Of a stretch of DNA of 64,000 nucleotides, positions 1-64,000 are shown in pieces. Under the pieces are notes generated by a model. That model saw only the letters and a list, made by a program, of their open reading frames with translations. It was not told the origin of the DNA and did not search any database. Position numbers and translations under genes: made by a program. How positions within the stretch are numbered: the first letter of the stretch is position 1; each line of letters opens with the position of its first letter. Location of the stretch: contig JAZJZS010000013.1 of assembly GCA_040389685.1 (NCBI GenBank), forward strand, positions 107 through 64,106, given 5' to 3'. The DNA is from Actinomycetota bacterium (GTDB taxonomy: Bacteria; Actinomycetota; Actinomycetes; Actinomycetales; Microbacteriaceae).

Positions 1-432
<432 letters not shown>

Positions 433-593
433 AACACTCTTTCCACCCCTTAGAAGGTGGGAAGCACAATGCTTGCGTCCACTGAGTGGTTCCCGATGTA
501 CGGTCGGGACTGCGTTGCTTGCTCGCCCTCCGGGCACGAGCATTTTGCTCGCCCTCCGGGCGACGAGCACGCATACACTGAAACATCAATAGT

Positions 594-712
594 GTTTCGG
601 CGGCCATAGCGAGAGGGAAACGCCCGGTCACATTCCGAACCCGGAAGCTAAGACTCTCTGCGCCGATGGTACTGCAAGGGGGACCTTGTGGGAGAGTAGG
701 ACACCGCCGGAC
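594..712 (+). rRNA. rrf: 5S rRNA
   Basis: GTTTCGGCGGCCATAGC...CCCGGTCACATTCCGAACCCGGAAGCTAAG...GCCGATGGTACTG...GGGAGAGTAGGACACCGCCGGAC; ends pair. Confidence 0.96.
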
Positions 713-723
713 TTCTTTGTAAG

Positions 724-772
724 ATGGCCACCCGCTGCGTTGAATAAACGCAGTTGGGTGGCCATTTTGCTT
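724..772 (+). terminator. rRNA operon intrinsic terminator
   Basis: ATGGCCACCC(724-733)/GGGTGGCCAT(756-765) plus inner CTGCGTT/AACGCAG stem, followed by TTTTGCTTT. Confidence 0.8.
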
Positions 773-848
773 TAATGCGCCGCGGGGCAATCGGGCGTTG
801 CACCACCGATAACTTCACCAGTGAACAACAGATGTCTCGAGGAGAGTC

Positions 849-1859
849 GTGTCCGATATCGGAGATCGCGCCGAACGCCCCGACGGGAAGCCTTTCGGCA
901 CCCGCCCGGATGGCGGCCGACCGCAGCGCGGCGCTCCCGCGGGCGCCCGTCCACCGCGGTCATCCGGGTCCAAGGGGGACCGGCCCCAGCGCGGTCGACC
1001 GGACGCGGACCTGTCGAAGAATCCGCGGGAGAGGCGTGCGGGCGCCGGGTACCAGGGCCGATCCGCGCAGGAGATCGAGGATCGCGACCCGTTCGGCACC
1101 AAATCGGTGCGTACGCGGCACGATGATCCGGTCATCCCCGATGACGTGCAACCGAAGGAGCTCGATCGCGTCGCCCGGGCACAGCTGAAGACCCTGAGCA
1201 AAGAAAACGCCGACGGTGTCGCGCAGCACCTCGCGATGGTGGCTCGACTCATCGACACGGATCCCACACTCGCTCATGCGCACGCAGTGTCCGCAGCTCG
1301 TCGTGCCGGCCGCATCGCCGTCGTGCGCGAGACACTCGCCATCACGGCCTATTCAATCGGTGACTTCGCGCTCGCCCTCCGCGAACTGAGGACCTACCGT
1401 CGTATTTCCGGGCGTGACGATCATTTGCCGCTCATGGTGGACAGCGAACGCGGATTGGGCCGCCCGGATCGCGCGCTCGAACTCGGACGGTCGGTCCCTC
1501 GAGGTTCGCTGCCGGTGGAAGTGCAGGTGCTTTTGGCGATCGCAATGTCCGGCGCCAGGCTCGATCTCGGACAGACGGATGCGGCCCTCGACGAGCTGCA
1601 GATTCCCCAGCTTGACCCGAATACCGCGTTCTCCTGGAGTCCGGCGCTGTTCGATGCCTACGCCGCGGTGCTTGAGGATCTCGGGCGTGAGCAGGAGGCC
1701 GAGGAGTGGTTGCAGCGGTCCGAGCGCGCGTCCGAGGCCATCGACGCGGGCGACCGCGATCCTGAGGATGACGTGATCGAAATTGTCGAGGAGGAATCGG
1801 GTGGCGATGACGGCCGGGATGCTGAAGCTCGTGCGCAGGAAGAGCCGCCAATTGGGTGA
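849..1859 (+). CDS. Conserved actinobacterial TPR-like hypothetical protein with low-complexity Arg/Gly-rich N-terminus
   Basis: GTG start; helical repeats (AVSAARRAGRIAVVRE, ALRELRTYRRISG, ADCERG-like VDSERGLGRPDRAL); usual position between rrn and HAD-IIA/tlyA. Confidence 0.75.
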   Translation: MSDIGDRAERPDGKPFGTRPDGGRPQRGAPAGARPPRSSGSKGDRPQRGRPDADLSKNPRERRAGAGYQGRSAQEIEDRDPFGTKSVRTRHDDPVIPDDVQPKELDRVARAQLKTLSKENADGVAQHLAMVARLIDTDPTLAHAHAVSAARRAGRIAVVRETLAITAYSIGDFALALRELRTYRRISGRDDHLPLMVDSERGLGRPDRALELGRSVPRGSLPVEVQVLLAIAMSGARLDLGQTDAALDELQIPQLDPNTAFSWSPALFDAYAAVLEDLGREQEAEEWLQRSERASEAIDAGDRDPEDDVIEIVEEESGGDDGRDAEARAQEEPPIG

Positions 1860-2862
1860 ACGCACCCCGCTCGACGGGGTCGACCTGGTACTCGCAGACC
1901 TCGATGGCGTGGTCTACACCGGCGATGCCGCGATCGAGCACGCCGTCGACAGCCTCAATGCCGCCGGCGCGACCCGGCGCGTCGGTTACCTTACCAATAA
2001 TGCGTCGCGCACCGCGGCATCCGTCGCCGGTCACCTGGCGAGCCTGGGCCTTAGGGCGGTGACCGAGGGCGATATCGTCACCTCCCCTCAGGCTGCGGTT
2101 CGCCTGCTCGCGGAGCTGGTTGCGCCCGGGGCGACCGTTCTCGTGGTCGGCGGCGACGGCCTGACCACCGTGGTCGAAGCGGCGGGCTTTGTGGTCACCA
2201 GGTCCGCTCTCGACGGGCCGGCCGCCGTCATCCAGGGTTTCGCGCCGGAGGTCGGCTGGAAGGATCTCGCCGAGGCGTCGTTCGCACTCAACGACGGTCC
2301 GGAACGGCCGTGGGTGGCGACCAACACCGACTGGACGATCCCGGTCGCGCGGGGTATCGCTCCCGGCAACGGCACGCTGGTCGGCGCCGTGCACAACGCT
2401 GTGGGGCGGCTTCCCGTCGTGGCGGGGAAGCCGGAGGTCGCGATCTTCGAGGAGGCGGTCCGTCGGTTCGGCGGGTCGAAACCGTTGTTCATCGGAGACC
2501 GGCTGGACACCGACATCCTCGGGGCGAATCGCGCGGGCCTGGACTCTGTGCTGGTGCTCACCGGAGTTGACGGACGCAAACAGGCACTCGCGGCGAACGC
2601 GATGTCCCGCCCGACCTACCTTCTCGGCGACCTCCGGGAGTTGGCCGAACCGTATCCCGAGGCGGTGCAGAGAACGGATGCGCGCACCGGCGACACTGTC
2701 GTCACCGTCGGTCGCGCCTCAGTGCGTCTGGCGAAGACGGTGGTCACTGTCGAGCGCACCGGCGACAGGCCGATCGATCTTCTGCGCGCCGCAACGACTC
2801 TCATCTGGGGCTCCGGGCTGCCGATCTACGGGCTGGACGTCGCGCCGGAACTGTACTCGTGA
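1819..2862 (+). CDS. HAD-IIA family hydrolase (NagD-like)
   Basis: DLDGVVY motif I, TNN, GKP, IGDRLDTDI, VLTGV; start chosen at ATG 1819. Confidence 0.9.
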   Translation: MLKLVRRKSRQLGERTPLDGVDLVLADLDGVVYTGDAAIEHAVDSLNAAGATRRVGYLTNNASRTAASVAGHLASLGLRAVTEGDIVTSPQAAVRLLAELVAPGATVLVVGGDGLTTVVEAAGFVVTRSALDGPAAVIQGFAPEVGWKDLAEASFALNDGPERPWVATNTDWTIPVARGIAPGNGTLVGAVHNAVGRLPVVAGKPEVAIFEEAVRRFGGSKPLFIGDRLDTDILGANRAGLDSVLVLTGVDGRKQALAANAMSRPTYLLGDLRELAEPYPEAVQRTDARTGDTVVTVGRASVRLAKTVVTVERTGDRPIDLLRAATTLIWGSGLPIYGLDVAPELYS

Positions 2863-2877
2863 GGGTAGCGTGGGTGG

Positions 2878-3090
2878 ATGCCTGCTGACAACGTTGCCGA
2901 CACGCCCCCCATGAACAGCGAGGACGCGAGCGCGCTTCTGCCCCGCTTGCGCGTGATCGAAGACCAGCCGCTTTCCTCACGTGCGGCCGCCTTCGTGCAG
3001 ATCCACGACCGCTTGCAGGCGAGCCTCGAGGGCTCACTCCGAGACGGCCATCGGGACGTTGGAGCGGACGCACCGGGAAAGCATGGCTGA
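2878..3090 (+). CDS. Small hypothetical protein upstream of tlyA
   Basis: ORF with TAGCGT -10-like hexamer 6 nt before ATG; overlaps tlyA start. Confidence 0.6.
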   Translation: MPADNVADTPPMNSEDASALLPRLRVIEDQPLSSRAAAFVQIHDRLQASLEGSLRDGHRDVGADAPGKHG

Positions 3091-3892
3091 GGTTCGGCTC
3101 GATGCCGCGCTGGCGGAACGCGGGATCGCCCGCTCGCGCACCCACGCGGCCCGCCTGATCACCGAGGGCTCGGTCACGGTCGATGGCCGATCAGTGATCA
3201 AGCCGTCCGCCCGGGTCGGAGACGACCAGGTGCTCGCGCTCACGGCCATCGACCATTACGTCAGCCGTGCGGCCCACAAACTGCTCGCGGCACTCGACGC
3301 ATTCGGGGCGCCTGTCGGCGGACGGGTGGCGCTCGACGTCGGAGCATCGACCGGCGGGTTCACGCAGGTTCTGCTCGAGCGGGGAGCGGCCGCGGTCGTG
3401 GCCCTCGACGTCGGGCACGGCCAGTTGGATCCGTTCATCGGCAACAACGCGGCGGTCACGGTGATCGAGGGCTTCAATGCGCGTGAACTCACCGTGTCCG
3501 GCCTGGATGCCGCAGCCGGCCACCCGGTGCGCGCGAGCCTAGTGGTCGCCGACCTCTCGTTCATCTCGCTGACCACGGTGCTGCCCGCTCTCGTGGCGAC
3601 CGTCGGAATCGGAGCCGACTACATCCTGCTCATCAAACCGCAGTTCGAGGTGGGGCGTACCGGAGTGAAGGAAGGCATCGTTCACGATCCCGGGCTGCGG
3701 GCGGATGCGATCAGCGACGTGCTCTGGGCGGCATGGGACCTGGAGCTCCCGACGGCCGGTCTCATCTCCTCACCAATTCTCGGGGCGGCCGGAAATCATG
3801 AGTATCTGGCCTGGTTCAGCACCGGCTCGGGCCGCAATCCTACAGAATGGAGAGAGCGGGTCCTCGCCCTCTCCCGACCAACGTCACCCTGA
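3083..3892 (+). CDS. tlyA: TlyA family rRNA 2'-O-methyltransferase
   Basis: S4 domain RLDAALAERG..SRTHA; YVSRAAHKL, LDVGASTGGFT, DLSFISL, LIKPQFEVG. Confidence 0.95.
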   Translation: MAEVRLDAALAERGIARSRTHAARLITEGSVTVDGRSVIKPSARVGDDQVLALTAIDHYVSRAAHKLLAALDAFGAPVGGRVALDVGASTGGFTQVLLERGAAAVVALDVGHGQLDPFIGNNAAVTVIEGFNARELTVSGLDAAAGHPVRASLVVADLSFISLTTVLPALVATVGIGADYILLIKPQFEVGRTGVKEGIVHDPGLRADAISDVLWAAWDLELPTAGLISSPILGAAGNHEYLAWFSTGSGRNPTEWRERVLALSRPTSP

Positions 3893-3995
3893 CCGGAGGG
3901 ATGGCGGGAATTCGGGATATCCGAGCCACGACATCCTCCCCCCAGCCCGATAGTGATAGCAGCCGGTGATCGCCCGAGAAGCGCAAGGAGAGCCA

Positions 3996-4919
3996 GTGTC
4001 CGAACGCTTCATGCTCGTGGTCGCACATACCGGCCGCCAGGATTCCCTCGCCGCCGCGGTGACCGTCTCGCGGCAGCTTCTCGCCGCCGGGGTGACACCC
4101 GTGATGAAGGCCGATGAGCACGCCGATGTGCTTGCCCACGCCCCGGAACTCACCGCGATGGCCGTGCTCGGTGTGAACGTCACCGTCGCCGACGTCGAAC
4201 TGGCGATCGTGCTCGGCGGCGACGGCACCATCTTGCGCGCGGCCGAGCTGACCCGCGGCTGTGCAGCGCCGTTGCTCGGAGTGAACCTCGGGCACGTCGG
4301 CTTTCTCGCCGAAAGCGAACGCGACAACCTCACCGACACGGTGCGGCGTGCCCTCGCCCGCGACTACGAGGTCGAAGAACGGATGACCCTCGCCGTGCGG
4401 GTGAAGGTCGAGTCGGAAGTCATCTACGAGACCTGGGCGCTCAACGAGGCGACGGTTGAGAAGGCCAGCCGGGAGCGGATGCTCGAGGTCGTCATCGAGG
4501 TCGACGGGCGCCCCCTGTCGTCCTTCGGTTGCGATGGTGTGGTGATGTCGACGCCGACGGGATCGACGGCATACTCGTTCTCCGCCGGTGGCCCGATCGT
4601 CTGGCCGGAGCTCGAAGCGATGCTGCTCGTGCCCCTGAGCCCCCACGCCCTCTTCGCGCGCCCGCTCGTCGTGGGGCGCGACTCGGTGTTCGCTGTCGAA
4701 GTGCTCGCTCGCACCCAGGGGACCGGAGTGCTCTGGTGCGACGGCCGTCGCACCCACGACCTCCCTCCCGGTGCCAGGGTGATCGTACGCCGCTCGCCGG
4801 TGCCGGTGCGTCTCGCGCGCCTGCATCGCGGCCCCTTCACCAACCGGCTGGTCAACAAGTTCCACCTGCCGACCAGTGGATGGCGTGGTCCCCTCGACGG
4901 CGAAGGCGCCAGCGCGTGA
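3996..4919 (+). CDS. nadK: NAD kinase
   Basis: LGGDGTIL, GVNLGHVGFL, NE, DG...STPTGSTAYSFSAGGP; AAGGAG RBS before GTG 3996. Confidence 0.95.
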   Translation: MSERFMLVVAHTGRQDSLAAAVTVSRQLLAAGVTPVMKADEHADVLAHAPELTAMAVLGVNVTVADVELAIVLGGDGTILRAAELTRGCAAPLLGVNLGHVGFLAESERDNLTDTVRRALARDYEVEERMTLAVRVKVESEVIYETWALNEATVEKASRERMLEVVIEVDGRPLSSFGCDGVVMSTPTGSTAYSFSAGGPIVWPELEAMLLVPLSPHALFARPLVVGRDSVFAVEVLARTQGTGVLWCDGRRTHDLPPGARVIVRRSPVPVRLARLHRGPFTNRLVNKFHLPTSGWRGPLDGEGASA

Positions 4920-6622
4920 TCGAGGAGATCTTCATTCGCGACCTCGGCGTGATCGGCGAAGCGAGGCTGCCACTCGGCCCCGGGTTCACCGCGATCACCG
5001 GCGAGACAGGGGCCGGCAAGACGATGGTGGTCACGGCGCTCGGACTCCTGCTCGGGGAGCGTTCGGACAGCTCGGTGCTGCGGCAGGGTAGCGGCTCTGC
5101 CGTTGTCGAAGGGCGCTGGCTGGTCGACTCGCACGGTGCGGTCGCCGAGCGGGTGCGCGACGCCGGCGGCGACCTCGACGACGGTGAGTTGATCCTCGCC
5201 CGGTCGGTGTCGCCGGAGGGTCGCAGCCGAGCAACGGTCGGCGGTCGCACGACCCCGGTCAGCGTGCTCGCCGAACTCGGCGGACAGCTGGTGGTCGTGC
5301 ACGGGCAGTCGGACCAGGTGCGACTGCGCTCGGCGACCGCGCAGCGTGAGGCGCTCGACAGGTTCGCCGGCCCCGCGCTCGCGACCGTGCTCGCCGACTA
5401 CCAGGACACCTTTCGGCGCTGGCAGTCCAACCAGGGTGAACTCGAGGTGATAGTGGCCGAACGCGATGCGCGGGTGGATGAGGCTGCCGCGCTGCGCCAG
5501 GCGATGGCGGAAATCGAGTCGGTGGCGCCGCACGCCGGCGAAGACGGGGAGCTCGCGGAGCGGGCGGACCGGCTGACCAACCTCGAGGACCTGCGGCTCG
5601 CGGCATCCGAGGCCCATGAGCTCGTGTCATCCGAAGACCTGGCTGAGCCGCGCGATGCGCTCGGGCTTCTGGATTCGGCGCGTCGGCGCCTTGACCGAGT
5701 GGCCAGCCACGATGCGACCCTCGCCCCGATCGTCGAGGCCCTCGCAAATGTGAGCTATCTGGTGGCCGATGTCTCGGCGCAGCTCGCCAGCTATCTTGGG
5801 GGACTCGACGGCGACAGCGCACGAGAGCTCGAGGCGGTGCAGGCTCGTCGAGCGGATCTCGGGGAGATCTGCCGCAAATACGGGCCGACCCTCGAAGAGA
5901 CGATCGCTTACTTCGACAACGGCAGCCTCAGGCTCCTTGAACTCGACCAGGATTCCGACCGGATCGACCGCTTGCGCACTGAGGTCGAGGCCGATCGCGC
6001 GCGCGTGGTGCAGCTCGCCGACGAGCTCGGCCGGGTGCGTCGTGACTTCGCCCGGCAGCTCGGCGAGAGGGTGAGTGACGAGCTGGCTGCCCTGGCGATG
6101 CCGAACGCCCGCTTAGCGGTCGAGGTGACGCAGCGCCAGGATTACGGCCTCAGCGGACGGGATGCCGTCGCGATCCAGCTCGCGCCGCATCCCGGAGCGG
6201 AGCCTCGACCGCTCGGGCGCGGGGCATCCGGGGGCGAACTCTCCCGGGTGATGCTGGCGATCGAGGTGGTGATCGCTGCGAGCGATCCGGTGCCGACCTT
6301 CATCTTCGACGAGGTGGATGCCGGGGTCGGGGGGGCGTCGGCGATCGAGATCGGTCGCCGGCTTGCGCGCTTGGCGCGCACCGCGCAGGTGATCGCAGTC
6401 ACTCACCTCGCCCAGGTCGCGGCGTTTTCCACCAATCATCTCCGCGTCGTGAAGGACAGCGACGGCGCCGTGACGGCCTCGAGTGTGCAACAGCTCCGTG
6501 GCGAGGAACGGATCGAGGAAATGGCCCGACTGCTTTCCGGCCTCAGCGCTTCCGAGAGCGGCCTGCAACACGCCCGCGAACTCATCGAGACCGCGCGCGG
6601 TCTCGAGCGCGACACGCGCTAG
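4916..6622 (+). CDS. recN: DNA repair protein RecN
   Basis: ITGETGAGKT Walker A, VHGQSDQ, ASGGELSRVMLA, FIFDEVDAGVGG, VTHLAQVAA. Confidence 0.97.
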   Translation: MIEEIFIRDLGVIGEARLPLGPGFTAITGETGAGKTMVVTALGLLLGERSDSSVLRQGSGSAVVEGRWLVDSHGAVAERVRDAGGDLDDGELILARSVSPEGRSRATVGGRTTPVSVLAELGGQLVVVHGQSDQVRLRSATAQREALDRFAGPALATVLADYQDTFRRWQSNQGELEVIVAERDARVDEAAALRQAMAEIESVAPHAGEDGELAERADRLTNLEDLRLAASEAHELVSSEDLAEPRDALGLLDSARRRLDRVASHDATLAPIVEALANVSYLVADVSAQLASYLGGLDGDSARELEAVQARRADLGEICRKYGPTLEETIAYFDNGSLRLLELDQDSDRIDRLRTEVEADRARVVQLADELGRVRRDFARQLGERVSDELAALAMPNARLAVEVTQRQDYGLSGRDAVAIQLAPHPGAEPRPLGRGASGGELSRVMLAIEVVIAASDPVPTFIFDEVDAGVGGASAIEIGRRLARLARTAQVIAVTHLAQVAAFSTNHLRVVKDSDGAVTASSVQQLRGEERIEEMARLLSGLSASESGLQHARELIETARGLERDTR

Positions 6623-7374
6623 CGGTCGAGTTCGACGCGCACGCCGCGGGGAGTTCGGGCGAGAGTGCCGGCGCCCTCGAACGCCGCCTCGAGGTGCGCG
6701 CGCGTGTGGCTGAAGTGGGTCCAGTCTTCGGTATGGAGACCGACCACGATGCGAGCCCCGAGGTAGTGGGCGGCGGTTGCGGCATCCGTCGAATTGAGGG
6801 TCAAATCGGCATCGATTCCCTCCACCCTGGCTGCCCCCGCGAAGAGGATCGCGATGTCGACCGGGGCGAAACGATCGGCGATCTGACGCACCAGGGGGAG
6901 CGACGCGTTGTCGCCGCTGACGTACACGGTCGGCTCACCGGGGGACTCGAGGATGAACCCGATGACGGGTCCGACCAGCGGTTCGGAACCGGGCGGACCG
7001 TGCAGGGCGGGCATGGCCGTGATGGTCACGGCGCCGAAATCGAAGCTCTCCCAGCTGTCGAGCCCGATGACGCTGCCGCCGAACAGGTCATCCGCGGCCT
7101 TGCGGGTGCTCAACGTCGGGATGCCCTGCGCGATGAGTTCGAGGCCCTCCCAGTCGAGGTTGTCCTTGTGGCCATGATGCGACAGCAGCACCAGGTCGAC
7201 CGCACCCAGGTTTTCGCGGGCGATGGCCGGGCCCGCGGTTTTCACCAGCGTCGTCTCGTGCGGATCTTCGTAGGTCTGCGGACCGTCGAAGGTGGGATCG
7301 GTGACGATCCGCAGCCCGGCGTATTCGAGCAGGGCGGTGGGTCCGCCGATGAAGGTGATGGCTGTCGCAGGCAC
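6619..7374 (-). CDS. MBL-fold metallo-hydrolase (UlaG-like)
   Basis: [40 protein letters not shown]. Confidence 0.85.
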
Positions 7375-7397
7375 AGTGCGAGCCTACGCTTACAGTC

Positions 7398-9314
7398 ATG
7401 GCCGATCGACTCGCGGATGCTGTGAGCCCCTATCTGCGATCGCACGCCGCGAACCCGGTCGACTGGTTCCCCTGGGGCGAGGCGGCCTTCGCGGAAGCCC
7501 GTCGGCGGGATGTTCCCGTGTTGGTCTCGATCGGGTATTCGACCTGTCACTGGTGCCATGTGATGTCGCGGGAGAGCTTCAGCGATCCGGTGATCGCCGC
7601 CGTCCTCGCCGCGAACTTCGTGGCCGTCAAGGTGGACCGGGAGGAGCATCCGGATGTCGACGCCAGTTATCTCGCCGCCGCCGGTGCATTCACCGGCAAC
7701 CTGGGCTGGCCCCTCAACGTCTTCGTCACGCCGCGGGGCACGGCGTTCTTTGCGGGCACCTACTGGCCGCCCGTCGCCATAGGTGAACTGCCCTCTTTCG
7801 GGCAGGTCCTCGACGCCGTGACGGATGCCTGGACCTCCCGCCGTTCCGAGGTCGAGCAGACGGCGGCCGCGATCGCCGACGCGTTGCGGGGGTCGGCCGA
7901 CCGTGTGGCGACACCGGCGGCCACCATGCCTGTCGACGAGTTGCTCGCCGCCGCGGTCGACCATCTCGTCGCCTCGGAGGATGGAGAGTTCGGCGGGTTC
8001 GGCGGCGCGCCGAAGTTTCCGGTCGCGCCGGTGCTGCTCTTCGTGCTCGAGCGCGCTGCCGGGGGAGACACGGTGGCGCTCGCGCTGGCCCGGCGCACGC
8101 TCGCCGCGATCTGCGGACAGCGGCTGCCGCCCTCGCGGTCCATCGCGGCCTTGCGGGACAGGGTCGACGGTGGATTCTTTCGGTATGCGACGAAACGCGA
8201 CTGGAGCGATCCGCACTTCGAACGCATGCTCTACGACAACGCCCAACTGCTCGTCGCTTTCACCCGGCTGGCCCAGCTGGATGCCGGTGGGCGTCACGAA
8301 GCTATCGAGGTGGCGGAGGGGATCGCCGCATTCCTCATCGAGGTGATGGAGCAGCCGGATGGGGGCTTCGCGTCGGCGCAGGACAGCGAGAGCACCGTCG
8401 GCGGGGTGCGGCTCGAGGGTGCCTACTTCGCCCTCGATGCGGCGGCGCGGGTGGCCCAACAGCCGCCACCGCTCGATGCCAAGCTGCTCACCGGCTGGAA
8501 CGGGCTCGCCATCGGGGCCCTCGCGACCGCCGGATTCGTGCTCGGCCGGGAAGGGTGGCTCGCCGCCGCGCGCCGAGCGGCCGACGCGGTGATCGCTCGG
8601 CACCTGCGCGACGACGGAACGCTTCTCCGGGCATCGGTCGGCGGGCGGATGTCTTCGGCCTACGCCACGCTGGAGGACTATGGCATGTTCGCCGGCGGCC
8701 TGCTCGACCTGGCCGCCGCGACCGGTGAGGCACGCTATGCGGAGGTCGCCCGCGACCTGGTGGACCGCTCGCTCTACTCGGGTGGACGCGGCACCTTCGG
8801 GGTGCCTGGCGGAGCCGACCCGGTGCTCGTGGCGCAGGGTATCGCGATCGAGAACGACCCTTCGGAGGGCGCCTACCCCTCCGGCCTGAGCGCGATGGCG
8901 AAAGCGTGCGCCTCGCTGTACCTCATCACGGGGGACCTGCCCTACCGGGAGGCTGCGGACCGGGCGATCCACCGGCTGTTGCCCCTCGCCGCCCCGCGCC
9001 CGGTGTCGTTCGGTGCCACGCTCACCGTGGCATCCGCTCTCGCCCGGCCGATCGAACAGCTCGTGGTCGTGAGCGATGATCGCCACTCGCCGCTGCCGAC
9101 CGTGGCCAGAAGCCTGTACCGCAGCGGGATGTTCACCACCGTGGTGACGCTCCGCCAGGCGGCGGCCTTCGCCAACGCGGGATTCGAGCTGTTTGATGGG
9201 CGCCAACGCGAGGCAGCCTACCTGTGCCGGAGCTTCGTCTGCCGACTTCCGCTCACCGACGCGGACGAGTTGGTCGACGCGCTCGGCCAGCCGGCCCGAG
9301 GGACGTCGGCCTAA
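7398..9314 (+). CDS. Thioredoxin-domain protein, YyaL/SSP411 family
   Basis: [64 protein letters not shown]. Confidence 0.92.
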
Positions 9315-9333
9315 CGCCAGCCGGGGAGCCAGT
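9311..9333. repeat. Left copy of 23-bp direct repeat matching the last codons of pmt
   Basis: CTAACGCCAGCCGGGGAGCCAGT vs 14798-14820 CTAGCGCCAGCCGGGGAGCCAGT (22/23); both read WLPGWR* on the minus strand. Confidence 0.85.
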
Positions 9334-9581
9334 TGCCACGAGGGAGGCAAGCAGCGGAAAGGTTGGCAGGATCGCGAGGGGCAGGCTGCGCCTGTATTCG
9401 CCGGATGCCGTAGCGAACCGCATTGAGGGCTAGCGTCGGCGGCCGTCAGGGCGATCGGCGGGAGAGCGAGAGTCACGTGGATGAGAGTTGAGTGCGCGGA
9501 CACGGCACCATGGCACGCGAGCGGATAGCACGAGATGTCTGCGCCCCCGCGGACGCCGAGTATCCTCACGTCGGCGGCCAG

Positions 9582-9595
9582 TGGAAGCGTTTCCA
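9582..9595. promoter_or_regulatory. Candidate LacI-family operator (distal)
   Basis: TGGAAGCGTTTCCA fits TGnAAnCGnTTnCA. Confidence 0.6.
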
Positions 9596-9683
9596 ACCAG
9601 GCGGAGAACCAGCGTTGATGATTGTGCGCATTGCCGAACAATTCGACCACTCTGAGGCGAGCGTTCATTGAATGATCCTGTTG

Positions 9684-9726
9684 TTGCGTTTCAGGCGACG
9701 CCTTGCTATAACTGGAAACGCTTGCA
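9684..9726 (+). promoter_or_regulatory. Sigma-A type promoter of malE with overlapping LacI-family operator
   Basis: TTGCGT(9684-9689)-N17-TATAAC(9707-9712), immediately followed by TGGAAACGCTTGCA (9713-9726). Confidence 0.75.
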
Positions 9727-9805
9727 TCATTCCGGGAGAGAGTCCTCTCGCCTCTCTGTGGAGGTGGGCCTGACCTCCCACCACACAGAATAGAAAGGCC
9801 CACCA

Positions 9806-11062
9806 ATGAAGGTGACCCCCCGAACTCGAAAGGCAGCGGCGGCACTCCTCATCACCGCTCTCACGGCTGCTGCTCTCACCGGATGCTCGGCCTCCTCGAG
9901 CTCTCCCACCGGTGCGACGGCAGGATCGTCGACACTCACACTGTGGACGGACGCCCTTCGCGCCCCCGCCCTCAAGTCGGTTGCCGCGCAGTTCAAGAAG
10001 GACACCGGAGTGACGATGAAACTCGTCATCAAGGACTTCGCAACCGTGGACAAGGACTTCATCAGCCAAGTGCCCACCGGCAAGGGTCCGGACATCATCG
10101 TGAGCCCTCACGACAAGCTCGGCGCGTACGTGCAGAACGGTGTCGTCTCTCCCATCCAGCTCGGCGACTCCGCGAAGAAGTACGCGAAGGTCGCCATCCA
10201 GGCGGTCACCTATGGCGGAAACGTCTACGGCCTCCCGTACTCGATCGAGAACGTCGCGATGGTGCGCAACACCGCCCTCGCGCCGACCGCAGCGACGACC
10301 TTCGATGACCTGATCAGCACTGGCAAGGCCTCTGTCGCCTCAGGCGCGTCGAAATATCCGTTCCTGCTGGGTCTCGACCCGAAACAGGGCGACCCTTACC
10401 ACCTCTACCCCCTGCAGACCTCGTTCGGTTCTTCGGTATTCGCGCAGAACTCCGATGGCTCCTACGACGCGTCGAAGCTGACCCTCGGTGACCCTGCCGG
10501 GGTGAAGTTCGCTACCGCACTGAAGGCCTGGGGCGCCGAAGGCATCCTGAACCCGAACATCACCGGTGATATTGCCGCCACGGCGTTTCAAAAGGGTGAA
10601 TCTCCCTACTTCCTGACCGGTCCGTGGAACATCGGTGCGATCAAGAAGGCCGGCGTCAAATACTCGATCGATCCGCTGCCCACCGCCGGCGGAAAGCCGG
10701 CCCAGCCGTTCCTTGGAGTCAACGCGTTCTTCATCAGCGCCAAGAGCAAGAACAAGGTCGCGGCGACGAAGTTCCTCGTGAACTACCTCGGCACCGACGC
10801 CGTGCAGGAGAAACTCTATGAAGTCGGTGACCGCGCCCCGGCACTGACCAGCGCGTTCAAGAAGATCTCGGCATCCAACGCCGACGTGCAGGCCTTCGGC
10901 AAGGTCGGCCTGAACGGCGTTCCGATGCCGTCGATCCCACAGATGGGCTCCGTCTGGGCCGACTGGGGAGCAGCGGAACTCGCTCTCATCAAGGGCCAGG
11001 GCGACCCCACCACCGTTTGGAACACCGCGGTGACCAATGTGCAGGCGAAGATCAACGGTTAG
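9806..11062 (+). CDS. malE: Maltose/maltodextrin-type ABC transporter substrate-binding lipoprotein
   Basis: Lipobox ALTGC; GPDIIVSPHDKLG, YGLPYSIENVAMVRN, FLTGPW, PMPSIPQM..VW. Confidence 0.85.
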   Translation: MKVTPRTRKAAAALLITALTAAALTGCSASSSSPTGATAGSSTLTLWTDALRAPALKSVAAQFKKDTGVTMKLVIKDFATVDKDFISQVPTGKGPDIIVSPHDKLGAYVQNGVVSPIQLGDSAKKYAKVAIQAVTYGGNVYGLPYSIENVAMVRNTALAPTAATTFDDLISTGKASVASGASKYPFLLGLDPKQGDPYHLYPLQTSFGSSVFAQNSDGSYDASKLTLGDPAGVKFATALKAWGAEGILNPNITGDIAATAFQKGESPYFLTGPWNIGAIKKAGVKYSIDPLPTAGGKPAQPFLGVNAFFISAKSKNKVAATKFLVNYLGTDAVQEKLYEVGDRAPALTSAFKKISASNADVQAFGKVGLNGVPMPSIPQMGSVWADWGAAELALIKGQGDPTTVWNTAVTNVQAKING

Positions 11063-11070
11063 TCCCAACC

Positions 11071-11114
11071 GCCAGGGGGTCGAGTTGCTCCGACGAGCGA
11101 CCCGACCCCCTGGC
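11071..11114 (+). terminator. Stem-loop after malE (terminator or mRNA stabiliser)
   Basis: GCCAGGGGGTCG(11071-82)/CGACCCCCTGGC(11103-14), 12-bp perfect stem. Confidence 0.65.
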
Positions 11115-11173
11115 GCCCTTCTCTCCCCATCCCCGTCGGAGTTCAGGCTCCGTCCCCGAGCACTGCGAGTCCC

Positions 11174-12826
11174 ATGGCGAAGACCCCTTCCGTGCTGAAC
11201 CCTCCGAGCCCCGGCGAGTCGAAGCCGAGCGCTCGATCGGCGAGGCGCACGGCCGCATCCCGCCGCACCGCTGCAGGATTCAGCGGCGACAACCGGGGCG
11301 TCCTCGGGCTGGTCATCAAGATCGTGCTTCTCGGGATGTTCGACGCGTTCGCGGTCTGGCTCGTGTTCGCCATGTCGGCGCTGCAGATGTGGATTCCGCT
11401 GGCAATCACGGCGGTCATCGCCCTCCTCATCAACTGGATCTACCTCGGCAAGAGCAAGCGCTTGCCAGCGAAGTACCTCACACCCGGCGTCATCTTCCTT
11501 CTGATCTTTCAGATCTTCGTGGTCTTCTTCAGTGGCTACATCGCCTTCACCAACTACAGTGACGGCCACAACAGCACCAAGTCGGATGCCATCTCGGCGA
11601 TCCAGGGTGCCGCCGAGAAGCGGGTGCCCGATTCGCCGACGTACGCGGTTAACATCCTGCGCAAAGACGGCAAGTTCTACTTCCTCGTGACCGATCCGAA
11701 CGGCGTCGTCTCGGTCGGCTCGGAAACCCAGCCGCTCACGGAGGCGAAGAACCCGATCCTCGACGGCACCGGGACGGGCAAGGGCCTCGCGGGTTATGAG
11801 ACGCTCACCCTCGATCAGGTCCTCTCGAATCAAGAAGCCATCACCGCGCTCTCGGTTCCGGTGTCGTCCGACCCGGCCAACGGATCGCTGCGCACCGATG
11901 ACGCGAGCAGCGCGTACCTTTACAAATCGAACCTCACCTACGACGCAAAGAAAGACATCTTTACGGACGAGACCGGCGCCGTGTACAGCGACGACGGCGC
12001 GGGTGAGTTCGCGACCTCCAGCGGTCAGAAGCTCTCCCCGGGCTGGAAAATCGAGGTCGGGTTCAAGAACTTCACCGAGGCCTTCACCAACAAGCAGCTC
12101 AGCGGCCCGCTCTTACGGGTCACCGCGTGGACCTTCGTGTTCGCCATCATGTCAGTTCTGCTCACGTTCGCCCTCGGCCTGTTCCTCGCCATGGTGCTCA
12201 ATCATCCAAATCTGCGCGGGAAGAAGTTCTACCGCGTTCTGGTGATCCTGCCGTACGCCTTCCCGGTATACCTCTCCGGGCTGGTCTGGGCCGGCCTGCT
12301 GAACCCGCAATTCGGCTTCGTGAATCAGGTTCTGTTCGGCGGCATCCAGATTCCGTGGCTCACTGCGCCGCTGCTCGCCCAGTTCAGCGTGATTCTCGTG
12401 AACGTGTGGCTCGGATATCCGTACATGTTCCTCGTTAGCACCGGCGCGCTGCAGTCGCTTCCGGAGGAGCTGAACGAGGCCGCGCGCGTCGATGGTGCGA
12501 GCCCGTGGCGCGCGTTCCGCTCGGTCAAACTTCCGTTGCTGCTCGTGTCGATCGCGCCGCTACTGATCGCGTCGTTCGCTTTCAACTTCAACAACTTCAA
12601 CGTCGTCTATATGCTTACCCGGGGCTGGCCGAGATTCTCCGACACCACCTTCGACATCGGTTCGACGGACCTCCTCATCACGATGGTCTACAAGGTCGCA
12701 TTCGGACAGGGTGGGGCACGCGACTACGGCCTTGCGAGCGCGCTGTCAATCCTGATTTTCCTTCTGGTCGGAACGGTCTCGATCATCGCGTTCCGCCGCA
12801 CCAAGGCCCTGGAGGACATCAACTGA
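11174..12826 (+). CDS. malF: Maltose-type ABC permease MalF
   Basis: Multiple TM segments, AFTNYSDGH, large extracytoplasmic loop, EAA loop LNEAARVDGAS, FNFNNFNVVYMLT. Confidence 0.88.
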   Translation: MAKTPSVLNPPSPGESKPSARSARRTAASRRTAAGFSGDNRGVLGLVIKIVLLGMFDAFAVWLVFAMSALQMWIPLAITAVIALLINWIYLGKSKRLPAKYLTPGVIFLLIFQIFVVFFSGYIAFTNYSDGHNSTKSDAISAIQGAAEKRVPDSPTYAVNILRKDGKFYFLVTDPNGVVSVGSETQPLTEAKNPILDGTGTGKGLAGYETLTLDQVLSNQEAITALSVPVSSDPANGSLRTDDASSAYLYKSNLTYDAKKDIFTDETGAVYSDDGAGEFATSSGQKLSPGWKIEVGFKNFTEAFTNKQLSGPLLRVTAWTFVFAIMSVLLTFALGLFLAMVLNHPNLRGKKFYRVLVILPYAFPVYLSGLVWAGLLNPQFGFVNQVLFGGIQIPWLTAPLLAQFSVILVNVWLGYPYMFLVSTGALQSLPEELNEAARVDGASPWRAFRSVKLPLLLVSIAPLLIASFAFNFNNFNVVYMLTRGWPRFSDTTFDIGSTDLLITMVYKVAFGQGGARDYGLASALSILIFLLVGTVSIIAFRRTKALEDIN

Positions 12827-12827
12827 C

Positions 12828-13745
12828 ATGACCCCTGATGCCAAACTTCCCGTTGCAATGGTTCCTAGACGCATACGTACGAACCGACCGGTCACGTTCT
12901 CACGCTGGGCCCGCGACACTGGGTGGCGACACGTTATCGCGATCGTCGCCGTCGTGTTCGCCGTGTTCCCGCTGCTCTATGTGATCTCGGCATCGCTCAA
13001 TCCGGCCGGATCCCTCGTCGGCTCTAACCGGCTGTTCAGCACGATCGACTTCTCCAACTATGTCGCGCTGTTCAACAACCCCGACCAGCCCTACGCCCGC
13101 TGGTTCGTCAACAGCCTTGTCATAGCGTCCGTAACCTCAATCTCGACAGTGTTCCTCGGCGCGATGGCTGCCTACGCATTCTCGCGGATGCGCTTCCTCG
13201 GGCGGCGCGTTGGGCTACTTTCGCTCATCCTCATCCAGATGTTCCCGCAGTTCCTCGCGGTGGTCGCCCTGTTCCTGCTTCTGTCGACGATCGGCGATGT
13301 GATCCCGGCGCTAGGCCTCGGCACTCAGCTCGGACTGATCTTCGTCTATCTCGGCGGTGCCCTGGGCGTGAACACCTATCTGATGTACGGGTTCTTCAGT
13401 ACCGTGCCGATTTCTATCGACGAGGCGGCAAAGATAGACGGCGCGAGTCACGCGCAGATCTTCTTCACGATTATCCTGCGACTCGTCGCGCCGATCCTCG
13501 CGGTCGTCGGTCTGCTGTCGTTCATCGGCACGACCGGCGAATATGTGCTCGCAAGCATCATGCTGACCGACCCGACCACGCAGACGCTAGCCGTTGGGCT
13601 CTACAGCTTCGTCTCGCAGGCGTTCTCCAACAACTGGAGTATCTTCGCAGCTGGCGCAGTGCTCGCCGCGGTGCCCGTGATGATCGTGTTCTTGCTGCTG
13701 CAGAAATACATTGTCGGAGGGCTGATCTCCGGTTCGGTCAAATAG
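12828..13745 (+). CDS. malG: Maltose-type ABC permease MalG
   Basis: AAYAFSRMRFLGRR, QMFP, IDEAAKIDGAS EAA loop. Confidence 0.88.
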   Translation: MTPDAKLPVAMVPRRIRTNRPVTFSRWARDTGWRHVIAIVAVVFAVFPLLYVISASLNPAGSLVGSNRLFSTIDFSNYVALFNNPDQPYARWFVNSLVIASVTSISTVFLGAMAAYAFSRMRFLGRRVGLLSLILIQMFPQFLAVVALFLLLSTIGDVIPALGLGTQLGLIFVYLGGALGVNTYLMYGFFSTVPISIDEAAKIDGASHAQIFFTIILRLVAPILAVVGLLSFIGTTGEYVLASIMLTDPTTQTLAVGLYSFVSQAFSNNWSIFAAGAVLAAVPVMIVFLLLQKYIVGGLISGSVK

Positions 13746-13763
13746 GGATCGCGAAGTTGACCT

Positions 13764-14780
13764 TCAGTCCCGGGGTCGGGCAGTGCTCGACCGCACGATG
13801 AGTTCGAATGGCAGCGGAACAGTTAGAGCGAATTGCTTCTGGCGAGATGGCTCGAGTTGGGCAATGAGGATCTCGGCCGCGAGCTCGCCCTGACCCTTAG
13901 GGAACTGCGCGACAGTGGTCAGCTGGAAAAACTCGGCGAGTTCGTGATCATCAATTCCCACGATCGAGACGTCTCGCGGCACGTCGAGGCCCAAGTCCCG
14001 AGAGGCCAGAATCGCCCCGATCGCCATCTCGTCGGATGCCGCGAAAATCGCGGTGGGACGATGATGCGGATGGCCGAGCGCCTGTTTTGCCCGAGCGTAT
14101 CCGGCCGCGATAGTGAAGTCGGGGGAGAGCGTATGTTCGTCGGCAACAGGCAGCCCGGCCGCAGTCATCGCCTGCTGGAAGCCGGCACGGCGATTGCGGA
14201 CCATATGGAAGTCCGTGTCTTCTTCTGACGCCCCACCGATGTGGAGAATGGCGGTGTGGCCGAGCATGAGTAGATGTTCGGTCGCAAGCCGGGCGATTGC
14301 GACATCGTCGATGGCGAGGGAGGGCACACCTGCGAGCGGCCCACCCACCCCGACGAGCGGCTTGTCGAGTGCCAGCAGGCCGAAGATCTCTTTGGCGGTG
14401 AGTTCGAGGGCGACGGCGATCACGGCATCCACGCGGCGTCGGAGAAGGAAGTGTTCGAACACGCTTCGCCGTTCGTCGTCGCCTCCGCTCAAGTTGTACA
14501 ACGTAAGGTCGTAACCGTTGCGCAACAGCGTATGCTCGGCACCCTCGACGACCGACGAGAAAAACCAGCGGTTGAGGTGAGGCACGACGATGCCGACGTT
14601 GCGGGTACGCCCGGAAGCGAGACTCGAGGCGTTCGACGACGCGACATAGTGCAGGGCGTTCGCCGCGGACTCGACCCGAGCACGCGCCTCGGGCGAAACC
14701 GGCCCGTTACCGCTCAGCGCACGGGAGACGGTTGCCGCGGACACGCCAGCCCGTCGAGCGACCTCATTGATGCCGACCAT
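13764..14780 (-). CDS. LacI family transcriptional regulator
   Basis: INEVARRAGVSAATVSRAL HTH; PTAIFAASDEMAIG, VSIVGIDD; TAGCGT -10 6 nt upstream. Confidence 0.95.
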   Translation of the reverse strand: MVGINEVARRAGVSAATVSRALSGNGPVSPEARARVESAANALHYVASSNASSLASGRTRNVGIVVPHLNRWFFSSVVEGAEHTLLRNGYDLTLYNLSGGDDERRSVFEHFLLRRRVDAVIAVALELTAKEIFGLLALDKPLVGVGGPLAGVPSLAIDDVAIARLATEHLLMLGHTAILHIGGASEEDTDFHMVRNRRAGFQQAMTAAGLPVADEHTLSPDFTIAAGYARAKQALGHPHHRPTAIFAASDEMAIGAILASRDLGLDVPRDVSIVGIDDHELAEFFQLTTVAQFPKGQGELAAEILIAQLEPSRQKQFALTVPLPFELIVRSSTARPRD

Positions 14781-14797
14781 GGCATCACGCTACTGGA

Positions 14798-14820
14798 CTA
14801 GCGCCAGCCGGGGAGCCAGT
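14798..14820. repeat. Right copy of 23-bp direct repeat (functional pmt 3' end)
   Basis: See 9311-9333. Confidence 0.85.
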
Positions 14821-16438
14821 AGTGCAACCGGGCGAACACCTCGGGCACCTGCATGCCGGTCCACACCGGATAGAAAAACACGCTTACGACGATGACGAGC
14901 GCCAGGAACACGCCCACGATCCCGAAGCCGCGCTGGCGCCGCCTGGTCGGGTCGCCGGGCCCGCCGAGGATGAGGCCGATCACGAAGACGAGACCGAGGA
15001 TCATGTAGGGCTCGAAGACGATGGCATAGAACTGGAAGATGGTGCGGTTGGTGTAGAGGAGCCACGGCAGGTAGCCGGCGACCATCCCCATCAGGATCAG
15101 TCCGACCCGCCATTCCCGATAGCGCACGAGCCGGTAGACCAGGTAGAAGAGTGACGCGGTGGCCGCCCACCAGAGGATCGGATTCGCGATCGAGGTGACG
15201 TACTCGGCACAACTGGAGAAGGTGCATCCGCCCTGCCCCTGTGCCTGGCCCACATAGTAGAAGGCGGTGGGCCGAAGCAGGAACAGCCAGGAGAAGGGAT
15301 TGGCCGCATACGGGTGCGCGGTGTTCTCGTTGACGTTGAAGTTGTACACGCTCACCTGGTAGTGCAGGAAGCTCTGCACCGATCGCGGAACCCAGGCGAA
15401 GAGTCCCGTAGCGGCATTGCCCGGAACATCGGCCCAGTCGCGGAAGTAGCCCCCTCTGGTGGCGAACCACCCGGCCCAGCTGGCCAGATAGGCGGCGAGG
15501 GCGAGAGGGATGGTGAGAAGGAAACTGACCGGGCCCTGTTTGAGGATCGTGCCGCTGATCCAGAACGGGATGCCGGCCCTGCGCCTGGCCGCGGCATCCA
15601 CGAACAGCGAGTAGAGGGCGAAGGCGGCGAGGAAGTAGAGCCCGCTCCACTTCACGGCGGTCGCCGCCCCGAAGAGGATGCCAGCGGTCAGAAGCCAGGG
15701 CCGCCACCAGAGAGCCGGCCCCCAGTCGATTCCGCGACCGGCATCTGCCCGACGTGCGAGCCACAGCGACAAGCGCTCGGCGCTCTGGGCGCGGTCGAGC
15801 AGGATCGCACCGAAGCCGAGCAGTGTGAAGAACATGACGAAGTTGTCGAGAAGCGCGGTGCGCGACATCACGATCGCGTGGCCGTCGAGTGCCAACAGCC
15901 CGCCGGCGATGGTGGCGAGCAGCGTCGAGTTGAAGAGCTTGCGGGCGATGATCACCAGCAGGAAGACCGCGAGGATGCCGACGATCGCCGTGCTGATGCG
16001 CCAGCCCACCGTATCCTCAGCCCCGAAGACTCGGAGGCCGAGCGAGATCATCCACTTGCCGAGCGGCGGATGCGCCACATACGACCCGGTCGCGGTGTAC
16101 CCGTCGACAGCGCCGGCATTGAAGGCCTGGTCGGAGTTGGCGGGCCAGGATGCCTCGTAGCCGAGATTCAGGAGCGTCCAGGCATCCTTCACATAGAAGG
16201 TCTCATCGAACACGAGAGACCGTGGATCGCCGAGCCGCACGAGGCGAAGCACAGCGGCGAGCAGCGTCACCGCGATCGGTCCGCCCCAGTACCAGAGGCG
16301 CTGGGCGCCGGGCAGATCCAGCAGCCGACCCCCCCAGGCATCGAGCCGGGTGCCGGTCGGTTCGATCCACTCCGGCGTGGGCGACGACCCGGACGGCGCG
16401 CGTACCGTGGCGTCGAACTCAGCGTCGGGTCTCGTCAC
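14798..16438 (-). CDS. pmt: Polyprenol-phosphate-mannose--protein O-mannosyltransferase (GT39)
   Basis: LVFDETFYVKDAW, VAHPPLGKWMI, GWRISTAIVG, SRTALLD, AVKWSG, HPYAANPFSW; real start inferred at GTG 16438 (upstream part of the 817-aa ORF is a shadow of rsmI). Confidence 0.9.
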   Translation of the reverse strand: MTRPDAEFDATVRAPSGSSPTPEWIEPTGTRLDAWGGRLLDLPGAQRLWYWGGPIAVTLLAAVLRLVRLGDPRSLVFDETFYVKDAWTLLNLGYEASWPANSDQAFNAGAVDGYTATGSYVAHPPLGKWMISLGLRVFGAEDTVGWRISTAIVGILAVFLLVIIARKLFNSTLLATIAGGLLALDGHAIVMSRTALLDNFVMFFTLLGFGAILLDRAQSAERLSLWLARRADAGRGIDWGPALWWRPWLLTAGILFGAATAVKWSGLYFLAAFALYSLFVDAAARRRAGIPFWISGTILKQGPVSFLLTIPLALAAYLASWAGWFATRGGYFRDWADVPGNAATGLFAWVPRSVQSFLHYQVSVYNFNVNENTAHPYAANPFSWLFLLRPTAFYYVGQAQGQGGCTFSSCAEYVTSIANPILWWAATASLFYLVYRLVRYREWRVGLILMGMVAGYLPWLLYTNRTIFQFYAIVFEPYMILGLVFVIGLILGGPGDPTRRRQRGFGIVGVFLALVIVVSVFFYPVWTGMQVPEVFARLHYWLPGWR

Positions 16439-16478
16439 AGGTGCAATGGTAACGATGGTTCGCTGCAAGGATGGGCAG

Positions 16479-17288
16479 GTGATCATCCTCGCGGCGACTC
16501 CGATCGGCAACCTCGGTGACGCCTCCCGGCGATTGGTGGAAGCGCTCGGCAACGCCACCCTGATCGCCTCGGAAGACACGAGGGTCACCATCCACCTTCT
16601 TCGCGCGCTCGGCATTGAGAACCGTCCGCGGCTCATCGCCCTGCACGAGCACAACGAAGTGGAGAAGGCCGCCGAGATCGCCGAGCTCGGGCGGGAGACG
16701 GATGTTTTGGTGTTGACCGACGCGGGAATGCCGGCGATCAGCGACCCGGGGTTCGCGATCGTGTCCGCCGCCGCCGCCGCCGGGGTCACGGTGACGGCAC
16801 TGCCCGGGCCGTCGGCCGTGATCACCGCCCTCGCCCTCTCGGGCCTGCCCACCGATCGGTTCACGTTCGAGGGTTTCCTGCCGCGGAAGGGTCGGCTCGC
16901 GTCGCTGCGGCGGCTGGCCAGGGAACCGCGCACCATGGTGTTCTTCGAGTCGCCGAACCGGCTGGCGGATGCCCTTGGCGACATCGCAACGGCGTTCGGG
17001 GCCGATCGCCGGGTCGCCGTCTGCCGCGAGCTCACCAAGCTGTATGAGGAGGTGCGTCGCGGCACTGCGGCGGAGCTCGCCGAGTGGGCGGCCGCCGGAG
17101 TGCGGGGCGAGATCTGCATCGTGGTCGAGGGTGGCGGGCCGGTGGAGATCGGACTCGACGCCGGCATCGCCCAGGTACAGTCGCTCGTAGCGGCGGGGTC
17201 GACGCTCAAGGACGCGGCATCCGAGGTGGCGGATGCCACGGGCCTCGGCAAGCGGGACCTCTACGAAGGCACGCTCAGGGCGCGCTGA
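16479..17288 (+). CDS. rsmI: 16S rRNA (cytidine1402-2'-O)-methyltransferase
   Basis: IILAATPIGNLGDAS, ASEDTR, TDAGMPAISDPG, PGPSA, FFESPNRL, RELTKLYEEV. Confidence 0.95.
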   Translation: MIILAATPIGNLGDASRRLVEALGNATLIASEDTRVTIHLLRALGIENRPRLIALHEHNEVEKAAEIAELGRETDVLVLTDAGMPAISDPGFAIVSAAAAAGVTVTALPGPSAVITALALSGLPTDRFTFEGFLPRKGRLASLRRLAREPRTMVFFESPNRLADALGDIATAFGADRRVAVCRELTKLYEEVRRGTAAELAEWAAAGVRGEICIVVEGGGPVEIGLDAGIAQVQSLVAAGSTLKDAASEVADATGLGKRDLYEGTLRAR

Positions 17289-18126
17289 GGCTCGCCCGCT
17301 GGTCGGCGCTCAGCATGAGCTCGGCGGCACCGGCGGAGTCGGTGATCGTCTCTGGCCTGGTCGCTCCGGGGATCGGGATCACACAGTGGCCGAGGGAGAG
17401 TTCCCAGGCGAGGGCGACGCGCTGCGGGCTCACACCGAGCTCCGTTGCGACAGCGGTGAATGCGCTCGCTTCGTCGAAGACCTCCGTGCCGCGACCGGTG
17501 CCGCCGAGAGGGCTCCACGGGAGGAAGGCGATCTCGTGCGCGAGGCAGTATTCGAGTTCGCCAAAGCTCGACCGGTAGGCCGGGGAGAACTGGTTCTGCA
17601 CCGAGACGAGTCGACCGCCGAGAATGTGATCGGCCAGCACGATCTGCGCGACGGTGACGTTGGAGATTCCCGCCAGGCGGATCACTCCCTCGTCGAGCAA
17701 TTCCCTCAAGGCCCCGATCGACTCCTCAAACGGCACCCCCGGGTCGGGACGGTGCAACTGGTAGAGACCGATCGCGTCGACTCCGAGTCTGGCCCGGGAT
17801 TGCCGCGCGGCCTGTTTGAGATGGTCGGGCGTGCCATTGCGATCCCAGGGGCCGCCGTCGCGAAAGAGCAGGCCGCCCTTGGTGGCGACGAGCACGTCTT
17901 CGGTGCGGCCACGGAGTGCCTCGGCGACCAGGAGTTCGTTGTGACCCGCGCCGTCGGCATCCGTCGTGTAGGCGTCGGCTGTGTCGATGAGTGTGATGCC
18001 TGCGTCCAGCGCGGCGTGGATGGTCGCGATCGCGCGCTCGCGGTCCGGTCTCCCGGCGAGCGAGAGTGGCATGGCACCGAGCCCGATCGAGCTGACCGTG
18101 ACATCGCCGATCCTGCGGAACTTCAT
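17275..18126 (-). CDS. Aldo/keto reductase
   Basis: IGLGAMPLS, IDTADAY, VATKGG, LYQLHRPD, GISN, VQNQFS, PWSPLGG, PIPGA. Confidence 0.93.
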   Translation of the reverse strand: MKFRRIGDVTVSSIGLGAMPLSLAGRPDRERAIATIHAALDAGITLIDTADAYTTDADGAGHNELLVAEALRGRTEDVLVATKGGLLFRDGGPWDRNGTPDHLKQAARQSRARLGVDAIGLYQLHRPDPGVPFEESIGALRELLDEGVIRLAGISNVTVAQIVLADHILGGRLVSVQNQFSPAYRSSFGELEYCLAHEIAFLPWSPLGGTGRGTEVFDEASAFTAVATELGVSPQRVALAWELSLGHCVIPIPGATRPETITDSAGAAELMLSADQRASLSAP

Positions 18127-18250
18127 GCGCCAAGCCTAGGTCTCGCACCGAAATCCGAGGGCAGGCGCGAGCGTTCTGGGTTGTGCGATACGCGGCTCGG
18201 CACCGACTTGGCTGGGGCGCCGGAGCAGCCCACCCGCTGCGCCCGGCTTT

Positions 18251-18315
18251 CGCACTGCACTGCATTGCACTGCATTGCATTGCATTGCATTGCACTGCAC
18301 TGAACTGCCCTGCGA
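18251..18315. repeat. Pentanucleotide microsatellite (TGCAY)n
   Basis: Nine consecutive TGCAC/TGCAT units at 18256-18300 with degenerate units either side. Confidence 0.9.
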
Positions 18316-18357
18316 GGCGCGGCGCGGGGCGCGGTGCGAGGCGCGGGGATAGTGCTC

Positions 18358-18433
18358 GAAATCCATGCAGATTTTCTGACACGCCGATGTCCAAGATTGG
18401 AGATCGGCGTGTCGATCGGAATGCATGGATTTC
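18358..18433. repeat. 76-bp element with 12-bp terminal inverted repeats, copy 1
   Basis: GAAATCCATGCA...TGCATGGATTTC; inner stem GACACGCCGAT/ATCGGCGTGTC. Confidence 0.8.
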
Positions 18434-18543
18434 TCGCAGGGGAGGATCGCCCGGCATCGCATTGAATGCCGCGGGAGTCGCCATGCCTCACCGCTAAATC
18501 GAGGAATGGCAACGATTTCTCACTGGCTGGATATCCTTAGCAC

Positions 18544-18882
18544 ATGAATGGTGTCGATGGACCGAACTTCGCGGCCTACATTTTCGCGGCGGCCATGCTC
18601 CTGATCGCCGTGGTGACACAGCTCGCCGCCTCCGGAAGGATCGGTCGAAACGGGTTCGTCGGAATCAGGATTCCGCCCACCCTGGCCAGCGAAGCGGCGT
18701 GGCGAGCCGGACATCGGGCGGCCGTGCTGCCGACGTGGATCGGCTTCGTGGTTGTGATTATCACCGCGGTGGTAGCACAGTTCGCGCCGCAAGCGTTCGT
18801 GGTCGTCGTCGTGTTGCTGCTGCTGTTCCTGGTGTGGGCGGTACTGGCCGCGTGGCTCGCGGCGAGGTCGGCGACGCAGTAA
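18544..18882 (+). CDS. SdpI/YhfL-like small membrane protein
   Basis: GRIGRNGFVGIRIPPTLASEAAWRAGHRAA motif, three TM segments. Confidence 0.8.
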   Translation: MNGVDGPNFAAYIFAAAMLLIAVVTQLAASGRIGRNGFVGIRIPPTLASEAAWRAGHRAAVLPTWIGFVVVIITAVVAQFAPQAFVVVVVLLLLFLVWAVLAAWLAARSATQ

Positions 18883-19132
18883 CACGGCCTCGCGCACGGG
18901 TGGGTGATCCGGCCGCAGAGAGTTGAACGCCACCAACTTAGCAACGGGCAGGCGGCGAAGCTGGGCGCGATGGTGCTACCTCGTCGCCGCAGACCCGACC
19001 GCATCGGACTCGAACCTCACGAAGCTGGCCGAGATGCTCGCGTTTCGCTCTGTGCTCGTGCCGGATCCGGGGCATCACCAGTCGCCACATCGGTTACCGC
19101 TTGCAAATGCGCAGCTGTGCGCTATCGTCGTG

Positions 19133-19164
19133 TTATTCCAATATTCGTCGGATCTATGGAGTAA
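19133..19164. promoter_or_regulatory. Candidate ArsR-type operator
   Basis: TTATTCCA-N16-TGGAGTAA imperfect inverted repeat directly before the ArsR start. Confidence 0.35.
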
Positions 19165-19166
19165 CA

Positions 19167-19802
19167 ATGAAATCAGCCGCATACGAACAGGTAGCCCGAC
19201 TCGGGCGCGCCTGTGCCCATCCGCATCGACTCGAGCTGCTCGAGCTGATCGCCCAGGCGGAACAGCCGGTGGACACGCTGGCGCGCATCTCCGGGATGCC
19301 GCTGACGACCGCATCCTCGCACCTGCAGGTGTTGAAGAATGCCGGCCTCGTCCGCACTCGACGACAGGGCACCACGATCTTCTACCGGCTTGCCGGCGAC
19401 GAGGTGGCCGGGCTGGTCGTGGCGCTGACATCGGTTGCCTCGAAAGCGATTCCGGAACTCCGACTCTTGGACGAGGCCGGGAGAGGTCGCGGCGCGGCAC
19501 CGCGGGTGCATAGCGTGAATAAGGACGAAGAGGCCTGTGTGCTGGATGTCCGACCGGACCGCGAATTCCAGGCCGGCCACTATCCTGGTGCGGTTTCGAT
19601 CCCGCTCGATCAGCTGCCGTCGCGCCTCTCCGAACTGCCACTCGACCGCCGCGTCGTCGTCTACTGCCGGGGCGAATTCTGTGACCTGGCGATGGACGCC
19701 GCCCGTCTGCTACGCGATCGGGGAATCGACGCCTACGCGATGGCAGAGGGAGTGCTCGAATGGCGGGCGAGCGGTGCGGTCGTTCTCGACGCGACGGCCT
19801 AA
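19167..19802 (+). CDS. ArsR/SmtB HTH-rhodanese fusion regulator
   Basis: AHPHRLELLELIAQ...TASSHLQVLKNAGLV HTH; LDVRPDREFQAGHYPGAVSIP and VVYCRGEFC rhodanese loop. Confidence 0.88.
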   Translation: MKSAAYEQVARLGRACAHPHRLELLELIAQAEQPVDTLARISGMPLTTASSHLQVLKNAGLVRTRRQGTTIFYRLAGDEVAGLVVALTSVASKAIPELRLLDEAGRGRGAAPRVHSVNKDEEACVLDVRPDREFQAGHYPGAVSIPLDQLPSRLSELPLDRRVVVYCRGEFCDLAMDAARLLRDRGIDAYAMAEGVLEWRASGAVVLDATA

Positions 19803-19806
19803 CAGG

Positions 19807-21189
19807 ATGACTCAGTCACGGGAAGTCCTCGACGCGCTCGTCTTCACCCCAGATCAGAGGGAGAGGATGCAGAGGCGCGTCCTCCGGGTCATTGTCGCCT
19901 CACAGATGCTCGGCGGCATGGGCCTCGCGGCGGGTGTCACGGTCGGGGCGCTGCTGGCGGAACAGCTGCTCGGCAGCGCCAACCTTGCGGGTCTCCCGGC
20001 CACTGTGTTCACGCTTGGGTCAGCGGCCGCCGCGTTTGCGGTAGGAAGGATCTCGCAGACCTTCGGGCGTCGCATCGGCCTCACCGCCGGCTTTCTCACG
20101 GGCGGACTCGGCGCGGCCGGCGTGGTTGTGGCTGCCGTTGCGAACAGCGTGATCATCCTCTTCGTCGCTCTCCTCATCTACGGTGCGGGGAGTGCCACCA
20201 ACCTGCAGGCGCGATACGCTGGCACCGATTTGGCGCACCCGCACCGGCGGGCACGAGCCGTGAGCCTGGCAATGGTGGCAACCACTCTCGGCGCCGTCGC
20301 GGGCCCGAACCTGGTGGCCCCGATGAGGTCGGTGGCGAACGCACTTGGCGTGCCAGCACTCGCCGGCCCGTTTCTCTTGGCAGCGGTGGCGTATCTCGCC
20401 GCCGGGTTCGTCCTGTTGGTCTGGCTGCGGCCGGACCCGCTGTTGCTCGCCCGGGCGGTCAGTGCTAGTGAGGGAGCGGATGCCGGCGACAGCGAGAGAG
20501 CGGATGCCGGTGCCGCTGCCGAGGCGACCGCCACCGCCCGGGACACACCCCGATCCGCCAAGGGGCCGTCGCGCGCAAACCGGGGTATCGCCGTCGGCAC
20601 GACGGTCATGGTCGTGACCCAGGTCGCCATGCTCGCGATCATGACGATGACCCCGGTGCGGTTGAGATCCCAGGGGCAGGGCTTGGCCGAAATCGGACTC
20701 GTGATCGGCATCCACATCGGATTCATGTATATTCCCTCCCTGGTCACCGGAACCCTGGTGGACCGGGTCGGACGAATCCCGATGTCGATAGCCGCCGGAA
20801 TCACTCTCCTCCTTGCGGGGGTCACGGCGGCAACCGCGCCGCCTCAGGGTGTGCTCCAACTGATGATCGCGCTGGCGCTGCTCGGCATCGGCTGGAACTT
20901 CGGAGTGATCGCTGGCACCGCCCTGATCGTCGACGCCACTCCCGAGGCAACCCGCGCCAAGACCCAGGGCACCATCGACGTGCTCATCGCCCTTGCCGGC
21001 GCCACCGGCGGTGCCCTCTCCGGCATCGTGGTGGCAGGAAGCAGTTTCGCCGTGCTTTCTCTCGGCGGCGGCATCCTCTCCCTCCTCCTCATCCCTGCCG
21101 TGATCTGGCTGCGGCTCAGGATGCCAATTAGGATGATCGAATGCCCGCCGGAGACCCCTTCTATATCGCGACCCCCATCTTCTATGTGA
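19807..21189 (+). CDS. MFS transporter
   Basis: 12-TM pattern, GRISQTFGRRIGL and GTLVDRVGR motif A-like loops; stop lies 49 nt inside metG. Confidence 0.85.
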   Translation: MTQSREVLDALVFTPDQRERMQRRVLRVIVASQMLGGMGLAAGVTVGALLAEQLLGSANLAGLPATVFTLGSAAAAFAVGRISQTFGRRIGLTAGFLTGGLGAAGVVVAAVANSVIILFVALLIYGAGSATNLQARYAGTDLAHPHRRARAVSLAMVATTLGAVAGPNLVAPMRSVANALGVPALAGPFLLAAVAYLAAGFVLLVWLRPDPLLLARAVSASEGADAGDSERADAGAAAEATATARDTPRSAKGPSRANRGIAVGTTVMVVTQVAMLAIMTMTPVRLRSQGQGLAEIGLVIGIHIGFMYIPSLVTGTLVDRVGRIPMSIAAGITLLLAGVTAATAPPQGVLQLMIALALLGIGWNFGVIAGTALIVDATPEATRAKTQGTIDVLIALAGATGGALSGIVVAGSSFAVLSLGGGILSLLLIPAVIWLRLRMPIRMIECPPETPSISRPPSSM

Positions 21190-22721
21190 ATGATGTGCCG
21201 CACATCGGCCACGCATACACCGAGGTCGCCGCCGACGTGCTGGCCCGCTGGCACCGCCAGGCTGGGGACGATACCTGGCTGCTCACCGGCACCGATGAAC
21301 ACGGTGAGAAGATCCTGCGCACGGCCGTGGCCAACGACACCACTCCGCAGGAATGGGCCGACAGGCTGGTGACGGATGCCTGGCTCCCGTTGCTGAAGAC
21401 GATCGATGTCGCCAACGACGACTTCATCCGCACCACTGACGAGCGCCACGAACGCGCCGTCTCGATCTTCCTGCAGAAGCTCTATGACGACGGCTTCATC
21501 TATTCGGGCGAATACGAGGGGTACTACTGCGTCGGCTGCGAGGAGTACAAACAGCCCGACGACCTGATGGAGACCGCGGAGGGCGATTACGCGGGCCAGC
21601 TGGTGTGCAAGATCCACGGGCGCCCGGTGGAGATCCTCAAAGAGAAGAATTACTTCTTTCGGATGAGTGACTTTCAGGGCAGGCTGCTCGACCTCTACAC
21701 GTCGCAACCGGACTTCATCCAGCCGGAGAGCGTGCGCAACGAGATCATCTCGTTCGTGAAGCAGGGTCTCCACGACCTCTCCATTTCGCGATCCAGTTTC
21801 GACTGGGGCATCCGGATTCCGTGGGATCACAGCCATGTCGTCTATGTCTGGTTCGATGCGCTGCTCAACTACATCTCCGCGATCGGGTACGGCACCGACT
21901 CCGACACCTTCGAACGGCGCTGGCCGGCAGTGCAACTGGTCGGCAAGGACATCGCCCGTTTCCATGCCGTTATCTGGCCGGCGATGCTGATGGCCGCCGG
22001 GCTCCCGGTGCCGCGCCGGGTGTTCGGCCACGGCTGGTTGCTGGTCGGGGGAGAGAAGATGTCCAAGTCGAAGCTCACCGGAATCGCGCCGTCCGAGATC
22101 ACCGAAACCTTTGGGGCCGACGCGTTCCGGTACTACTTCATGCGCGCCATCGCCTTCGGGCAGGACGGCTCGTTCAGCTGGGAAGATCTATCGTCGCGCT
22201 ACCAGGCGGAGCTCGCCAACGGCTTCGGCAACCTTGCCTCCCGCGTGATCGCGATGGTCACGCGGTACCGCGGCGGAGTCATCCCCACCGAAGTGCAGCT
22301 CTCCGGAACCGACCAGGCCATCTTCGCCACCGCCGTGCGGGTGACGCGGGAAGCGGATGCCGCGATCGAACGTTTCGCCATCCACGAGGCTCTCGCCTCG
22401 ATCTGGACGCTCGTCGATGAACTCAATGGCTACATCACCATCCAGGAGCCGTGGGCACTCTCGAAGGACCCGGCAAACGCCGCGCGACTGGATGCCGTGC
22501 TGTTCACCATCGTGCGCGGTCTCGGTACTCTCGCAGTGCTGCTGGCGCCGGTGATCCCGGATGCCGCTGCGAGGCTCTGGACCGCCATCGGCGGCACCGG
22601 TGCGGTGGCCGACCAGAATGTTCGCTCCGCCTCCGAGTGGGTCGGCGGGCCGTCCGTGTCGCCGCTCGGGTCCTCGCTCTTCCCGCGCATCGAACAGCCG
22701 GAGCCCGCGGTATCCGCGTGA
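21141..22721 (+). CDS. metG: Methionine--tRNA ligase (short form)
   Basis: FYVNDVPHIGHAY (HIGH), GTDEHG, YVWFDALLNY, GKDI, KMSKS. Confidence 0.97.
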   Translation: MPAGDPFYIATPIFYVNDVPHIGHAYTEVAADVLARWHRQAGDDTWLLTGTDEHGEKILRTAVANDTTPQEWADRLVTDAWLPLLKTIDVANDDFIRTTDERHERAVSIFLQKLYDDGFIYSGEYEGYYCVGCEEYKQPDDLMETAEGDYAGQLVCKIHGRPVEILKEKNYFFRMSDFQGRLLDLYTSQPDFIQPESVRNEIISFVKQGLHDLSISRSSFDWGIRIPWDHSHVVYVWFDALLNYISAIGYGTDSDTFERRWPAVQLVGKDIARFHAVIWPAMLMAAGLPVPRRVFGHGWLLVGGEKMSKSKLTGIAPSEITETFGADAFRYYFMRAIAFGQDGSFSWEDLSSRYQAELANGFGNLASRVIAMVTRYRGGVIPTEVQLSGTDQAIFATAVRVTREADAAIERFAIHEALASIWTLVDELNGYITIQEPWALSKDPANAARLDAVLFTIVRGLGTLAVLLAPVIPDAAARLWTAIGGTGAVADQNVRSASEWVGGPSVSPLGSSLFPRIEQPEPAVSA

Positions 22722-22749
22722 GGATAGCCAGACCACGAAGGACGATGCC

Positions 22750-23688
22750 ATGCCGATGGCCGTGAGGTTCAGCCGCTACGGCGGCAGTGAGGTGCTCGAG
22801 CTCGTCGACGTGGAGACCAGGACACCCGGTAGGCGTGAGGTGCAGGTCTCCGTCGTCGCCGCTGCCATCAATCCCGGCGAGATCCCGATCCGGGAGGGTC
22901 GGATGCACGGGGCATTCCCCGCGCACTTCCCGGAGGGTCAGGGCAGCGACTTCGCCGGGATCGTCAGCGCGGTTGGCGAGGGCGTCGACTTCCCGCGAGT
23001 CGGTGACGAGGTCATCGGATTCTCCGACGGGCGCAACGCGCAGGCGGAGTTCGTGACGATCGACGCGAGCCGGGTCATCCGCAAGCCGCATGGCGTGGGG
23101 TGGAACGAGGCCGCGAGTCTCTATGTGGCCGGCACGACGGCGCGTGCCTCAATCGCGGCGGTGGACGTGCGCCCCGGAGACACCGTCGTGGTCGCCGGCG
23201 CGGCGGGAGGCGTCGGTGTCATCGCCACTCAGCTCGCCGTGCTCGCCGGAGCCGCCGTCGTGGCCACGGCAAGCGAGGCGAACCACGCGTTCCTCCGCAG
23301 CCTCGGCGCCATTCCGGTGGCCTACGGGAAGGGCCTCACCGAGCGCGTCCGTCGCATGGTTCCGGACGGAGTGGACGCGTTCATCGACGCGCACGGCGAC
23401 GGAAACGTGCAGGTCGCCGTCGATCTCGGCGTGGCGAAGGACCGAATCAACACGATCGCCGACTTCGCGGCGAAGAAGAGATTCCGCGTGAGGGCCGAGG
23501 GGATGTCGACGGTGGAGCCCCGCGAGACTCTCACCGAACTGGCGCGACTGGTTGCCAACGGCGAACTGAAGGTCCCGGTCTATGCGACCTACCCGCTCGA
23601 CCGGGTGCGGGCGGCCTACGAGCGCCTCGGTGCCGGGCACGGACTCGGCAAGATCGTGCTCGAGGTGCGCCCCGAGCTGTCGCTCTGA
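22750..23688 (+). CDS. NADP-dependent oxidoreductase (MDR/quinone oxidoreductase family)
   Basis: AAINPGE, GSDFAGIV, VAGAAGGVG, GHGLGKIVL. Confidence 0.88.
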   Translation: MPMAVRFSRYGGSEVLELVDVETRTPGRREVQVSVVAAAINPGEIPIREGRMHGAFPAHFPEGQGSDFAGIVSAVGEGVDFPRVGDEVIGFSDGRNAQAEFVTIDASRVIRKPHGVGWNEAASLYVAGTTARASIAAVDVRPGDTVVVAGAAGGVGVIATQLAVLAGAAVVATASEANHAFLRSLGAIPVAYGKGLTERVRRMVPDGVDAFIDAHGDGNVQVAVDLGVAKDRINTIADFAAKKRFRVRAEGMSTVEPRETLTELARLVANGELKVPVYATYPLDRVRAAYERLGAGHGLGKIVLEVRPELSL

Positions 23689-23723
23689 CCGGGCGGTGCC
23701 ACCGGGCCGGGTAGGATTCGGGC

Positions 23724-24641
23724 ATGCCCGACCAGAGCTATCCGCCGCTCCCGCCGGCCCTCACCGTCGGAGTGTACGACAACCACACCCATCTTGATCC
23801 GTTGATCGGCACTGGCGAACGGGCGGAGTTCGCGCTTGACTACCGCGAGCAGCTCGACCGGGCATCGAGCGTCGGCGTGCGCGGGGTGGTGCAGGTGGGC
23901 GGCGACCTCGAGACCTCGCGCTGGTCGGCCGAGATGGCGGCACGGGAGCCGCGGATGCTCGCGGCCGTCGCCATCCACCCCAACGAAGCTCCGCGCTATG
24001 AGGCGGCCGGGCAGCTCGACAGCGCGCTCGCCGAGATCGATGAGCTGGCCGGTCGGCCGCGCGTGCGTGCCATCGGCGAGACCGGCCTCGACTTCTTCCG
24101 CACCGACGAGAGCGGCCATCCTGCGCAGTACCGCTCCCTTGAGGCGCACATCGCCATCGCCAAGAGGCACGATCTCGCGCTGCAGATCCACGACCGGGAC
24201 GCCCACGCCGAGGTGATCTCGACCCTCCGGCGGAACGGAGCGCCAGAGAGAACCGTGTTCCACTGCTTCTCCGGGGATGCCCACATGGCCAGACTCTGCG
24301 CAGACAACGGCTGGTACCTCTCCTTTGCCGGCACTGTCACGTTCAAGAACGCCGGCACCCTGCGGGATGCGCTCGCCGCCATCCCGCGCAGCCAGATCCT
24401 GATCGAGACGGATGCCCCGTTCCTCACGCCCGTGCCCTACCGGGGTCGCCCGAACGCGCCGTACCTGATCCCCACGACGCTGCGGTTCATGGCCGATCAC
24501 CTGTCGACGGATGTCGCACTGCTGGCCGCCCAGATCACCTCGAACACCGAGCTGGTCTATGGCAGCTGGGATGCGGAACCGGTCAGCCAGGACCTCGGCT
24601 CGCCCTACGACACGGCAATCGACTCGTCAGACCTCGCGTGA
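23724..24641 (+). CDS. tatD: TatD family hydrolase/DNase
   Basis: DNHTHL, AIHPNE, IGETGLDF, IHDRDAH, FHCFSG, ETDAPFL. Confidence 0.95.
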   Translation: MPDQSYPPLPPALTVGVYDNHTHLDPLIGTGERAEFALDYREQLDRASSVGVRGVVQVGGDLETSRWSAEMAAREPRMLAAVAIHPNEAPRYEAAGQLDSALAEIDELAGRPRVRAIGETGLDFFRTDESGHPAQYRSLEAHIAIAKRHDLALQIHDRDAHAEVISTLRRNGAPERTVFHCFSGDAHMARLCADNGWYLSFAGTVTFKNAGTLRDALAAIPRSQILIETDAPFLTPVPYRGRPNAPYLIPTTLRFMADHLSTDVALLAAQITSNTELVYGSWDAEPVSQDLGSPYDTAIDSSDLA

Positions 24642-25468
24642 GGTTGCTCGGGCCCGCGGAGATCCGCGACCTCGCCGACCTTCTCGGCATCCACCCGACC
24701 AAGAAGCTGGGCCAGAATTTCGTCATCGACGCCAACACCGTGCGACGCATCGTGAAGGCGGCGGGCATCCTCCCCGGCCAGGTCGTCGTGGAGGTCGGCC
24801 CCGGCCTCGGTTCCCTCACCCTCGGACTGCTCGAGAGGGGGGCATCCGTCGTCGCGGTCGAAATCGACGATCGGCTGGCGGCCCAATTGCCGATCACCGT
24901 CGAACAGTTCCAGCCCGGCGCTCCGCTGACCGTGATCACCCGGGATGCCCTGACGATCACCGAGCTCCCCGCTATCCCGACGAGCCTCGTCGCCAATCTG
25001 CCGTACAACATCTCGGTTCCGGTGCTGCTGCACTTTCTCGAACATTTCGCGAGCCTCCGTTCCGGTCTCGTGATGGTGCAGGCCGAGGTGGGGCAGCGGA
25101 TCGCCGCCGATCCCGGCTCGAAGATCTATGGAAGCCCGAGCATCAAGGCGGCCTGGTATGGAAAGTGGCGCACGGTCGGCCAGGTGAGCCGCCAGGTCTT
25201 CTGGCCGGTACCGAACGTCGACTCGATCCTCGTGCGGTACGACCGCGGCGAGCGACCCGGAACCGAGGAGGAACGCCTCGCAACCTTCGCCCTGGTTGAC
25301 GCCGCGTTCCAGCAGCGGCGCAAAATGCTGCGGCAGTCCCTCTCGGTCGTCCTGGGGGACAGCGTCACGGCATCCGCTCGCCTCGAAGCCGCGGGTGTCG
25401 CGCCGACCGCGCGGGGGGAGGAATTGACGGTTGCCGACTTCCTGGCCGTCGCTCGGGCGGCCGCGTAA
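24638..25468 (+). CDS. rsmA: 16S rRNA m6,2A dimethyltransferase KsgA
   Basis: PTKKLGQNF, EVGPGLGSLT, VANLPYNI, MVQAEV, FQQRRKMLR. Confidence 0.97.
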   Translation: MRLLGPAEIRDLADLLGIHPTKKLGQNFVIDANTVRRIVKAAGILPGQVVVEVGPGLGSLTLGLLERGASVVAVEIDDRLAAQLPITVEQFQPGAPLTVITRDALTITELPAIPTSLVANLPYNISVPVLLHFLEHFASLRSGLVMVQAEVGQRIAADPGSKIYGSPSIKAAWYGKWRTVGQVSRQVFWPVPNVDSILVRYDRGERPGTEEERLATFALVDAAFQQRRKMLRQSLSVVLGDSVTASARLEAAGVAPTARGEELTVADFLAVARAAA

Positions 25469-25501
25469 AGCGCTCTGCCGGGGGTCGGCTAGGTTGGGAA
25501 C

Positions 25502-26437
25502 ATGACCATCGCGGCCGCTCCGAAGGCGGTTCACGCACGGGCACCGGGCAAGATCAACGTGTTCCTCAAGGTCGGCGCTCTGCTCGACGACGGGTATCAC
25601 GACGTCGCCACGGCCTACCAGGCCGTCTCACTGTACGAGGAGGTCCGAGCCTCCGCGGCCGATGATTTCTCGGTGAACTTCACCGGATCCGTCGACACTT
25701 CCTCCCTGGCGACCGACGGCTCGAACCTCGCCATCAGGGCGGCGACACTTCTCGCCCACCGCGCCGGCTATCGCAAGGGCGTGCATCTCGAGATCGAGAA
25801 AAATGTGCCCATCGCCGGCGGAATGGGCGGAGGTTCCGCGGATGCCGCGGCCACCCTGCTCGCCTGTGACAGCCTGTGGGGCACCGATCTCAGCCGCGAA
25901 GAACTGCTCGACCTCGCGACGCAGCTCGGCTCGGACGTGCCCTTCGCCTTCACCGGCGGAACGGCGATCGGTACCGGCCGCGGCGACCAACTGAGTCCCG
26001 CGCTTGCCAAGGGAACCTTCCAGTGGGTGCTCGCCCTTGCCGACTTCGGTCTCAGCACGCCGAGCGTGTACAGCGAACTCGATCGGCATCGCGACCGGCA
26101 CGCCCAGGACATCTTCCCGGCGACGAACCAGCCGCAGGTGGACGCGAACGTGCTGCAGGCGCTCCGCGCGGGAGATCCGCACATGCTCGCCGAAGTGCTG
26201 CACAACGACCTCCAGGCACCCTCCCTGCACCTCGAACCCCAGCTCGGTGCCGTCATCGAACTCGGCGAGGAGAACGGTGCGCTCGCCGGAATGATCTCCG
26301 GTTCCGGTCCGACGGTCGCGTTCCTCGCCGCCGACCTCGATGCCGCTCTCGAGCTTCAGATCGCGTTGAGCGCGGCCAGGCTCAGGGTGGTGCGGGTCGC
26401 CGGTCCGGTGCACGGGGCGCGGCTCATCGGCTCGTAA
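25502..26437 (+). CDS. ispE: 4-(cytidine 5'-diphospho)-2-C-methyl-D-erythritol kinase
   Basis: [39 protein letters not shown]. Confidence 0.96.
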
Positions 26438-26475
26438 GACAGTCCGAGACGGCGGGGTCGACGGCGGCCGCGACA

Positions 26476-26508
26476 AATGGCCCGCTGCGCGAGGCGCAGC
26501 GGGCCATT
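26476..26508. terminator. Hairpin between convergent ispE and lipoprotein gene (likely bidirectional terminator)
   Basis: AATGGCCCGCTGCGC-GAG-GCGCAGCGGGCCATT, 15-bp perfect stem. Confidence 0.75.
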
Positions 26509-26544
26509 GGTCAGGCATTCGACATAGTCGGCCCGTGAGGGAGA

Positions 26545-27219
26545 CTACTTGGCGATCACCGTGATGGTGGCAACACCGACGAGCAGCTGCGACTTCACCG
26601 CATCCGTCTTGAAGGTCTTGTTCAGGAGGCCCGCAGCGTCAGCGGAGATGTGAACCGTGGTGCCGGTGAGGATGGCGTTGTTGCCGTCCGTCTGGAGCGG
26701 CTTGAGGGTTCCGCCGTAGAGGTTGAAGAGCACGACCTGGGTCGCGGCGGAGGTGCCGTTGACCGAGACGTCGCCGTAAAGGAGGGACTTGCCCGGGTCG
26801 ATGGTGAAGTTGGTCAGCTCGACCTTGGTGTCGCCGGCGGTGAGGGAGAAGCCGGATCCCTCGTGCTTGATCGTGCCCTGGACATACGGACGCATCTTCT
26901 TGGCCGGGTCGTAGTAGTCCACGTTTCCGCCGGTGATCGGGAAGTGCAGGCTGCCGTCGGTGAGTGTCGCGGTTCCGACGGTGCCCGGGGTGAGTCCGAG
27001 CGAGGTGAGGGCCGCGGCGAAGCCACCGTCGAGCAGAACGGCGGTGTCGACACCGGTGAGGCTCGGGATGGAGGCGAGGGGCTTCTGCACGGCGGGAGCC
27101 GAAGAGGACTTGGTGCCGGTCGACGATCCGGTGGTGGAGGTGCCCGAGCACGCGGCGAGGCCGGTGATGAGGAGTCCGGCGGTGATGATCCCGACTGTTG
27201 CCTTCTGGAATTTGCGCAT
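26545..27219 (-). CDS. Secreted lipoprotein with Ser/Thr-rich linker and beta-rich (possibly HtaA-like) domain
   Basis: Lipobox LAAC; SGTSTTGSSTGTKSSS; FPITGG..Y...GTIKHEGSG..L..G...VELTNFTID. Confidence 0.8.
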   Translation of the reverse strand: MRKFQKATVGIITAGLLITGLAACSGTSTTGSSTGTKSSSAPAVQKPLASIPSLTGVDTAVLLDGGFAAALTSLGLTPGTVGTATLTDGSLHFPITGGNVDYYDPAKKMRPYVQGTIKHEGSGFSLTAGDTKVELTNFTIDPGKSLLYGDVSVNGTSAATQVVLFNLYGGTLKPLQTDGNNAILTGTTVHISADAAGLLNKTFKTDAVKSQLLVGVATITVIAK

Positions 27220-27274
27220 GGTGTGATCCTTAGGTTTGCGCCTGCCCTTGGTGACAAGCGGTTCTGGATAGTGG

Positions 27275-27301
27275 TTCGGCTCCCCTCGCCAAAGGGTTTG
27301 G
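27275..27301 (-). promoter_or_regulatory. Candidate SigK-like ECF promoter of the lipoprotein gene
   Basis: Minus strand reads CCAAACC-N15-CCGAA, resembling the mycobacterial SigK consensus CCATCC-N15-CCGAA as recalled. Confidence 0.45.
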
Positions 27302-27355
27302 AATTGCTTCGTCCTGTTACCGTTCCGTTATCGTTGCCAGCGAACACCCAGCGAA

Positions 27356-28771
27356 TCAGGCGCGCGGCACCCCGCGCAACAGGGCGATCGGATGCCGCAG
27401 GCGCGCGCGTCCCGCGGGTCCGGTGCGGTGCAGTGCCATCGCCACGATCACGACGATCGCTATCGTGATCGCGATCCGGGAGGCGACCTGGTTCGGGGTG
27501 AGCAGCCGCACGGTGAGGGCCAGGGGCACGGCGAACCACTCCCACCGCCCGCTCAGCGCGATGAACGGCACCAGCAGGAGGGCGTACCAGGGATAGCGGG
27601 GGGAGACGATGAGGAGTGTGGTGCCGATCATGACGAGCTGCCCGAGCCACGGGAATTGCGGATTGGTCTTCCACCACACCAGGACCGCGGTGAGCAGCAG
27701 CACCACCGCGGCGACCGCGAGGGATGCCGTTTTCGGCACGAACAGGGTGAGCAGGGTGAAGCGGCTGCCGTTGTTGTAGCCCTCTTCGGAGAGGTAGCCG
27801 GGCAGGTAGCCGAGCACCGCGATGCCGGTCGTGACCACGTAGGGGATGTAGAGCACGGCGAAGGTGACCATCGCGGCCACGACCAGCTTCCATGGTTGGC
27901 GGCGCAGCAGAGCGGGCGCCGCGATCACCGGGATCAGCTTCACGGCGATCGCGGCACCGAGCGCGATGCCCCCGCGGATTCGGATTCCGCGGGCGACCAG
28001 CAGGGTCGCGACAAGGGCGAGCAGGGCGCCGAGCAGGTCGAGGTGCGAGTTGGTGATCCCCTCGGTCGCGACGATCGGGCTCCACCCCCACAGGGCCGCC
28101 AAGCGTGGGTCCAGGTTGCGTCGGCGGAGCGCCACGATGAGCATCGTCGTGACGGCGAGACTCATCAGCAGGCCGGCGAGTTGCAGGGGCCAGTACTCGG
28201 CCGAGGGCCCGGTGACGAATCGCACCGCGGCGAAGAACATCTCGGCCGCGGCCGGGTAGATGGTCGGCACCTTCGGCCGGTTCAGGGCGGTGCAGAGCGG
28301 TACGCCGCTCGGTACCGATGCGGTCATGGAGGTGCGGGGCTCGACGCACCGGTAGCCGCCGTCCGCCGTCGCAATCGGAGCGGGGAACAACCAGTCGGGA
28401 CGAAGGGCGCCGACCGCATCATCCACGGGCACATAGCGATACGGCGAGATCCCGGCGTTCTGCACGATGCCGTCCCAGGCGTACCGTGCCGAGTCGGTGC
28501 TCGTGTTGGGCGGGCCGGCCATCGCGGCGCCGCCGAGAAGCGCCGAACCGATGAGCACGATCGCGATCGCCGGCCGCCCCGATACCCGCCGGAGGGCGAG
28601 GATCGCCAGGGTGAAAAGCACCCACAGGCCCGCCGTGAACGCGACAAGTGGGACAGGCTCTGCCCGATCGAAGTAGCCGAGCCCGGCGACCGAATAGGCA
28701 GTCGCCCCCGCCAGAGCGCCGAGGGCCAGCGAGGTGAGCACTATCGGCAGTGGAGGCGGCGCGGTTTTCAT
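27356..28771 (-). CDS. GT-C fold polyprenol-P-sugar-dependent glycosyltransferase (GT87/DUF2029-like; MtxT-like)
   Basis: STDSARYAWDGIVQNAGISPYRY, TIYPAAAEMFF, WGWSP, NSHLD, AVKLIP, YPWY; ~11 TM. Confidence 0.85.
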   Translation of the reverse strand: MKTAPPPLPIVLTSLALGALAGATAYSVAGLGYFDRAEPVPLVAFTAGLWVLFTLAILALRRVSGRPAIAIVLIGSALLGGAAMAGPPNTSTDSARYAWDGIVQNAGISPYRYVPVDDAVGALRPDWLFPAPIATADGGYRCVEPRTSMTASVPSGVPLCTALNRPKVPTIYPAAAEMFFAAVRFVTGPSAEYWPLQLAGLLMSLAVTTMLIVALRRRNLDPRLAALWGWSPIVATEGITNSHLDLLGALLALVATLLVARGIRIRGGIALGAAIAVKLIPVIAAPALLRRQPWKLVVAAMVTFAVLYIPYVVTTGIAVLGYLPGYLSEEGYNNGSRFTLLTLFVPKTASLAVAAVVLLLTAVLVWWKTNPQFPWLGQLVMIGTTLLIVSPRYPWYALLLVPFIALSGRWEWFAVPLALTVRLLTPNQVASRIAITIAIVVIVAMALHRTGPAGRARLRHPIALLRGVPRA

Positions 28772-28886
28772 TGCTCCCCATCCTGTCGGACCCTTCTCCG
28801 CCGTCCGACCGGACCGATCGGTGCCGTTCGGGAACCGTAAGATTTTTGCCAGCGTGGTGGGAGCATCCGGATGCTCAACTGTACCC

Positions 28887-30191
28887 ATGCGCCGACTACT
28901 GCTTGACCTGAGACGTGTGCTTGCTGCGCCGTCGAGGAATCCGCGCATGGCGGTCGTGCTCGGGCGCCTGCTCGGAATCGCCTTCGTCATCACGTTCGCG
29001 ACCGGGCTGTACAGCCGCTTTCTGCAGTCCCCGCTGCCCTGGATGGTGTTCCCCACCGACCCGCGGTGGCTCTACCAGCTGAGCCAGGGCATTCACATCA
29101 CCGTCGGCATCGCCTGTTTCCCGCTGCTCCTCGGCAAGCTCTACGTGGTGTTCCCCCAGCTGTTCCAGACGCCGCCGATCAAGAATTTCGTCGGCTTTCT
29201 CGAGCGGGCGTCGATCGCCGTCTTCGTCTCGGCGTCGCTGGTGCAGATCATGACCGGGCTGCTCAACACCTACCAGTGGTACGTGTTCCCGTTTCCCTTC
29301 AAGCAGACTCATTTCGCCCTCTCCTTCGTGATCATCGGTTCACTCGCCATTCACATCGCGGTCAAACTTCCGGTGATCGCGCGCTACTGGCGACGGTCCC
29401 GCAGTTTCGACGCCGAGGGCAACCTCGTGCTCGATGAGCGGGACCGGCCGCTCACTCTCGCGCAGGTCGCCGCGGAACTCGCCGCGACGACCCCGGAACC
29501 GGTCGGGCCGATCTCGCGCCGTGTCGACGGTGTCACCGGCCGGGTGTTCGACTGGATCGACAGTGCTCCGGCGCGCGTCGACACCCCGAAGCAGGCGCGG
29601 GTCTCCCGGCGGGGATTCGTCGCGACGATCGGGGTGGCCACCGCGGCGGTCGTCGCCCTGACGGCCGGCCAGTCCTTCCGGTTCCTCGACGCGATCAACC
29701 TCTTCGCTCCGCGCAAGAGCTTTCTCGGTCCGAACGAGCTGCCGATCAACCGCACCGCCCGGGCTGCCCAGGTGACGGATGCCGACACCGGCGCGGACTG
29801 GACGCTCACCGTGCGTCGCGGCGATGTCGTCAACACCTACAGCCGGGCCGACCTCGAAACGATGCCGCTGCGGACGGTCGACCTGCCGATCGCCTGCGTG
29901 GAGGGGTGGAGCCAGCTGGCGACCTGGCGGGGGGTGCGCCTGCGCGACCTTCTTGATGCCGTCGGGGCGCAACCGGACGAGGACCTGCGGCTGACCAGCC
30001 TGGAGAAATCGGGTCGTTTTCGGGTGACGGAGATGGGCTACGAGTTCGCTCAGGACGATCTGACCCTGGTGGCGCTCGAGCTCAACGGCGCACCGTTGGA
30101 CATCGACCATGGCTTCCCGGCCCGCATGATCGCTCCGGCTCGACCCGGGGTGCTCCAAACCAAGTGGCTCTCCAGCCTGGAAGTGATCTGA
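28887..30191 (+). CDS. Membrane-anchored molybdopterin oxidoreductase (MsrP/YedY-like) with N-terminal cytochrome b-like TM domain
   Basis: Mo-ligand motif IACVEGWS, HGFPARMIAP...KWL; TM His residues (GIHI, QTHF, AIHI); internal SRRGFV Tat motif; no C-terminal Ig domain. Confidence 0.85.
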   Translation: MRRLLLDLRRVLAAPSRNPRMAVVLGRLLGIAFVITFATGLYSRFLQSPLPWMVFPTDPRWLYQLSQGIHITVGIACFPLLLGKLYVVFPQLFQTPPIKNFVGFLERASIAVFVSASLVQIMTGLLNTYQWYVFPFPFKQTHFALSFVIIGSLAIHIAVKLPVIARYWRRSRSFDAEGNLVLDERDRPLTLAQVAAELAATTPEPVGPISRRVDGVTGRVFDWIDSAPARVDTPKQARVSRRGFVATIGVATAAVVALTAGQSFRFLDAINLFAPRKSFLGPNELPINRTARAAQVTDADTGADWTLTVRRGDVVNTYSRADLETMPLRTVDLPIACVEGWSQLATWRGVRLRDLLDAVGAQPDEDLRLTSLEKSGRFRVTEMGYEFAQDDLTLVALELNGAPLDIDHGFPARMIAPARPGVLQTKWLSSLEVI

Positions 30192-30655
30192 TGCGAGTCG
30201 ACTCGATGAAGGCCTGGCGCACCGCGCTCGTCGTGCTCGGGGTGCTGTTGCTTGCGCTCGGCGCGTACGTAATGGTCGACACGGTGAAGCCGGTGAAGAT
30301 CGCCGGCATCGCCCTGTGGTTCCTGCTCGCCCTGATCGTGCACGACGGGATCATAGCCTTCTTCACTTTCGGCGTGTCGTTCCTGCTCCGCAAGGCCGGG
30401 CGGCGGATGCCGATCGCCGTGCTCGCGATCGTGCAGGCCGCCCTCGTGGTGAGTTCGGTGTTCGCGATCATCGTGATCCCGGCGGTCTACAAGAAGTCGA
30501 TCGGCACGAAGAACCCCACGGTGCTGCCGCTCGACTACGGTCCGTCGCTCGTGATCCTCTGGGGCGTCATCGCTGTGCTGACGGCTCTCGCGGTGGTCGG
30601 CTACAGCGCCTTCGCGAGGCGGCAGAAGGACCGGCCGCCCGTCTCCCAGGCCTGA
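30191..30655 (+). CDS. Four-TM hypothetical membrane protein coupled to the molybdoenzyme gene
   Basis: TGATG overlap with upstream stop; HDG motif in TM2. Confidence 0.75.
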   Translation: MRVDSMKAWRTALVVLGVLLLALGAYVMVDTVKPVKIAGIALWFLLALIVHDGIIAFFTFGVSFLLRKAGRRMPIAVLAIVQAALVVSSVFAIIVIPAVYKKSIGTKNPTVLPLDYGPSLVILWGVIAVLTALAVVGYSAFARRQKDRPPVSQA

Positions 30656-31278
30656 TCGAGGCGCAGCCCGAGCCGCCCGGCGCGGCGCACGAGGGCGGTT
30701 TCCCCGATCTCGGCCCACGGGAACGCGTCGCTCTGATGTCCGCGGATGTCGACGACTGTGCCGTCGTACATGTGGTCGCGCAGGGGCTCGGCGTGCACTT
30801 CGACGATGATTACGCCGTCGGACGCGATCAGTTGGGCACACCGCTCGAGCAATGCCGTCGGATCTCCACCGATTCCGATGTTGCCGTCCACCAGCAGGGC
30901 GGCCCCCCAGAGTCCCTCCCGGGGGAGCCGCTCGAAGACCGAACGGTTGAGCACCATCAACCCCGACTCGCGGGCGATCTCCACGGCGGTCTCCGACACG
31001 TCGATGCCGAGAGCCGTCAGCCCCCGATGCATGGCCGCACGCACCATCCGTCCCGGCCCGCAGCCGATGTCGAGCACGGCACCGCGGATGCCGTCGAGAA
31101 GGCCGAGGTCCGCAGCATCCGCCGCATCATTCCAGCGGGAGACGTCCATGGCGCGGGACGGGGTGAGCGAGTCGGAGTCGACGTCGCGCAGGTAGAGAAC
31201 CTGGTCGTCGCGGCGAAGCGCGCGCGCGTACGGCTCTGCCCCTCCCGACCCGAAGGTCGCGAAGGCCGGGTCGCTCAT
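30601..31278 (-). CDS. Class I SAM-dependent methyltransferase
   Basis: VLDIGCGPGR, GIDVS, LLVDGNIGIGGDP. Confidence 0.85.
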   Translation of the reverse strand: MSDPAFATFGSGGAEPYARALRRDDQVLYLRDVDSDSLTPSRAMDVSRWNDAADAADLGLLDGIRGAVLDIGCGPGRMVRAAMHRGLTALGIDVSETAVEIARESGLMVLNRSVFERLPREGLWGAALLVDGNIGIGGDPTALLERCAQLIASDGVIIVEVHAEPLRDHMYDGTVVDIRGHQSDAFPWAEIGETALVRRAGRLGLRLDQAWETGGRSFCRLAKAL

Positions 31279-31904
31279 CGGTTCGCCCCCGCAGGGAACG
31301 TCCCGAGAGTGCGGGCGAATTCGGTGTGCGGGGCGAGGCCAGCGACCAGGCGGGCATCGTCGATGGTGTCGACGTCGACGAGTTCTGGAAGCAGCTTCAC
31401 CCGCAGTCCAGCCTCGGTGAGTCGATCGAGCTGCCGTTTCCCGGTGTCATGCCGGGACATCGGGATGCCGCGGATCAGCGAGCCGTCGGGCTCCGCCATC
31501 GCGATCATCCAGTAGCCGCCGTCGTTGGCGAAACCGAGCGCGGCGTCGAAATCGGTTGGCCACACGCCGAAGAGCGACGCGAGCGTCGCGGCTTCGAGCT
31601 GGGGTGTATCCATTCCGACCAGCACGGTCGGCCCAACACACTCGTCGAATATCGCTCCGAGCCGGCTGTCCAGCTCCCCGTTCACTTGGTGTCTCACGTC
31701 GTATGGTTCGGAGCCGAGCGGCAAAAGGTTGCCATCGAAGAGCAGAATTCGCCGGGACGCTTCCAGGGTGCTCACCGCACGGAAGGTGTCGGAGAGGCTA
31801 GCGGAGGCCAGCTCCGCTGCCTGTTCGAGGCTGAGTGGGGGGTGCAGTCGTGTCTTCACTCGCCCGGGGACGCATTCCTTGGCGATGATGACGAGGGTGG
31901 TCAC
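31275..31904 (-). CDS. DUF2064/TIGR04282-like protein (CofC/MobA-like nucleotidyltransferase fold)
   Basis: IIAKECVPGRVKTRL, QVNGELDSRL, LVGMDTPQL, GFANDGGYW, LVDVDTIDD; GTGA overlap with GT2 stop. Confidence 0.85.
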   Translation of the reverse strand: MTTLVIIAKECVPGRVKTRLHPPLSLEQAAELASASLSDTFRAVSTLEASRRILLFDGNLLPLGSEPYDVRHQVNGELDSRLGAIFDECVGPTVLVGMDTPQLEAATLASLFGVWPTDFDAALGFANDGGYWMIAMAEPDGSLIRGIPMSRHDTGKRQLDRLTEAGLRVKLLPELVDVDTIDDARLVAGLAPHTEFARTLGTFPAGANR

Positions 31905-32569
31905 CGGGTTTTCGCTTTCAGCAGTCGCGACATGTCGGCGATGGCCACGACCGTGCCGCGGATCGTGCCGGTGACCTTGGAACGACCGATTCGGGGGGAG
32001 TATGGCGTCGGCAGTTCGACGATCGTCCACCCCGCGTTCGACGCCTTCAGCACCATTTCCAGCGGATAGCCGCTGCGACGGTCGACGAGGTCGAGGGCCA
32101 GCAACGATTCCCGGCGGGCCGCGCGCATCGGGCCGAGGTCGTGCAACGGCACCCCGGTGGCGCGCCGCATGAGCGCCGCGAGCACGAAGTTCGCGAATCG
32201 AGCGTGCAGCGGCCAGGCTCCCCGGCTCGTCGGTCGCCGTCGACCGAGCGCAAGATCCGTGGCGCCGCTGTGCACGAGGGCGATGAGCGGAGGAAGATCC
32301 CGCGGATCCATCGAGGCGTCGGCATCGCAGAACGCCACGATCGGGGCTGACGATGCCAGAAGTCCCGCATGGGCCGCCGATCCGAATCCCCGGCGGGATT
32401 CCCGCACGACGAGTGCTCCCGCCGCCTCGGCCACGGCGGCCGAATTGTCGGTCGAACCGTTGTCCACGACGATCCCCCGGTACCCCTCGGGCAGCCGCGC
32501 GAGCACCCAGGGGAGCGCACCCTCCTCGTTCAGACAGGGTAGAACGACATCGACGAGCGGGAGGGTCAC
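31901..32569 (-). CDS. GT2 polyprenol-phosphate sugar synthase (Dpm1/Ppm1-like; MtxS-like)
   Basis: VVLPCLNEE, VVDNGSTD, RRGFGSA, FCDADAS, DLGPMRA, RIGRSKVTG. Confidence 0.9.
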   Translation of the reverse strand: MTLPLVDVVLPCLNEEGALPWVLARLPEGYRGIVVDNGSTDNSAAVAEAAGALVVRESRRGFGSAAHAGLLASSAPIVAFCDADASMDPRDLPPLIALVHSGATDLALGRRRPTSRGAWPLHARFANFVLAALMRRATGVPLHDLGPMRAARRESLLALDLVDRRSGYPLEMVLKASNAGWTIVELPTPYSPRIGRSKVTGTIRGTVVAIADMSRLLKAKTR

Positions 32570-32692
32570 GCTTCTTACCCTAGGTTGCCGCGGATGCGGG
32601 TTTCGCCGCCCGCGGATTACGAATTGCTGACCGATCGCCCCGGCCGCCGCATCCGGGGCTGTTTTCCCGGGCGGTCGACCTATCCTGAACGG

Positions 32693-33472
32693 GTGAGCAC
32701 GTCACGCGCGACTGCGCCATCCGCACGCAGAGTCCCGGCCGCCGAAGAGGCCGGACCGTTCAGCGGCCCGGATCCGCTTCGTGACCGCCGCATCCTGGTG
32801 GTGGATGACGACGCCACCGTCTCCGAGGTCGTCTGCAGTTACCTGCGCTCGGCCGGCTTCATCGTCGAGAGCGCGTTCGACGGAATCAGCGCCGTCGAGA
32901 CGGCTGCGCGCATCCGCCCCGATCTCGTGGTGCTCGACCGCATGCTGCCCGGAATCGACGGGGTGGAGGTGTGTCGTCGCATCCGTGCCGAACGTCCCGT
33001 TCCGGTGATCATGCTCACGGCACTTCGGGAGGAAGAGGATCGTATCGACGGACTCGAGGCAGGTGCCGACGACTACCTCGCCAAGCCGTTCTCGCCGCGC
33101 GAACTCGTGCTGCGGGTGAAGTCCATCCTGCGTCGAAGCCTGCCCGAGTTTTCACCAGAGTCCGCGGTGGATGTGGGCGAGTTCCATCTCGACGTGGCGT
33201 CTCGCCAGGTGAGCCTGCGCGGAGAGCCGCTCGCGCTTACGATCCGCGAATTCGACCTGCTCGCCTTCCTGCTGAAGCATCCGCGCCAGGTTTTCGGCCG
33301 GGAAGAACTGTTGCGCGCGGTGTGGGGATGGGAGTTCGGCGACCTCTCCACCGTCACCGTGCACGTGCGGCGGCTGCGGGAAAAGGTCGAACGGGATGCC
33401 GCGCATCCCGCCCTGCTTGCCACGGTCTGGGGCGTCGGCTATCGATTCGACATACCGGCGGTCGGCTCATGA
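32693..33472 (+). CDS. OmpR-family response regulator
   Basis: ILVVDDD, VVLDRMLPG, MLTA, DYLAKPFSPREL, LTIREFDLL, TVTVHVRRLREK, GVGYRF. Confidence 0.95.
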   Translation: MSTSRATAPSARRVPAAEEAGPFSGPDPLRDRRILVVDDDATVSEVVCSYLRSAGFIVESAFDGISAVETAARIRPDLVVLDRMLPGIDGVEVCRRIRAERPVPVIMLTALREEEDRIDGLEAGADDYLAKPFSPRELVLRVKSILRRSLPEFSPESAVDVGEFHLDVASRQVSLRGEPLALTIREFDLLAFLLKHPRQVFGREELLRAVWGWEFGDLSTVTVHVRRLREKVERDAAHPALLATVWGVGYRFDIPAVGS

Positions 33473-34641
33473 GCCTGACCGACCTGCTCACCGTGTCGTT
33501 GATGGCGCTCGGATTCGCCGTGGTGGTCGGTGCCGTCTCGCTCGTGGTCCTTCGCTTCATGACCCGCAGTTCGCTGGTGTTGCAGTTCTGTGTCGTCGTG
33601 TTCGCGGCGGTGCTCTCGATCGCCGGGGGGATGTGGCTCGCCGCCTCGGTGATGTTCGTGACGCCCCAGGACCTGACTGTGCTACTTTCGGTGGCCGCGA
33701 TCGCCGGACTCGTCTCGTTGTCGCTCGCCGCCCTGCTCGGTCGCTCGCTCGTGCGAAACAGCCGCCAACTGATCGCGGCGACCCGGCGTATCGGCACCGA
33801 CCAGGCGATGACCGAGCCGGTGCGCCACTCGAGCAACGAGTTCGCGGCCGTCGCCCTCGAACTGACCGCAGCCAACCGTCGGCTCGCCGAATCGCGGGCG
33901 AGGGAGGCGCTGGCGGAGCATTCGCGACGCGAACTCGTGGCCTGGATCTCGCACGACCTGCGCACCCCGCTCGCCGGCATCCGCGCCATGGCCGAAGCCC
34001 TCGAAGACGGCATGGTCGACGAGCCGGAACGCTATTACACGAAGGTGCGCAGCCAGGTGGATCGGATGAGCGGCATGGTCGACGACCTCAACGAACTGTC
34101 GCGCATCCACTCCGGGTCGCTGCGCCTGTCGATGCAGAAGGTGTCGCTCTACGACCTGATCAGCGACGTGGTGGCCGAGCTCGGCCCGTTCGCCGAGTCC
34201 CGCTCCATCTCGCTCGTCGGCGACGGTGCACGGGAGTTGACGATCCTCGCCGACCCGAGGGAGCTCTCCCGGGTGGTCGGCAACCTCGTGATGAACTCGA
34301 TCCAGCATTCACCAGAGGGCAGCCCGATCACCGTCAGCGCCCGGCAGAGCGATGACGGGCTCGCGGTGATTTCGGTGATCGACGCGGCCGGCGGCATCCC
34401 GGAAAAAGATCTCGGCCGGGTTTTCGAGGCCGGTTGGCGGGCCAGCAACTCGCGCACTCCCGAAACGGCGACCGCCAGGTCCGGCGGCGCCGGGCTCGGG
34501 CTCGCGATCGTGCAGGGCATCGTGCAGGCTCACCGCGGCCGGGTCGTCGTGCAGAACGTGCCAGGCGGATGCCGCTTCGACGTGTTCCTCCCGCCGAGCC
34601 CGGTCGACGGCCCATCCGGCACGGTGGCGGTGACCGCATGA
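33469..34641 (+). CDS. Sensor histidine kinase (HAMP-HisKA-HATPase), no large extracytoplasmic domain
   Basis: WISHDLRTPL, NLVMNSIQHS, DAAGGI, GAGLGLAIVQGIV; ~3 N-terminal TMs. Confidence 0.95.
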   Translation: MSLTDLLTVSLMALGFAVVVGAVSLVVLRFMTRSSLVLQFCVVVFAAVLSIAGGMWLAASVMFVTPQDLTVLLSVAAIAGLVSLSLAALLGRSLVRNSRQLIAATRRIGTDQAMTEPVRHSSNEFAAVALELTAANRRLAESRAREALAEHSRRELVAWISHDLRTPLAGIRAMAEALEDGMVDEPERYYTKVRSQVDRMSGMVDDLNELSRIHSGSLRLSMQKVSLYDLISDVVAELGPFAESRSISLVGDGARELTILADPRELSRVVGNLVMNSIQHSPEGSPITVSARQSDDGLAVISVIDAAGGIPEKDLGRVFEAGWRASNSRTPETATARSGGAGLGLAIVQGIVQAHRGRVVVQNVPGGCRFDVFLPPSPVDGPSGTVAVTA

Positions 34642-36227
34642 GCGTCGACGCCCCGCGGCTGGCCGGACTCGGCGGGCGAGCCGTCACCGCCCTGGCGGCC
34701 GCCGCCGGGGTGGTTTCCGCCGCCGTCGTGCTCGGCACCGCAGAACTCGTCTCCCTCGTCGTCGGCCCGGCCGGGAGCCCGCTGTTCGCGGTCGGATCGC
34801 TCGTGATCGACCTCGCACCGGCCGGCGTCAAGGACTTCATGATCGCGGTCTTCGGCACCGGGGACAAGGCGGCGCTCCTCACGCTCATGGGCGTCCTCAT
34901 CGTCGTGGTCTCCGCCTCGGCCGGCGTGCTCGAATCTCGTCGACCGCCGTTCGGAGTGATCGTGATCGGCATCGGCGGTGCGGTCGCTCTCATCGCCGTC
35001 CTCACCCGCGCCGGGGCGACCGGCTTCACCGGGATCGCCACCATCGTCGGGACAGTCACCGGTGTCGTGGTGCTCCGCCTCGCGACCGAACGGCTCGGCC
35101 GCTGGCAGCGGGCCGCCGAGCGTCCCGGTGCGGGCGGCCCGGCCGCCGGGCCGCAGCTCGAGCGGCGACGCTTTCTCACCCTCGCGATCGTCGCGGGTGC
35201 GACATCCGTCGTCGTCGGCACCGGGGCGAGGATCCTCAACGCGAGTGCGAGCAAGGCCGCGGCCATCCGCACGAAGCTGACCCTGCCGAAGGCGGCGGTG
35301 CCCGCGGACCCGGTACCGGCCGGAGCCACCATCGATGTGCCGGGAATCTCCTCCTTCGTCACGTCGAACGCGGACTTCTACCGCATCGACACGGCCCTCC
35401 AGGTGCCGTCGATCGATCCGGCCACCTGGATGCTGAAGATCACCGGCCTGGTGGCTAACGAGGTCTCGCTCAGTTTCGCCGACCTGCTCGCCAAGCCGCT
35501 TGAGGAGCATCTCGCGACCCTCACCTGTGTGTCGAATGATGTGGGCGGCGACCTCATCGGCAACGCGCTCTGGCTCGGCTACCCGATTCGCGAGCTGCTC
35601 GCCGAGGCGGCGCCGAAGGCGGGAGCCGACATGGTGCTCTCCACCAGTGTGGACGGCTTCACCGCCGGCACGCCGCTGTCGGTGCTGCAGGACGCGGGAA
35701 CCAACGCCATGCTCGCGGTGGGTATGAACGGTGAGGCCTTGCCGCTCGAACACGGGTTCCCGGTGCGGATGGTCGTGCCTGGACTCTACGGATACGTCTC
35801 GGCGACCAAATGGGTGGTTGAGCTCAAGGTGACGAAGTTCTCCGAAGACCAGGGGTACTGGACTCCGCGCGGTTGGGACGCGAAGGGCCCGATCAAGCTC
35901 GCCTCCCGCATCGACACGCCCCTCACCGGGTCGTCCGTTTCGGCCGGCACCGTCACCATCGCTGGGGTGGCCTGGGAGCAGCACGTCGGGGTGAAGGCCG
36001 TGGAGGTACGGGTGGATGACGGCCCGTGGGTGGAGGCGACCCTCGCCGATTCGATCTCCGCCGACACCTGGCGCCAGTGGGTGTACCGCTGGTCGGCCGG
36101 GAAGGGCTCGCACCGCATCCAGGTGCGCGCGACGGATGCGAATGGGGCGACCCAGGGGCAGGCCTACCGGCCACCGGCTCCCAATGGCGCCGAGGGCTGG
36201 CACGAGATCCAGGTCGACGTCAACTGA
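34638..36227 (+). CDS. Membrane-anchored molybdopterin oxidoreductase, sulfite oxidase/SorA-like with C-terminal Ig dimerisation domain
   Basis: FYRIDTAL, TLTCVSN, HGFPVRMVVPGLYGYVSATKWV, GVAW...VEVRVD...WRQW; ~5 TMs then ERRRFL Tat motif. Confidence 0.9.
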   Translation: MSVDAPRLAGLGGRAVTALAAAAGVVSAAVVLGTAELVSLVVGPAGSPLFAVGSLVIDLAPAGVKDFMIAVFGTGDKAALLTLMGVLIVVVSASAGVLESRRPPFGVIVIGIGGAVALIAVLTRAGATGFTGIATIVGTVTGVVVLRLATERLGRWQRAAERPGAGGPAAGPQLERRRFLTLAIVAGATSVVVGTGARILNASASKAAAIRTKLTLPKAAVPADPVPAGATIDVPGISSFVTSNADFYRIDTALQVPSIDPATWMLKITGLVANEVSLSFADLLAKPLEEHLATLTCVSNDVGGDLIGNALWLGYPIRELLAEAAPKAGADMVLSTSVDGFTAGTPLSVLQDAGTNAMLAVGMNGEALPLEHGFPVRMVVPGLYGYVSATKWVVELKVTKFSEDQGYWTPRGWDAKGPIKLASRIDTPLTGSSVSAGTVTIAGVAWEQHVGVKAVEVRVDDGPWVEATLADSISADTWRQWVYRWSAGKGSHRIQVRATDANGATQGQAYRPPAPNGAEGWHEIQVDVN

Positions 36228-36233
36228 CGTTCA

Positions 36234-37300
<1,067 letters not shown>

Positions 37301-37304
<4 letters not shown>

Positions 37305-38185
37305 ATCGCCTCCCTCGCCCCGTTCACCGGTTTCGCCAGCAGCGGTCTGGCCTGCACCGGCCTGGCCAGTACCGCCTCGACCTCGGCCGGGTCTATGCTC
37401 TGCCGAGGACTGTACCCCTCCGGCAACGCGCGGATGATCGCCTCGATCGCCGCGACGATGCGCGGCTGGGCTTCGGCGAGGCGACGCATCACGAGGGCGT
37501 GGCTCACGGCATCCGGGTCCGCTTCGCCGGGGCGGGGAGCCAGTCCCGCATCGCTGTCGGTCACGAACGAGAGGTTGACCGTGTCGATGTTGAGCTCGGC
37601 GGCGAGCGGCACCTCGGGGTACATCGTCATGTTGACGATGTGTGCACCCGCCGCGGCGAACCACAGCGACTCGGCGCGGGTGGAAAATCGTGGACCCTGG
37701 ATCACCACGACCGTGCCGGAGTTCTTGACTGGCTCCCCGGCCAGTGCCCGTGCGGCAATGTCGTGCAGCTCCGGCGGGAAGGGATCGGCCGCGGCGAGAT
37801 GCTGCACGGAACCCTGGTCGAAGAAGGTATCAGGGCGACCGTTAGTGCGGTCGATGAATTGGTCCGTGAGCACGAGGGTGCCCGGCGGGTAGTCGGCGGT
37901 CACGCCGCCCACCGCGGAGGAGGAGAGGATGACGCGCACCCCGAGGCTCGCGAGCGCCCAGATGTTCGCGCGGTAGTTGATGAGGTGCGGTGCCACGGAG
38001 TGATCGACGCCGTGCCGGGTGAGGAACGCCGTGCGTCGTCCGCCGAGTTCGCCGAGTGTGACCTCGGTAGGTCCGTACGGGGTGTCGATGCGGCGCTTCT
38101 CGCTCTGGGCCGGATCGAACAGGGAGTACAGGCCGGAGCCCCCGATGACGGCTACGGACGCTTCGGGGACGGAGGGGGAAGTCAT
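37301..38185 (-). CDS. mtnP: 5'-methylthioadenosine phosphorylase
   Basis: AVIGGSG, LTRHG..H, NYRANIWAL, DQFIDRT, QGPRFSTRAES, NMT..PE..LA.EL, VTDSD (MTAP DxD). Confidence 0.88.
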
Positions 38186-38603
38186 CCCCCCATTGTTCCA
38201 GCGTTCTAAGTGCATGCGTTAGGAGTGCGCAACCGGTGCGCGGCGGATTCCTACGGCAGGGTGCTCGTTCCGGGTCGGTTTCGATCGGCTGGGGCCGGTC
38301 CGCGGTCCCCTACGTCGCACCCGCGACTTCGGGCCGTGCCCTTTCGTGCCGTCTCGCCGGTCCTGCCTCTTCAGACCGTTTCTCTTCGGACTGTCTTGCC
38401 GCACCGTTCCGATTCGACTCGACTCGGGGGTAACGCGCGACTCGATTCCGACGAAGGGCGGGCCCAGACGATCGGATTCGATCGACAAGGAAAGGCAAAT
38501 CAGGGTCCACCTTTTCGCCGAGTGACGCGACCTGAGTCACCCCCACATTGCGCCCAGAGCGAGACCGAACCGCGTTCGACTCCCCACCGGCTACAGTCGT
38601 TCA

Positions 38604-40454
38604 GTGGCACATCTCCTGGGCGCCGAGTCCCTTCACCTCGAATATCCCACCCGGGTCATCTTCGACAAGCTCACGATCGGTCTCGACGAAGGCCACCGGA
38701 TCGGCGTCGTCGGCCGCAACGGCGATGGCAAGTCGACCCTGCTCCGGCTGCTCAGCGGGCGCATCGAACCCGATTCCGGCCGGGTGACGCGCCGCAACGG
38801 CGTGACGCTCGGGATGCTGGACCAGGGCGACCTGCTTCCGGAAGACCTGGTCGTCAAGGACGCCATCGTCGGAGACAGGGACGAGTACCAATGGGCGGGG
38901 GATGCCCGCATCCGCGATGTCATCGACGGACTGTTGCTCGACGTGCCGTGGGAAGCCACCATCGGGGAACTGAGTGGTGGCCAGCGCCGCCGCGTCGCCC
39001 TCGCCAAACTTCTCGTCGGCGATTGGGACGTCATCTTCCTCGACGAGCCAACGAACCACCTCGACGTCGAGGGCATCGCCTGGCTCGCCGGACATCTCAA
39101 CAAACGCTGGTCGCCGAACCAGGGTGGGCTCATCGTCGTGACCCACGACCGGTGGTTCCTCGACGAGGTCTCGACCGACACGTGGGAGGTGCACGATCAG
39201 ATCATCGAGCCCTTCGAGGGAGGCTACGCCGCCTACATCCTGCAGCGCGTCGAGCGCGACGAACTGGCCGCGACCATGGAGTCGAAGCGCCAGAACCTCG
39301 CCCGCAAGGAGCTGGCCTGGCTGCGCCGCGGCGCCCCGGCCCGCAGCACCAAGCCGAAGTTCCGGATGGATGCCGCGTACGCGCTGATCTCCAACGAACC
39401 GCCGCCCCGCGACACCGTTGCCCTCAGCCAACTCGCCACTGCCCGCCTCGGCAAGGACGTCGTCGACCTCCTGGACGTCGGCGTCACCTATGGCGGAACG
39501 ACGGATGCCGACGGCAACACCACCGGCGGCGCCGAGATCCTGAAAGACATCGAGTGGCGGGTCGCTCCGGGTGAGCGCACCGGCATTCTCGGGGTGAACG
39601 GTGCGGGAAAGTCCACGCTGCTCGGCCTCATCGCCGGCACGCTGCTTCCGACCAGCGGCCGGGTGAAGCGCGGCAAGACCATCCGCGTCGCCATCCTGAG
39701 CCAGCAACTCGGAGAGCTCGCGGACATCCTCGACGACCGGGTGATGGATGTCATCGCGCGCCAGAAGAGCTCCTACGTCACCGGCGGCAAGGAACTCACC
39801 CCCGGCCAGCTGCTCGAACGCATGGGATTCATGTCCGCGCAGCTGAGCACCAAAGTCAAGGACCTGTCCGGTGGGCAGCGTCGCCGCCTGCAGCTGCTGC
39901 TCATCCTGCTGGGAGAGCCGAACGTGCTGATCCTCGATGAGCCGACCAACGATCTCGACACTGACATCCTCGCCGCCATCGAAGACCTGCTCGACTCCTG
40001 GCCGGGCACGCTGCTCGTGGTCAGTCACGACCGTTACCTGCTCGAACGCGTTACCGACAACCAGTACGCGATCCTCGACAAGCGGATGCGGCACCTGCCC
40101 GGCGGCGTCGACCAGTACCTGCAGTTGCGGGCACAGCAGACCACCAAGGGCCAGACCGTCACCGAGTCGCACAAGTCCTCGACCGGTTCGGCACCGGCGG
40201 GCGTGAACTCGAAGGGCCGCACGAAGCTCACCGGTGCCGAACTGCGCAACGCGCAGAAGGAACTCGGATCGGTGAGCCGCAAGCTCGAGAAGGTCACCAC
40301 CCAGATTTCGGCGATCCACGATCGTTTCGCGAGTCACGACCAGGGTGACTTCACCGGCCTAGCCGCGCTGCAGGGGGAGCTCAAGCCCCTGGAGGATTCG
40401 ATGGCGGAGCTCGAGCTGCGCTGGCTCGAGCTCAGCGAGGTGCTCGAAGCGTAG
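38604..40454 (+). CDS. ABC-F family ATP-binding protein (Uup-like)
   Basis: Two ABC domains (GRNGDGKST, LSGGQRRR, LDEPTNHLD; GVNGAGKST, LDEPTNDLD), C-terminal coiled coil, no TM. Confidence 0.93.
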   Translation: MAHLLGAESLHLEYPTRVIFDKLTIGLDEGHRIGVVGRNGDGKSTLLRLLSGRIEPDSGRVTRRNGVTLGMLDQGDLLPEDLVVKDAIVGDRDEYQWAGDARIRDVIDGLLLDVPWEATIGELSGGQRRRVALAKLLVGDWDVIFLDEPTNHLDVEGIAWLAGHLNKRWSPNQGGLIVVTHDRWFLDEVSTDTWEVHDQIIEPFEGGYAAYILQRVERDELAATMESKRQNLARKELAWLRRGAPARSTKPKFRMDAAYALISNEPPPRDTVALSQLATARLGKDVVDLLDVGVTYGGTTDADGNTTGGAEILKDIEWRVAPGERTGILGVNGAGKSTLLGLIAGTLLPTSGRVKRGKTIRVAILSQQLGELADILDDRVMDVIARQKSSYVTGGKELTPGQLLERMGFMSAQLSTKVKDLSGGQRRRLQLLLILLGEPNVLILDEPTNDLDTDILAAIEDLLDSWPGTLLVVSHDRYLLERVTDNQYAILDKRMRHLPGGVDQYLQLRAQQTTKGQTVTESHKSSTGSAPAGVNSKGRTKLTGAELRNAQKELGSVSRKLEKVTTQISAIHDRFASHDQGDFTGLAALQGELKPLEDSMAELELRWLELSEVLEA

Positions 40455-40694
40455 TGGCGGGCGTGAGTCCCGGGCGCAGCGCGGGTCAGCACCGTGTCCA
40501 GGTCCCGATCACGCGTTTCCGGCGAGCGTTCGAGACCGGGCAGGCGTTCACGCCGGAACCATTGAACCCTCTCGTGCCCGCCGAGGATGCTTACCCGAGC
40601 AGGAAGGATCCGAAAATGATGGCGGTCGGTCCTCGAATGGTATTCATGGACAGGTCGCGGCGGCAGCCGACTCCGTCAAGCCCGCCGCCGGGGT

Positions 40695-41201
40695 TTAGCT
40701 CAACGCCTCGCGATCGAAATCGAGGCTGAGCTTACGCAACAGGGCGGCCAGCCGCTCCTGGTCGCTCATCGAAAGTCCGTCGAGAAGCTCGTTCTCGGCC
40801 ACCAGCAGGGTGCTTATCGCGGTGTCAACACGCTGACGACCTTCACCGGTCATGGTCACGAGAATGCCCCGCCCATCGTTCGGGTCGGTGCGGCGCTCCA
40901 CCAGCGCGCGCGCCACCAACCGGTCGATGCGATTGGTCATCGTGCCGCTCGAAACGAGCGTCTGCTGCAACAGCGCCTTCGGGCTCAGCTGGTACGGCGA
41001 GCCGGCGCGACGGAGGGCCGACAGCACGTCGAACTCCCAGGACTCGAGAGCGGATGCCGTGAAGGCGGTGCGGCGCGCCCGGTCGAGGTGCCTGGCGAGC
41101 CGGCCGACCCGGGAGAGCACCTGCAGGGGCGCGAAGTCGAGGTCGGGACGCTCACGCGCCCACGCGCCGACGATGCGGTCGACTTCGTCGTGAGCGGGCA
41201 T
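40695..41201 (-). CDS. MarR family regulator (TamR-like)
   Basis: DEVDRIVGAWARERPDLD, EFDVLSALRRAG, SGTMTNRIDRL, DGRG. Confidence 0.92.
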   Translation of the reverse strand: MPAHDEVDRIVGAWARERPDLDFAPLQVLSRVGRLARHLDRARRTAFTASALESWEFDVLSALRRAGSPYQLSPKALLQQTLVSSGTMTNRIDRLVARALVERRTDPNDGRGILVTMTGEGRQRVDTAISTLLVAENELLDGLSMSDQERLAALLRKLSLDFDREALS

Positions 41202-41307
41202 CCGTCTATTATCTCCGTCCCCGTTGGAAATGCAGGACTCGGCGTTACGGATGGGGCGGGTGACTCCTTTGAGTTGACATCCGTCACAGTCAATCCTGCA
41301 TTCGCGA

Positions 41308-41357
41308 CGCGAGCGGACGCGACCCAGCGCGCCGCGAGCGGACGCGACCCAGCGCGC
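41308..41357. repeat. 25-bp tandem duplication
   Basis: CGCGAGCGGACGCGACCCAGCGCGC x2, followed by GC-rich pentamers. Confidence 0.75.
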
Positions 41358-41541
41358 CGCGCCGCGCGAAGCCGCGCGGCGCGAAGCGAGGGAAGGCCGT
41401 GTCTCGACGCGAAATGGCGCTGCGGCACGGCCCTGTCCGCAAGGAGTTTCTCGGCACGGGCCACCCGGGATGCAGGCGCCGGGCGCGCGGAGCATCTGGC
41501 AGACTTGTCGAGGTCGGTCGTTCAACGGACCGGCCAGGAAT

Positions 41542-41613
41542 TCCGCCTTAGTGTAACGGCAGCACGACAGCCTTTGGAGCTGTTCGGTCCAGGTTCGAAT
41601 CCTGGAGGCGGAG
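41542..41613 (+). tRNA. tRNA-Gln(UUG), CCA not encoded
   Basis: Acceptor TCCGCCT/AGGCGGA, anticodon arm ACAGC-CTTTGGA-GCTGT, T arm CCAGG-TTCGAAT-CCTGG. Confidence 0.96.
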
Positions 41614-41614
41614 C

Positions 41615-41698
41615 GGTCTCGATACGCGCGCGAGAGCGCGCTACTCGACCACCATCGATACGCGCGCGAGAGCGCGCTACTCGACCACCATCGATACG
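41615..41698 (-). repeat. Tandem pair of REP-family elements (36-bp period)
   Basis: Minus strand reads (TGGTGGTCGAGTAGCGCGCTCTCGCGCGCGTATCGA)x2 then GACC. Confidence 0.8.
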
Positions 41699-41738
41699 GT
41701 GAGCCGGGACCAGCAGCACCGAGCGAGGGAGCCCCACC

Positions 41739-43163
41739 ATGTCCGACATCGCGATCATAATCCTCGCCGCGGGACAGGGCACCCGCATGAAGTCCGCCCT
41801 GCCGAAGGTGCTTCATCCGATCGCGGGCATTCCGATGGTCTCGCACGTGCTCGCCACCGCCGAGGAGCTTGGCGCCGCCCACATCGTCGCGGTGGTGCGG
41901 CATGAGCGGGATGCCGTCGCGGCCGTGATCGCCGAGCACGTTCCGCAGGCGATCATCGTCGACCAGGATGAGGCGCCCGGCACCGGCCGCGCCGTCGAGC
42001 TTGGCCTCGCCGGCCTTCCCGGCGAGTTCCAGGGCCACGTCGTGGTGCTGAGTGCGGATGTGCCGCTGCTCGACGCCGCCACCGTGCGCGCGCTCATCCA
42101 GACTCATGCGCTCGCCGGCAATGCTCTCACCCTGCTCAGCGCCCATTTCGCCGACCCGACCGGCGCGGGCCGAATCGTCCGAGCCGTCGACGGCTCATTC
42201 GAATCGATCGTGGAGCAGAAGGACGCCACCGACGCGCAGCGCGAAATCAGCGAGGTCAACGCCGGCGTCTACGTTTTCGACGCCGCAGCCCTTCGAGCGG
42301 CCCTGGCGCGGATCGGAACCGACAACGCGCAGAACGAGAAGTACCTGACGGATGCCGCGGCGGGCATCCGCACGACCGGGGGTCGGATCGAGGCGGTGAC
42401 GGTCACCGACCCGTGGCTGGTCGCCGGCATCAACGACCGCGCCCAGCTCGCCGCCACCGCGGCCGAACTCAACGCGCGCATCGTGCGCGGCTGGCAGCTC
42501 GGCGGCGTGACGATCCAGGACCCGGCGACGACCTGGATCGATCTCGCCGTGACCATCGCCGAAGACGTCGAAATCCTGCCCGGGACGCAACTCAAGGGCC
42601 CGACGGTGATCGAGCGCGGGGCGATCATCGGCCCGGACACGACGCTTGTCGACTGCGAGGTCGGTGAGAACGCGATCGTGAAGAGGACGGATGCCACGCT
42701 CGCCGTCATCGGAGCGAACGCGACAGTCGGTCCGTTCGCCTACCTCCGCGCTGGCACGTATCTCGGAGAGGGCGGCAAGATCGGCACCTTCGTCGAAACG
42801 AAAAATTCGACGATCGGGCGCGGGTCGAAGGTGCCGCACCTGAGCTACATCGGTGACGCGTCGATCGGGGAGGGCACCAATCTCGGGGCCGGGGCGATCA
42901 CGGCAAACTATGACGACATCACCAAGCACCGCACCGAGATCGGGTCGCACGTGCATTCCGGCTCACACAACGTCTTCGTCGCCCCGGTTAGAATCGGTGA
43001 CGGGGCCAAGACCGGCGCGGGAACGATCGTGCGCAAGGATGTGCCGGCCGGAGCCCTCGCAATGACCGTGGCACCCCAGCGCAATGTCGAAGGCTGGGTC
43101 GGGCAGAATCGCGCAGGAACGGCGGCCGCGAAGGCTGCTGCGGAGGCCGAAGCCCGGAGCTGA
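41739..43163 (+). CDS. glmU: Bifunctional UDP-GlcNAc pyrophosphorylase/glucosamine-1-P acetyltransferase
   Basis: ILAAGQGTRMKSALPKVLH, GTGRAV, EVNAGVY, hexapeptide repeats, VGPFAYLR, HLSYIGDA. Confidence 0.97.
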   Translation: MSDIAIIILAAGQGTRMKSALPKVLHPIAGIPMVSHVLATAEELGAAHIVAVVRHERDAVAAVIAEHVPQAIIVDQDEAPGTGRAVELGLAGLPGEFQGHVVVLSADVPLLDAATVRALIQTHALAGNALTLLSAHFADPTGAGRIVRAVDGSFESIVEQKDATDAQREISEVNAGVYVFDAAALRAALARIGTDNAQNEKYLTDAAAGIRTTGGRIEAVTVTDPWLVAGINDRAQLAATAAELNARIVRGWQLGGVTIQDPATTWIDLAVTIAEDVEILPGTQLKGPTVIERGAIIGPDTTLVDCEVGENAIVKRTDATLAVIGANATVGPFAYLRAGTYLGEGGKIGTFVETKNSTIGRGSKVPHLSYIGDASIGEGTNLGAGAITANYDDITKHRTEIGSHVHSGSHNVFVAPVRIGDGAKTGAGTIVRKDVPAGALAMTVAPQRNVEGWVGQNRAGTAAAKAAAEAEARS

Positions 43164-43213
43164 TTCCCAGCCTCGCAGTGCCACACAGCACCATCCAACA
43201 GAGAGCAGGACCC

Positions 43214-44191
43214 GTGGCCGAGATCACCGCCAGTGGTAAGAAGCGATTGGTTCTAGTGACGGGACGCGCTCATCCGCAACTCGCCGTCGACATCGCCGCT
43301 GAGCTCGAAACCGAACTCGTGCACACCGACGCCCGCACCTTCGCCAACGGCGAGATCTACGCGCGCTATGACGAGAGCGTGCGCGGCTGTGACGCCTTCG
43401 TCATCCAGTCGCACACCTATCCGATCAACGAGTGGCTCATGGAGCAGCTCATCATGGTGGACGCGCTCAAGCGCGCCTCGGCCAAGCGGATCACCGTGGT
43501 CGCGCCGTTCTATCCGTATGCGCGGCAGGATAAGAAGGGTCGCGGTCGCGAACCGGTCTCGGCCCGCCTCGTGGCCGATTTGTTCAAGGCTGCCGGAGCC
43601 GACCGCATCATGAGCGTCGACCTGCACGCGGCCCAGATCCAGGGGTTCTTCGACGGCCCGGTCGACCATCTGTTCGCGATGCCGGTGCTGCTCAAGTACT
43701 TCACCGAACGTCTCGACCCGTCGGCGCTCACCGTCGTCTCGCCCGACATGGGACGCGTGCGGGTCGCCGACATCTGGAGCGACAAGCTCGGCGCGCCGCT
43801 GGCCATCATCCATAAGCGCCGCGATCCGCTTGTGCCGAACAAGGTGACGGTGCACGAGATCGTCGGCGAGGTGCGGGGACGCACCTGCCTGATCGTGGAC
43901 GACATGATCGACACCGGCGGCACCATTGTGAAGGCTGCCGAGGCGCTCAAGCTCGCGGGCGCGACGAACGTGGTGGTGGCGGCGACGCACGCCGTGTTCT
44001 CGCCCCCGGCATCCGAAATCCTGCAGAGTGATTTCATCGACTCCGTGGTGGTCACCGACACCCTGCCGATCCCGCCGGAGAAGCGCTTTCCCACCCTCAC
44101 CGTGCTGCCGATCGCCCCGCTCATCGCGAGCGCGATCCGCGAGGTGTTCAGCGACGGATCGGTCACCTCGATGTTCGACGGCGCTGCCTGA
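43214..44191 (+). CDS. prs: Ribose-phosphate pyrophosphokinase
   Basis: FANGEI, PYARQDKK, VDLHAAQIQGFF, SPDMG, VDDMIDTGGT. Confidence 0.97.
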   Translation: MAEITASGKKRLVLVTGRAHPQLAVDIAAELETELVHTDARTFANGEIYARYDESVRGCDAFVIQSHTYPINEWLMEQLIMVDALKRASAKRITVVAPFYPYARQDKKGRGREPVSARLVADLFKAAGADRIMSVDLHAAQIQGFFDGPVDHLFAMPVLLKYFTERLDPSALTVVSPDMGRVRVADIWSDKLGAPLAIIHKRRDPLVPNKVTVHEIVGEVRGRTCLIVDDMIDTGGTIVKAAEALKLAGATNVVVAATHAVFSPPASEILQSDFIDSVVVTDTLPIPPEKRFPTLTVLPIAPLIASAIREVFSDGSVTSMFDGAA

Positions 44192-44221
44192 CCCTGGGCC
44201 GCGCTCTCGTAGAGTGGATTC

Positions 44222-45940
44222 ATGACGATCAGAACGCCGCGACCGTGGCTCTCCAGCTATGCAGAGGGCGTTCCGCACGAAATCGACCTGCCGACGGGGT
44301 CGCTATTCGACCTCGTCGAGGCATCCGTCAACGAATTCGGTGACAACACCGCGCTCGAGTTCTTCGGCGCGACCACGACCTATGCCGAGCTCGGTGAGCA
44401 GATCCTGCGGGCCGCCGAAGGTCTGCGACTGCTCGGGGTGCAGAAGGGGGATACCGTCGCCCTCGTGCTGCCGAACTGCCCCCAACACGTGGTCGCGTTC
44501 TACGCGGTGCTGCGACTCGGGGCCATCGTGGTCGAGCACAATCCGCTGTACACGCCGCGCGAACTCCGGCACCAGTTCGAAGACCATGGGGCGCGGGTCG
44601 CCATCGTCTGGAACAACGTGGTCGAGACGCTCCAGCAATTTCCCGCGGATGTCGCGGTCGAGTCGATCGTGTCCATCGACATCACCCGGGCGATGCCGTT
44701 CGCTACCCGCCTGCTCCTCAGGCTGCCCATCGCGAAGGCACGGGAGTCGCGTGCCGCGCTCACGGCCACCGTGCGGGACACCGTCCCCTGGTCGACACTG
44801 CTCGATCACCTCGCGGTCGACGATCACATCTTCCGGCCCACCGCGACGGATGTCGCACTGATCCAGTACACGAGCGGCACGACGGGCACCCCCAAAGGCG
44901 CCACGCTCACCCACCTCAACCTCGCTGCCAATGCCGCGCAGTCGAGGGCGTGGACGCCGACCGTGCATCGCGGCACATCAGTCGTCTACGCGGTGCTCCC
45001 CATGTTCCACGCCTACGGGCTCACCCTCTGTCTCACCTTCGCGATGAGCATGGGGTCGCGACTCGTGCTATTCCCCAAGTTCGATCCCGACCTGGTGCTC
45101 GCGGTCGTGAAGAAGCATCCAGCCACGCTTCTGCCCGCCGTGCCACCGATCTACGAGCGTCTCACGGCCGCCGCCGACGCGGCGGGGGTGTCGCTTGACG
45201 GAATCGAGATCGCGATCTCCGGGGCCATGCCGCTGTCGGCATCCGTCGTCCAACCGTGGGAAAAACGCACCGGCGGATACCTCGTGGAAGGCTTCGGGCT
45301 GTCGGAGACGAGCCCGGTGTTGATGGCCAATCCGGTGGGCCCGAGTCGTCGGGCTGGCACGGTGGGACTGCCATTGCCCAACACCGAGGTGAGGGTCGTC
45401 GACCCGGACAATCCGACCGTCGACCGCCCAGCGGGCGACGAGGGCGAGCTGATCGTGCGCGGGCCGCAGGTATTCTCCGGCTACTGGAAGAAGCCGGAAG
45501 AGACGGCTGAGGTCTTCGTGCCGGCGACCGAGGGTGACGAGAGTGGCCCATGGTTCCGTACCGGCGATATTGTCACGGTCGACCCGGACGGGTTCGTCCG
45601 GGTCATCGACCGCATCAAAGAACTCATCATCACCGGCGGCTTCAACGTGGCACCGAGCGAAGTCGAGGACGCTCTGCGGTCGCATCCGTCCGTTGCGGAT
45701 GTCGCGGTCGTCGGCCTGCCGGACGCGCACAGCGGTGAAGAGGTGGTGGCCGCCGTCGTGTTGGCGCCGGGCGCCGAACTCGACGAGCGGGCCCTGCGCG
45801 AGTATGTGCGCCCGAGTCTTGCCGCGTACAAGGTGCCGAAGCGCGTCGTGGCCGTGGACGAGCTGCCGAGGTCGCTCATCGGGAAGGTGATCCGGCGCCG
45901 GGTGCGGGACCTGTTGGAGGCGGACCACGCTCTCACGTAG
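44222..45940 (+). CDS. Long-chain fatty acid--CoA ligase
   Basis: QYTSGTTGTPKGA, EGFGLSETSP, WFRTGD, DRIKELIITGGFNVAPSEVE, GKVIRR. Confidence 0.92.
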   Translation: MTIRTPRPWLSSYAEGVPHEIDLPTGSLFDLVEASVNEFGDNTALEFFGATTTYAELGEQILRAAEGLRLLGVQKGDTVALVLPNCPQHVVAFYAVLRLGAIVVEHNPLYTPRELRHQFEDHGARVAIVWNNVVETLQQFPADVAVESIVSIDITRAMPFATRLLLRLPIAKARESRAALTATVRDTVPWSTLLDHLAVDDHIFRPTATDVALIQYTSGTTGTPKGATLTHLNLAANAAQSRAWTPTVHRGTSVVYAVLPMFHAYGLTLCLTFAMSMGSRLVLFPKFDPDLVLAVVKKHPATLLPAVPPIYERLTAAADAAGVSLDGIEIAISGAMPLSASVVQPWEKRTGGYLVEGFGLSETSPVLMANPVGPSRRAGTVGLPLPNTEVRVVDPDNPTVDRPAGDEGELIVRGPQVFSGYWKKPEETAEVFVPATEGDESGPWFRTGDIVTVDPDGFVRVIDRIKELIITGGFNVAPSEVEDALRSHPSVADVAVVGLPDAHSGEEVVAAVVLAPGAELDERALREYVRPSLAAYKVPKRVVAVDELPRSLIGKVIRRRVRDLLEADHALT

Positions 45941-45986
45941 ACCGGTCGTGCGTCGAAGGCGCGCGGCGCGGGGTTAGGGTGCTCTC

Positions 45987-46418
45987 ATGGCCGGATCGCA
46001 CAGGGCGTCGTCGTGGGGTACAACTCATGTGCCCACCATTCTCCGCTCCCTCGAGCCTCGCCTTCACCCCGGCGAGTTCGTATTCGTCTCCGTGCAACCG
46101 GATCGGGCGGCCCAGTTGAGTGCGATGGCCACGATCGTGGAGCTGGAGGGCACGACCGTTGTGCTTCGGCGTCGCGATGCCGATGCCGAGTTCCTGCCGT
46201 ACGATTTCGTCGCGCGGTGGATCACCCTCACCGCACATTCGTCGCTCGAGACCGTTGGGCTCACCGCCACCATCACGGCCGCCCTGGCGGAAGCGGGGAT
46301 CAGCAGCAATGTGCTCTCCGGGTACCACCACGACCACCTGCTCGTGCCTGGTCACCAGGCGGAACTGGCGATGACAGTGCTGCGGGACCTCGCCCGCCAG
46401 AGCGACTCGGGGAGTTAG
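45987..46418 (+). CDS. ACT-domain protein (DUF2241-like)
   Basis: PRLHPGEFVF, ELEGTT, WITLTAHSSLETVGLTA, SNVLSGYHHDHLLVP. Confidence 0.82.
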   Translation: MAGSHRASSWGTTHVPTILRSLEPRLHPGEFVFVSVQPDRAAQLSAMATIVELEGTTVVLRRRDADAEFLPYDFVARWITLTAHSSLETVGLTATITAALAEAGISSNVLSGYHHDHLLVPGHQAELAMTVLRDLARQSDSGS

Positions 46419-46786
46419 CTGGTGGAGCCCGACCTCGGCACCGGCGAGAGTTTCGGCGAGATTGGAATCAGGCCGAGGGACGCGACACGCTTGTCCCCAC
46501 CGAAGGCTCCGACCGTGTAACACTCCCAGCCGGGACCGCCCACGCCGAACACTTCGAAGCGAGCGGATGCCCCGGTCGCCTCCGGCGCTTCGTACGCGAC
46601 CCACGCGCTGCAGGCCTCCTGCGCGGTGGCAGCCGCCACCGACATGGTGGTCAGCACGCCGGGCAGCACTAGGGCGGCGACGCCAAGGACCACGACGATG
46701 CGCAGCACGAATCGCATTCGGCGACGGCTCGGAACGCCCTCGGTCGGCACATAGCCGGCCAGTTCTGGTTCGTCGTCGTAAATCAT
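46415..46786 (-). CDS. Conserved hypothetical membrane protein
   Basis: EPELAGY, one TM (VVVLGVAALVLPG), Cys pair AC...WEC. Confidence 0.7.
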   Translation of the reverse strand: MIYDDEPELAGYVPTEGVPSRRRMRFVLRIVVVLGVAALVLPGVLTTMSVAAATAQEACSAWVAYEAPEATGASARFEVFGVGGPGWECYTVGAFGGDKRVASLGLIPISPKLSPVPRSGSTS

Positions 46787-46876
46787 GGCGCTTCGATCTT
46801 GTCACGCTGTCGTCCGATTGCGGAGCCCGCGCGGTATCGTTCATCGACGCCGCAGACGCCTTTGGAGGCCACCACG

Positions 46877-47965
46877 ATGCCGACATCCCCGCCGTTACCG
46901 CTGCCCGGTCGGCTGGGTGACCCCGACAGCACCCTCGCCAGCGACCCCCGTTCCGATCCACGGATGCTCGCGGCGATGCTGCCGTTCGGGCTCGGCGGGC
47001 GCACACCCCCGCCGCGCGTGACCCCCGACGACTCCCTCGAGACGCGTATCGCCTTCAGCCGACGCACGGAGTCCCGTCTCGAGGGCCTCTTCGACGCGCT
47101 CGTGGCCGACCTGCCTCCGGTCAGGGGCGTCTCCCGTTCCGCCCGCGTCATCCCCGGGCCTGACGGCAGCGAACTGAAGCTCTCGGTGCATCGACCGCTC
47201 GATGCTTCTGGACCGCTGCCGGGCATCCTGCATGTGCACGGCGGCGGGATGGTGATGCTGCACGGCAACAACCTGGTCTATAGCCGCTGGCGGGAGGAAC
47301 TCGCGGCGTCTGGCCTCGTGGTGGTGGGTGTCGAATTTCGGAACGCGGTCGACGAGGTCGGCCACCATCCCTTTCCGGCGGGGCTCGACGATGTGACGGC
47401 GGCCCTTCGGTGGGTGTCCGCCAACCGGGCCGAGTTCGGCATCACGACCCTTGTGCTGCAGGGAGATTCGGGCGGCGCCAACCTGGCGCTGGCGGCCACC
47501 ATCCGCGCGGGCCGCGAGGGCGAAACCAGGCTCATCGATGGCGTTTACGCCTCGGTGCCCTACATCTCGGGGCTCTACGAATGGTTCGCGGAGGACAATC
47601 CCTCCGAATTGCCGTCGCTCACCGAAAATGACGGGTACTTCATGAGCAACGCGCTCAACAGCATCCTGAGCGAGCTCTACGACCCGGATCGCGCCAACCA
47701 CAGCAACCCTCTGGCGTGGCCGTATTTTGCGAGCGTCGAGGACCTGCGCGGGTTGCCCCCGCACGCGATCTCCGCCAACGAGCTCGACCCGTGCCGCGAC
47801 GAAGGACTCGCCTACGCGCGCACGCTGCGCGCTGCCGGAGTGCCGGTGCAGGAGCGTCTCGTGGCAGGCGTCTGCCATTTCGGTGACACGCTCTTCGCTG
47901 CCGCGCTGCCGGATGTCTACGCCGAGTCGGTGAGGCACGTGCGCGATTTCGCCCGCGGCCTCTGA
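46877..47965 (+). CDS. Alpha/beta hydrolase, HSL family esterase
   Basis: HVHGGGM oxyanion hole, GDSGGANL nucleophile, NELDPCRDEG, CHFGD. Confidence 0.9.
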   Translation: MPTSPPLPLPGRLGDPDSTLASDPRSDPRMLAAMLPFGLGGRTPPPRVTPDDSLETRIAFSRRTESRLEGLFDALVADLPPVRGVSRSARVIPGPDGSELKLSVHRPLDASGPLPGILHVHGGGMVMLHGNNLVYSRWREELAASGLVVVGVEFRNAVDEVGHHPFPAGLDDVTAALRWVSANRAEFGITTLVLQGDSGGANLALAATIRAGREGETRLIDGVYASVPYISGLYEWFAEDNPSELPSLTENDGYFMSNALNSILSELYDPDRANHSNPLAWPYFASVEDLRGLPPHAISANELDPCRDEGLAYARTLRAAGVPVQERLVAGVCHFGDTLFAAALPDVYAESVRHVRDFARGL

Positions 47966-48174
47966 CGCATCCACCGTCGCATCCTCTGATGCATCCGCCG
48001 TCGCGGCGGGGGATACGCCCGGTCCCGGCGGATCAGGGCCGTCCCGGCGGGAGTTACGACTCTCTCCGGGACGCGCTTTCTCCGCCGCGACTTCTTGGCG
48101 GTGCCGCGACTGTGTGCGGGGCAGGGCGGTGGAGAGGCGTTGGCGGTAACCACTGGCGGCAATGCCCCTCGCGC

Positions 48175-48250
48175 GAAATCCATGCATTTCTCGCGCCGCG
48201 CCGCCAGAATGCTGCAAGAAGGGGCGTGTCACCACAATTGCATGGATTTC
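48175..48250. repeat. 76-bp element with 12-bp terminal inverted repeats, copy 2
   Basis: GAAATCCATGCA(48175-86)...TGCATGGATTTC(48239-50); GGCGTGTC at the same offset as in copy 1. Confidence 0.8.
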
Positions 48251-48306
48251 TATCATGCCGGTACCGGATGCGGGACCCGCTGACGCGGATCGGGCCGGCG
48301 CCGAAC

Positions 48307-49773
48307 CTAGTGCGAGCTTCCCTCGGACTCGATCTCGGTGCGGTCGCCGCTCCACAGCGTGTGGAAGACCCCCGGCTTGTCGGTGCGCTTGTAGGTGTGT
48401 GCGCCGAAGAAGTCGCGCTGCCCCTGGGTGAGGGCGGCGGGCAGGCGGTCGGCACGGAGGCTGTCGTAGTAGGCGAGCGATGAGGCGAACACCGGCGCGG
48501 GGATGCCGACGTGCGCGGCATCCGCCACCACGTTGCGCCAGGAATCCTGGGCCTTCGCGACGACGTCGGTGAAGAACGGCGCGGTCACGAGGGAGACGAG
48601 TCCCGGGTCTGCCGCGTAGGCCTCGGTGATGCGGTTGAGGAAGCGGGCGCGGATGATGCAGCCACCCCGCCAGATCCGCGCGATCTCGCCCTTCTTGATG
48701 TCCCAGCCGTACTGCTCGGCTCCGGCGACGATCGCGTCGAAACCCTGACTGTAGGCGATCACTTTGGAGGCGTAGAGCGCCTGGCGCACTCCCTCGATGA
48801 AACCGTCGACGTCTTCGACCGGCTCTTGCGACGCGGATGCGGTTGGCCCGGGGAGCGCGGCGGCCGCGGCCCGCTGGGCCGGCTTCGACGACACGGAGCG
48901 GGCGAACACGGCCTCCGCGATGCCCGAGACGGGGATGCCGAGGTCGAGCGCGGTCTGAACGGTCCAGACGCCGGTGCCCTTCGATCCGGCCTGGTCGAGG
49001 ATGACATCGACGAGAGGCTTCCCTGTCGAAGCGTCGACCTGGCGAAGCACCTCGGCGGTGATCTCGATCAGGTAGCTCTCGAGCTCGCCCGTATTCCACT
49101 CGGCGAAGATGTCGGCGATCTCGGCGGCGGACTTGCCCGTGCCGCGGCGGATCAGGTCGTAGGCCTCGCCGATGAGCTGCATGTCGGCGTACTCGATGCC
49201 GTTGTGGATCATCTTGACGAAGTGTCCGGCGCCGTCGTGGCCGACGTGGGTGACGCAGGGTTCTCCGTCGACGACCGCGGCGATCGACTCGAGGATGGGG
49301 CCGAGGGTCGTCCACGCCTCATCAGACCCGCCGGGCATGATCGACGGGCCTTTGAGCGCACCCTCTTCGCCACCGGAGATGCCGGCGCCGACGAAGTTGA
49401 TCCCGGTCTCGCGCACGGCCTTCTCGCGGCGGATCGTGTCGGTGAAAAGGGCATTGCCGCCGTCGACGATGATGTCGCCGGGCTCGAAGACCTTGACGAG
49501 TTCGTCGATCACGGCATCCGTCCCGCGGCCAGCCTGAACCATGATGAGGGCGGCGCGGGGCTTGGTGAGTGAGGCGGCGAATTCGGCGTAGCTCGACGTG
49601 CCGATGAAGTTCGCTTCGGGATGCTCGGAGAGCAGGGTGTCGGTCTTCTCGTGGCTGCGGTTGAACACCGCGACGGTGTTCCCCTCGCGGCTCGCCAAGT
49701 TGCGGGCGAGGTTCGACCCCATGACGGCGAGCCCGACGACTCCGATGTTTGCCTGTGTGGTCTGATCAGTCAT
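48307..49773 (-). CDS. gndA: NADP-dependent 6-phosphogluconate dehydrogenase
   Basis: GLAVMGSNLARN, VFNRS, DGGN, SGGEEGALKGP, VKMIHNGIEY, WRGGCIIRA, QRDFFGAHTY. Confidence 0.97.
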   Translation of the reverse strand: MTDQTTQANIGVVGLAVMGSNLARNLASREGNTVAVFNRSHEKTDTLLSEHPEANFIGTSSYAEFAASLTKPRAALIMVQAGRGTDAVIDELVKVFEPGDIIVDGGNALFTDTIRREKAVRETGINFVGAGISGGEEGALKGPSIMPGGSDEAWTTLGPILESIAAVVDGEPCVTHVGHDGAGHFVKMIHNGIEYADMQLIGEAYDLIRRGTGKSAAEIADIFAEWNTGELESYLIEITAEVLRQVDASTGKPLVDVILDQAGSKGTGVWTVQTALDLGIPVSGIAEAVFARSVSSKPAQRAAAAALPGPTASASQEPVEDVDGFIEGVRQALYASKVIAYSQGFDAIVAGAEQYGWDIKKGEIARIWRGGCIIRARFLNRITEAYAADPGLVSLVTAPFFTDVVAKAQDSWRNVVADAAHVGIPAPVFASSLAYYDSLRADRLPAALTQGQRDFFGAHTYKRTDKPGVFHTLWSGDRTEIESEGSSH

Positions 49774-49854
49774 GTCTGTCTCCTGGATCTAGCCGCGGCG
49801 AAAAGTACCGTTCTCAGGGTAGTGCGTCCCCTGGGGCGGGTTACTGTGTGGGTC

Positions 49855-50355
49855 ATGACCGCTTCGCCCCTCCTCGTGGTCATGGGTGTCTCGGGCTCCG
49901 GCAAGACCACGGTCGGGATCGCGCTCGCCGCGGCGCTCGGTGTGCCGTTCCAGGATGCCGATGACCTGCATCCGGCCGCGAACGTCGCCAAGATGGCCGC
50001 GGGCATCGCACTCACCGACGCAGATCGGATGCCGTGGCTCGCCCTCGTCGGAGCGGAACTCGCCGCCGCTCCCGAGGGTCTGGTTATCGCGTGCTCTGCA
50101 CTCAAGCGGGTGTACCGTCAGGCGATTCTCGCGGCGGCGCCCTCCACCCGGTTCGTCTTCCTCGACGGCTCGCGGGAGCTGCTCGAGTCCCGAGTGCAGC
50201 ATCGTCGGGGGCACTTCATGCCGGCATCACTGCTCGCTTCGCAGCTTGCCGCACTCGAGCCCCTCGCTCGGGACGAGCCCGGAGAGCGGGTTTCACTGGA
50301 CGAGCATCCGACGGTGCCGTCGATCGTCGCGCTGCTGGTCCCGCTGGTCGAGTAG
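49855..50355 (+). CDS. gntK: Gluconokinase
   Basis: VMGVSGSGKT, DADDLHPAANVAKM, LTDADR.PW, CSALKR, HFMPASLLASQLAALE. Confidence 0.92.
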   Translation: MTASPLLVVMGVSGSGKTTVGIALAAALGVPFQDADDLHPAANVAKMAAGIALTDADRMPWLALVGAELAAAPEGLVIACSALKRVYRQAILAAAPSTRFVFLDGSRELLESRVQHRRGHFMPASLLASQLAALEPLARDEPGERVSLDEHPTVPSIVALLVPLVE

Positions 50356-50381
50356 GTCACTCTAACGACCGTATCGAGACC
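50342..50381 (+). repeat. REP-family element overlapping the gluconokinase stop
   Basis: CGCTGGTCGAGTAG-GTC..GAC-CGTATCGAGACC. Confidence 0.8.
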
Positions 50382-50562
50382 CGACCCCAACACCGCCAAT
50401 ACCCATGTAAACTTTCACACTGTACTTCGGCGAGGGATGCCATGCATCCGTTATCGACGCGGTGGATCCGGCACGTGGCTGCTTTCAGCCCCAAGTCTTT
50501 CCTCACGCTGATGCGTTCGAGTTGAAACCTATAGACGCGGGTTTGGCCCGCGAAGGAGAAAA

Positions 50563-51198
50563 ATGTCTGACAAGAAAGCTCAGAAAGAGCTCACCAACAA
50601 GATCGCGGCAGAATCGCGCACCACTTTCGGCAAGGGCGTCGCTCGCAAGCTTCGCGCCGCGGGCAAGGTGCCCGCTGTCGTCTACGGTCACGGCACGCAG
50701 CCGCAACACGTGAGCCTCCCGGCCCACGAGGTCGCGCTCCTGCTGCGCAAGGCGAACGCCATCCTGGACCTCCAGCTCGACGGTGGAACCAACCAGCTCG
50801 CCCTCGTAAAGGACGTGCAGAAGGACCCGCTTCGCCAGATCATCGAGCACATCGACCTTATCGTTCTTCGTAAGGGTGAGCGCGTCGAGGTCGATGTCGC
50901 CGTTCACGTGTCGGGGGAGCCGGCTGCGGGCACCGCGGTCGACCTGGACGCCAAGTCGATCACGATCGAGGCCCTCGCCACCAACATCCCGCAGAACGTG
51001 GTTGTTGACGTCGAGGGACTCGAAGCCGGAACCCAGATCTTTGCGAAGGATGTCGCGCTGCCGGAGGGCTCGGTGCTCATCACCGATCCCGAGGTGCTCG
51101 TCGTTGCCATCAGCATCCCGGAGGAGCAGGACCTCGGCGAGACCCCCGAGGTCGAGGCGACTGAGGATGCTCCCGCGGAGGAAGCTTCCGCAGAGTAG
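50563..51198 (+). CDS. rplY: 50S ribosomal protein L25/Ctc (long form)
   Basis: RTTFGKGVARKLRAAGKVPAVVYGHG, KDVQKDP, HIDL; acidic tail; AAGGAG RBS. Confidence 0.95.
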   Translation: MSDKKAQKELTNKIAAESRTTFGKGVARKLRAAGKVPAVVYGHGTQPQHVSLPAHEVALLLRKANAILDLQLDGGTNQLALVKDVQKDPLRQIIEHIDLIVLRKGERVEVDVAVHVSGEPAAGTAVDLDAKSITIEALATNIPQNVVVDVEGLEAGTQIFAKDVALPEGSVLITDPEVLVVAISIPEEQDLGETPEVEATEDAPAEEASAE

Positions 51199-51225
51199 TA
51201 GAGACCTTCGCTGCAAGAGAAGTCC

Positions 51226-51813
51226 ATGGACTCCACTCAGTGGCTCGTAGTCGGGCTCGGCAACCCCGGGCCCGACTACGCAAGCAATCGACACAATGTC
51301 GGGCAGATGGTCTTGGCCGATCTCGCGGACCGCGCCTCGGCATCCTTCCGCTCGCACAAGACGAACTCGACGGTCGCCGAGGGGCGAACGGGTCTCGAGG
51401 GGCCGCGGCTCGTGCTCGCCAAGCCCAACAGCTTCATGAACCTGTCCGGCGGACCGGTCGCGGCCCTGCTCAACTTCTACAAGATCGAGCCGGCGCGCTT
51501 GATAGTCGTGCACGACGAGCTCGACATTCCGTTCGACAAGCTCAAGATCAAATTCGGTGGCGGGCACGGCGGCCACAACGGCATCCGCGACATCGTCTCG
51601 GCCATCGGGACGGGCGATTTCACCCGTGTGCGGGTCGGCATCGGTCGTCCGCCGGGCCGACAGTCCGCGGCGGACTTCGTGCTGCGCGATTTCGGATCAA
51701 CCGAGCGTGCCGTGCTCCCCAACCTTCTGACGGATGCCGCGGATGCCGTCGAGTCGATCGCTCGCGACGGCCTCACCGCGGCGCAGTTGCGCTTCCACAC
51801 CGCGACCGACTAG
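51226..51813 (+). CDS. pth: Peptidyl-tRNA hydrolase
   Basis: LVVGLGNPG, RHNVG, KPNSFMNLSG, VHDELD, GHGGHNG, RVRVGIGRP. Confidence 0.97.
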   Translation: MDSTQWLVVGLGNPGPDYASNRHNVGQMVLADLADRASASFRSHKTNSTVAEGRTGLEGPRLVLAKPNSFMNLSGGPVAALLNFYKIEPARLIVVHDELDIPFDKLKIKFGGGHGGHNGIRDIVSAIGTGDFTRVRVGIGRPPGRQSAADFVLRDFGSTERAVLPNLLTDAADAVESIARDGLTAAQLRFHTATD

Positions 51814-51883
51814 CGCTGCCAGTCCCTGAGCAGCGCTGCCGGTCGCTGAGCGACCGCATTCAGGTTGTCCGCTCGTCGCAAAT

Positions 51884-52080
51884 TGTCGCCTGGGCGTCCC
51901 ACACCAGCGCTTTTTGACGGACGAGACGCCCGCCCGGATGACGCCGCAGCCTGCCTGCCCCGCCTCACTGCTGGCCCGGCCGTCACTTACTGTCGCCTGG
52001 GCGTCCCACACCAGCGCTTTTTGACGGATGACGCCCGGACGACGCCGGGATGACGCCCGGATGACGCCGGGATGACGCAC
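51884..52080. repeat. 38-bp direct repeat pair plus 11-bp tandem array
   Basis: TGTCGCCTGGGCGTCCCACACCAGCGCTTTTTGACGGA at 51884-51921 and 51991-52028; five GGAYGACGCMS units at 52026-52080. Confidence 0.8.
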
Positions 52081-52145
52081 CCGCCCCGGCGAGGCCCCGG
52101 CGACCACCCCCAGCACCGTCGCCGCCCGAGCGTAGACTCCATCGA

Positions 52146-55100
52146 GTGATACTTTCGGGCTTGAATTCTGCTCTTTTGCGCGCCCCCACGTTCGAAAATG
52201 CTGTCACATGGGCGTCCCGCAGCACGGATTTCTCCCTCGTCGACGGCCTCCGTGCCCCGCTCCTGGCCTCACTGCTCGCCGCCCGCGCCGCGAAGACCGA
52301 CTCCCCGCAGGCCCTGCTCGCGATCGTCGCGACCGGCCGCGACTCCGAGTCGCTGCGGTCCGCCCTCGCTTGCGTGCTGCCCGGCGCCCAGGTCGTTGAG
52401 TTCCCCGCCTGGGAGACCCTCCCGCACGAGCGGCTGAGCCCCAGCGCCGAGACAGTGGGCAAACGCATCCATGCCCTGCGCATCATGCGGCGCTGGCAGG
52501 ATGCCCCGAGCGGCGACCTCGTGATCGTCGCGAGCGTGCGCGCCGCGCTCCAACCCCTCGCCGACAACCTCACGAGCATCGAGCCGCTCGCTCTCAGCGC
52601 GGGTGGTCGCGGTTACAACCTGGCGGGCATCAGCCGCCAGCTCGTCGACCTGGCGTATTCCCGGGTCGACATGGTGACCCGTCGAGGCGAATTCGCGGTG
52701 CGAGGCGGCATCCTTGACGTCTTTGCGCCGGTGGCCGAGCATCCGTGGCGCGTGGAGTTCTTCGGCGACGAGATCGAACAGATCCGCCAGTTTTCCGTTG
52801 CCGACCAGCGCTCGCTGGACGAGCCGATCCGTGTCGTGGAACTTCCGCCGAGCCGTGAACTGCTGCTGAGCGACGCCGTGAAGCAGCGCGCGCGGGAGAT
52901 GCAACACGAGTTTCCGAGCCTCGGCCAGATGCTCGCCAAGATCAGCGAGGGCATCCCGGTCGACGGCATGGAATCGCTCGCGCCCGCCCTCGCCGACCGG
53001 CTCGTGCCGCTCACCCACTACCTGCCGACGGATGCCGCGATCGCTGTACTCGCGCCGGAGCGGGTCGCGAGCCGGGCTGTGAGTCTCGTCGAGACCAACC
53101 GCGAGTTCCTCAGTGCGGCGTGGAATGCCGCGACGGCAGGCGCCGAAGCTCCGATCGACCTCGATTCGGGTGACTTCCTCAGTATCAACGCGCTGCGGGA
53201 TGCCGCAGGCTCACGCAACTGGTGGACGCTCAGCAGCTTCGACAGCGGCGCCACGGGTCTCGATACGGGCGCTGATCGCCCTACTCGACCAGCGGGCGAG
53301 ACCGCCACCTCAGAATTCCGCGACGGTGAGCATTACATCCGCATAGACGCGAACCCAGTGCCCACCTTTCAGGGCCGGGCCGACGGGGCGATCGACTACG
53401 TCGGCGACAAGCTGCGAGCAGGTTGGACAGTCGTCGTCGTCGCGGCCGGGCACGGCCTGGTCGAGCGTGCCGCGGAGGCCCTCGGCGAGCACGGCTTCGC
53501 GGCGCGCATGGTGGACGAGTTCCCGAAAACCCTGGAGACCGGAGTCGCGTACCTGCTGAAGGCATCCGTCGAGCACGGATTCGAGCTGCCCGAGATCGAC
53601 TTCGCGCTGCTGAGCGAGAGCGAGTTCTACGGTCGTGCCGCCGGTTACGACACCCGCCAGGTGAAGAAGCTCGCCAGCCGCCGCAAGAACGTAGTGGACC
53701 CGCTGCAGCTCAAGGCAGGCGACTTCGTGGTGCACGAGACCCACGGCATCGGGCGTTTCGCCGAACTGGTGCAACGCGAGGTGTCGACCGGCGGCAGGAA
53801 TCCCGTGAAGAACAACCGCGAATACCTGCTCGTCGAATACGCGCCCTCGAAGCGCGGCTATCCCAACGACAAGCTCTACGTTCCCACCGACCAGCTCGAC
53901 CTGCTCACCCGCTACGTCGGGGGAGAGGCTCCAGCGCTGAGCAAGATGGGCGGATCTGAATGGGCGGCCCAGAAGGGACGCGCCCGAAAGGCGGTACGAG
54001 ATATCGCCGTCGAGCTGGTCAAGCTCTACTCGGCGCGCATGGCGAGCCGCGGCCATGCCTTCCCGCCGGACACCCCCTGGCAGCAGGAACTCGAGGATGC
54101 CTTTCCGTTCGCGGAGACCCCCGACCAACTCACCACGATCGACGAGGTGAAGGCCGACATGGAGCGTCCGATACCGATGGATCGCCTCATCTCCGGAGAC
54201 GTGGGCTACGGCAAGACCGAGGTCGCCATCCGTGCCGCGTTCAAGGCCGTGCAGGATGGCAAGCAGGTGGTCATGCTCGTGCCGACGACCCTTCTGGTTA
54301 AGCAACACATGGAGACCTTCGCCGAGCGCTTCGCCGGCTTCCCCGTGCATCTGCGCGCCCTCAGTCGCTTCCAGACCGACAAGGAATCCAAGGAGACGAT
54401 CGAGGGCATGGCGGATGGCACGGTGGACGTCGTCATCGGCACCCACCGCCTGCTCAGCCCCGGCATCGTGCTCAAAGACCTCGGCCTCGTGATCATCGAC
54501 GAGGAACAGCGTTTCGGGGTCGAGCACAAAGACGCGCTGAAGAAGTTGAAGACCAACGTGGACATCCTCGCGATGAGTGCGACGCCGATCCCGCGCACGC
54601 TCGAGATGGCGGTGACCGGCATCCGCGAGATGTCGACGCTCGCGACACCTCCGGAGGACCGGCATCCGATCCTCACCTTCGTCGGTCCCTACAACGACAA
54701 GCAGGTCGGTGCCGCCATCCGGCGTGAATTGCTGCGTGAGGGCCAGATCTTCTTCGTGCACAACCGTGTGACGTCAATCAGCCGGGTCGCCGCCCAACTC
54801 GCCGAACTCGTGCCAGAGGCGCGCATCGCCGTGGCGCACGGGCAATTGCCCGAACACGTGCTCGAGCAGGTGATGGTCGACTTCTGGGAGCGCAAGTTCG
54901 ACGTGCTGGTTTCCACGACCATCATCGAGACCGGTCTCGACATCTCCAACGCGAACACCCTCATCATCGACCGGGCCGACAAGTACGGCCTCAGCCAGTT
55001 GCACCAGTTGCGCGGCCGGGTCGGTCGCGGACGTGAACGTGCCTACGCGTACTTCCTCTACGACGCCGACAAGCCCCTCGGTGAGGTCGCCCACGACCGT

Positions 55101-55784
55101 CTCGCCACGATCGCCGCGAACAACGAGCTCGGCGCCGGAATGCAGGTCGCGCTCAAGGACCTCGAGATCCGCGGAGCGGGCAACCTGCTCGGTGGCGAGC
55201 AGTCCGGGCACATCGCCGGGGTCGGTTTCGATCTGTACCTGCGCATGATCGGCGAAGCGGTGTCGACCTTCCGGGGGGAAGTCGCGGAGGGCCAGACCGA
55301 GCTGCGCCTCGAACTCCCCGTGGATGCCCACATCCCCGAGGAATACGTGGAGAGCGAGCGCTTGCGCCTCGAGGCCTACCAGAAGTTGTCGACGGCGTCA
55401 TCGCCCACGGCATCCGCCGACTCTATCGATCGGGTGCTCGAGGAGCTCACCGACCGCTACGGCGAACCGCCCGTTCAGGTGCAGAACCTCATCGCCGTCT
55501 CTCGGCTGCGACGGATGGCGCAGAAGGCCGGCCTCTCGGAGGTCGTGACCGCAGGCGGCAACCTTCGTGTCGCATCGATGGAGCTGCTCGACTCGATCCA
55601 GATCCGGCTGCAGCGCATGTTCCCGGGCGCGCGTTACTTCACCCAGACGCACTCGGTGTCGGTTCCCCTCCCGGTGCGCCAGGGCATCCCGCTGGCTGAT
55701 GCCGACCTCATCGAGTGGACCGGCCGGCTGCTGGTCGCCATCTTCGGTGCCGAGCTGAAGGTGGATGCCCCGGTGCCGGAGTAG
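52146..55784 (+). CDS. mfd: Transcription-repair coupling factor
   Basis: FPAWETLPHERLSP, RGEFAVRGGILDVF, VVHETHGIG, GDVGYGKTEVA, IIDEEQRFG, SATPIPRTL, QLRGRVGR, DLEIRGAGNLLG. Confidence 0.98.
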   Translation: MILSGLNSALLRAPTFENAVTWASRSTDFSLVDGLRAPLLASLLAARAAKTDSPQALLAIVATGRDSESLRSALACVLPGAQVVEFPAWETLPHERLSPSAETVGKRIHALRIMRRWQDAPSGDLVIVASVRAALQPLADNLTSIEPLALSAGGRGYNLAGISRQLVDLAYSRVDMVTRRGEFAVRGGILDVFAPVAEHPWRVEFFGDEIEQIRQFSVADQRSLDEPIRVVELPPSRELLLSDAVKQRAREMQHEFPSLGQMLAKISEGIPVDGMESLAPALADRLVPLTHYLPTDAAIAVLAPERVASRAVSLVETNREFLSAAWNAATAGAEAPIDLDSGDFLSINALRDAAGSRNWWTLSSFDSGATGLDTGADRPTRPAGETATSEFRDGEHYIRIDANPVPTFQGRADGAIDYVGDKLRAGWTVVVVAAGHGLVERAAEALGEHGFAARMVDEFPKTLETGVAYLLKASVEHGFELPEIDFALLSESEFYGRAAGYDTRQVKKLASRRKNVVDPLQLKAGDFVVHETHGIGRFAELVQREVSTGGRNPVKNNREYLLVEYAPSKRGYPNDKLYVPTDQLDLLTRYVGGEAPALSKMGGSEWAAQKGRARKAVRDIAVELVKLYSARMASRGHAFPPDTPWQQELEDAFPFAETPDQLTTIDEVKADMERPIPMDRLISGDVGYGKTEVAIRAAFKAVQDGKQVVMLVPTTLLVKQHMETFAERFAGFPVHLRALSRFQTDKESKETIEGMADGTVDVVIGTHRLLSPGIVLKDLGLVIIDEEQRFGVEHKDALKKLKTNVDILAMSATPIPRTLEMAVTGIREMSTLATPPEDRHPILTFVGPYNDKQVGAAIRRELLREGQIFFVHNRVTSISRVAAQLAELVPEARIAVAHGQLPEHVLEQVMVDFWERKFDVLVSTTIIETGLDISNANTLIIDRADKYGLSQLHQLRGRVGRGRERAYAYFLYDADKPLGEVAHDRLATIAANNELGAGMQVALKDLEIRGAGNLLGGEQSGHIAGVGFDLYLRMIGEAVSTFRGEVAEGQTELRLELPVDAHIPEEYVESERLRLEAYQKLSTASSPTASADSIDRVLEELTDRYGEPPVQVQNLIAVSRLRRMAQKAGLSEVVTAGGNLRVASMELLDSIQIRLQRMFPGARYFTQTHSVSVPLPVRQGIPLADADLIEWTGRLLVAIFGAELKVDAPVPE
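53256..53294 (-). repeat. Complete REP-family element in frame within mfd
   Basis: Minus strand CGCTGGTCGAGTAGGGCGATCAGCGCCCGTATCGAGACC (39 bp); encodes GLDTGADRPTRPA on the plus strand. Confidence 0.85.
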
Positions 55785-55933
55785 CCTCCCGCTGGTCGAG
55801 TCCCCGGTGCCCACCAGTTTTCAAGGTGCAATGGGATGAAGAAGCTCATGACAGCTCGCAAATTATGCATTATAAGGCTGGCAACTTTTACATAATGAGG
55901 CTGGCGGATATTGATTTGAAGTAGAGTCTGCGC

Positions 55934-57205
55934 ATGGACGTTATGTACGAACGCCGTGTTTTGCAGGTCGCTCGCAACCGTATGGTCGATGAATCTGTCG
56001 TACTTCTCGAAGGCCCGCGGTCAGTCGGTAAGTCCACTCTCTTGCGTCAACTCGCTGAAGCTCACTACGCAGAGGTCATCGACCTAGACGACATGGCTGT
56101 ACGCCAAGCTGTAGAAGCAAACCCGGTTCTGTTTGCGGCGGGTCCGTCGCCAGTGTGTTTCGACGAGTACCAAAAGTTCCCACCTGTTCTCGATGCGGTC
56201 AAAGCAGAGCTCAACAAAAGAGACGCTCCTGGCCGGTTCCTGCTGGCCGGTTCCACCCGCCACGATGCGCTCCCAATCACCGCACAGACGCTGACTGGGA
56301 GGCTGAATCGCCTTCCGGTGTATCCGCTTACCCAAACAGAGATCGAGGCAACGGGTGTCAATCTGGTTCAGACCATGTTCGAGGAGCCCGAGACGCTCAT
56401 CTGGCGGGAAACCTCAACCACCTCCCGCGAAGACTACATACGAAGAGTCGCCGATGGTGGTTTCCCAATCGCTTTAGCTCGCAGTTCGCGTGTGTCAAAG
56501 AACCGGTGGTTCGACGACTACACGAAGCTCACCTTGGAACGAGATGCCGCTGAGTTCGCGACGATCAAAAGAGCTAACCTCCTCCCTGCATTACTCGGAT
56601 CATTGGCTGGGCAGACGGCACAAGTTCTCAACATCGCGAAGGCGTCTGAGAAAGCGGGACTGGACATGAGGACTGGTGAGTCTTACCTCCGGCTCCTTGA
56701 ATCCGTTTTCCTTATTCAACGGATACCTGCGTGGCGGAGCACGCTAAGCAACAGGGCGACCTCCACCCCAAAATTGCATGTGGTCGACTCCGGCGTCGCC
56801 GCCAGGCTGCTGCAACTCACGCCGGAGAAGCTCGCTCACAGAGACCCGACGTCGCTCACCGAGTTCGGGCATCTCCTGGAAACGTTTGTGCTCGGAGAGT
56901 TGCAACGTCACGCATCCTGGCTGGATGGAATATCTAACGTCTCCCATTGGCGGACCAGGGACAACGACGAGGTTGACGTCGTCATCGAACGCGACGACGG
57001 CCGGGTAATCGCTTTCGAGGTCAAGACCGGCACCAACATCCCGAGCAAGGAACTAGCTCCAATGGTCAAACTGAGAAACAAACTTGGCGACCGGTTCCTC
57101 GCCGGCACGATTCTCTACACCGGCGGACTCAGCTACACGCCGCAAACCCGCATTCATGTGCTGCCAGTGGACAGGCTGTGGAGAAAGAGCACGAGTTCGG
57201 TTTGA
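55934..57205 (+). CDS. AAA+ ATPase with DUF4143 / PD-(D/E)xK C-terminus
   Basis: LEGPRSVGKST, FDEYQK, LAGS, PKLHVVDSGV, EVDVVIE...AFEVK; visibly lower GC than flanks. Confidence 0.88.
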   Translation: MDVMYERRVLQVARNRMVDESVVLLEGPRSVGKSTLLRQLAEAHYAEVIDLDDMAVRQAVEANPVLFAAGPSPVCFDEYQKFPPVLDAVKAELNKRDAPGRFLLAGSTRHDALPITAQTLTGRLNRLPVYPLTQTEIEATGVNLVQTMFEEPETLIWRETSTTSREDYIRRVADGGFPIALARSSRVSKNRWFDDYTKLTLERDAAEFATIKRANLLPALLGSLAGQTAQVLNIAKASEKAGLDMRTGESYLRLLESVFLIQRIPAWRSTLSNRATSTPKLHVVDSGVAARLLQLTPEKLAHRDPTSLTEFGHLLETFVLGELQRHASWLDGISNVSHWRTRDNDEVDVVIERDDGRVIAFEVKTGTNIPSKELAPMVKLRNKLGDRFLAGTILYTGGLSYTPQTRIHVLPVDRLWRKSTSSV

Positions 57206-57484
57206 ACTATCGAGTGGCCTGACAAAGCACAATCTCGGCTCAGAATCACTTTTCCATCTCACTGGAATCGTAAGGCTGACGACGCGCCGCACCGGCTGCG
57301 AAGCTCCGCTCCAGGGACCACGCAGCCACGATCGGCGCACCCGTCCGACCACCAGCACGGCGGCACCAACTCAACCCGCGATGCAATCCGGCGCCCCTCC
57401 TTCACAAGTTCTCCCGTGCCCGAACTCTCCCCATTCCGGCCCACGACGCGCGTAGCCGCCCGACTTCCCCACTACCGTCGCGGC

Positions 57485-57838
57485 ATGAACCCCCAACCCG
57501 AAGCCACAGCCGAAACTCAAACTGAACCCCTGGTCGGCGGCGAACCGGCCCGGCTCCTCGCGGATGCGATCCGCAGCTTTCCCGTCAGCCTCAGCCCCGG
57601 TGGCGCGCCCCGTCTGCACAACATCGCGACCGGCCAGACCCGCGCGATGATCCAGCGCGCCTATGAGCGCATCGAGATCGAGGTCATGGAGGACAGGGCC
57701 AACTGCAGTTGCCCGGGTGAGCACCGCACGCTGGACGTGCACGAGTACGAGTGGCTCATCTACAGCGACCTGATGTGGAAGGTGAAGGTGGCGCTCGGGG
57801 AGACCGGCAGGGTGGAGGCTCTGTGGTCGAGTCCCTGA
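57485..57838 (+). CDS. Hypothetical protein with CxC-x3-H motif
   Basis: ORF with TACCGT -10 6 nt before ATG; NCSCPGEH. Confidence 0.6.
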   Translation: MNPQPEATAETQTEPLVGGEPARLLADAIRSFPVSLSPGGAPRLHNIATGQTRAMIQRAYERIEIEVMEDRANCSCPGEHRTLDVHEYEWLIYSDLMWKVKVALGETGRVEALWSSP

Positions 57839-57876
57839 CGGTAGCCGAGAGCATCCCAAATCGGTACCATACTGGG

Positions 57877-58110
57877 ATGAGTAAACAGATCGCGGTACGA
57901 CTGCCCGATGACCTGGTGGACTTCCTCGACCAGTTGGTCGCAAGCGGCGAAGAGGCGAGCCGCGCATCCATTGTCACGCGTGCCCTGAAACGTGAAAGGC
58001 GCCGGCTCGGCGCGCTCAACGATGTCGAGATCCTCAAGCGCCTTGGCGAGGATCCCGAGCTGATCGGTTTCGCGGAATACGCCAGCCGCAATCGCCCGGA
58101 GCTCGACTAG
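57877..58110 (+). CDS. mazE: RHH antitoxin, MazE-type
   Basis: KQIAVRLPDDLVDFLD...SRASIVTRALKRERRR; closely resembles mycobacterial MazE3 as recalled; coupled to toxin. Confidence 0.85.
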   Translation: MSKQIAVRLPDDLVDFLDQLVASGEEASRASIVTRALKRERRRLGALNDVEILKRLGEDPELIGFAEYASRNRPELD

Positions 58111-58409
58111 TGCGGCCGATTCATCTGGCCGGAACCGACAAGCTTCGCCCGGTCGTGATCCTCACGCGGGAAGAAGTTCGACCGTATCTGACTTGGGTCA
58201 CCGTCGCGCCGATAACATCCACGAGTCGCGGATTACAGACGGAGGTCATTGTCGGCCCACGCAACGGTCTGGATCATGAATCGGTCGTATCGTGCGACAA
58301 CCTCGAGACGATTCGAGCGACGGAAATTGGCCGACAGATCGGATTCCTCCTCCCCTCGCAGGAGCTCGCCCTCACCGAGGCGCTGCACGCCGCCTTCGAC
58401 CTCGAATAG
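58110..58409 (+). CDS. mazF: MazF/PemK endoribonuclease toxin
   Basis: MRPIHLA..DK.RPVVILTRE.VRP.LT.VTVAPIT...RGL.TEV...NGL...SVVSCDN; closely resembles M. tuberculosis MazF3 (Rv1102c) as recalled. Confidence 0.9.
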   Translation: MRPIHLAGTDKLRPVVILTREEVRPYLTWVTVAPITSTSRGLQTEVIVGPRNGLDHESVVSCDNLETIRATEIGRQIGFLLPSQELALTEALHAAFDLE

Positions 58410-58503
58410 GTCCGGCTCTCCACACCACATCCGCCCGACACACACATCCACAGATCGCGCGATCGCCCACTGACGCCCACTGCTACCTCGCCACACTGGC
58501 CGC

Positions 58504-59625
58504 ATGACAGTGATACTTAAGGCAAACGGCCCGGCCGACCTGCTCGCGATGGCGCCGCCGATGGTGGGCTTCCTGCCGCGCAACAGCGTCGTACTCGTCG
58601 CGTTCCGCGGCAAGCGAACCTGTGGCGCGATGCGGTTCGACCTCCCGGCATCCGCCGATCGCATCGTGCACAAGCGCGTCGCGACCACAATCGTCGGCAT
58701 GTTCTGCAAACTGCCGGCGGTGGATGCCGCGCTGGTGATCGTCTACACCGATGACGAGTTCGGCGCCGGTGATGCCATTCCGCAGGCGGCTTTCGCCGAA
58801 GTGATCGGGCGGCGCCTGCAGCTCTCGGGCTTCGAGCTGCGCGAGTCGATCTGCCAGGCGGCGGATGGCTGGGCATCCTATTTCGATCGCGACGTGCCGG
58901 CTGGCGGTCACCCGCTGGCCGAGATCGCCGAGTCGGCAGTTGCCCGCGCGATCGAGGGCCAGCGCGGGCTGTTCCCTCAGCCATCGACGACCATCGATCG
59001 CGTCCCTCGCGCCGAGAAGTCGCAGCGATCGCGAATGTCGAAGAGGCTTGCCGCGTATGAGAAAGTCAGGCAGGGTATCCAGCGCAATCAGGGGGAGTGT
59101 CCGCCCACCGTGCTCGATGTGCTCGGGGACATCCCGCTCTTCGCTGAGGGCGCACTGGCCTGGGACGCTGCCGCGCTCGATGCGGACGGCGCGCTTTTGG
59201 TCTTCGCACTGCAGGGTCCGCCGTTGCGGGATCTGGTGATGCTGCAGTGGGCCTTCGGCCTGGAGCTGGGCGACCGGCTGTGGGAGGGGGATTTGCACGA
59301 CGATTCCCCCGACGGGGCAAATGCGGACTCTGCGGAGTTGCTCATGGGATTCGGGCCGCGCCCCGATCCGCAGCGCATCGAGGGTGCCATCGCGCTCATG
59401 CTCGAGCTGACGTCGCGCACCGAGGATGCGAAGCGGCCACCCCTGCTCTGTATGCTCGCGTGGCTCAACTGGGCGCTCGGTCACGGAACTCAGGCCGGGC
59501 TGCACCTCGACGAGGCCCTGGCCATCGCGCCCACCTATTCGATGGCACGACTGCTCGAATCGATGACCCGCACCGGCATCCTGCCCGAGTGGGCATTCGA
59601 GGGGCCGTCCTCGCTGGTCGAGTAG
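58504..59625 (+). CDS. DUF4192 family protein
   Basis: DLLAMAPPMVGFLPRNSVVLVAF, GAMRFDLP, LRDLVM, LAWLNWALG.G..A. Confidence 0.85.
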   Translation: MTVILKANGPADLLAMAPPMVGFLPRNSVVLVAFRGKRTCGAMRFDLPASADRIVHKRVATTIVGMFCKLPAVDAALVIVYTDDEFGAGDAIPQAAFAEVIGRRLQLSGFELRESICQAADGWASYFDRDVPAGGHPLAEIAESAVARAIEGQRGLFPQPSTTIDRVPRAEKSQRSRMSKRLAAYEKVRQGIQRNQGECPPTVLDVLGDIPLFAEGALAWDAAALDADGALLVFALQGPPLRDLVMLQWAFGLELGDRLWEGDLHDDSPDGANADSAELLMGFGPRPDPQRIEGAIALMLELTSRTEDAKRPPLLCMLAWLNWALGHGTQAGLHLDEALAIAPTYSMARLLESMTRTGILPEWAFEGPSSLVE

Positions 59626-59656
59626 TGCCTGACGAAGGAGGACGCGTATCGAGACC
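59612..59656 (+). repeat. REP-family element overlapping the DUF4192 stop
   Basis: CGCTGGTCGAGTAG...CGTATCGAGACC. Confidence 0.8.
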
Positions 59657-59659
59657 AAA

Positions 59660-59920
59660 GTGGTACACCGCCCCAAGAGGAGTACGCACGTCTTCAGTGG
59701 GGGAGATCGGGGACGGGTAGTGTTGCCCAGCCGACTTCGGCAGCATCGTGGCTGGTCGGAGGGCACCACCCTCGTCGCAATCGAGACCGCGACCGGTGTT
59801 GTCGTTACGTCTCGTGAGGAACTGGAATTGATTGTGGAGCAACAGCTTGCCGGTGTGGATCTCGTGGCTCAGCTGCTCGAGGAACGGCGCGCATCCGCAG
59901 CTCTCGACGACCGCGCGTGA
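59660..59920 (+). CDS. AbrB/MazE/SpoVT-family antitoxin
   Basis: GDRGRVVLPSRLRQHRGWSEGTTL; GTGA overlap with PIN toxin. Confidence 0.82.
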   Translation: MVHRPKRSTHVFSGGDRGRVVLPSRLRQHRGWSEGTTLVAIETATGVVVTSREELELIVEQQLAGVDLVAQLLEERRASAALDDRA

Positions 59921-60297
59921 ACGTCTTCGACTCCTCCGCACTCATCGCCTATCTCCGCCGTGAATCGGGCAGCGATGTGGTGCGAGATCAGCTGCTTGAC
60001 GGGGGCGCGTGCAGTGCGGCCAACTGGTCCGAAGTGGCTCAGAAGGTGCGTGGAGCAGGTGCGGACTGGGGAATTTCCCGGGCGTTGCTCCTCAGCTACG
60101 AGCTCTCGGTCGAGCCAGTCACACCGGCGGATGCCGAGGAGGCAGCGCTGCTCTGGGCCGCGGGTTTCTCGCTGTCACTCGCAGATCGGCTGTGTCTGGC
60201 CCTGACGAATCGGCTCGCCGCAACGGCGTGGACGGCGGATGCCGAGTGGCGCGACTTGCCGAACGTGCGGATGATCCACTCTCCGGTGGTCGACTAG
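59917..60297 (+). CDS. vapC: VapC/PIN-domain toxin
   Basis: VFDSSALIAYL, SAANWSEV, LSLADRLCLAL, WTADAEW. Confidence 0.88.
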   Translation: MNVFDSSALIAYLRRESGSDVVRDQLLDGGACSAANWSEVAQKVRGAGADWGISRALLLSYELSVEPVTPADAEEAALLWAAGFSLSLADRLCLALTNRLAATAWTADAEWRDLPNVRMIHSPVVD

Positions 60298-60376
60298 TTC
60301 GCGCAGCGTGTGCTGGTCGAGTAGCTCGCGCAGCTTGTGCTGGTCGAGTAGGTCGCGCAGCGACCGTATCGAGACC
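60287..60376 (+). repeat. Cluster of three REP-family units (two truncated, one complete)
   Basis: GGTCGACTAGTTCGCGCAGC, TGCTGGTCGAGTAGCTCGCGCAGC, TGCTGGTCGAGTAGGTCGCGCAGCGACCGTATCGAGACC. Confidence 0.82.
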
Positions 60377-60394
60377 CGTGCACATATCCTGACG

Positions 60395-60545
60395 CCCGTT
60401 CATCCGCCGTCGCTCCACCATCGTGATCCCCACGCCGATCACCGTGCCCACCGAATTCGCGCGGATGTCGCTCCAGCTGAACCAGCACCGTGCCGAGCGA
60501 GATGTCGATGAACGCATCGACACGCGACGGCCAGAATCGAGACCC
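60395..60545 (-). pseudogene. Internally deleted vanZ-like copy
   Basis: Minus strand gives FWPSRVDAFIDISLG and, in another frame, SWSDIRANSVGTVIGVGITM, matching both ends of the intact gene at 62607-63032 with roughly 200 bp missing. Confidence 0.8.
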
Positions 60546-60573
60546 GCGTCGGTCAGGGCAAACGGCAGCGGCC

Positions 60574-60912
60574 TTACGCCGAATTCCGATCAATGTATTC
60601 GGCGAGTGCATCCCGAACAACATCGCTCTGTCGACGTCCCTGCCTCGCAGAGAGGCGGGTCAGCTTTTCGTCGAGGTCATGCGGAAGCCGAAATGTTCGC
60701 TGGGGCGACTTGTACCCGTGAGCTTGTCGTGCAGTCGTGCTCGAAAGAGCGGGGCGGCCACGAACAGCCCTTTCCACGGCTTCAGGCCCTCCAAGCGCCG
60801 TCTCCAGCATCGCTCGCCCTGATGCGGCAGCCTCCGCCCCCGACGTGAGCCGGGTATCTTGGCCAAACGCGGTGAGGTCTTCAGCCCCTTCGCCGAGAGA
60901 TGCATCATTCAT
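60574..60912 (-). CDS. RHH/CopG-type antitoxin (GRP motif, BrnA-like)
   Basis: RGRPAL...RTFRLPHDLDEKLTRLSARQGRRQSDVVRDALAEY; ATGA overlap with upstream toxin. Confidence 0.78.
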   Translation of the reverse strand: MNDASLGEGAEDLTAFGQDTRLTSGAEAAASGRAMLETALGGPEAVERAVRGRPALSSTTARQAHGYKSPQRTFRLPHDLDEKLTRLSARQGRRQSDVVRDALAEYIDRNSA

Positions 60913-61187
60913 CGATTCCTCCTCTCTTCAACCAATGTGATGATCTTTTGCCGTGCCTCCATGACGTGAAAGACGGATACATCGCCAGAATCGAGAATTT
61001 CCACCATTACCTCCAGAATGACGCCCGGTGCTCTCGCTGGACCGAGGAACAAAGCCGGCGCGCTACGGCCGAGGAGTCTCGGTTCATCGACATCATCAAC
61101 CCTGGCGACGGAAAAAAGTATTGCGTGCACGGCATCTTCGTGAGCGATTCCATGCCTGTCAGCGGAACCGCGGCACATGAGCGCCAC
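60909..61187 (-). CDS. Putative BrnT/RelE-like toxin
   Basis: SADRHGIAHEDAVHAI...LFLGP...ILEVMV...VFHVMEARQK. Confidence 0.7.
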   Translation of the reverse strand: MALMCRGSADRHGIAHEDAVHAILFSVARVDDVDEPRLLGRSAPALFLGPARAPGVILEVMVEILDSGDVSVFHVMEARQKIITLVEERRNR

Positions 61188-61469
61188 TATGTAGGTTCAC
61201 GATCAAAGCATAATTGTGCACTGCACAAAAGACGTAGCTGTGGGCGAAGAAACATGCTTTTCAGGTTTCTGGCTACGTGCCACGTCAGTCCGCGATCTTC
61301 ACTGTCGGTGGAACAGCTGTCGGCAGCGGAGCGGAGCGCAGTGCAGGAGAGGCCCTGCATAGGTCGCCGAACCTGCACCGCCGGCGACAGGCGCGCAGTG
61401 CCGATGACTTTCCCGACGTCAACTTCAGCGCTAATGCGCGAAGTGAGTGTGGATGGCTCGTCGGTCAGC

Positions 61470-61615
61470 CAGGAGGCAGCGCTTCTCTGGGGGGCAGGTT
61501 CCTCGCTGTCACTCGCAGATCGACTGTGTCTGGCCCTGGCGAATCGCCTCACGGCAATCGTGTTGACCGCGGATGCCGCCTGGCGTGACCTCCCAACGTG
61601 CGGATTATCCGCTGA
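61470..61615 (+). pseudogene. vapC C-terminal remnant
   Basis: EAALLWGAGSSLSLADRLCLALANRL...TADAAWRDLP, near-copy of 60136-60285 with a 1-bp deletion near the end; no 5' half. Confidence 0.82.
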
Positions 61616-61627
61616 TCAAGCCACAGC

Positions 61628-61663
61628 CAGCCGAGTAGCTCGCTCAGCGACCGAGTCGAGACC
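61628..61663 (+). repeat. Degenerate REP-family element
   Basis: CAGCCGAGTAGCTCGCTCAGCGACCGAGTCGAGACC. Confidence 0.65.
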
Positions 61664-61880
61664 TCCTCTCCGCAACACCCGAGCAGAGTTCCCAGGACTC
61701 AACCGATCGCCTGAGCGCGCCAAGGCCATCGGAGAGCCAGCACTACCGTCGCCTACATGCCGTCTCGACAACTGATCCCTGCGATGCCTTATGCAGTCGG
61801 CGCTGATGAATCCTCCTTCAGCGTTGCCGCGAGTGGCCCGATTGAAAGTTACCTTGACGACTTCGCGATTGATATGTAGC

Positions 61881-62117
61881 GTGGACAGTAGAGTTCTCAT
61901 TCTGCCGAGCGCTGGCCGACATGGCATCGATCCGGAGGACGCTCTGCACGCGATTCGCAACGCGATCCGCATTTGGGCACTCGACGAAAAGTTTTACCTG
62001 TATGTCGGTCCGGATTCAACCGGAGACCTCATCGAAGTCGGTGTGGTAATCGATCCGCCGACGCGCCTTGTTGTCCATGCGATGAGAGCGCGTCGCAAGT
62101 ACCTATCGAGGAAGTAG
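61881..62117 (+). CDS. Putative BrnT/RelE-like toxin (paralogue of 60909-61187)
   Basis: SAGRHGIDPEDALHAIRNA...LYVGPDSTGDLIEV...VVHAMRARRKY. Confidence 0.75.
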   Translation: MDSRVLILPSAGRHGIDPEDALHAIRNAIRIWALDEKFYLYVGPDSTGDLIEVGVVIDPPTRLVVHAMRARRKYLSRK

Positions 62118-62122
62118 CCACA

Positions 62123-62395
62123 ATGCCCAAATCCCTCCAGCAACGACTCGATCATGCGGATGCTCTCGTCGATGTTTTCGAGAATTATGAGCCGCGCTCC
62201 GAAGATCAGCGCGACGCTGCACCACACCGAGCCCTGGTTGCCGCGGTAGAGCAGCGCGCTGATGCCGATCGCGCGATTGTCGGAGCTGTGGCGGCCTTGC
62301 GCGATGCGCAGTTCTCATGGGCGTACATAGGCGCCTATTTGGGCACCTCAGGACAGGCGGCGCAGCAGCGGTACGGTGGGCGAGCCAGCGGGTAG
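62123..62395 (+). CDS. Putative HTH antitoxin
   Basis: ALRDAQFSWAYIGAYLGTSGQAAQQRYG; directly follows toxin. Confidence 0.72.
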   Translation: MPKSLQQRLDHADALVDVFENYEPRSEDQRDAAPHRALVAAVEQRADADRAIVGAVAALRDAQFSWAYIGAYLGTSGQAAQQRYGGRASG

Positions 62396-62436
62396 CGCTG
62401 TGGCATCTTTCTCGCCGGTTGAGTAGGTCGCTCAGC

Positions 62437-62540
62437 CAGTGCGGCCAACTGGTCCGAAGTGGCTCAGAAGGTGCGCGGAGCAGGCGCCGATTGGCCTATA
62501 CCTATATCTCGCGGATGATCCGCACTCCGCTGACCGACTA
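62437..62540 (+). pseudogene. vapC remnant (middle and 3' tip, internal deletion)
   Basis: CAGTGCGGCCAACTGGTCCGAAGTGGCTCAGAAGGTGCG matches 60012-60050; GCGGATGATCC..GACTAGTTCGCGCAGC matches the vapC end. Confidence 0.82.
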
Positions 62541-62594
62541 GTTCGCGCAGCTCGTGCTGGTCGAGTAGGTCGCGCAGCGACCCTATCGATACCG
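62533..62594 (+). repeat. REP-family pair (truncated plus complete)
   Basis: GACCGACTAGTTCGCGCAGC-TCGTGCTGGTCGAGTAGGTCGCGCAGCGACCCTATCGATACC. Confidence 0.78.
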
Positions 62595-62606
62595 TTGGCG
62601 CAACCC

Positions 62607-63032
62607 CTATTGACCGACCTTGCGCCGACGCACCAGCATTGTGATCCCTACGCCGATCGCGGCGCCCACCGAATTGGTGAGAATGTCGCTCCAACTCATA
62701 TTGCGCCCCGGAAGCAGCAGCGCCTGGCCGAGTTCGATGGACCCCGAGAGCGCGATGCTCGCGACCAGAGCGATCCACCAGTGGCGCCGATTCAACTGTG
62801 CCGCAGTCAGCGCACCCACGGGAACAAACAGCAGCACGTTGGCTGCGCGTTCGACGAACCGAAAGTCCACGACATCCGGGACCCCGACTGAGTGCAGAAA
62901 CTCGAGCACTCGCCCAAGTGAACCGTCGATGGGCGCGTCAACGGGAGAAGGCCAGAATCCGATCAGGAGGAATGCCGCGACATACGCCGCGCCCACCAGG
63001 GCGAGAAGTCGTCGGGTTCGACCTTGCAGCAT
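62607..63032 (-). CDS. VanZ-like membrane protein
   Basis: FWPSPVD, ERAANVLLFVPVG, SGSIELGQ, SDILTNSVG. Confidence 0.88.
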   Translation of the reverse strand: MLQGRTRRLLALVGAAYVAAFLLIGFWPSPVDAPIDGSLGRVLEFLHSVGVPDVVDFRFVERAANVLLFVPVGALTAAQLNRRHWWIALVASIALSGSIELGQALLLPGRNMSWSDILTNSVGAAIGVGITMLVRRRKVGQ

Positions 63033-63302
63033 AGGGGAAGCCTAGTGATGGTGGTGATCCAGAACGGCTCAAGCCTGTCATCGAAGTTATTCCGACGTGC
63101 GACCCGGCATGCTCTTGCGTGACACTCCAGATTGGAAGTCGAGTAGTTGGCTACTTGACCGCATCGAAACGGTTCCATTGTTGATGGCTTCCCTGGCAAC
63201 TACTTGCGCGCCAGCATCTCATATCAAAGAGCAGAATATAGGACTCCGGGTGGTGGTGATCGGATTCGCGCCAGTGTCACTGCCGAGTGCAACGATTGGC
63301 TC

Positions 63303-64000
63303 ATGAAACTTTGGCCGCACCCGGGACTTGCAACGGCTGATGAACAGCGAGGCATCAAGCTCTCGAACGGCACGATCGGTCGTATACGAGCGAGCGGTCT
63401 CCGCCTTCCGAGCGACGTTGGGCCTCCCGAAGGACCGCACTTCCGTTACGACGACGGGCCTCAATTGTTTTCGGGACGGCACGGTCGAGGGCCGCTGCAG
63501 GTTGCATGGGACACGAATCTGCTGGTCGGCTACTTCGAGCACGGTCACCAGCTTTGAGAAGGGGAGGCTCTGACGCAACTGCTTCTCACTCAGCAGGGCA
63601 AAGAGCTTGAGGGGCTCCAGCTGGTTGTCAGTCTCCGGGTTTTGCGCGACATGCGGTTCCACATTCTTCCTGGCGTGATCGATGACTCCAAGCGGAAGCC
63701 GCTCCCCGCGTCTCGAAGGCGGCAACGGCTCAACGCGTGGGAGGAGTTCTGTGCCGCGCTCGCTATTGTCGAAGACGAAGACGGCTACGGAGATCCGGTC
63801 CCGCCTGCACATTTGTCAGAGGGCGAACTCAACACGGCGCTGTCGCATGTGCCGACCGGGAACGACAGAGAATTCGTCGGCGACGCCGTCGCGCGGGGCA
63901 TGCACGTCTTCATGACTTGCGACAAGCGAATCCTCAAAGCTCGGAGCAACCTGGCACCGTTCGGACTACTACTCGCCAGCCCACTTGATCTCCTCGAAGA
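63303..64000 (+). pseudogene. PIN-like domain protein interrupted by an in-frame TGA (63555-63557); truncated by window end
   Basis: VAWDTNLL before the stop; same frame continues open as EGEAL...NDREFVGDAVARGMHVFMTCDKRIL...PLDLLE. Confidence 0.65.

Follow-up and report, generated by a model that had tools for sequence, protein, structure and literature searches.

The 64,000-nucleotide stretch of DNA analysed here, hereafter the window, belongs to a member of the Microbacteriaceae and not to a mycobacterium. It carries two genes for molybdoenzymes, Mo1 and Mo2, interleaved with glycosylation genes coding for a GT-C, a SAM methyltransferase, a DUF2064 protein, a GT2, an epimerase and an MTAP paralogue (Table 1). 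An earlier note on this DNA had placed two molybdoenzymes among glycosylation genes; domain searches of both proteins (CVEGW in Mo1, CVSND in Mo2, each of the sulfite-oxidase fold) and of their neighbours bear this out. The start codons of the GT87 GT-C and of the SDR epimerase were selected in this analysis. GT87 GT-C and Mo1 are transcribed divergently with a 115-bp spacer between them, the sTM start is translationally coupled to the Mo1 stop (TGATG), and the 3' end of the methyltransferase gene overlaps the convergent sTM gene by 55 nt. Mo2 lies immediately downstream of the two-component genes, as previously described, because its ATG overlaps the stop codon of the histidine kinase gene (ATGA, 34638-34641).

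Table 1. Genes of the cassette and its surroundings, in window coordinates.
Feature	Coordinates	Strand	Evidence
Lipoprotein, 224 aa, LAAC lipobox and Ser/Thr-rich linker	26545..27219	-	translation
GT-C glycosyltransferase, GT87, 471 aa	27356..28771	-	Pfam GT87
Mo1, polytopic haem b-MoCo oxidoreductase, 434 aa	28887..30191 (ATG to stop)	+	Pfam Oxidored_molyb 6.6e-22
sTM, small 4-TM protein, 154 aa	30191..30655	+	sequence; HD(G/A) and NPxxLPxDY motifs
Class I SAM-dependent methyltransferase-like, 225 aa	30601..31278	-	Pfam and NCBIfam; LDIGCGPG
DUF2064 / TIGR04282 (CofC-like) protein	31275..31904	-	NCBIfam TIGR04282
GT2 polyprenyl-phosphate sugar synthase (MtxS-like role)	31901..32569	-	Pfam Glycos_transf_2 4.4e-20
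OmpR-type response regulator	32693..33472	+	Pfam
Histidine kinase	33469..34641	+	Pfam HisKA and HATPase_c
Mo2, accessory molybdoenzyme, 529 aa	34638..36227	+	Pfam Oxidored_molyb 9.6e-42
SDR-type NAD-dependent sugar epimerase (GalE-like)	36234..37304	-	Pfam and NCBIfam
MTA phosphorylase (MTAP) paralogue	37301..38185	-	NCBIfam MTAP models

Mo1 is a protein of the Sco3746/Rv0218 type, with five TM helices, haem-ligand histidines, an internal twin-arginine motif and a small MoCo domain. Its N-terminal part gives a sub-threshold Pfam match to cytochrome b561, and residues ~19-168 comprise four TM helices with the haem-ligand histidines H70, H142 and H156. A further haem-ligand position, 44, is Arg in this genome and His in relatives, and the four histidines of the family are placed as in dihaem cytochromes b. 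The twin-arginine motif SRRGF (29604-29618) precedes the fifth TM helix, and the sulfite-oxidase-fold domain contains the Mo-ligand Cys within CVEGW (29895-29909). This Cys and the signature HG[FY]PxR...GVLQTKW are invariant across orders. The likeness to the Sco3746 type, drawn from the published architecture and not from direct alignment with Sco3746 or Rv0218, comprises the number of TM helices (five), the twin-arginine motif immediately ahead of the last one, the conserved histidines in the helices and the C-terminal MoCo domain (PMC5449189). Tooke et al. (2017) demonstrated dual Sec/Tat insertion for this polytopic haem-MoCo architecture, with Tat export of Sco3746 established experimentally; their study was confined to membrane insertion and assigned these proteins no function or gene context (PMC5449189). 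Rv0218 of Mycobacterium tuberculosis is another member (PMC5800017). Mo1 and Mo2 are both predicted to be exported on the basis of a twin-arginine motif ahead of the last TM helix. The label MsrP-like given to Mo1 in the earlier note is right as to Cys motif and fold but not as to family: with the MsrP model of NCBIfam (cut-off 207) Mo1 reaches 30.9 bits, it falls far under every curated family cut-off, and by overall sequence and fold it is no nearer to YedY than to sulfite oxidases.

The sTM protein, whose two motifs are conserved, matched no known family in profile searches. Its gene always follows the Mo gene and was found in 69 of the 80 loci of the best metagenome relatives of Mo1, most of the loci without it ending near the Mo gene. 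The lipoprotein gene adjoins GT-C in most Microbacteriaceae loci (tblastn, most of L004-L083); the protein has no Pfam or NCBIfam family and was not found in cassettes outside the Microbacteriaceae. Its membership in the cassette is uncertain, and it is possibly an acceptor or accessory protein.

The N-terminal TM helices of Mo2 contain no His or Cys, so this protein lacks a haem site. Its motif ERRRF (35160-35174) precedes a SorA-like MoCo domain bearing CVSND (35526-35540) and a C-terminal Ig-like Big_7 domain (Pfam). The nearest relatives are the SorA/SorT sulfite dehydrogenases, which share the order of MoCo and Ig-like domains, SorA aligning over both (1e-24). However, Mo2 reaches only 117 bits against a model cut-off of 600, and its Cys motif CVSND comes with a 7-residue deletion that takes away the Arg segment of SorA (CSGNSR). 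Unlike SorA/SorT, it is held in the membrane by an N-terminal anchor, which includes an internal twin-arginine motif, and no gene for a cytochrome c partner occurs near it. Of 69 Microbacteriaceae loci, 21 have Mo2, and most other lineages lack it. In Curtobacterium and Frigoribacterium faeni no cassette gene lies within 10 kb of the Mo2 orthologues (63% identity), that of Curtobacterium sitting in the same conserved gnd-prs-glmU chromosomal neighbourhood. Although an orthologue recurs beside the epimerase on a Mycobacteroides abscessus plasmid, fused in operon with it, the idea that Mo2 is a constant partner of the cassette has to be abandoned; Mo2 is best described as an optional second molybdoenzyme, accessory and predicted to be exported.

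The remaining genes suggest a pathway for a sugar donor. The DUF2064 protein is presumed to be a sugar-1-phosphate nucleotidyltransferase; it scores 113 bits against TIGR04282 (cut-off 134), the homologue on the M. abscessus plasmid passes that cut-off with 137 bits, and Pfam DUF2064 is found in homologous loci. Dolichyl-phosphate hexose transferases are the best NCBIfam matches of the GT2. The GT87 GT-C, for which a genome scan returned 314 relatives, is presumed to be an extracytoplasmic transferase using a polyprenyl-phosphate sugar donor, and the SDR epimerase (66 of 69 Microbacteriaceae loci) is presumed to perform a ribo-to-xylo epimerisation. The MTAP paralogue (54 of 69) scores 266 and 240 bits against NCBIfam MTAP models, slightly under the equivalog cut-offs.

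This inventory (MTA phosphorylase, nucleotidyltransferase-like protein, SDR epimerase, GT2 polyprenyl-phosphate sugar synthase, extracytoplasmic GT-C) matches, in its kinds of enzyme, that of MTX capping in M. tuberculosis (MtxS Rv0539, MtxT Rv0541c; Angala et al. 2017), a pathway summarised in PMC11127046 and PMC8780516. The actinobacterial cassettes differ from the M. tuberculosis cluster in their additional methyltransferase, Mo1, sTM and, often, two-component system. The GT-C of the window belongs to GT87, while Mycobacteroides and Rhodococcus cassettes have another GT-C of 449 aa, the same length as Rv0541c. Unlike in M. tuberculosis, LAM has to our knowledge not been described in the host, and we know of no thio-sugar reported from these cassette-carrying organisms. 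The cassette had been called an MTX cassette outright; the enzymes fit that description, but for a GT87-bearing cassette in a Microbacteriaceae host the name overstates an identity that we infer from the enzyme inventory.

Linkage of Mo1 to the cassette, named in the earlier note as the decisive test, proved strongly positive from both sides. Among 73 Microbacteriaceae species loci with enough upstream DNA, Mo1 and sTM adjoin GT87 in all 73; the methyltransferase, DUF2064 and GT2 genes are also present (69/69), while the chromosomal surroundings of the cassette vary from genus to genus. Mo1 and sTM likewise adjoin GT-C in Terrabacter, Kineococcus, Longispora, Micropruina, Kitasatospora, Streptomyces, Rhodococcus and the M. 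abscessus plasmid. In other orders the module recurs with its genes rearranged: on a single strand as cyt b-Mo-sTM-GT2-DUF2064-MT-GT87-RR-HK in Terrabacter and as Epi-Mo1-sTM-GT87 in Longispora, and also in Kineococcus, Micropruina and a 'Mycobacteriales' MAG. When the best 80 metagenome relatives of the Mo gene were graded by flank length, cassette genes accompanied all 18 loci flanked on each side by 3 kb or more and 28 of the 30 flanked by 1.5 kb or more; in 17 loci among these 80 relatives, cyt b-Mo is co-directional and directly behind the methyltransferase or DUF2064 gene. The cassette also travels on plasmids: a compact version flanked by repeated genes and IS elements on an Arthrobacter conjugative plasmid, a single nine-gene operon opening with a hypothetical gene and Mo1 in Rhodococcus, the order GT2-DUF2064-MT-Mo1-sTM in M. 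abscessus, and further copies in Kitasatospora and Streptomyces. The linkage is kept despite replacement of GT87 by the unrelated 449-aa GT-C in Mycobacteroides, Rhodococcus and Streptomyces, and in several lineages where two genes encode the haem and the Mo domain, the Mo protein of Kineococcus, for example, having 202 aa. In a few exceptional loci Mo1-sTM stands with GT-C alone or with nothing nearby. Across Actinobacteria, and on plasmids as well as chromosomes, Mo1 and sTM thus belong to the core of the cassette. An Acidobacteria operon (DUF2064-GT87-Epi-GT2) has no Mo gene, which fits a maintenance rather than a biosynthetic role of the Mo module.

From these gene contents, architectures, motifs and linkages we infer a substrate and a direction of electron flow for Mo1. 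The cassette would make a 5-methylthio-pentofuranose (MTX-like) sugar and attach it to an envelope glycan. The MTAP paralogue would convert 5'-methylthioadenosine (MTA) to methylthioribose-1-phosphate, the DUF2064 protein would form the nucleotide sugar, the SDR epimerase would epimerise it, GT2 would place the sugar on polyprenyl phosphate and GT-C would move it to the glycan outside the membrane. Mo1 and sTM would constitute a redox module of the cassette, in which the four-helix haem b domain draws electrons from menaquinol and the Tat-exported MoCo domain, at the outer face, strips the oxygen atom from the methylsulfinyl (sulfoxide) sugar. The target may be the sugar while still on its lipid carrier, the sugar of the completed glycan, or both, so that the thioether would be kept or restored. 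Menaquinone, which Actinobacteria use, has a potential of ~-74 mV, against some +160 mV for sulfoxide/thioether couples, so that electrons can pass only towards sulfoxide reduction, to which an outward-facing, menaquinol-driven haem-MoCo enzyme is suited both thermodynamically and topologically. Because it is a fixed cassette member across Actinobacteria, Mo1 is the best candidate so far for re-reduction of the sulfoxide of this surface sugar outside the cell. We give this reading of an MTX-like cassette with an extracellular sulfoxide-reducing module an even chance.

The methyltransferase, present in all actinobacterial cassettes examined, co-varies with Mo1 and sTM, all three being absent from the Acidobacteria minimal operon, yet it has no role in the sulfoxide-reduction scheme. 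Mo1 might instead perform an obligatory tailoring step together with this methyltransferase, the final sugar being a modified MTX derivative whose modification is unmade or untransferred without Mo1. The contiguous and co-directional MT-cyt b-Mo-sTM arrangement of many loci and the existence of GT87-Mo1-sTM trios without donor genes nearby agree with such a step. We regard it as unlikely, as no chemically obvious reaction requires a cytoplasmic methyltransferase plus an outward-facing quinol-linked MoCo enzyme, and the five-gene MTX cluster of M. tuberculosis functions without methyltransferase or Mo enzyme.

The resemblance to E. coli MsrPQ (YedYZ) raises another prospect, that Mo1-sTM is a fused MsrPQ analogue repairing Met-O in envelope proteins generally, tied to the cassette by a common envelope/oxidative-stress regulon. 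Both systems have a Tat-exported (in Mo1, predicted) sulfite-oxidase-fold MoCo unit, and the Mo-domain profile matches MsrP with an hhalign probability of 96%, CVE[A/G]WS included. In each, a haem b protein in the membrane supplies respiratory-chain electrons (in Mo1, as proposed) and an OmpR-type two-component system is encoded alongside (hprRS in E. coli), and the separate Mo and haem genes of MsrP/MsrQ recall several Mo1 lineages. Identity to MsrP is, however, only ~27-29% over ~140 residues, the Mo domain measures ~170 aa in Mo1 versus ~290 aa, and the four-His cytochrome b561/FdnI-like bundle is unrelated to the ferric-reductase-type MsrQ (hhalign probability 0.8%); unlike MsrPQ, Mo1 has an additional small membrane protein and is embedded in a glycosylation cassette. 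Rv0218, the Mo1-like protein of the sole proven MTX producer, M. tuberculosis, lies by gene numbers far from the MTX genes (PMC5800017), in agreement with general repair. Even so, a housekeeping enzyme is not expected to travel with sugar genes on plasmids, nor to remain in one operon with them across four or more gene orders and an exchange of the GT-C family, and nearly every well-flanked Mo-side relative lies in a cassette; general repair seems rather improbable.

We see a slight chance that the Mo1 C-terminal domain is a PruR-type pterin-binding sensor rather than a catalyst and that both Mo proteins are unrelated passengers, serving for instance sulfite detoxification. Foldseek does match the Mo1 domain to PruR pterin-binding proteins (E ~3e-6, TM 0.75 on target), and Mo2 has its SorA kinship and its orthologues away from the cassette. 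Against this stand the invariant Mo-ligand Cys and signature, the dedicated dihaem-type partner of Mo1 and the loss, in both proteins, of the Arg after the Cys of sulfite oxidases. Least credible is another 5-deoxy-5-X-pentose (e.g., an arseno- or seleno-sugar) whose oxide Mo1 reduces: TIGR04282, the best NCBIfam model for the DUF2064 protein, is named 'arsenosugar biosynthesis' and a related NC10 locus combines GT87, GT2 and methyltransferase with two radical SAM genes, but the actinobacterial cassettes have neither a radical SAM (ArsS-like) gene nor an ArsM match, and the MTAP paralogue matches MTA phosphorylase models strongly and is so annotated on three plasmids (Arthrobacter, Rhodococcus, Kitasatospora).

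Reduction of the sugar sulfoxide, our preferred reading, has precedents. The LAM of M. tuberculosis carries MTX as well as its sulfoxide (PMC8531672). According to papers citing Stalford et al. 2009 (PMC6400530, PMC10503756), MsrA reduces the methylsulfinyl sugar of LAM, the same sulfoxide-to-thioether chemistry that we propose and a counterpart, on a glycan, of the Met/Msr cycle. Turnbull and Stalford 2012 proposed an antioxidant role for MTX. The renewable thioether imagined in the earlier note is thus plausible for Mo1 on comparative genomic grounds, but it does not extend to Mo2 as a regular partner, and the remark that no description of such a cycle was known does not hold. The new element is a candidate enzyme that the cassette itself encodes and that would act outside the cytoplasm. 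MsrA, a thiol enzyme, resides in the cytoplasm, away from the glycan; Mo1 would work on the outside, with quinol electrons, and its gene is linked to those of the sugar pathway.

The two-component system, often linked to the cassette, probably controls its expression. Its histidine kinase has N-terminal helices embedded in the membrane with no sizeable outside domain (intramembrane-sensing type) and shares 23% identity with E. coli HprS, over the kinase core only. The response regulator is frequent but not universal (48 of 69 Microbacteriaceae loci) and also occurs in cassettes of Terrabacter, Kineococcus, Micropruina, Kitasatospora, the M. abscessus plasmid and locus L173.

The window has the composition of a high-GC actinobacterial chromosome segment (~65-69% GC), and the nearest relatives of its proteins belong to the Microbacteriaceae genera Lacisediminihabitans, Glaciihabitans and Frigoribacterium. 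Its conserved housekeeping backbone comprises 23S/5S rRNA, a protein O-mannosyltransferase, metG, tatD, ksgA, ispE, an ABC-F protein with a tRNA, glmU, prs, gnd, rplY, pth and mfd, and a block of 12 genes sits between ispE and the ABC-F gene. The positions, motifs and gene order given in an earlier note for the two molybdoenzymes of this block, Mo1 (CVEGW type) and Mo2 (CVSND type), proved correct, as did the placement of Mo2 directly downstream of the two-component genes. Scanning 26400-38700 for promoters and terminators gave no sites, and neither the small membrane protein encoded after Mo1 (sTM) nor the lipoprotein matched a Pfam or NCBIfam family. Oxidant sensing by the histidine kinase is not claimed, its similarity to HprS being confined to the generic kinase core.

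Features of the 12-gene block and context genes (window positions)
Feature	Position	Strand	Remarks
23S rRNA 3' end and 5S rRNA	1-712		Ordinary context genes
Thioredox_DsbH-type DUF255 protein, 651 aa	7359-9314	+	Ordinary context gene
Lipoprotein, 224 aa	26545-27219	-	
GT87 GT-C	27356-28771	-	
Mo1	28887-30191	+	ATG at 28887; CVEGW 29895-29909
sTM, small 4-TM protein	30191-30655	+	
SAM methyltransferase	30601-31278	-	
DUF2064/TIGR04282	31275-31904	-	
GT2	31901-32569	-	
Response regulator	32693-33472	+	
Histidine kinase	33469-34641	+	
Mo2	34638-36227	+	CVSND 35526-35540; start overlaps kinase stop
SDR epimerase	36234-37304	-	
MTA phosphorylase paralogue	37301-38185	-	

Scanning genomes at the species level with the GT87 sequence returned 314 relatives, the best 80 of which were all from Microbacteriaceae, and the other cassette genes were counted at these Microbacteriaceae loci by tblastn with the cassette proteins. 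Mo1 and sTM lie upstream of the GT87 gene at every locus with at least 2.2 kb of upstream sequence (73/73). Where at least 9 kb was available upstream, the methyltransferase, DUF2064 and GT2 genes were found at 69 of 69 loci, the epimerase gene at 66, the MTA phosphorylase (MTAP) paralogue at 54, some loci being cut by the flank limit, the two-component system at 48 and Mo2 at 21, about a third. The earlier note had placed both molybdoenzymes in the sugar cassette; co-occurrence with the sugar genes is strong for Mo1, and Mo2 is no constant partner. The block adjoins ispE in some genera and has unrelated surroundings in others, such as Leifsonia aquatica and Cryobacterium. GT87 relatives from other orders (45-50% identity) are found with the same module in other gene orders, on one strand as cyt b-Mo-sTM-GT2-DUF2064-methyltransferase-GT87-response regulator-kinase in Terrabacter and as epimerase-Mo1-sTM-GT87 in Longispora; Kineococcus, Micropruina and a 'Mycobacteriales' MAG also carry the module. 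The haem and Mo parts of Mo1 are encoded by separate overlapping genes in Terrabacter, Kineococcus and Micropruina, where the Mo subunit has its own Tat signal; the Kineococcus Mo subunit is 202 aa long. Outside the Actinobacteria, an Acidobacteria MAG bears a minimal four-gene operon, DUF2064-GT87-epimerase-GT2 (L092 4446-8495), and genes for Mo enzymes, MTAP, methyltransferases and regulators are all missing from its surroundings.

The same linkage emerged when the search started from the molybdoenzyme. Scanning metagenomes with a Mo-domain alignment of five lineages yielded 587 relatives, of which the best 80, 46-57% identical to the Kineococcus subunit, were examined. Cassette genes were present at all 18 of these best-80 loci having at least 3 kb on both sides and at 28 of the 30 having at least 1.5 kb. 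The Microbacteriaceae-type order was seen in 40 loci of this set, while 17 have cyt b, Mo and sTM genes running co-directionally right behind the methyltransferase or DUF2064 gene, with a gap of at most 108 bp in 16. Three exceptional loci have GT87 alone beside Mo1-sTM within 8-10 kb, and three further Mo1-sTM loci have nothing recognisable for 7-9 kb downstream, with less than 2.3 kb upstream. At the gene ends themselves, sTM and the convergent methyltransferase gene of the window overlap by 55 nt at their 3' ends (30601-30655), and gene calls in Leifsonia aquatica (L001) and Lacisediminihabitans (L003) show the same overlap of ~50 nt. On a Marisediminicola contig (L002 1-4587), the GT87-Mo1 pair is directly adjoined by a ModE-like HTH/TOBE regulator and a molybdate ABC transporter (binding protein, permease, ATPase).

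Searching PLSDB by tblastn with Mo1 gave 8 records. On the conjugative plasmid of Arthrobacter sp. U41 (L175), Mo1-sTM adjoins epimerase-MTAP-GT87-methyltransferase-DUF2064-GT2, and the cassette is bracketed by two copies of the hypothetical protein WP_069952941.1 (9154-9840 and 17503-18189) next to IS3 transposases. A Rhodococcus plasmid has a single co-directional operon (hypothetical-Mo1-sTM-methyltransferase-GT-C-MTAP-epimerase-GT2-DUF2064), and plasmid 1 of Mycobacteroides abscessus subsp. bolletii (L174) encodes the two-component pair and GT2-DUF2064-methyltransferase-Mo1-sTM followed by a 449-aa GT-C on the opposite strand, this copy being flanked by an integrase and IS3. A Kitasatospora plasmid (L178) combines the Mo1-sTM cassette with an extra split Mo/cytochrome b pair, and Streptomyces plasmid relatives of Mo1 (34-37% identity) also occur in cassette contexts. 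The cassette looks horizontally mobile. The extra Kitasatospora pair (L178 6942-8199) consists of a molybdopterin oxidoreductase of ~217 aa and a 'cytochrome b/b6 domain' protein encoded separately; cassettes with two Mo systems recur in three lineages, being seen in the window, in Kitasatospora and on the M. abscessus plasmid. Redox genes abound around the M. abscessus cassette: between its two parts (L174 12862-16129) are encoded two redoxin-domain proteins and a MerR-type regulator responsive to heavy metals, and downstream of Mo2-epimerase a sigma factor, a cupredoxin and a Rieske protein.

In Mycobacteroides, Rhodococcus and Streptomyces, GT87 is replaced by a membrane protein of 449-453 aa (L174 11470-12816, L177 12406-13767 and L180 12627-13847), annotated as hypothetical and with a weak PMT_2 match. 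The Mycobacteroides and Rhodococcus versions are 58% identical, the protein is unrelated to the window GT87 (hhalign probability 0.1%), and no fewer than 13 metagenome loci also encode it. This replacement is probably an MtxT-type transferase. The GT87 searches (50%-representative, cluster look-ups and profile) uncovered many actinobacterial, NC10 and Acidobacteria relatives, and Mycobacterium was absent from the 30 named GT87 clusters and from the named matches of 120 profile hits, likely because Mycobacteriales cassettes use the different 449-aa GT-C. That Mo1-sTM keeps to the sugar-donor genes across this exchange speaks for the sugar as its target, over any particular transferase or acceptor.

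As to the nature of this sugar, the MTAP, nucleotidyltransferase-like, SDR epimerase, GT2 and GT-C functions are encoded together, all five with domain-level matches, and this set is conserved as a unit. They match the published route to 5-methylthio-xylofuranose (MTX), which starts from 5'-methylthioadenosine and proceeds through a polyprenyl-phosphate donor to a GT-C acting outside the membrane (PMC11127046; PMC8780516). Whether the MTX modification exists beyond lipoarabinomannan (LAM) assembly has been stated to be unclear (PMC11127046). On domain content, the MTAP paralogue is the strongest pointer to a methylthio sugar. Details of the MTX pathway were reportedly described by Angala in 2017. 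In M. tuberculosis, Rv0539 (210 aa) and Rv0540 (220 aa) lie on the plus strand and Rv0541c (449 aa) on the minus strand, which mirrors the GT2 (218 aa), DUF2064 (220 aa) and opposite-strand 449-aa GT-C genes of the M. abscessus plasmid except for methyltransferase-Mo1-sTM. An arsenosugar product, suggested by the name of TIGR04282, was rejected in the absence of radical SAM and ArsM genes. An NC10 metagenome contig (L091 5846-12993) encodes a methyltransferase, a GT2, two radical SAM proteins (one SPASM), a DoxD-like protein, GT87 and a large GT2, and has no Mo gene at this locus; together with the 'arsenosugar' name, it points tentatively to a broader family of glycosylation systems for 5-deoxy-5-X-pentoses.

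Mo1 and Mo2 have the same order of parts, with N-terminal TM helices, a twin-arginine motif (SRRGF in Mo1, ERRRF in Mo2), a last helix and a molybdenum cofactor (MoCo) domain; since their Mo domains share just 32% identity over 139 residues, they are distant paralogues. The MoCo domain of Mo1 has the sulfite-oxidase fold (PF00174, 6.6e-22) and is small (~170 residues). Its alignment to E. coli MsrP covers CVEGWS/CVEAWS, placing the Mo-ligand Cys in a CVEAW-type motif, and profile comparison gave an hhalign probability of 96% over 139 columns, CVE[A/G]WS included; Foldseek matched YedY at E ~5e-8. Yet Mo1 scores 30.9 bits against the MsrP equivalog model (NF003767, cut-off 207), on which Mo2 reaches 57.7 bits, and also falls far under the cut-offs of the SoxC (36 bits) and SorA (27 bits) models. 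YedY ranks under plant and animal sulfite oxidases in the PDB profile search, and by this search and Foldseek Mo1 is equally distant from YedY, SorA, SorT, SoxC and plant/animal sulfite oxidases; Foldseek with the Mo1 model did not separate YedY from the sulfite oxidases and found no match for the membrane domain. The haem-domain profile gave an hhalign probability of 0.8% against E. coli MsrQ and nothing against YodB, with a sub-threshold match to PF01292. Because of these scores, this equidistance and a haem domain unlike MsrQ, Mo1 is outside the MsrP family. The MsrP/YedY-like label of the earlier note consequently survives for the fold and the CVE[A/G]W motif and fails at the MsrP model cut-off and the MsrQ partner.

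An AF2 model built from 86 relatives (pLDDT 81.5; an earlier model from 15 sequences, at pLDDT 61, was too poor) places five helices in Mo1, at residues 19-47, 60-93, 101-129, 138-167 and 234-262. SRRGF (residues 240-244) directly precedes the fifth helix and is invariant in the 86 relatives. Helix residues H70, H142 and H156 are invariant and H44 nearly so (six lineages), making them putative haem ligands; H142 and H156 lie 14 residues apart on one helix, as in FdnI-type dihaem cytochromes b. Position 44, one of the four putative ligands, is His in 14/14 aligned relatives and in >90% of the 86. Codon 44 of the window gene (29016-29018) is CGC (Arg), one base away from CAC (His); R44 could be a genuine variant in which one haem ligand is lost, or an error in the sequence. 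Tooke et al. describe the Sco3746 family as having five TM helices, a twin-arginine motif conserved ahead of the fifth, and a MoCo domain at the C-terminus, with His residues predicted to hold two haems b (PMC5449189); Mo1 shares this arrangement, haem His included. Joint insertion by Sec and Tat was shown experimentally, and the authors liken Sco3746 to an MsrQ-MsrP fusion (PMC5449189). The layout of Mo1 would likewise work as a fused MsrPQ does, without membership of the MsrP family. M. tuberculosis Rv0218, described with the same layout as Mo1, is reported to be needed in vivo and to be associated with meningeal disease (PMC5800017).

Mo2 contains a PF00174 MoCo domain and, at its C-terminus, a Big_7 Ig-like domain of the dimerisation type, and both domains of SorA align to it (1e-24). 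The SorA-like label of the earlier note stands for these two domains and for SorA as closest match; it does not extend to the model cut-off (117 bits vs 600), to the active site, where a 7-residue deletion relative to SorA removes the Arg-containing segment after the Cys of CVSND, leaving C-x-G-N-x-R unmatched, or to a cytochrome c partner, the neighbouring genes encoding the kinase and the epimerase. Mo2 is without a haem site, because its membrane part holds no His or Cys. Its position in the Microbacteriaceae cassettes varies, since it follows the kinase gene in some, separates GT2 from the epimerase in others or lies towards ispE, and the orthologues of Curtobacterium pusillum and Frigoribacterium faeni (63% identity) have no cassette genes within 10 kb. 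The Curtobacterium orthologue lies in a gnd-prs-glmU neighbourhood as in the window, so the adjacency of Mo2 and cassette could be partly positional. Pure coincidence is nevertheless disfavoured, since the M. abscessus plasmid has a clear Mo2 orthologue (46% identity, covering 96% of the protein; E 4.5e-131) in an operon with the epimerase gene, whose start overlaps the Mo2 stop. Mo2 is an accessory to the cassette.

Actinobacteria use a low-potential menaquinone, and sulfoxide/thioether couples lie ~230 mV more positive; a quinol-linked MoCo enzyme would thus run in the reducing direction alone. Linkage and chemistry together are best explained if outward-facing Mo1 reduces the methylsulfinyl form of the sugar (MSX), and we rate the chances that Mo1 acts on the sugar sulfoxide as about even. 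Less probably, Mo1-sTM takes part in tailoring the sugar; the co-variation of the methyltransferase with Mo1-sTM, which a reductase scheme leaves unexplained, gives room for this reading. The Acidobacteria operon, which lacks Mo, fits maintenance rather than biosynthesis as the role of the Mo module. Returning to reduction by Mo1, we tentatively extend it to a dedicated and mobile 'thioether-sugar plus reductase' system, a broader proposal that we consider somewhat improbable as a whole: a surface methylthio-pentose would serve as sacrificial oxidant sink or redox signal, menaquinol-driven Mo1/sTM (Rv0218/Rv0219 in M. tuberculosis) would regenerate the sugar outside, and a second Mo enzyme (Mo2, or the extra Mo/cyt b pair of Kitasatospora) would take the other sulfoxide diastereomer. 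If true, glycan repair would thereby gain its first enzymatic cycle, and the Sco3746/Rv0218 family a function.

MsrA is cytoplasmic. Both MTX and its sulfoxide are present on LAM (PMC8531672), and the sulfoxide is reducible by MsrA according to Stalford 2009 as cited in PMC6400530 and PMC10503756. The earlier note's statement that no such cycle had been described is overtaken here, the antioxidant idea and MSX-to-MTX reduction having both been published; the Sco3746 architecture is likewise known, and MsrPQ is the mechanistic model. Among the papers searched, none mentions both lipoarabinomannan and MsrP and, judged by titles and abstracts, neither of the two papers combining methylthio, xylofuranose and 'molybd' addresses such a link. 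What seems to be new is that a haem-MoCo enzyme, together with a small membrane protein and a methyltransferase, is coupled tightly and as a mobile unit to an MTX-like pathway across the Actinobacteria. What the MTX cap does on LAM is a long-standing question, and MsrA, the only known reductase, sits on the side of the membrane away from it; the conserved linkage singles out one family of exported enzymes as the candidate for sulfoxide reduction, predicts widespread MTX-like sugars in Actinobacteria and gives a testable function to a large family including M. tuberculosis Rv0218. Split Mo subunits and compact plasmid operons are convenient assay material.

The lipoprotein at the edge of the block has a LAAC lipobox followed by a Ser/Thr-rich stretch, SGTSTTGSSTGTKSSS, a linker of the type O-mannosylated by actinobacterial Pmt, and a Pmt gene lies 10 kb off (14798-17260, minus strand). 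By analogy with MTX on mannose caps, one might speculate that this lipoprotein is an acceptor of the thio-sugar. Finally, window positions 28700-31300 occur mostly in sequencing runs from people, and the organism may be one that commonly contaminates, or accompanies, libraries of human origin.

What the first reader, a model, noticed from the sequence alone, without database searches (positions are those of the whole stretch)
53256..53294. A complete REP element translated as 13 codons inside Mfd
The 39-bp stretch is the reverse complement of the REP seen at 50342, 59612 and 60335 (CGCTGGTCGAGTAG-stem-GTATCGAGACC), with its own intact GGGCG/CGCCC stem. It starts on a codon boundary and encodes GLDTGADRPTRPA in a low-complexity segment that looks like an interdomain linker. 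This parallels Rickettsia palindromic elements that add peptides to proteins, here in a core DNA-repair gene.
Basis: seen in the sequence. Interest (0 to 1): 0.62.

Follow-up and report, generated by a model that had tools for sequence, protein, structure and literature searches.

The report
REP hairpin repeat translated inside Mfd
A 42-base copy of a small hairpin repeat that normally sits between genes lies in frame in a floppy linker of the DNA-repair protein Mfd and adds 14 residues; this kind of event is already described, but related bacteria carry their own copies at the same spot.

Summary
Window 53256-53294 is an exact reverse-strand copy of a GTAG-tagged REP family, GCTGGTCGA-GTAG-[variable hairpin]-CGTATCGAGACC. 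The window holds at least 7 copies, against 0.02 expected by chance.

- **Position:** the copy is read as codons 371-383 of an intact 1212-residue Mfd.
- **Size:** against empty-site orthologues the insert is 42 bp, or 14 residues (53256-53297).
- **Structure:** it lies in a hypervariable, low-confidence coil (pLDDT below 50) between the UvrB-like module and D3.
- **Not an artefact:** an independent assembly of the source run and a contig from a second study both span it.
- **Relatives:** four of the six closest relatives have no REP there and one only a possible relic. The closest one has a REP in the opposite orientation. More distant Microbacteriaceae have single or paired copies at the same linker, each matching its own genome's REP variant.
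- **Other genes:** in a census of 147 copies from metagenome contigs, the family also sits in frame in GcvP and IleS.

In-frame REPs in repair genes are published (Di Nocera 2013) and resemble Rickettsia RPEs, so this is a new member of a known kind. New here are the phylum, the host gene and the recurrence at one linker.

The parts
53256..53297 (-). REP copy. The element's own head-to-tail orientation is on the minus strand. It is read on the plus strand as Mfd residues 371-384, GLDTGADRPTRPAG. The core 53256-53294 matches the consensus arms exactly; the inner stem is GGGCG/CGCCC.
52146..55784 (+). mfd (transcription-repair coupling factor), 1212 residues, intact with all domains
53298..53303 (+). 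GAGACC (Glu-Thr) directly after the insert. It is conserved in all 7 members of the window's clade and is identical to the last 6 bases of the REP tail. It may be a relic of an older forward-oriented REP (inference).
53247..53334 (+). Hypervariable Mfd linker (about residues 368-396) between the strand WWTLS (359-363) and the strand YIR (397-399). Its length ranges from 9 to 68 residues across 120 orthologue clusters, and the model's pLDDT is below 50.
55788..55803 (+). REP head relic, CCCGCTGGTCGAGTCC, 4 bases after the Mfd stop codon. In relatives L082, L083 and L085 the REP's own TAG is the Mfd stop codon.
50342..50381 (+). Intergenic REP copy. Its TAG is the stop codon of the AAA_33/SKI kinase ORF 49621..50355.
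59612..59656 (+). REP copy. Its TAG is the stop codon of the DUF4192 ORF 58504..59625.
60311..60376 (+). REP with a duplicated head, downstream of the PIN-domain gene
62557..62593 (+). REP copy with a degenerate tail (CCTATCGATACC)
41615..41690 (-). Tandem REP pair that begins one base after tRNA-Gln (41542-41614)

Best explanation
A copy of this genome's own GTAG-tagged REP is lodged in frame in mfd. The REP is a 35-43 nt imperfect hairpin repeat that is mostly intergenic and often supplies TAG stop codons.

Shown:
- The copy sits on the strand opposite to its GTAG/TAG, so no frame holds a stop, and its length of 42 bp keeps the reading frame.
- It lies in a disordered, length-variable linker between the N-terminal UvrB-homology module (D1a-D2-D1b) and D3.
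- Mfd is otherwise intact and is translated through the repeat, gaining 14 residues (GLDTGADRPTRPAG).

Inferred:
- The copy arrived, or was last overwritten, recently in this species' lineage. The process would be the one that spreads REPs: probably hairpin-directed single-strand transposition by a RAYT-type HUH/Y1 enzyme, or gene conversion from other copies.
- It persists because a longer floppy linker is close to neutral for Mfd.
- The linker has taken REPs repeatedly in this branch of Microbacteriaceae. The conserved GAGACC beside the insert is probably the stump of an earlier copy, and a resident copy or stump may itself attract new ones.
For: Identity as a REP: exact arms; covariance-model score 47.7 bits, E 5e-10, from a model built without any Mfd copy. 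Compensatory changes support both stems: pair 2-42 GC/AU, pair 4-40 CG/UA, pair 11-31 CG/GC, with 0 of 500 shuffles reaching the observed covariation score.

A live subfamily: about 28 other contigs of the source metagenome, at the same 15-20x depth, match only 53254-53296.

Empty against filled site: L081 reads ...GCGACA|GAGACCGCC...; the window reads ...GCCACG|42 bp|GAGACCGCC....

Tree: the window sits in a 7-row clade with 100/100 support. In that clade L081, L082, L084 and L086 have no REP at the site, L083 has a possible relic, and L085 (95% identical Mfd) has a REP in the opposite orientation.

Other lineages: L087, L022 and L089 hold two copies each and L002, L091 and L032 one each. Where scored strongly, the copy carries its own genome's arm variant (GGTT..AACC, GATT..AATC).

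Linker character: pLDDT below 50 at 373-386 and 388-394, model TM 0.74 to M. smegmatis Mfd. Linker length is 9-68 residues across 120 orthologue clusters.

Placement: among 47 model hits in 1.8 Mb (those with E below 0.05 that I checked for placement), the only ones deep inside a GC3-supported ORF are the 12 in Mfd linkers.

Precedent: intragenic REPs in repair genes, argued to be neutral in flexible linkers (PMC3733652).
Against: - The mobilisation mechanism is therefore inference.
- A fresh insertion is not cleanly separated from retention or renewal of an older copy. The GAGACC stump and the paired copies in L087 and L022 fit an ancestral REP doublet.
- Neutrality is inferred only from disorder and length variation. 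There are no expression, proteomic or phenotype data.
- Predicted hairpin stability is not above dinucleotide shuffles in this GC-rich context (z -0.3 to -0.6).
- Four of the nine loci with linker copies (L085, L087, L089, L091) were fetched because their peptides already looked REP-like, so the recurrence rate from that set is biased upward.
Confidence: 0.85

Rival explanations
1. The copy is not a new insertion. It is the surviving half of an ancient REP doublet that entered the linker in an ancestor of this Microbacteriaceae branch. The doublet was then variously lost, halved or overwritten by gene conversion in the descendants.
For: - GAGACC, the REP tail end, is conserved at the right edge of the linker in all 7 clade members.
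- L087 and L022 carry a reverse-plus-forward doublet whose left half reads GLDT...TRPAG, as in the window, and whose right half ends RIET.
- L085 keeps only a forward copy, and L086 and L083 show possible relics.
- REPs lie in this linker across a 19-row clade.
Against: - The window copy's arms are exact consensus, while the neighbouring linker DNA has diverged strongly.
- Its inner stem belongs to a subfamily with at least 25 near-identical copies in the same genome bin. The inner stems of the L087 and L022 copies are unrelated.
- Four of the six closest relatives have nothing there beyond GAGACC.
Confidence: 0.25
2. The in-gene REP is kept because it does something. It could act as an RNA or DNA element inside mfd (an mRNA processing or stability site, a pause site, or a binding site for gyrase, IHF or a RAYT). 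Alternatively, the longer linker could tune Mfd.
For: - Recurrence at one site in many lineages.
- Stems kept by compensatory change across the family.
- REPs are known to act as RNA and DNA elements elsewhere, as reviewed in PMC3733652.
Against: - Presence, number, orientation and frame all differ between close relatives, and several relatives have none.
- The hairpin is no more stable than shuffles and has no U-tract.
- The peptide is not conserved.
- Other linker copies (L085, L091, L032, L090) are visibly decaying.
Confidence: 0.1
3. Chance resemblance or an assembly artefact: a repeat wrongly joined into mfd in a metagenome-assembled contig.
For: The window probably comes from a metagenome assembly. 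The best holder is a watershed metagenome. Repeats can mislead assemblers.
Against: - 0 of 100 shuffles give even one match.
- The reading frame and all Mfd domains are intact.
- An independent Logan contig is identical over 801 bases, and a contig from another study spans both junctions.
Confidence: 0.01

Closest known systems
Intragenic GTAG-tagged REPs (Di Nocera, De Gregorio & Rocco 2013, BMC Genomics 14:522, PMC3733652)
   Same: - A GTAG tetranucleotide is followed by a variable palindrome.
- Copies are mostly intergenic and lie downstream of ORFs.
- The TAG often supplies the stop codon.
- Occasional copies lie wholly inside ORFs and are read as 10-30 extra residues, notably in replication and excision-repair genes.
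- The authors propose that such inserts are neutral in flexible linkers.
   Different: - That survey lists GTAG REPs in Proteobacteria, Cyanobacteria, Chloroflexi and the PVC group. It has no Actinobacteria, and Mfd appears in neither its text nor its held supplements.
- The element here has extra conserved flanks (GCTGGTCGA and CGTATCGAGACC). These form an outer stem around tandem G.A mismatches.
- Here the same linker is occupied in many related lineages.
Rickettsia palindromic elements (RPE; Ogata et al. 2000, as cited in PMC3733652 and PMC10969869)
   Same: Palindromic repeats are inserted in frame in housekeeping genes. They are translated as extra surface peptides without destroying the protein.
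   Different: - RPEs are Rickettsia families, and RPE-1 is a longer palindromic insertion (PMC3733652).
- RPE-4 and RPE-6 are CGTC-tagged, not GTAG-tagged (PMC3733652).
- They share no sequence relationship with this element and occur in a different phylum, in reduced intracellular genomes.
REPIN/RAYT systems (Bertels & Rainey 2011, PMC3116915; Nunvar 2010)
   Same: GTAG-type hairpin repeats form within-genome populations with subfamilies. Inverted doublets occur in the Mfd linkers of L087, L022 and L089 and in GcvP of L105.
   Different: The window's Mfd copy is a singlet. No RAYT gene has been shown for this genome or any Microbacteriaceae, and it could not be searched for here.
Mfd of mycobacteria (PDB 6AC6, 6AC8, 6ACX, 6ACA)
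   Same: Same domain order and fold. The N-terminal 520 residues of the model superpose at TM 0.74.
   Different: In M. smegmatis the segment after WWTLS is only a few residues (WWTLSQLSDESAVELDIR). Here it is about 30 residues, 14 of them encoded by the REP.

Membership tests
GTAG-tagged REP superfamily | Unpaired GTAG directly 5' of a short palindromic stem-loop | tested here: met
   All copies read ...GTCGA-GTAG-[stem-loop]...; G10 of GTAG may pair with C32.
GTAG-tagged REP superfamily | Multi-copy, dispersed, mainly intergenic and downstream of ORFs | tested here: met
   7 copies in 64 kb against 0.02 by chance. About 28 further contigs in the source metagenome match the copy. There are 147 exact-arm copies in 120 metagenome contigs, only 2 loci of which are truly intragenic.
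GTAG-tagged REP superfamily | Stem kept by compensatory changes while its sequence varies | tested here: met
   89% of cells paired against 77% in shuffles. 33 cells have changes on both sides against 11.7 expected. 0 of 500 shuffles reach the covariation score, and slid controls give 17-46% pairing.
GTAG-tagged REP superfamily | The TAG of the tag serves as stop codon of the upstream ORF | tested here: met
   Window ORFs 49621..50355 and 58504..59625 end on the REP's TAG. So does Mfd itself in L082, L083 and L085.
GTAG-tagged REP superfamily | A cognate RAYT (HUH/Y1 transposase) gene flanked by REPs in the genome | not testable with these tools
The 64-kb window was not scanned exhaustively. 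No paper linking RAYTs to Actinobacteria was found.
Rickettsia palindromic elements (RPE) | Membership of one of the Rickettsia RPE sequence families; those that are REP-like are CGTC-tagged | tested here: not met
   The tag here is GTAG, the unit is 42 bp and the host is an actinobacterium. RPE properties are taken from PMC3733652. It works like an RPE but is not one.
REPIN (inverted REP doublet) | Two REPs in inverted orientation separated by a short spacer | tested here: not met
   The window's linker holds one copy plus a 6-base stump. Doublets do occur in the Mfd linkers of L087, L022 and L089 and in GcvP of L105.
Mfd / TRCF | UvrB-homology module, RNAP-interacting domain, SF2 translocase and C-terminal TRCF domain in order | tested here: met
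   Pfam finds UvrB_inter, CarD_TRCF_RID, DEAD, Helicase_C and TRCF. The PDB match to M. smegmatis and M. tuberculosis Mfd has E = 0.

The most novel reading that the evidence does not exclude
The D1b-D3 linker of Mfd may be a heritable landing pad for hairpin repeats. Once a REP, or even its GAGACC stump, sits there, the REP-mobilising machinery keeps recognising it. It then overwrites, flips or doubles the copy from other copies in the genome, so each lineage shows its own current REP variant at the same spot.

Earlier unchecked notes of this scan describe in-frame palindromic repeats of unrelated families inside mfd in at least seven other genomes of several phyla. Together with those, this would make mfd a preferred host gene for such repeats across bacteria. 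That would hint at a link between Mfd's gene or function and hairpin-repeat biology, rather than mere tolerance of a floppy linker.
Probability: 0.25. Interest if true: 0.7.

Novelty: new member of a known kind. Interest (0 to 1): 0.42.

Why it matters
It extends a published but little-studied phenomenon, REP hairpins translated inside repair proteins, in two ways. The phylum (Actinomycetota, Microbacteriaceae) and the gene (mfd) are both absent from the reference survey.

It also gives a clean natural series at one linker: an empty site, a single copy in either orientation, doublets and decayed relics. Such a series is useful for working out how REPs move and decay, and for showing that this Mfd linker tolerates arbitrary length.

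For annotation, it warns that low-complexity peptides such as GLDT..TRPA, LVE..RIET and LVELVET in Microbacteriaceae proteins are repeat-derived.

If the recurrence reflects targeting rather than tolerance, mfd would become a test bed for REP homing.

Tried and rejected
- **L078:** this locus (97% amino-acid identity on the Mfd C-terminus) looked like a near-identical relative. It is only 88% identical in DNA, lacks the linker part and differs downstream, so it was of no use for the empty-site test.
- **First anchors:** my first regular-expression anchors missed most linkers. I replaced them with tblastn plus MAFFT.
- **Three-residue arm peptides:** these are too unspecific, at 0.0072 per residue in the linker against 0.0046 elsewhere. 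Four-residue motifs are dominated outside the linker by two native Mfd motifs, SLVETN and GLVERA. The figure of 18 of 119 orthologue clusters with REP-like peptides is therefore soft.
- **Folding energies:** the REPs do not stand out from dinucleotide shuffles except for the copy at 60342. I rest the hairpin claim on covariation instead.
- **Metagenome census:** the scan contained no mfd gene at all. It says nothing on mfd enrichment; it only shows that the family also sits in frame in gcvP and ileS. Two further internal hits there were rejected: L126 lies upstream of the real start, and L188 is a spurious antisense ORF.
- **Literature:** searches for REP or RAYT families in Actinobacteria returned nothing relevant.
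- **Not done:** I did not scan all window ORFs for a Y1 transposase.

Full report
**What is there**

Window 53256-53294 reads GGTCTCGATACGGGCGCTGATCGCCCTACTCGACCAGCG. It starts at codon 371 of the 1212-codon ORF 52146..55784 and encodes GLDTGADRPTRPA. The ORF is a complete Mfd, with UvrB_inter, CarD_TRCF_RID, DEAD, Helicase_C and TRCF domains. Its best PDB matches are M. smegmatis and M. tuberculosis Mfd.

**The repeat family**

The reverse complement of the stretch carries both conserved arms of a repeat that also lies at 50342-50381 and 59612-59656. That is three exact two-arm matches against none in 100 shuffles. Further copies lie at:
- 60311-60376, with a duplicated head;
- 62557-62593, with a degenerate tail;
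- 41615-41690, a tandem pair that starts one base after tRNA-Gln.

A relaxed pattern gives 7 copies against 0.02 per shuffled window.

The unit is GCTGGTCGA-GTAG-[variable GC-rich hairpin of 11-19 nt]-CGTATCGAGACC. On an alignment of 23 intergenic copies from the window and five relatives, both stems are supported by changes on both sides:
- the outer stem GGTC..GACC, which spans a tandem G.A;
- the inner stem.

The supporting pairs are 2-42 (GC to AU), 4-40 (CG to UA) and 11-31 (CG to GC). None of 500 shuffles reaches the covariation score, and slid controls collapse to 17-46% pairing.

The TAG of the tag is the stop codon of two window genes, an AAA_33/SKI kinase and DUF4192. It is also the stop codon of Mfd itself in three relatives. 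This is the anatomy of the GTAG-tagged REPs of Di Nocera et al. 2013 (PMC3733652).

**Is the Mfd copy real, and is it an insertion?**

A covariance model built without any Mfd copy scores it at 47.7 bits, E 5e-10.

Contigs of the source metagenome assembled independently by Logan reproduce 52900-53700 without a difference. A 198-nt contig from a different study spans both junctions with two differences, one of which restores the subfamily's consensus G at 53276. About 28 other contigs at the same depth match only 53254-53296, so this inner-stem subfamily is abundant in the same organism.

At the DNA level the short-linker relative L081 reads ...GGTGCGACA|GAGACCGCC..., and the window reads ...GGCGCCACG|42 bp|GAGACCGCC....

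In an Mfd tree made without the linker, the window falls in a fully supported clade of seven:
- L081, L082, L084 and L086 have no REP at the site.
- L083 has a possible relic.
- L085 (Lacisediminihabitans sp. H27-G8, 95% identical) has a REP in the opposite orientation a few bases away, read as PAGRAASASERIET.

They do not.

**Where in the protein**

Across 120 orthologue clusters the segment between FDSG and HYIRI varies from 9 to 68 residues. Some Microbacteriaceae have almost nothing there, for example L003 with FDSGAE-PEDGYVRL.

The phmmer alignment to M. smegmatis Mfd breaks exactly there, at query 375/424.

An AlphaFold2 model of residues 1-520, made with 77 sequences, has mean pLDDT 82 and superposes on mycobacterial Mfd at TM 0.74. 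Its pLDDT is below 50 at 373-386 and 388-394, a coil between the strands at 359-363 and 397-399. By the domain scheme of E. coli Mfd (Deaconescu et al. 2006, from my own knowledge), this is the junction between D1b and D3.

**Recurrence**

The same linker holds REPs in other lineages:
- **L087 and L022** (Terrimesophilobacter): a reverse-plus-forward doublet.
- **L089:** a forward-plus-reverse doublet.
- **L002** (Galbitalea): one copy in the window's orientation and frame.
- **L091:** one decayed copy.
- **L090:** one decayed copy seen by eye only; it gave no model hit.
- **L088:** a stemless GGTCGAGCTGGTCGAGACC, read as LVELVET.
- **L032:** a distant Actinomycetota genome with a weak copy.

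Where they score strongly, the copies carry the arm variant of their own genome, GGTT..AACC or GATT..AATC.

Of the 47 model hits in 1.8 Mb that I checked for placement (those with E below 0.05), 12 lie in Mfd linkers of 9 loci. No other hit lies deep inside a GC3-supported ORF.

There is a caveat. L085, L087, L089 and L091 were fetched because their peptides looked REP-like. In the unbiased GTDB set (L001-L080), five loci show the family at E below 1e-4, and two of them (three with the weak L032 hit) have a linker copy. About 18 of 119 orthologue clusters show arm-like four-residue motifs in the linker, which is a soft count.

All seven members of the window's clade keep GAGACC, the last six bases of the REP tail, at the right edge of the linker. 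I read this as the stump of an older forward copy.

**Other genes**

As a substitute for the closed genome tools, I scanned metagenome contigs for exact-arm copies. The scan returned 147 copies in 120 contigs. Two loci are truly intragenic:
- a forward-plus-reverse doublet in glycine dehydrogenase GcvP (L105);
- a single copy between the catalytic and anticodon-binding domains of IleS (L158).

None of these contigs holds mfd. In-frame lodging is therefore a general but rare fate of this family, about 1-2% of copies, while mfd is hit in a large share of REP-bearing lineages.

**Mechanism**

Shown:
- a family member sits in frame with no stop in the reading frame;
- it lies in a disordered linker of an otherwise intact Mfd;
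- it is present in two samples and absent from sister lineages.

Inferred:
- The copy arrived, or was renewed, by the REP-spreading process, either RAYT-type single-strand transposition or gene conversion.
- It is tolerated as a neutral linker extension.
- Resident copies or stumps may attract new ones.

Against a function: the hairpin is no more stable than shuffles and has no U-tract. Presence, number, orientation and frame also vary between close relatives.

**Comparison and novelty**

Di Nocera et al. 2013 already report four things: GTAG REPs that donate TAG stops, REPs inside ORFs, a striking share of these in uvrA, uvrB, uvrD, recBCD, polA and dnaE, and the suggestion that linker copies are neutral. 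Their survey has no Actinobacteria, and Mfd appears in neither the text nor the held supplements. RPEs are an analogy, not a family match.

This is a new member of a known kind, with the added point of recurrent occupation of one linker.

Earlier notes of this scan (unchecked) describe the same REP family in this window. They also describe in-frame palindromic repeats of other families inside mfd in at least seven other genomes. I could not test those, but they raise the possibility that mfd is a general hotspot.

**Limits**

- There are no expression or protein data.

Noticed in passing
window 55782-55803; L082 6014-6023; L083 9615-9624; L085 9642-9651; L091 9631-9640: The 3' end of mfd is also tied to REPs. 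In L082, L083 and L085 the TAG of a REP head is the Mfd stop codon. In L091 the TGA inside the GGTTGAGTAG variant is the stop. In the window the stop is followed after 4 bases by a REP head relic, CCCGCTGGTCGAGTCC.
   Followed up: partly
window 53298-53303 and the same place in L081-L086: GAGACC (Glu-Thr) at the right edge of the linker is conserved in all seven clade members and equals the end of the REP tail. It is possibly the stump of an older forward REP.
   Followed up: partly
L105 8290-8363 (GcvP) and L158 1750-1784 (IleS): The same REP family lies in frame in glycine dehydrogenase as a forward-plus-reverse doublet (RWSSSGEAAYRDPADGFDTPSATQPA). It also lies in isoleucyl-tRNA synthetase between the catalytic and anticodon-binding domains (GGRVAAEGGVSRP).
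   Followed up: partly
window 41542-41690: A tandem REP pair starts one base after the 3' end of tRNA-Gln (41542-41614), in reverse orientation relative to the tRNA.
   Followed up: no
window 55800-58480 against L082, L083 and L084: Between mfd and the DUF4192 gene the window holds an AAA_14/DUF4143 ATPase gene (55934..57205), preceded by an AT-rich stretch (about 55820-55930). Relatives have small genes and a PemK toxin there instead. This is a variable islet just downstream of mfd.
   Followed up: no
L002 4987-5175; L091 14863-15027: REP arrays. L002 has three identical copies at a 72-73 nt period. L091 has four copies in alternating orientation within 165 nt.
   Followed up: no
Mfd linkers of L088, P0047, P0049 and P0050: A stemless form, GGTCGAG-CTG-GTCGAGACC, is read as LVELVET. 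It suggests that REPs can collapse to their two arms and persist as a short peptide motif.
   Followed up: no
window 53276: The loop base T in the window's Mfd copy is G in most other copies of the subfamily. It is also G in the Mfd copy of a second sample (X4). This looks like a point change after insertion.
   Followed up: partly

Follow-up and report, generated by a model that had tools for sequence, protein, structure and literature searches.

The window, by which we mean the whole 64,000-nucleotide stretch of DNA analysed here, contains downstream of mfd and of a DUF4192 gene a hypervariable chromosomal islet of an uncultured member of the Microbacteriaceae, in which four self-contained type II toxin-antitoxin (TA) modules have accumulated (Table 1). 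All four pairs considered intact in an earlier, sequence-only reading are borne out by Pfam, NCBIfam and PDB profile matches, as RHH-MazF, AbrB-VapC, a RelS/BrnT-like toxin with an RHH antitoxin, and RelS-RelI. The RHH antitoxin and mazF genes are conserved together in three relatives (L083, L085 and L114), and abrB overlaps the start of vapC by 4 nt. The DUF4192 gene is a conserved neighbour of both mfd, which it directly follows in L079 and L088, and abrB-vapC, the latter linkage being present even in the distant L096 and L117.

Table 1. Features of the islet and its left flank (positions in the window; R1, covariance model of the REP family)
Feature	Position	Strand	Evidence and remarks
REP left-arm remnant	55792-55801	+	just past mfd stop
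Inserted ATPase segment	about 55806-57280		directly after REP left-arm remnant
RHH (CopG/YlcI-type) antitoxin of MazF pair	57880-58110	+	Pfam RHH_1; NCBIfam YlcI/YnfO 2.8e-8
MazF/PemK toxin	58110-58409	+	Pfam PemK_toxin 6.4e-11
DUF4192 gene	58504-59625	+	Pfam DUF4192 2.2e-32; not TA
REP, decayed copy, long-hairpin subtype	59613-59658	+	R1 33.6 bits, E 1.8e-8
AbrB/SpoVT-type antitoxin (VapB)	59660-59920	+	Pfam MazE_antitoxin 6e-4; TIGR01439 AbrB 6.6e-5
VapC (PIN) toxin, intact	59917-60297	+	Pfam PIN 1.3e-11
REP array, three 27-nt left-arm units and complete REP (60339-60378)	60284-60378	+	R1 64.5 bits
vanZ remnant	60380-60535	-	80% identical to 62614-62696
REP right-arm remnant, 11 nt, ATCGAGACCCG	60536-60546	+	adjoins truncated 5' end of vanZ remnant
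Antitoxin with C-terminal RHH (BrnA-like architecture)	60574-60912	-	Pfam RHH_1 3.9e-7, residues 73-109
RelS/BrnT-like toxin, 92 aa	60909-61187	-	in profile matching PDB 9sdc_C (RelS)
vapC remnant B (3' ~150 nt)	about 61458-61613	+	84-85% identical to 60137-60280
REP	61626-61665	+	R1 49 bits, E 1.5e-13; 12 nt past remnant B stop
RelS-family toxin, 78 aa, GTG start	61881-62117	+	
RelI-family HTH antitoxin	62123-62395	+	PDB 9sdc_A (RelI) E 4.8e-8
REP left half	62413-62436	+	left arm, GTAG, 5' stem, loop, 2 nt; hairpin-cut
vapC remnant C	62437-62541	+	58 nt mid-gene, 16 nt filler, 3' end
REP, one extra left-arm unit and complete REP (62556-62595)	62528-62595	+	R1 56.8 bits
vanZ, intact	62607-63032	-	Pfam VanZ 1e-15
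Degenerate REP upstream of vanZ	63131-63171	+	R1 12.8 bits

The two small toxins encoded at 60909-61187(-) and 61881-62117(+) are paralogues, 38% identical to each other, and neither gave a Pfam or NCBIfam match. A profile including the latter matched M. tuberculosis RelS (PDB 9sdc_C, E 4.5e-13), and the RelS toxin profile recovered 1522 50%-identity cluster representatives at E<=0.001. The AlphaFold (AF2) model of the same toxin (pLDDT 79) matched BrnT 3u97 in Foldseek with a TM of 0.68. The original description of both as BrnT-like was a fair call, their precise family being RelS. The minus-strand toxin has 19 homologues of 64-88% identity, and the RHH antitoxin gene that partners it is collinear with L129 at 79% nucleotide identity; the relS-relI pair has a single relative, of 49% identity and in a different context.

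Plus-strand REPs were confirmed at the places given in the sequence-only reading, the full copies by scoring with the covariance model. These are ordinary members of a dispersed, genome-wide GTAG-type family found at gene 3' ends, with conserved arms, a GTAG head and an inner hairpin that covaries at all six of its pairs. A kinase gene, pth and mfd carry copies at or close to their 3' ends, the family also occurs in frame inside mfd, and other genera have members of it too. The REP frequently supplies the TAG stop codon of the upstream gene, as it does for DUF4192 and, through the first left arm of the array, for the last residues and stop of VapC; the vapC orthologues of L083, L112 and L129, which have no REP, stop sooner, at a TGA. 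The four full copies in the islet (59613, 60339, 61626 and 62556) have E-values of 1e-8 to 1e-18, and the 21-mer REP core has three matches against 0.01 expected. The clustering is real: half of the eight full REPs of the window lie within 3 kb, with none in 1-41 kb and all eight in 41.6-62.6 kb. Among the partial copies, GAGTAGGTCGC of the left half 62413-62436 is found only in REPs, the 11-mer ATCGAGACCCG occurring four times in the window (both strands), three times in full REPs and, apart from the remnant itself, nowhere else. The additional 27-nt left-arm units occupy 60284-60338 and 62528-62555, and the first unit of 62528-62595 and that at 60284-60310 have the derived CGACTAGTTCGCGCAGC in common. 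Among relatives, the copy at 59613-59658 is missing from the same site in L083, L084 and L085, L082 has a REP (1925-1972, 22 bits) at the position equivalent to the degenerate 63131-63171, and L114 has a full REP at the 55792-55801 site, where it supplies the mfd stop codon.

Both vapC remnants of the sequence-only reading were recovered. Remnant B keeps the ancestral TGA stop, and in remnant C the mid-gene part (62437-62494) is 93% identical to 60012-60069 and the 3' part (62511-62541) falls in an 88% match to 60267-60334, the remnant being 95% identical to vapC of L112. The vanZ remnant, which like the adjoining REP right arm had been overlooked, has internal deletions and has lost its first ~26 codons, with FWPSRVDAFIDISLG and SWSDIRANSVGTVIGVGITM still readable in ORFs; the intact vanZ is 82-85% identical at the nucleotide level to those of L082, L083 and L129. 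The PIN pseudogene proposed further downstream, at about 63300-64000 and thus beyond the coordinates of the array, was not confirmed: it contains one in-frame TGA (63555-63557), and neither its read-through nor the ORF 63219-63812(-) gave a Pfam match.

The junction of a vapC 3' end with a REP is present three times in the locus, and vanZ twice. Three of the five REP sites to which attention had been drawn are copies of this one junction and were therefore duplicated together with coding DNA, which also accounts for their common orientation. The paralogous fragments, compared over 58-144 nt, have diverged from each other (80-93% identity) about as much as from the L082 and L112 orthologues, which fits different lineages of origin; their divergence could equally reflect an old in situ duplication followed by pseudogene decay.

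Several rearrangement joints coincide with REPs. At 62436/62437 a hairpin-cut REP is fused to mid-vapC, remnant C beginning, as originally reported, at the base after the REP half; at 60536 the REP right arm abuts the 5'-truncated vanZ remnant; and at 55801 the left-arm remnant is directly followed by an ATPase gene that was transferred horizontally, and recently, copies with 96% and 91% protein identity sitting in unrelated contexts. About four of the seven joints in the source genome lie inside or at REPs, against a REP share of ~20% of the non-coding DNA in the locus, a hint (rough, post hoc binomial P about 0.03) that REPs are not mere bystanders. The 1.9-kb segment 60536-62436 starts with the right piece of a REP and ends with the left half of one; closing it into a circle would restore a single REP short of about 6 nt, an arrangement that REP-specific cutting would also explain. 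The partner at both truncated-REP joints, however, is coding DNA (vanZ, vapC) and not a second REP, and the joints are therefore not the product of site-specific REP x REP exchange.

Module content varies across the relatives, as had been anticipated. L082 has the order DUF4192-REP-vanZ, lacking abrB-vapC and with a single REP at the site, as a REP x REP deletion would give. L083-86 and L129 carry the same modules with essentially no REPs, yet differ at the same spots (a 1.3-kb insertion, a PDE gene, other genes), and abrB-vapC was deleted in L086 via AGATCGG microhomology. REPs themselves are gained or lost as 35-45 nt indels with module content unchanged. The idea that recombination takes place at REPs is supported for some joints, which lie inside them. 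Neither a requirement for REPs nor the analogy to integron attC sites is supported: the same repeat family accompanies housekeeping genes, and REP-poor relatives vary too.

We lean towards a history in which the segment 59.6-63.1 kb would be one locus stacked in three versions, all of them opening with vapC sequence followed by a REP, the REPs serving as unspecialised homology or fragile sites. The first unit (U1) would be abrB-vapC-REP-vanZ'-RHH-relS-like, in the native gene order of L129 (vapC-PDE-vanZ-36 nt-RHH-relS-like), with which it is collinear; the second (U2) would be vapC' (3' only)-REP-relS-relI-half REP, and the third (U3) vapC'' (mid and 3')-REP-vanZ. The footprint of such stacking would be an intact vapC at the left and 5'-truncated copies rightward, each with different downstream DNA. 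Circularised fragments from related strains may have integrated by single (Campbell-type) crossovers within the conserved vapC-REP segment, or vapC-REP segments may have recombined unequally with one another, with deletions after either route; no collection yielded donor alleles of U2 or U3. The REPs would probably have acted as short portable homology, allowing deletion or duplication between REPs and the 27-nt slippage, and also as fragile sites, their hairpins giving rise to DNA ends that were then joined illegitimately to sequence other than REPs.

It is rather unlikely that the islet formed wholly in situ, by tandem duplication, once or twice, of the vapC-REP-vanZ junction region and then decay, deletions and separate insertion of both RelS-like modules, with REPs as passive passengers. 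The vapC-3'/REP/vanZ-3' repeats are direct and alike in order and orientation, the intact-vapC and remnant C copies share the derived left-arm unit and cluster with L112 in the mid-vapC fragment, and the 27-nt slippage testifies to local duplication activity. Yet the 15-20% divergence between copies equals the distance to other-lineage orthologues, two joints falling precisely in truncated REPs would be unlikely if REPs played no part, and U1 is already in the L129 order, so that the intact second vanZ must come from elsewhere or from a larger duplication. Stacked alleles would also be expected of a strain chimera, had the metagenome assembler chained alleles or taken a wrong path through the REPs and a 39-nt identical vapC stretch. 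Logan contigs (k=31) of the source run SRR26324623 that tile the locus do break exactly at repeats (60021-60041, 60349-60365 and 62446-62466), and their ends suggest an alternative path that would yield a simpler locus and leave 2.4 kb over. The four contigs are of equal depth (17.9-20.1x), however, and are therefore single-copy parts of one genome and not minor-strain alleles from a mixture; the identical stretch should be far shorter than Illumina reads and large assembler k-mers, and only the path of the window leaves an intact abrB-vapC operon as in relatives. We regard an artefact as very improbable.

The sequence-only reading had likened the REPs to attC sites, at which a trans-acting RAYT or other recombinase would cut and join so that REP-bounded TA modules leave as circles and reinsert. 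The evidence does not support RAYT-driven shuffling of cassettes in the manner of an integron, which appears quite improbable, even though two novel joints fall exactly on truncated REPs, which enclose 1.9 kb in permuted order, the right piece before the left half, and the transferred ATPase gene stands right after a REP left arm, with a motif similar to GTTGAGTGAGGG preceding its 94%-nucleotide-identical copy on an unrelated contig. The single REP of L082 in place of abrB-vapC, and the GTAG head, which is recognised by E. coli RAYTs (PMC3733652), also agree with it. Against these stand the coding-DNA partners of the joints, breaks that are not at GTAG, and modules that are not each bounded by REPs, point in either direction and come with upstream regions of their own. 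The REPs of the locus are all direct repeats, with no inverted doublets (REPINs), the presumed mobile unit (PMC3390384), REP-free relatives are equally variable, and REPs come and go without module change. No RAYT, integrase or transposase was detected among the 55.9-64 kb ORFs submitted to Pfam, and Actinobacteria go unmentioned in the papers on GTAG REPs and RAYTs that were consulted.

The module at 61881-62395 resembles RelS-RelI of M. tuberculosis (Rv2663-Rv2664; PMC13284704) in being toxin-first and in that both proteins match 9sdc chains. By alignment, RelS K9/H10/H64/R69/K71 correspond to R13/H14/H66/R71/K73, retained in the toxin of this pair with Arg instead of Lys at the K9 position, while overall identity is low; by analogy with RelS, its activity would be 16S rRNA anti-SD cleavage. 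The pair at 60574-61187 is similar to BrnT-BrnA of Brucella abortus in that the antitoxin has a C-terminal RHH (BrnA) and, unlike RelS-RelI, is a mixed combination of a RelS-like toxin with an RHH antitoxin.

GTAG REPs and BIMEs of Proteobacteria and their RAYT (TnpA-REP) partners were reportedly described by Nunvar in 2010 and Ton-Hoang in 2012. Like these, the window REPs are imperfect palindromes of 35-46 nt whose stem is immediately preceded by GTAG, they are found both dispersed and in tandem arrays at gene 3' ends, and they include several hairpin subtypes and occasional in-frame copies in DNA-repair genes (here mfd); the donation of TAG as the upstream ORF stop and intragenic copies are known traits of GTAG REPs (Di Nocera 2013, PMC3733652). 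The host differs, as an actinobacterium, from the Proteobacteria, Cyanobacteria, Chloroflexi and PVC listed in the 2013 survey (PMC3733652). In the window, moreover, the flanking arms are the most conserved part (GGTCGAGTAG ... GTATCGAGACC, TCGA/TCGA pairing) whereas the hairpin drifts with compensation, and the locus copies are all direct repeats rather than inverted doublets.

In Vibrio superintegron arrays the attC sites are VCRs and many cassettes encode TA systems. The islet is like these in having TA modules among palindromic repeats of one orientation in a strain-variable chromosomal region, but it has no IntI, attI or Pc, its REPs are about 40 nt long without the R''-L''/L'-R' layout, its modules have their own upstream regions, occupy both strands and are not each trailed by one repeat, and its joints connect REPs to coding DNA and not site to site. 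The islet also resembles the integrase-less variable regions of Pseudomonas genomes, where REPs were proposed as homologous recombination sites (Loper 2012, PMC3390384); recently acquired regions there are usually REP deserts, whereas in the window REPs are densest in the variable islet.

All four toxin-antitoxin (TA) pairs that the sequence-only reading put forward proved real by Pfam, NCBIfam, profile and structure matches, and the modules are members of known families. The first couples a PemK/MazF toxin with a small DNA-binding antitoxin encoded upstream, the genes overlapping stop to start; this antitoxin is an RHH protein, not one of the AbrB-type MazE fold. The second has the VapBC arrangement, a PIN toxin with an AbrB antitoxin upstream and a 4-nt overlap. 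For the two small toxins described as BrnT-like, the RelI-like protein and hyp140 (the hypothetical protein gene after mfd) there were no Pfam or NCBIfam matches. The two toxins are paralogues of each other, and a profile of both matches M. tuberculosis RelS (crystal-structure sequence 9sdc_C, E 4.5e-13), to which RH, the basic-His catalytic pair, and the C-terminal H, R and K align; the best PDB matches of an AlphaFold model (pLDDT 79) are BrnT 3u97 (TM 0.68) and a TA toxin from Salmonella. Within the RelE superfamily RelS is BrnT-like, and it cuts the anti-Shine-Dalgarno region of 16S rRNA, and the RelS-RelI family was characterised only in 2026 (PMC13284704). The toxin at 61881 is encoded first and, after a 5-nt gap, is followed by an HTH protein matching the antitoxin RelI (9sdc_A, E 4.8e-8), an assignment made by sequence, with toxicity as a prediction. 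The antitoxin of the other RelS-like toxin has a C-terminal RHH, as does BrnA. The locus therefore adds two RelS-family modules, one RelI-partnered and one RHH-partnered. At E<=0.001 the toxin profile recovers 1522 representatives of 50%-identity clusters, and a word-index search with the 78-aa toxin recovered one relative, locus L128. In this unrelated actinobacterial contig (1267-2498) the only other close relative of the relS-relI pair (49% identity) lies directly upstream of an AbrB-PIN pair, the two module types being neighbours twice (window and L128); no copy of the window's REP family occurs in the 1.56 kb of L128 that were inspected.

The last of the core genes rplY, pth and mfd stops at 55784, and past it G+C drops to 0.57-0.63 (window, 66%); the modules therefore belong to a variable islet that follows mfd, with mfd, a DUF4143 ATPase, a hypothetical protein, DUF4192 and vanZ as neighbours. 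At the start of the window a 23S rRNA gene ends and a 5S rRNA gene follows. Mfd shares 80% identity with its counterpart in a Terrimesophilobacter MAG, and the C-terminal third of the window's protein is 97% identical (88% in nucleotides) to the Microbacteriaceae MAG contig UBA10887. The complete locus was present, as contigs, in one public run only, a watershed metagenome (X1). A scan of genome contigs with Mfd gave 80 species loci, none with these TA modules and only one (L079) with DUF4192 next to mfd, so that the islet is lineage-specific and species-level comparison is uninformative. DUF4192, on which the sequence-only reading did not remark, is a conserved non-TA gene. It is also followed by abrB-vapC in L096 and L117, at 46-58% protein identity, and likewise in L129; at such identities the linkage is old, which points to three genes conserved as neighbours and not to a vapBC that moves freely. 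Beyond 63.2 kb the claimed PIN pseudogene is indeed an interrupted ORF, but the read-through has no Pfam match and its PIN identity is unsupported.

Features of the window with their coordinates
Feature	Position	Strand	Remarks
Weak REP match	19590-19614		18.5 bits; sole signal in the first 41 kb
Tandem REPs	41613-41689	-	two perfect 36-nt units after tRNA-Gln, before glmU, opposite strand
TAG stop, kinase-like gene	50353-50355
TAG stop, pth	51811-51813
pth-mfd spacer	51866-52110		~100-nt direct repeat (GTCGCCTGGGCGTCCCACACCAGCGCTTTTTGACGGA... twice); 11-nt array CGGATGACGCC x 4.9
REP within mfd	53254-53293	-	in frame; variable linker near residue 370
Joint	55801		REP left arm, then ATPase
TRF array upstream of ATPase	55854-55905
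DUF4143/AAA_14 ATPase gene, as compared with L121 and L122	55806-57280
DUF4143 ATPase	55934-57205		in window only, not in compared relatives
Joint outside REPs	57281-57392
RHH antitoxin + MazF/PemK	57880-58409		PemK 6.4e-11
Stop/start overlap of this pair	58108-58112
DUF4192	58504-59625
DUF4192-abrB-vapC	58504-60297
TAG stop, DUF4192	59623-59625
AbrB + PIN/VapC	59660-60297		AbrB 6.6e-5, PIN 1.3e-11
Junction copy A	60267-60378
Joint	60284		vapC to REP; homology to relatives ends there
TAG stop, vapC	60295-60297
vanZ remnant	60380-60535
REP right-arm remnant	60536-60546		ATCGAGACCCG
Joint	60536		vanZ remnant joined to a REP right arm; ATC microhomology
Joint outside REPs	~61363-61458
Junction copy B	61458-61665
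Joint	62436/7		mid-vapC joined to a REP that ends after two bases of its 3' stem
Junction copy C	62511-62595
Joint outside REPs	63050
Long ORF	63204-64000	+	single in-frame TGA (63555-63557); runs off window end

Repeat comparison and a covariance model placed the REPs where they had been reported. Each has the form CTGGTCGAGTAG-[hairpin]-CGTATCGAGACC, with nearly invariant arms and a hairpin whose sequence varies between copies while its pairing is kept: 94% of cells are paired, all six inner-stem pairs have changed on both sides, none of 500 shuffles reaches the observed score and slid controls are 23-50% paired. The hairpins, also folded as DNA, consist of a 6-bp stem within a 4-bp TCGA/TCGA outer stem, a simple fold for which an attC-like structure was rejected. 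An unpaired GTAG stands directly 5' of the stem in 8/8 full window copies, and an alignment of 14 sequences has no variation in columns 8-12 (GAGTA) and almost none at G13. As a GTAG in this position is the hallmark of the GTAG REP super-family (PMC3733652), the repeat fits its structural definition. Rfam at the gathering threshold returned rRNA and tRNA only, with no family covering the REP, and a terminator scan flagged no REP, T-runs being absent from them. No description of GTAG REPs or RAYTs (REP-associated Y1 HUH transposases) in Actinobacteria was found in the literature accessible to search; the family, for which no earlier actinobacterial description was thus found, is a known kind of element.

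The eight full REPs are very unevenly spread, with none in 1-41000 and all of them in 41.6-62.6 kb: four in the TA stretch, a tandem pair next to tRNA-Gln, and single copies within mfd and behind a kinase-like gene. About five partial copies occur in the 64 kb, including ones after pth and mfd. The Logan depth of the exact REP variant is ~4-6x that of single-copy sequence, and Galbitalea, Terrimesophilobacter and further Microbacteriaceae loci have members of the family too. In this part of the genome REPs normally lie at gene ends, so this placement is not peculiar to TA modules. The TAG of their GTAG supplies the stop codon of four genes of the window and, in relatives, of mfd in L114 (8854-8894) and of DUF4192 in L082 (~1270) and L112; stop-donating copies include a CGACTAG variant, and same-strand cases share one frame (..LVE* / ..VVD*). 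The REP inside mfd is missing from mfd of L083, L114 and L088. In the Terrimesophilobacter MAG locus L023 two REPs (4999-5080) sit inverted in the same linker, so the insertions at this one permissive spot arose independently. Stop donation is a described trait of GTAG REPs, as are copies lying in frame within DNA-repair genes (PMC3733652), and the locus now documents both for a Microbacteriaceae family. In L114 the pth-mfd spacer holds, after a shared REP, an unrelated ~0.8-kb insert instead of the window's repeats.

Between 59.6 and 63.1 kb the locus can be read as three units, each opening with vapC sequence and a REP. The first reads abrB-vapC-REP-vanZ remnant-REP remnant-RHH-relS-like, and is collinear with L129 except for an absent phosphodiesterase and the decayed vanZ; the second, vapC remnant-REP-relS-relI-half REP; the third, vapC remnant-REP-vanZ-degenerate REP. 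Both vapC remnants lie where the sequence-only reading had put them, while the vanZ remnant and the 11-mer ATCGAGACCCG after it had been overlooked; this 11-mer is a REP right-arm remnant, since elsewhere in the window it is confined to full REPs. Of the five REP sites, three repeat a single junction of the vapC 3' end with a REP. Copies A and C share a derived first left-arm unit, CGACTAGTTCGCGCAGC, and both run on into vanZ 3' sequence; in copy B vapC still ends at the ancestral TGA, and the REP lies 12 nt beyond it.

A DUF4192 metagenome scan and homologue look-ups gave loci at ~80-87% nucleotide identity. In L083 the order is rplY-pth-mfd-hyp140-RHH-mazF-DUF4192-abrB-vapC, then a phosphodiesterase-like gene and vanZ, both on the minus strand. 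L084 and L085 have an extra 1.3-kb gene between mazF and DUF4192, L129 continues vanZ-36 nt-RHH-relS-like-HNH, L112 has another gene following vapC, L082 reads DUF4192-REP-vanZ-REP with abrB-vapC absent, and L114 has mfd-REP-hyp140. L083-L086 and L129 have essentially no REPs, yet the modules are there too, and these relatives differ from one another at the same spots between genes. REPs after DUF4192, after vapC and in mfd are 35-45 nt presence/absence differences, with homology resuming on both sides. In L086 (2990-3090) abrB-vapC is cut to a stub by an internal deletion whose ends meet in an AGATCGG microhomology, with four or five local tandem copies of GATCGGCTGTGCCT alongside; this deletion is a REP-independent route to module loss. 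Apparent joints in runs X2 and X14 ('skips 739-740') were rejected as an abrB-vapC deletion, as the REP hairpin at the DUF4192 3' end simply fits the 60341 copy better.

The ATPase gene is 94% identical in nucleotides (96% in protein) to a copy in L121 and 87% (91%) to one in L122, in unrelated contexts, while its neighbours in the window are only ~82-88% identical to relatives. Copies so much closer in unrelated contexts indicate recent horizontal transfer. Upstream lie two or three copies of a 23-nt motif, (T)GCATAATA(A/G)GGCTGGCAA, which is probably an operator.

The window has some seven novel joints that can be located, of which four fall within REP sequence or at its edge and three elsewhere; REPs make up about one-fifth of the non-coding DNA here, for which a rough post hoc binomial gives P ~0.03. 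Where the ATPase insertion ends on the right (57281-57393), a further REP joint was considered, but the match to the REP right arm is weak and the site was not counted as one. In relatives at least five further breakpoints lack a REP (both sides of the L085 insertion, both sides of the L086 deletion, and the L112/L083 divergence point). As the REP pieces at 60536 and 62436/7 have coding DNA as partners, these two are illegitimate joints, not exchanges between REPs.

The paralogy, the joints, the gene order shared with L129 and the differences among REP-free relatives are what the data show. From them we infer, with slightly better than even confidence, that the islet is prone to recombination and that alternative alleles spanning vapC to vanZ were stacked there via the conserved vapC-REP segment, with REPs as non-specific helpers. 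A circularised fragment would enter by a single crossover anchored in this segment; such integration predicts an intact vapC on the left and 5'-truncated copies with other downstream DNA on the right, which accounts for the order present. Deletions would follow stacking, REPs may supply direct-repeat homology (L082; 27-nt slippage arrays), and their hairpins may be places where DNA ends arise. The paralogous fragments are 80-93% identical to each other and about equally distant from the L082 and L112 orthologues, the fragments being short; a history of in situ duplication with passive REPs is rather unlikely. Misassembly appears very improbable: Logan k=31 contigs do break at the repeats, but equal contig depths of 18-20x indicate one genome rather than a strain chimera, an argument that speaks to depth and not to path.

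The sequence-only reading, in which RAYT-type cutting at attC-like REPs shuffles TA cassettes, observed the repeats correctly and over-reached in its integron-like interpretation, which we consider quite unlikely. Its best support is the segment 60536-62436, bounded by a permuted REP: joining 62436 to 60536 would rebuild one (...GTAGGTCGCTCAGC/ATCGAGACCCG...). Among the ORFs of 55.9-64 kb run against Pfam there is neither an integrase domain, as an adjacent intI, attI and Pc would entail, nor a RAYT. The modules are not co-oriented promoterless cassettes each ending in an attC, as the RHH/RelS-like pair lies on the opposite strand with ~175 nt upstream conserved with L129, MazEF has no REP and pseudogene fragments lie between REPs; nor are the joints site-to-site, truncated REPs being joined to vanZ and vapC coding sequence. 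It is a similarly long shot that Microbacteriaceae GTAG REPs are active sites, cut by a trans-acting HUH/RAYT-like or hairpin-specific nuclease to release REP-to-REP segments that circularise and re-enter the chromosome. Candidate segments would be the 1.9-kb block with permuted REP ends and the widely exchanged ATPase gene, which sits after a REP left arm; were this true, an actinobacterial lineage would be capturing genes through REPs, with no integrase.

If REP hairpins seed rearrangements, the locus would be a compact natural case of REPs driving gene-content change in Actinobacteria. It is also a cautionary case, in that repeats at module edges can be mere copies of one duplicated gene-end/REP junction. 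An integron array combines IntI/attI, promoterless co-oriented cassettes and site-to-site joints; the locus departs from it in every defining feature tested. It is an ordinary variable islet rich in TA modules rather than a cassette platform, and its REPs are probably opportunistic sites of recombination and breakage.
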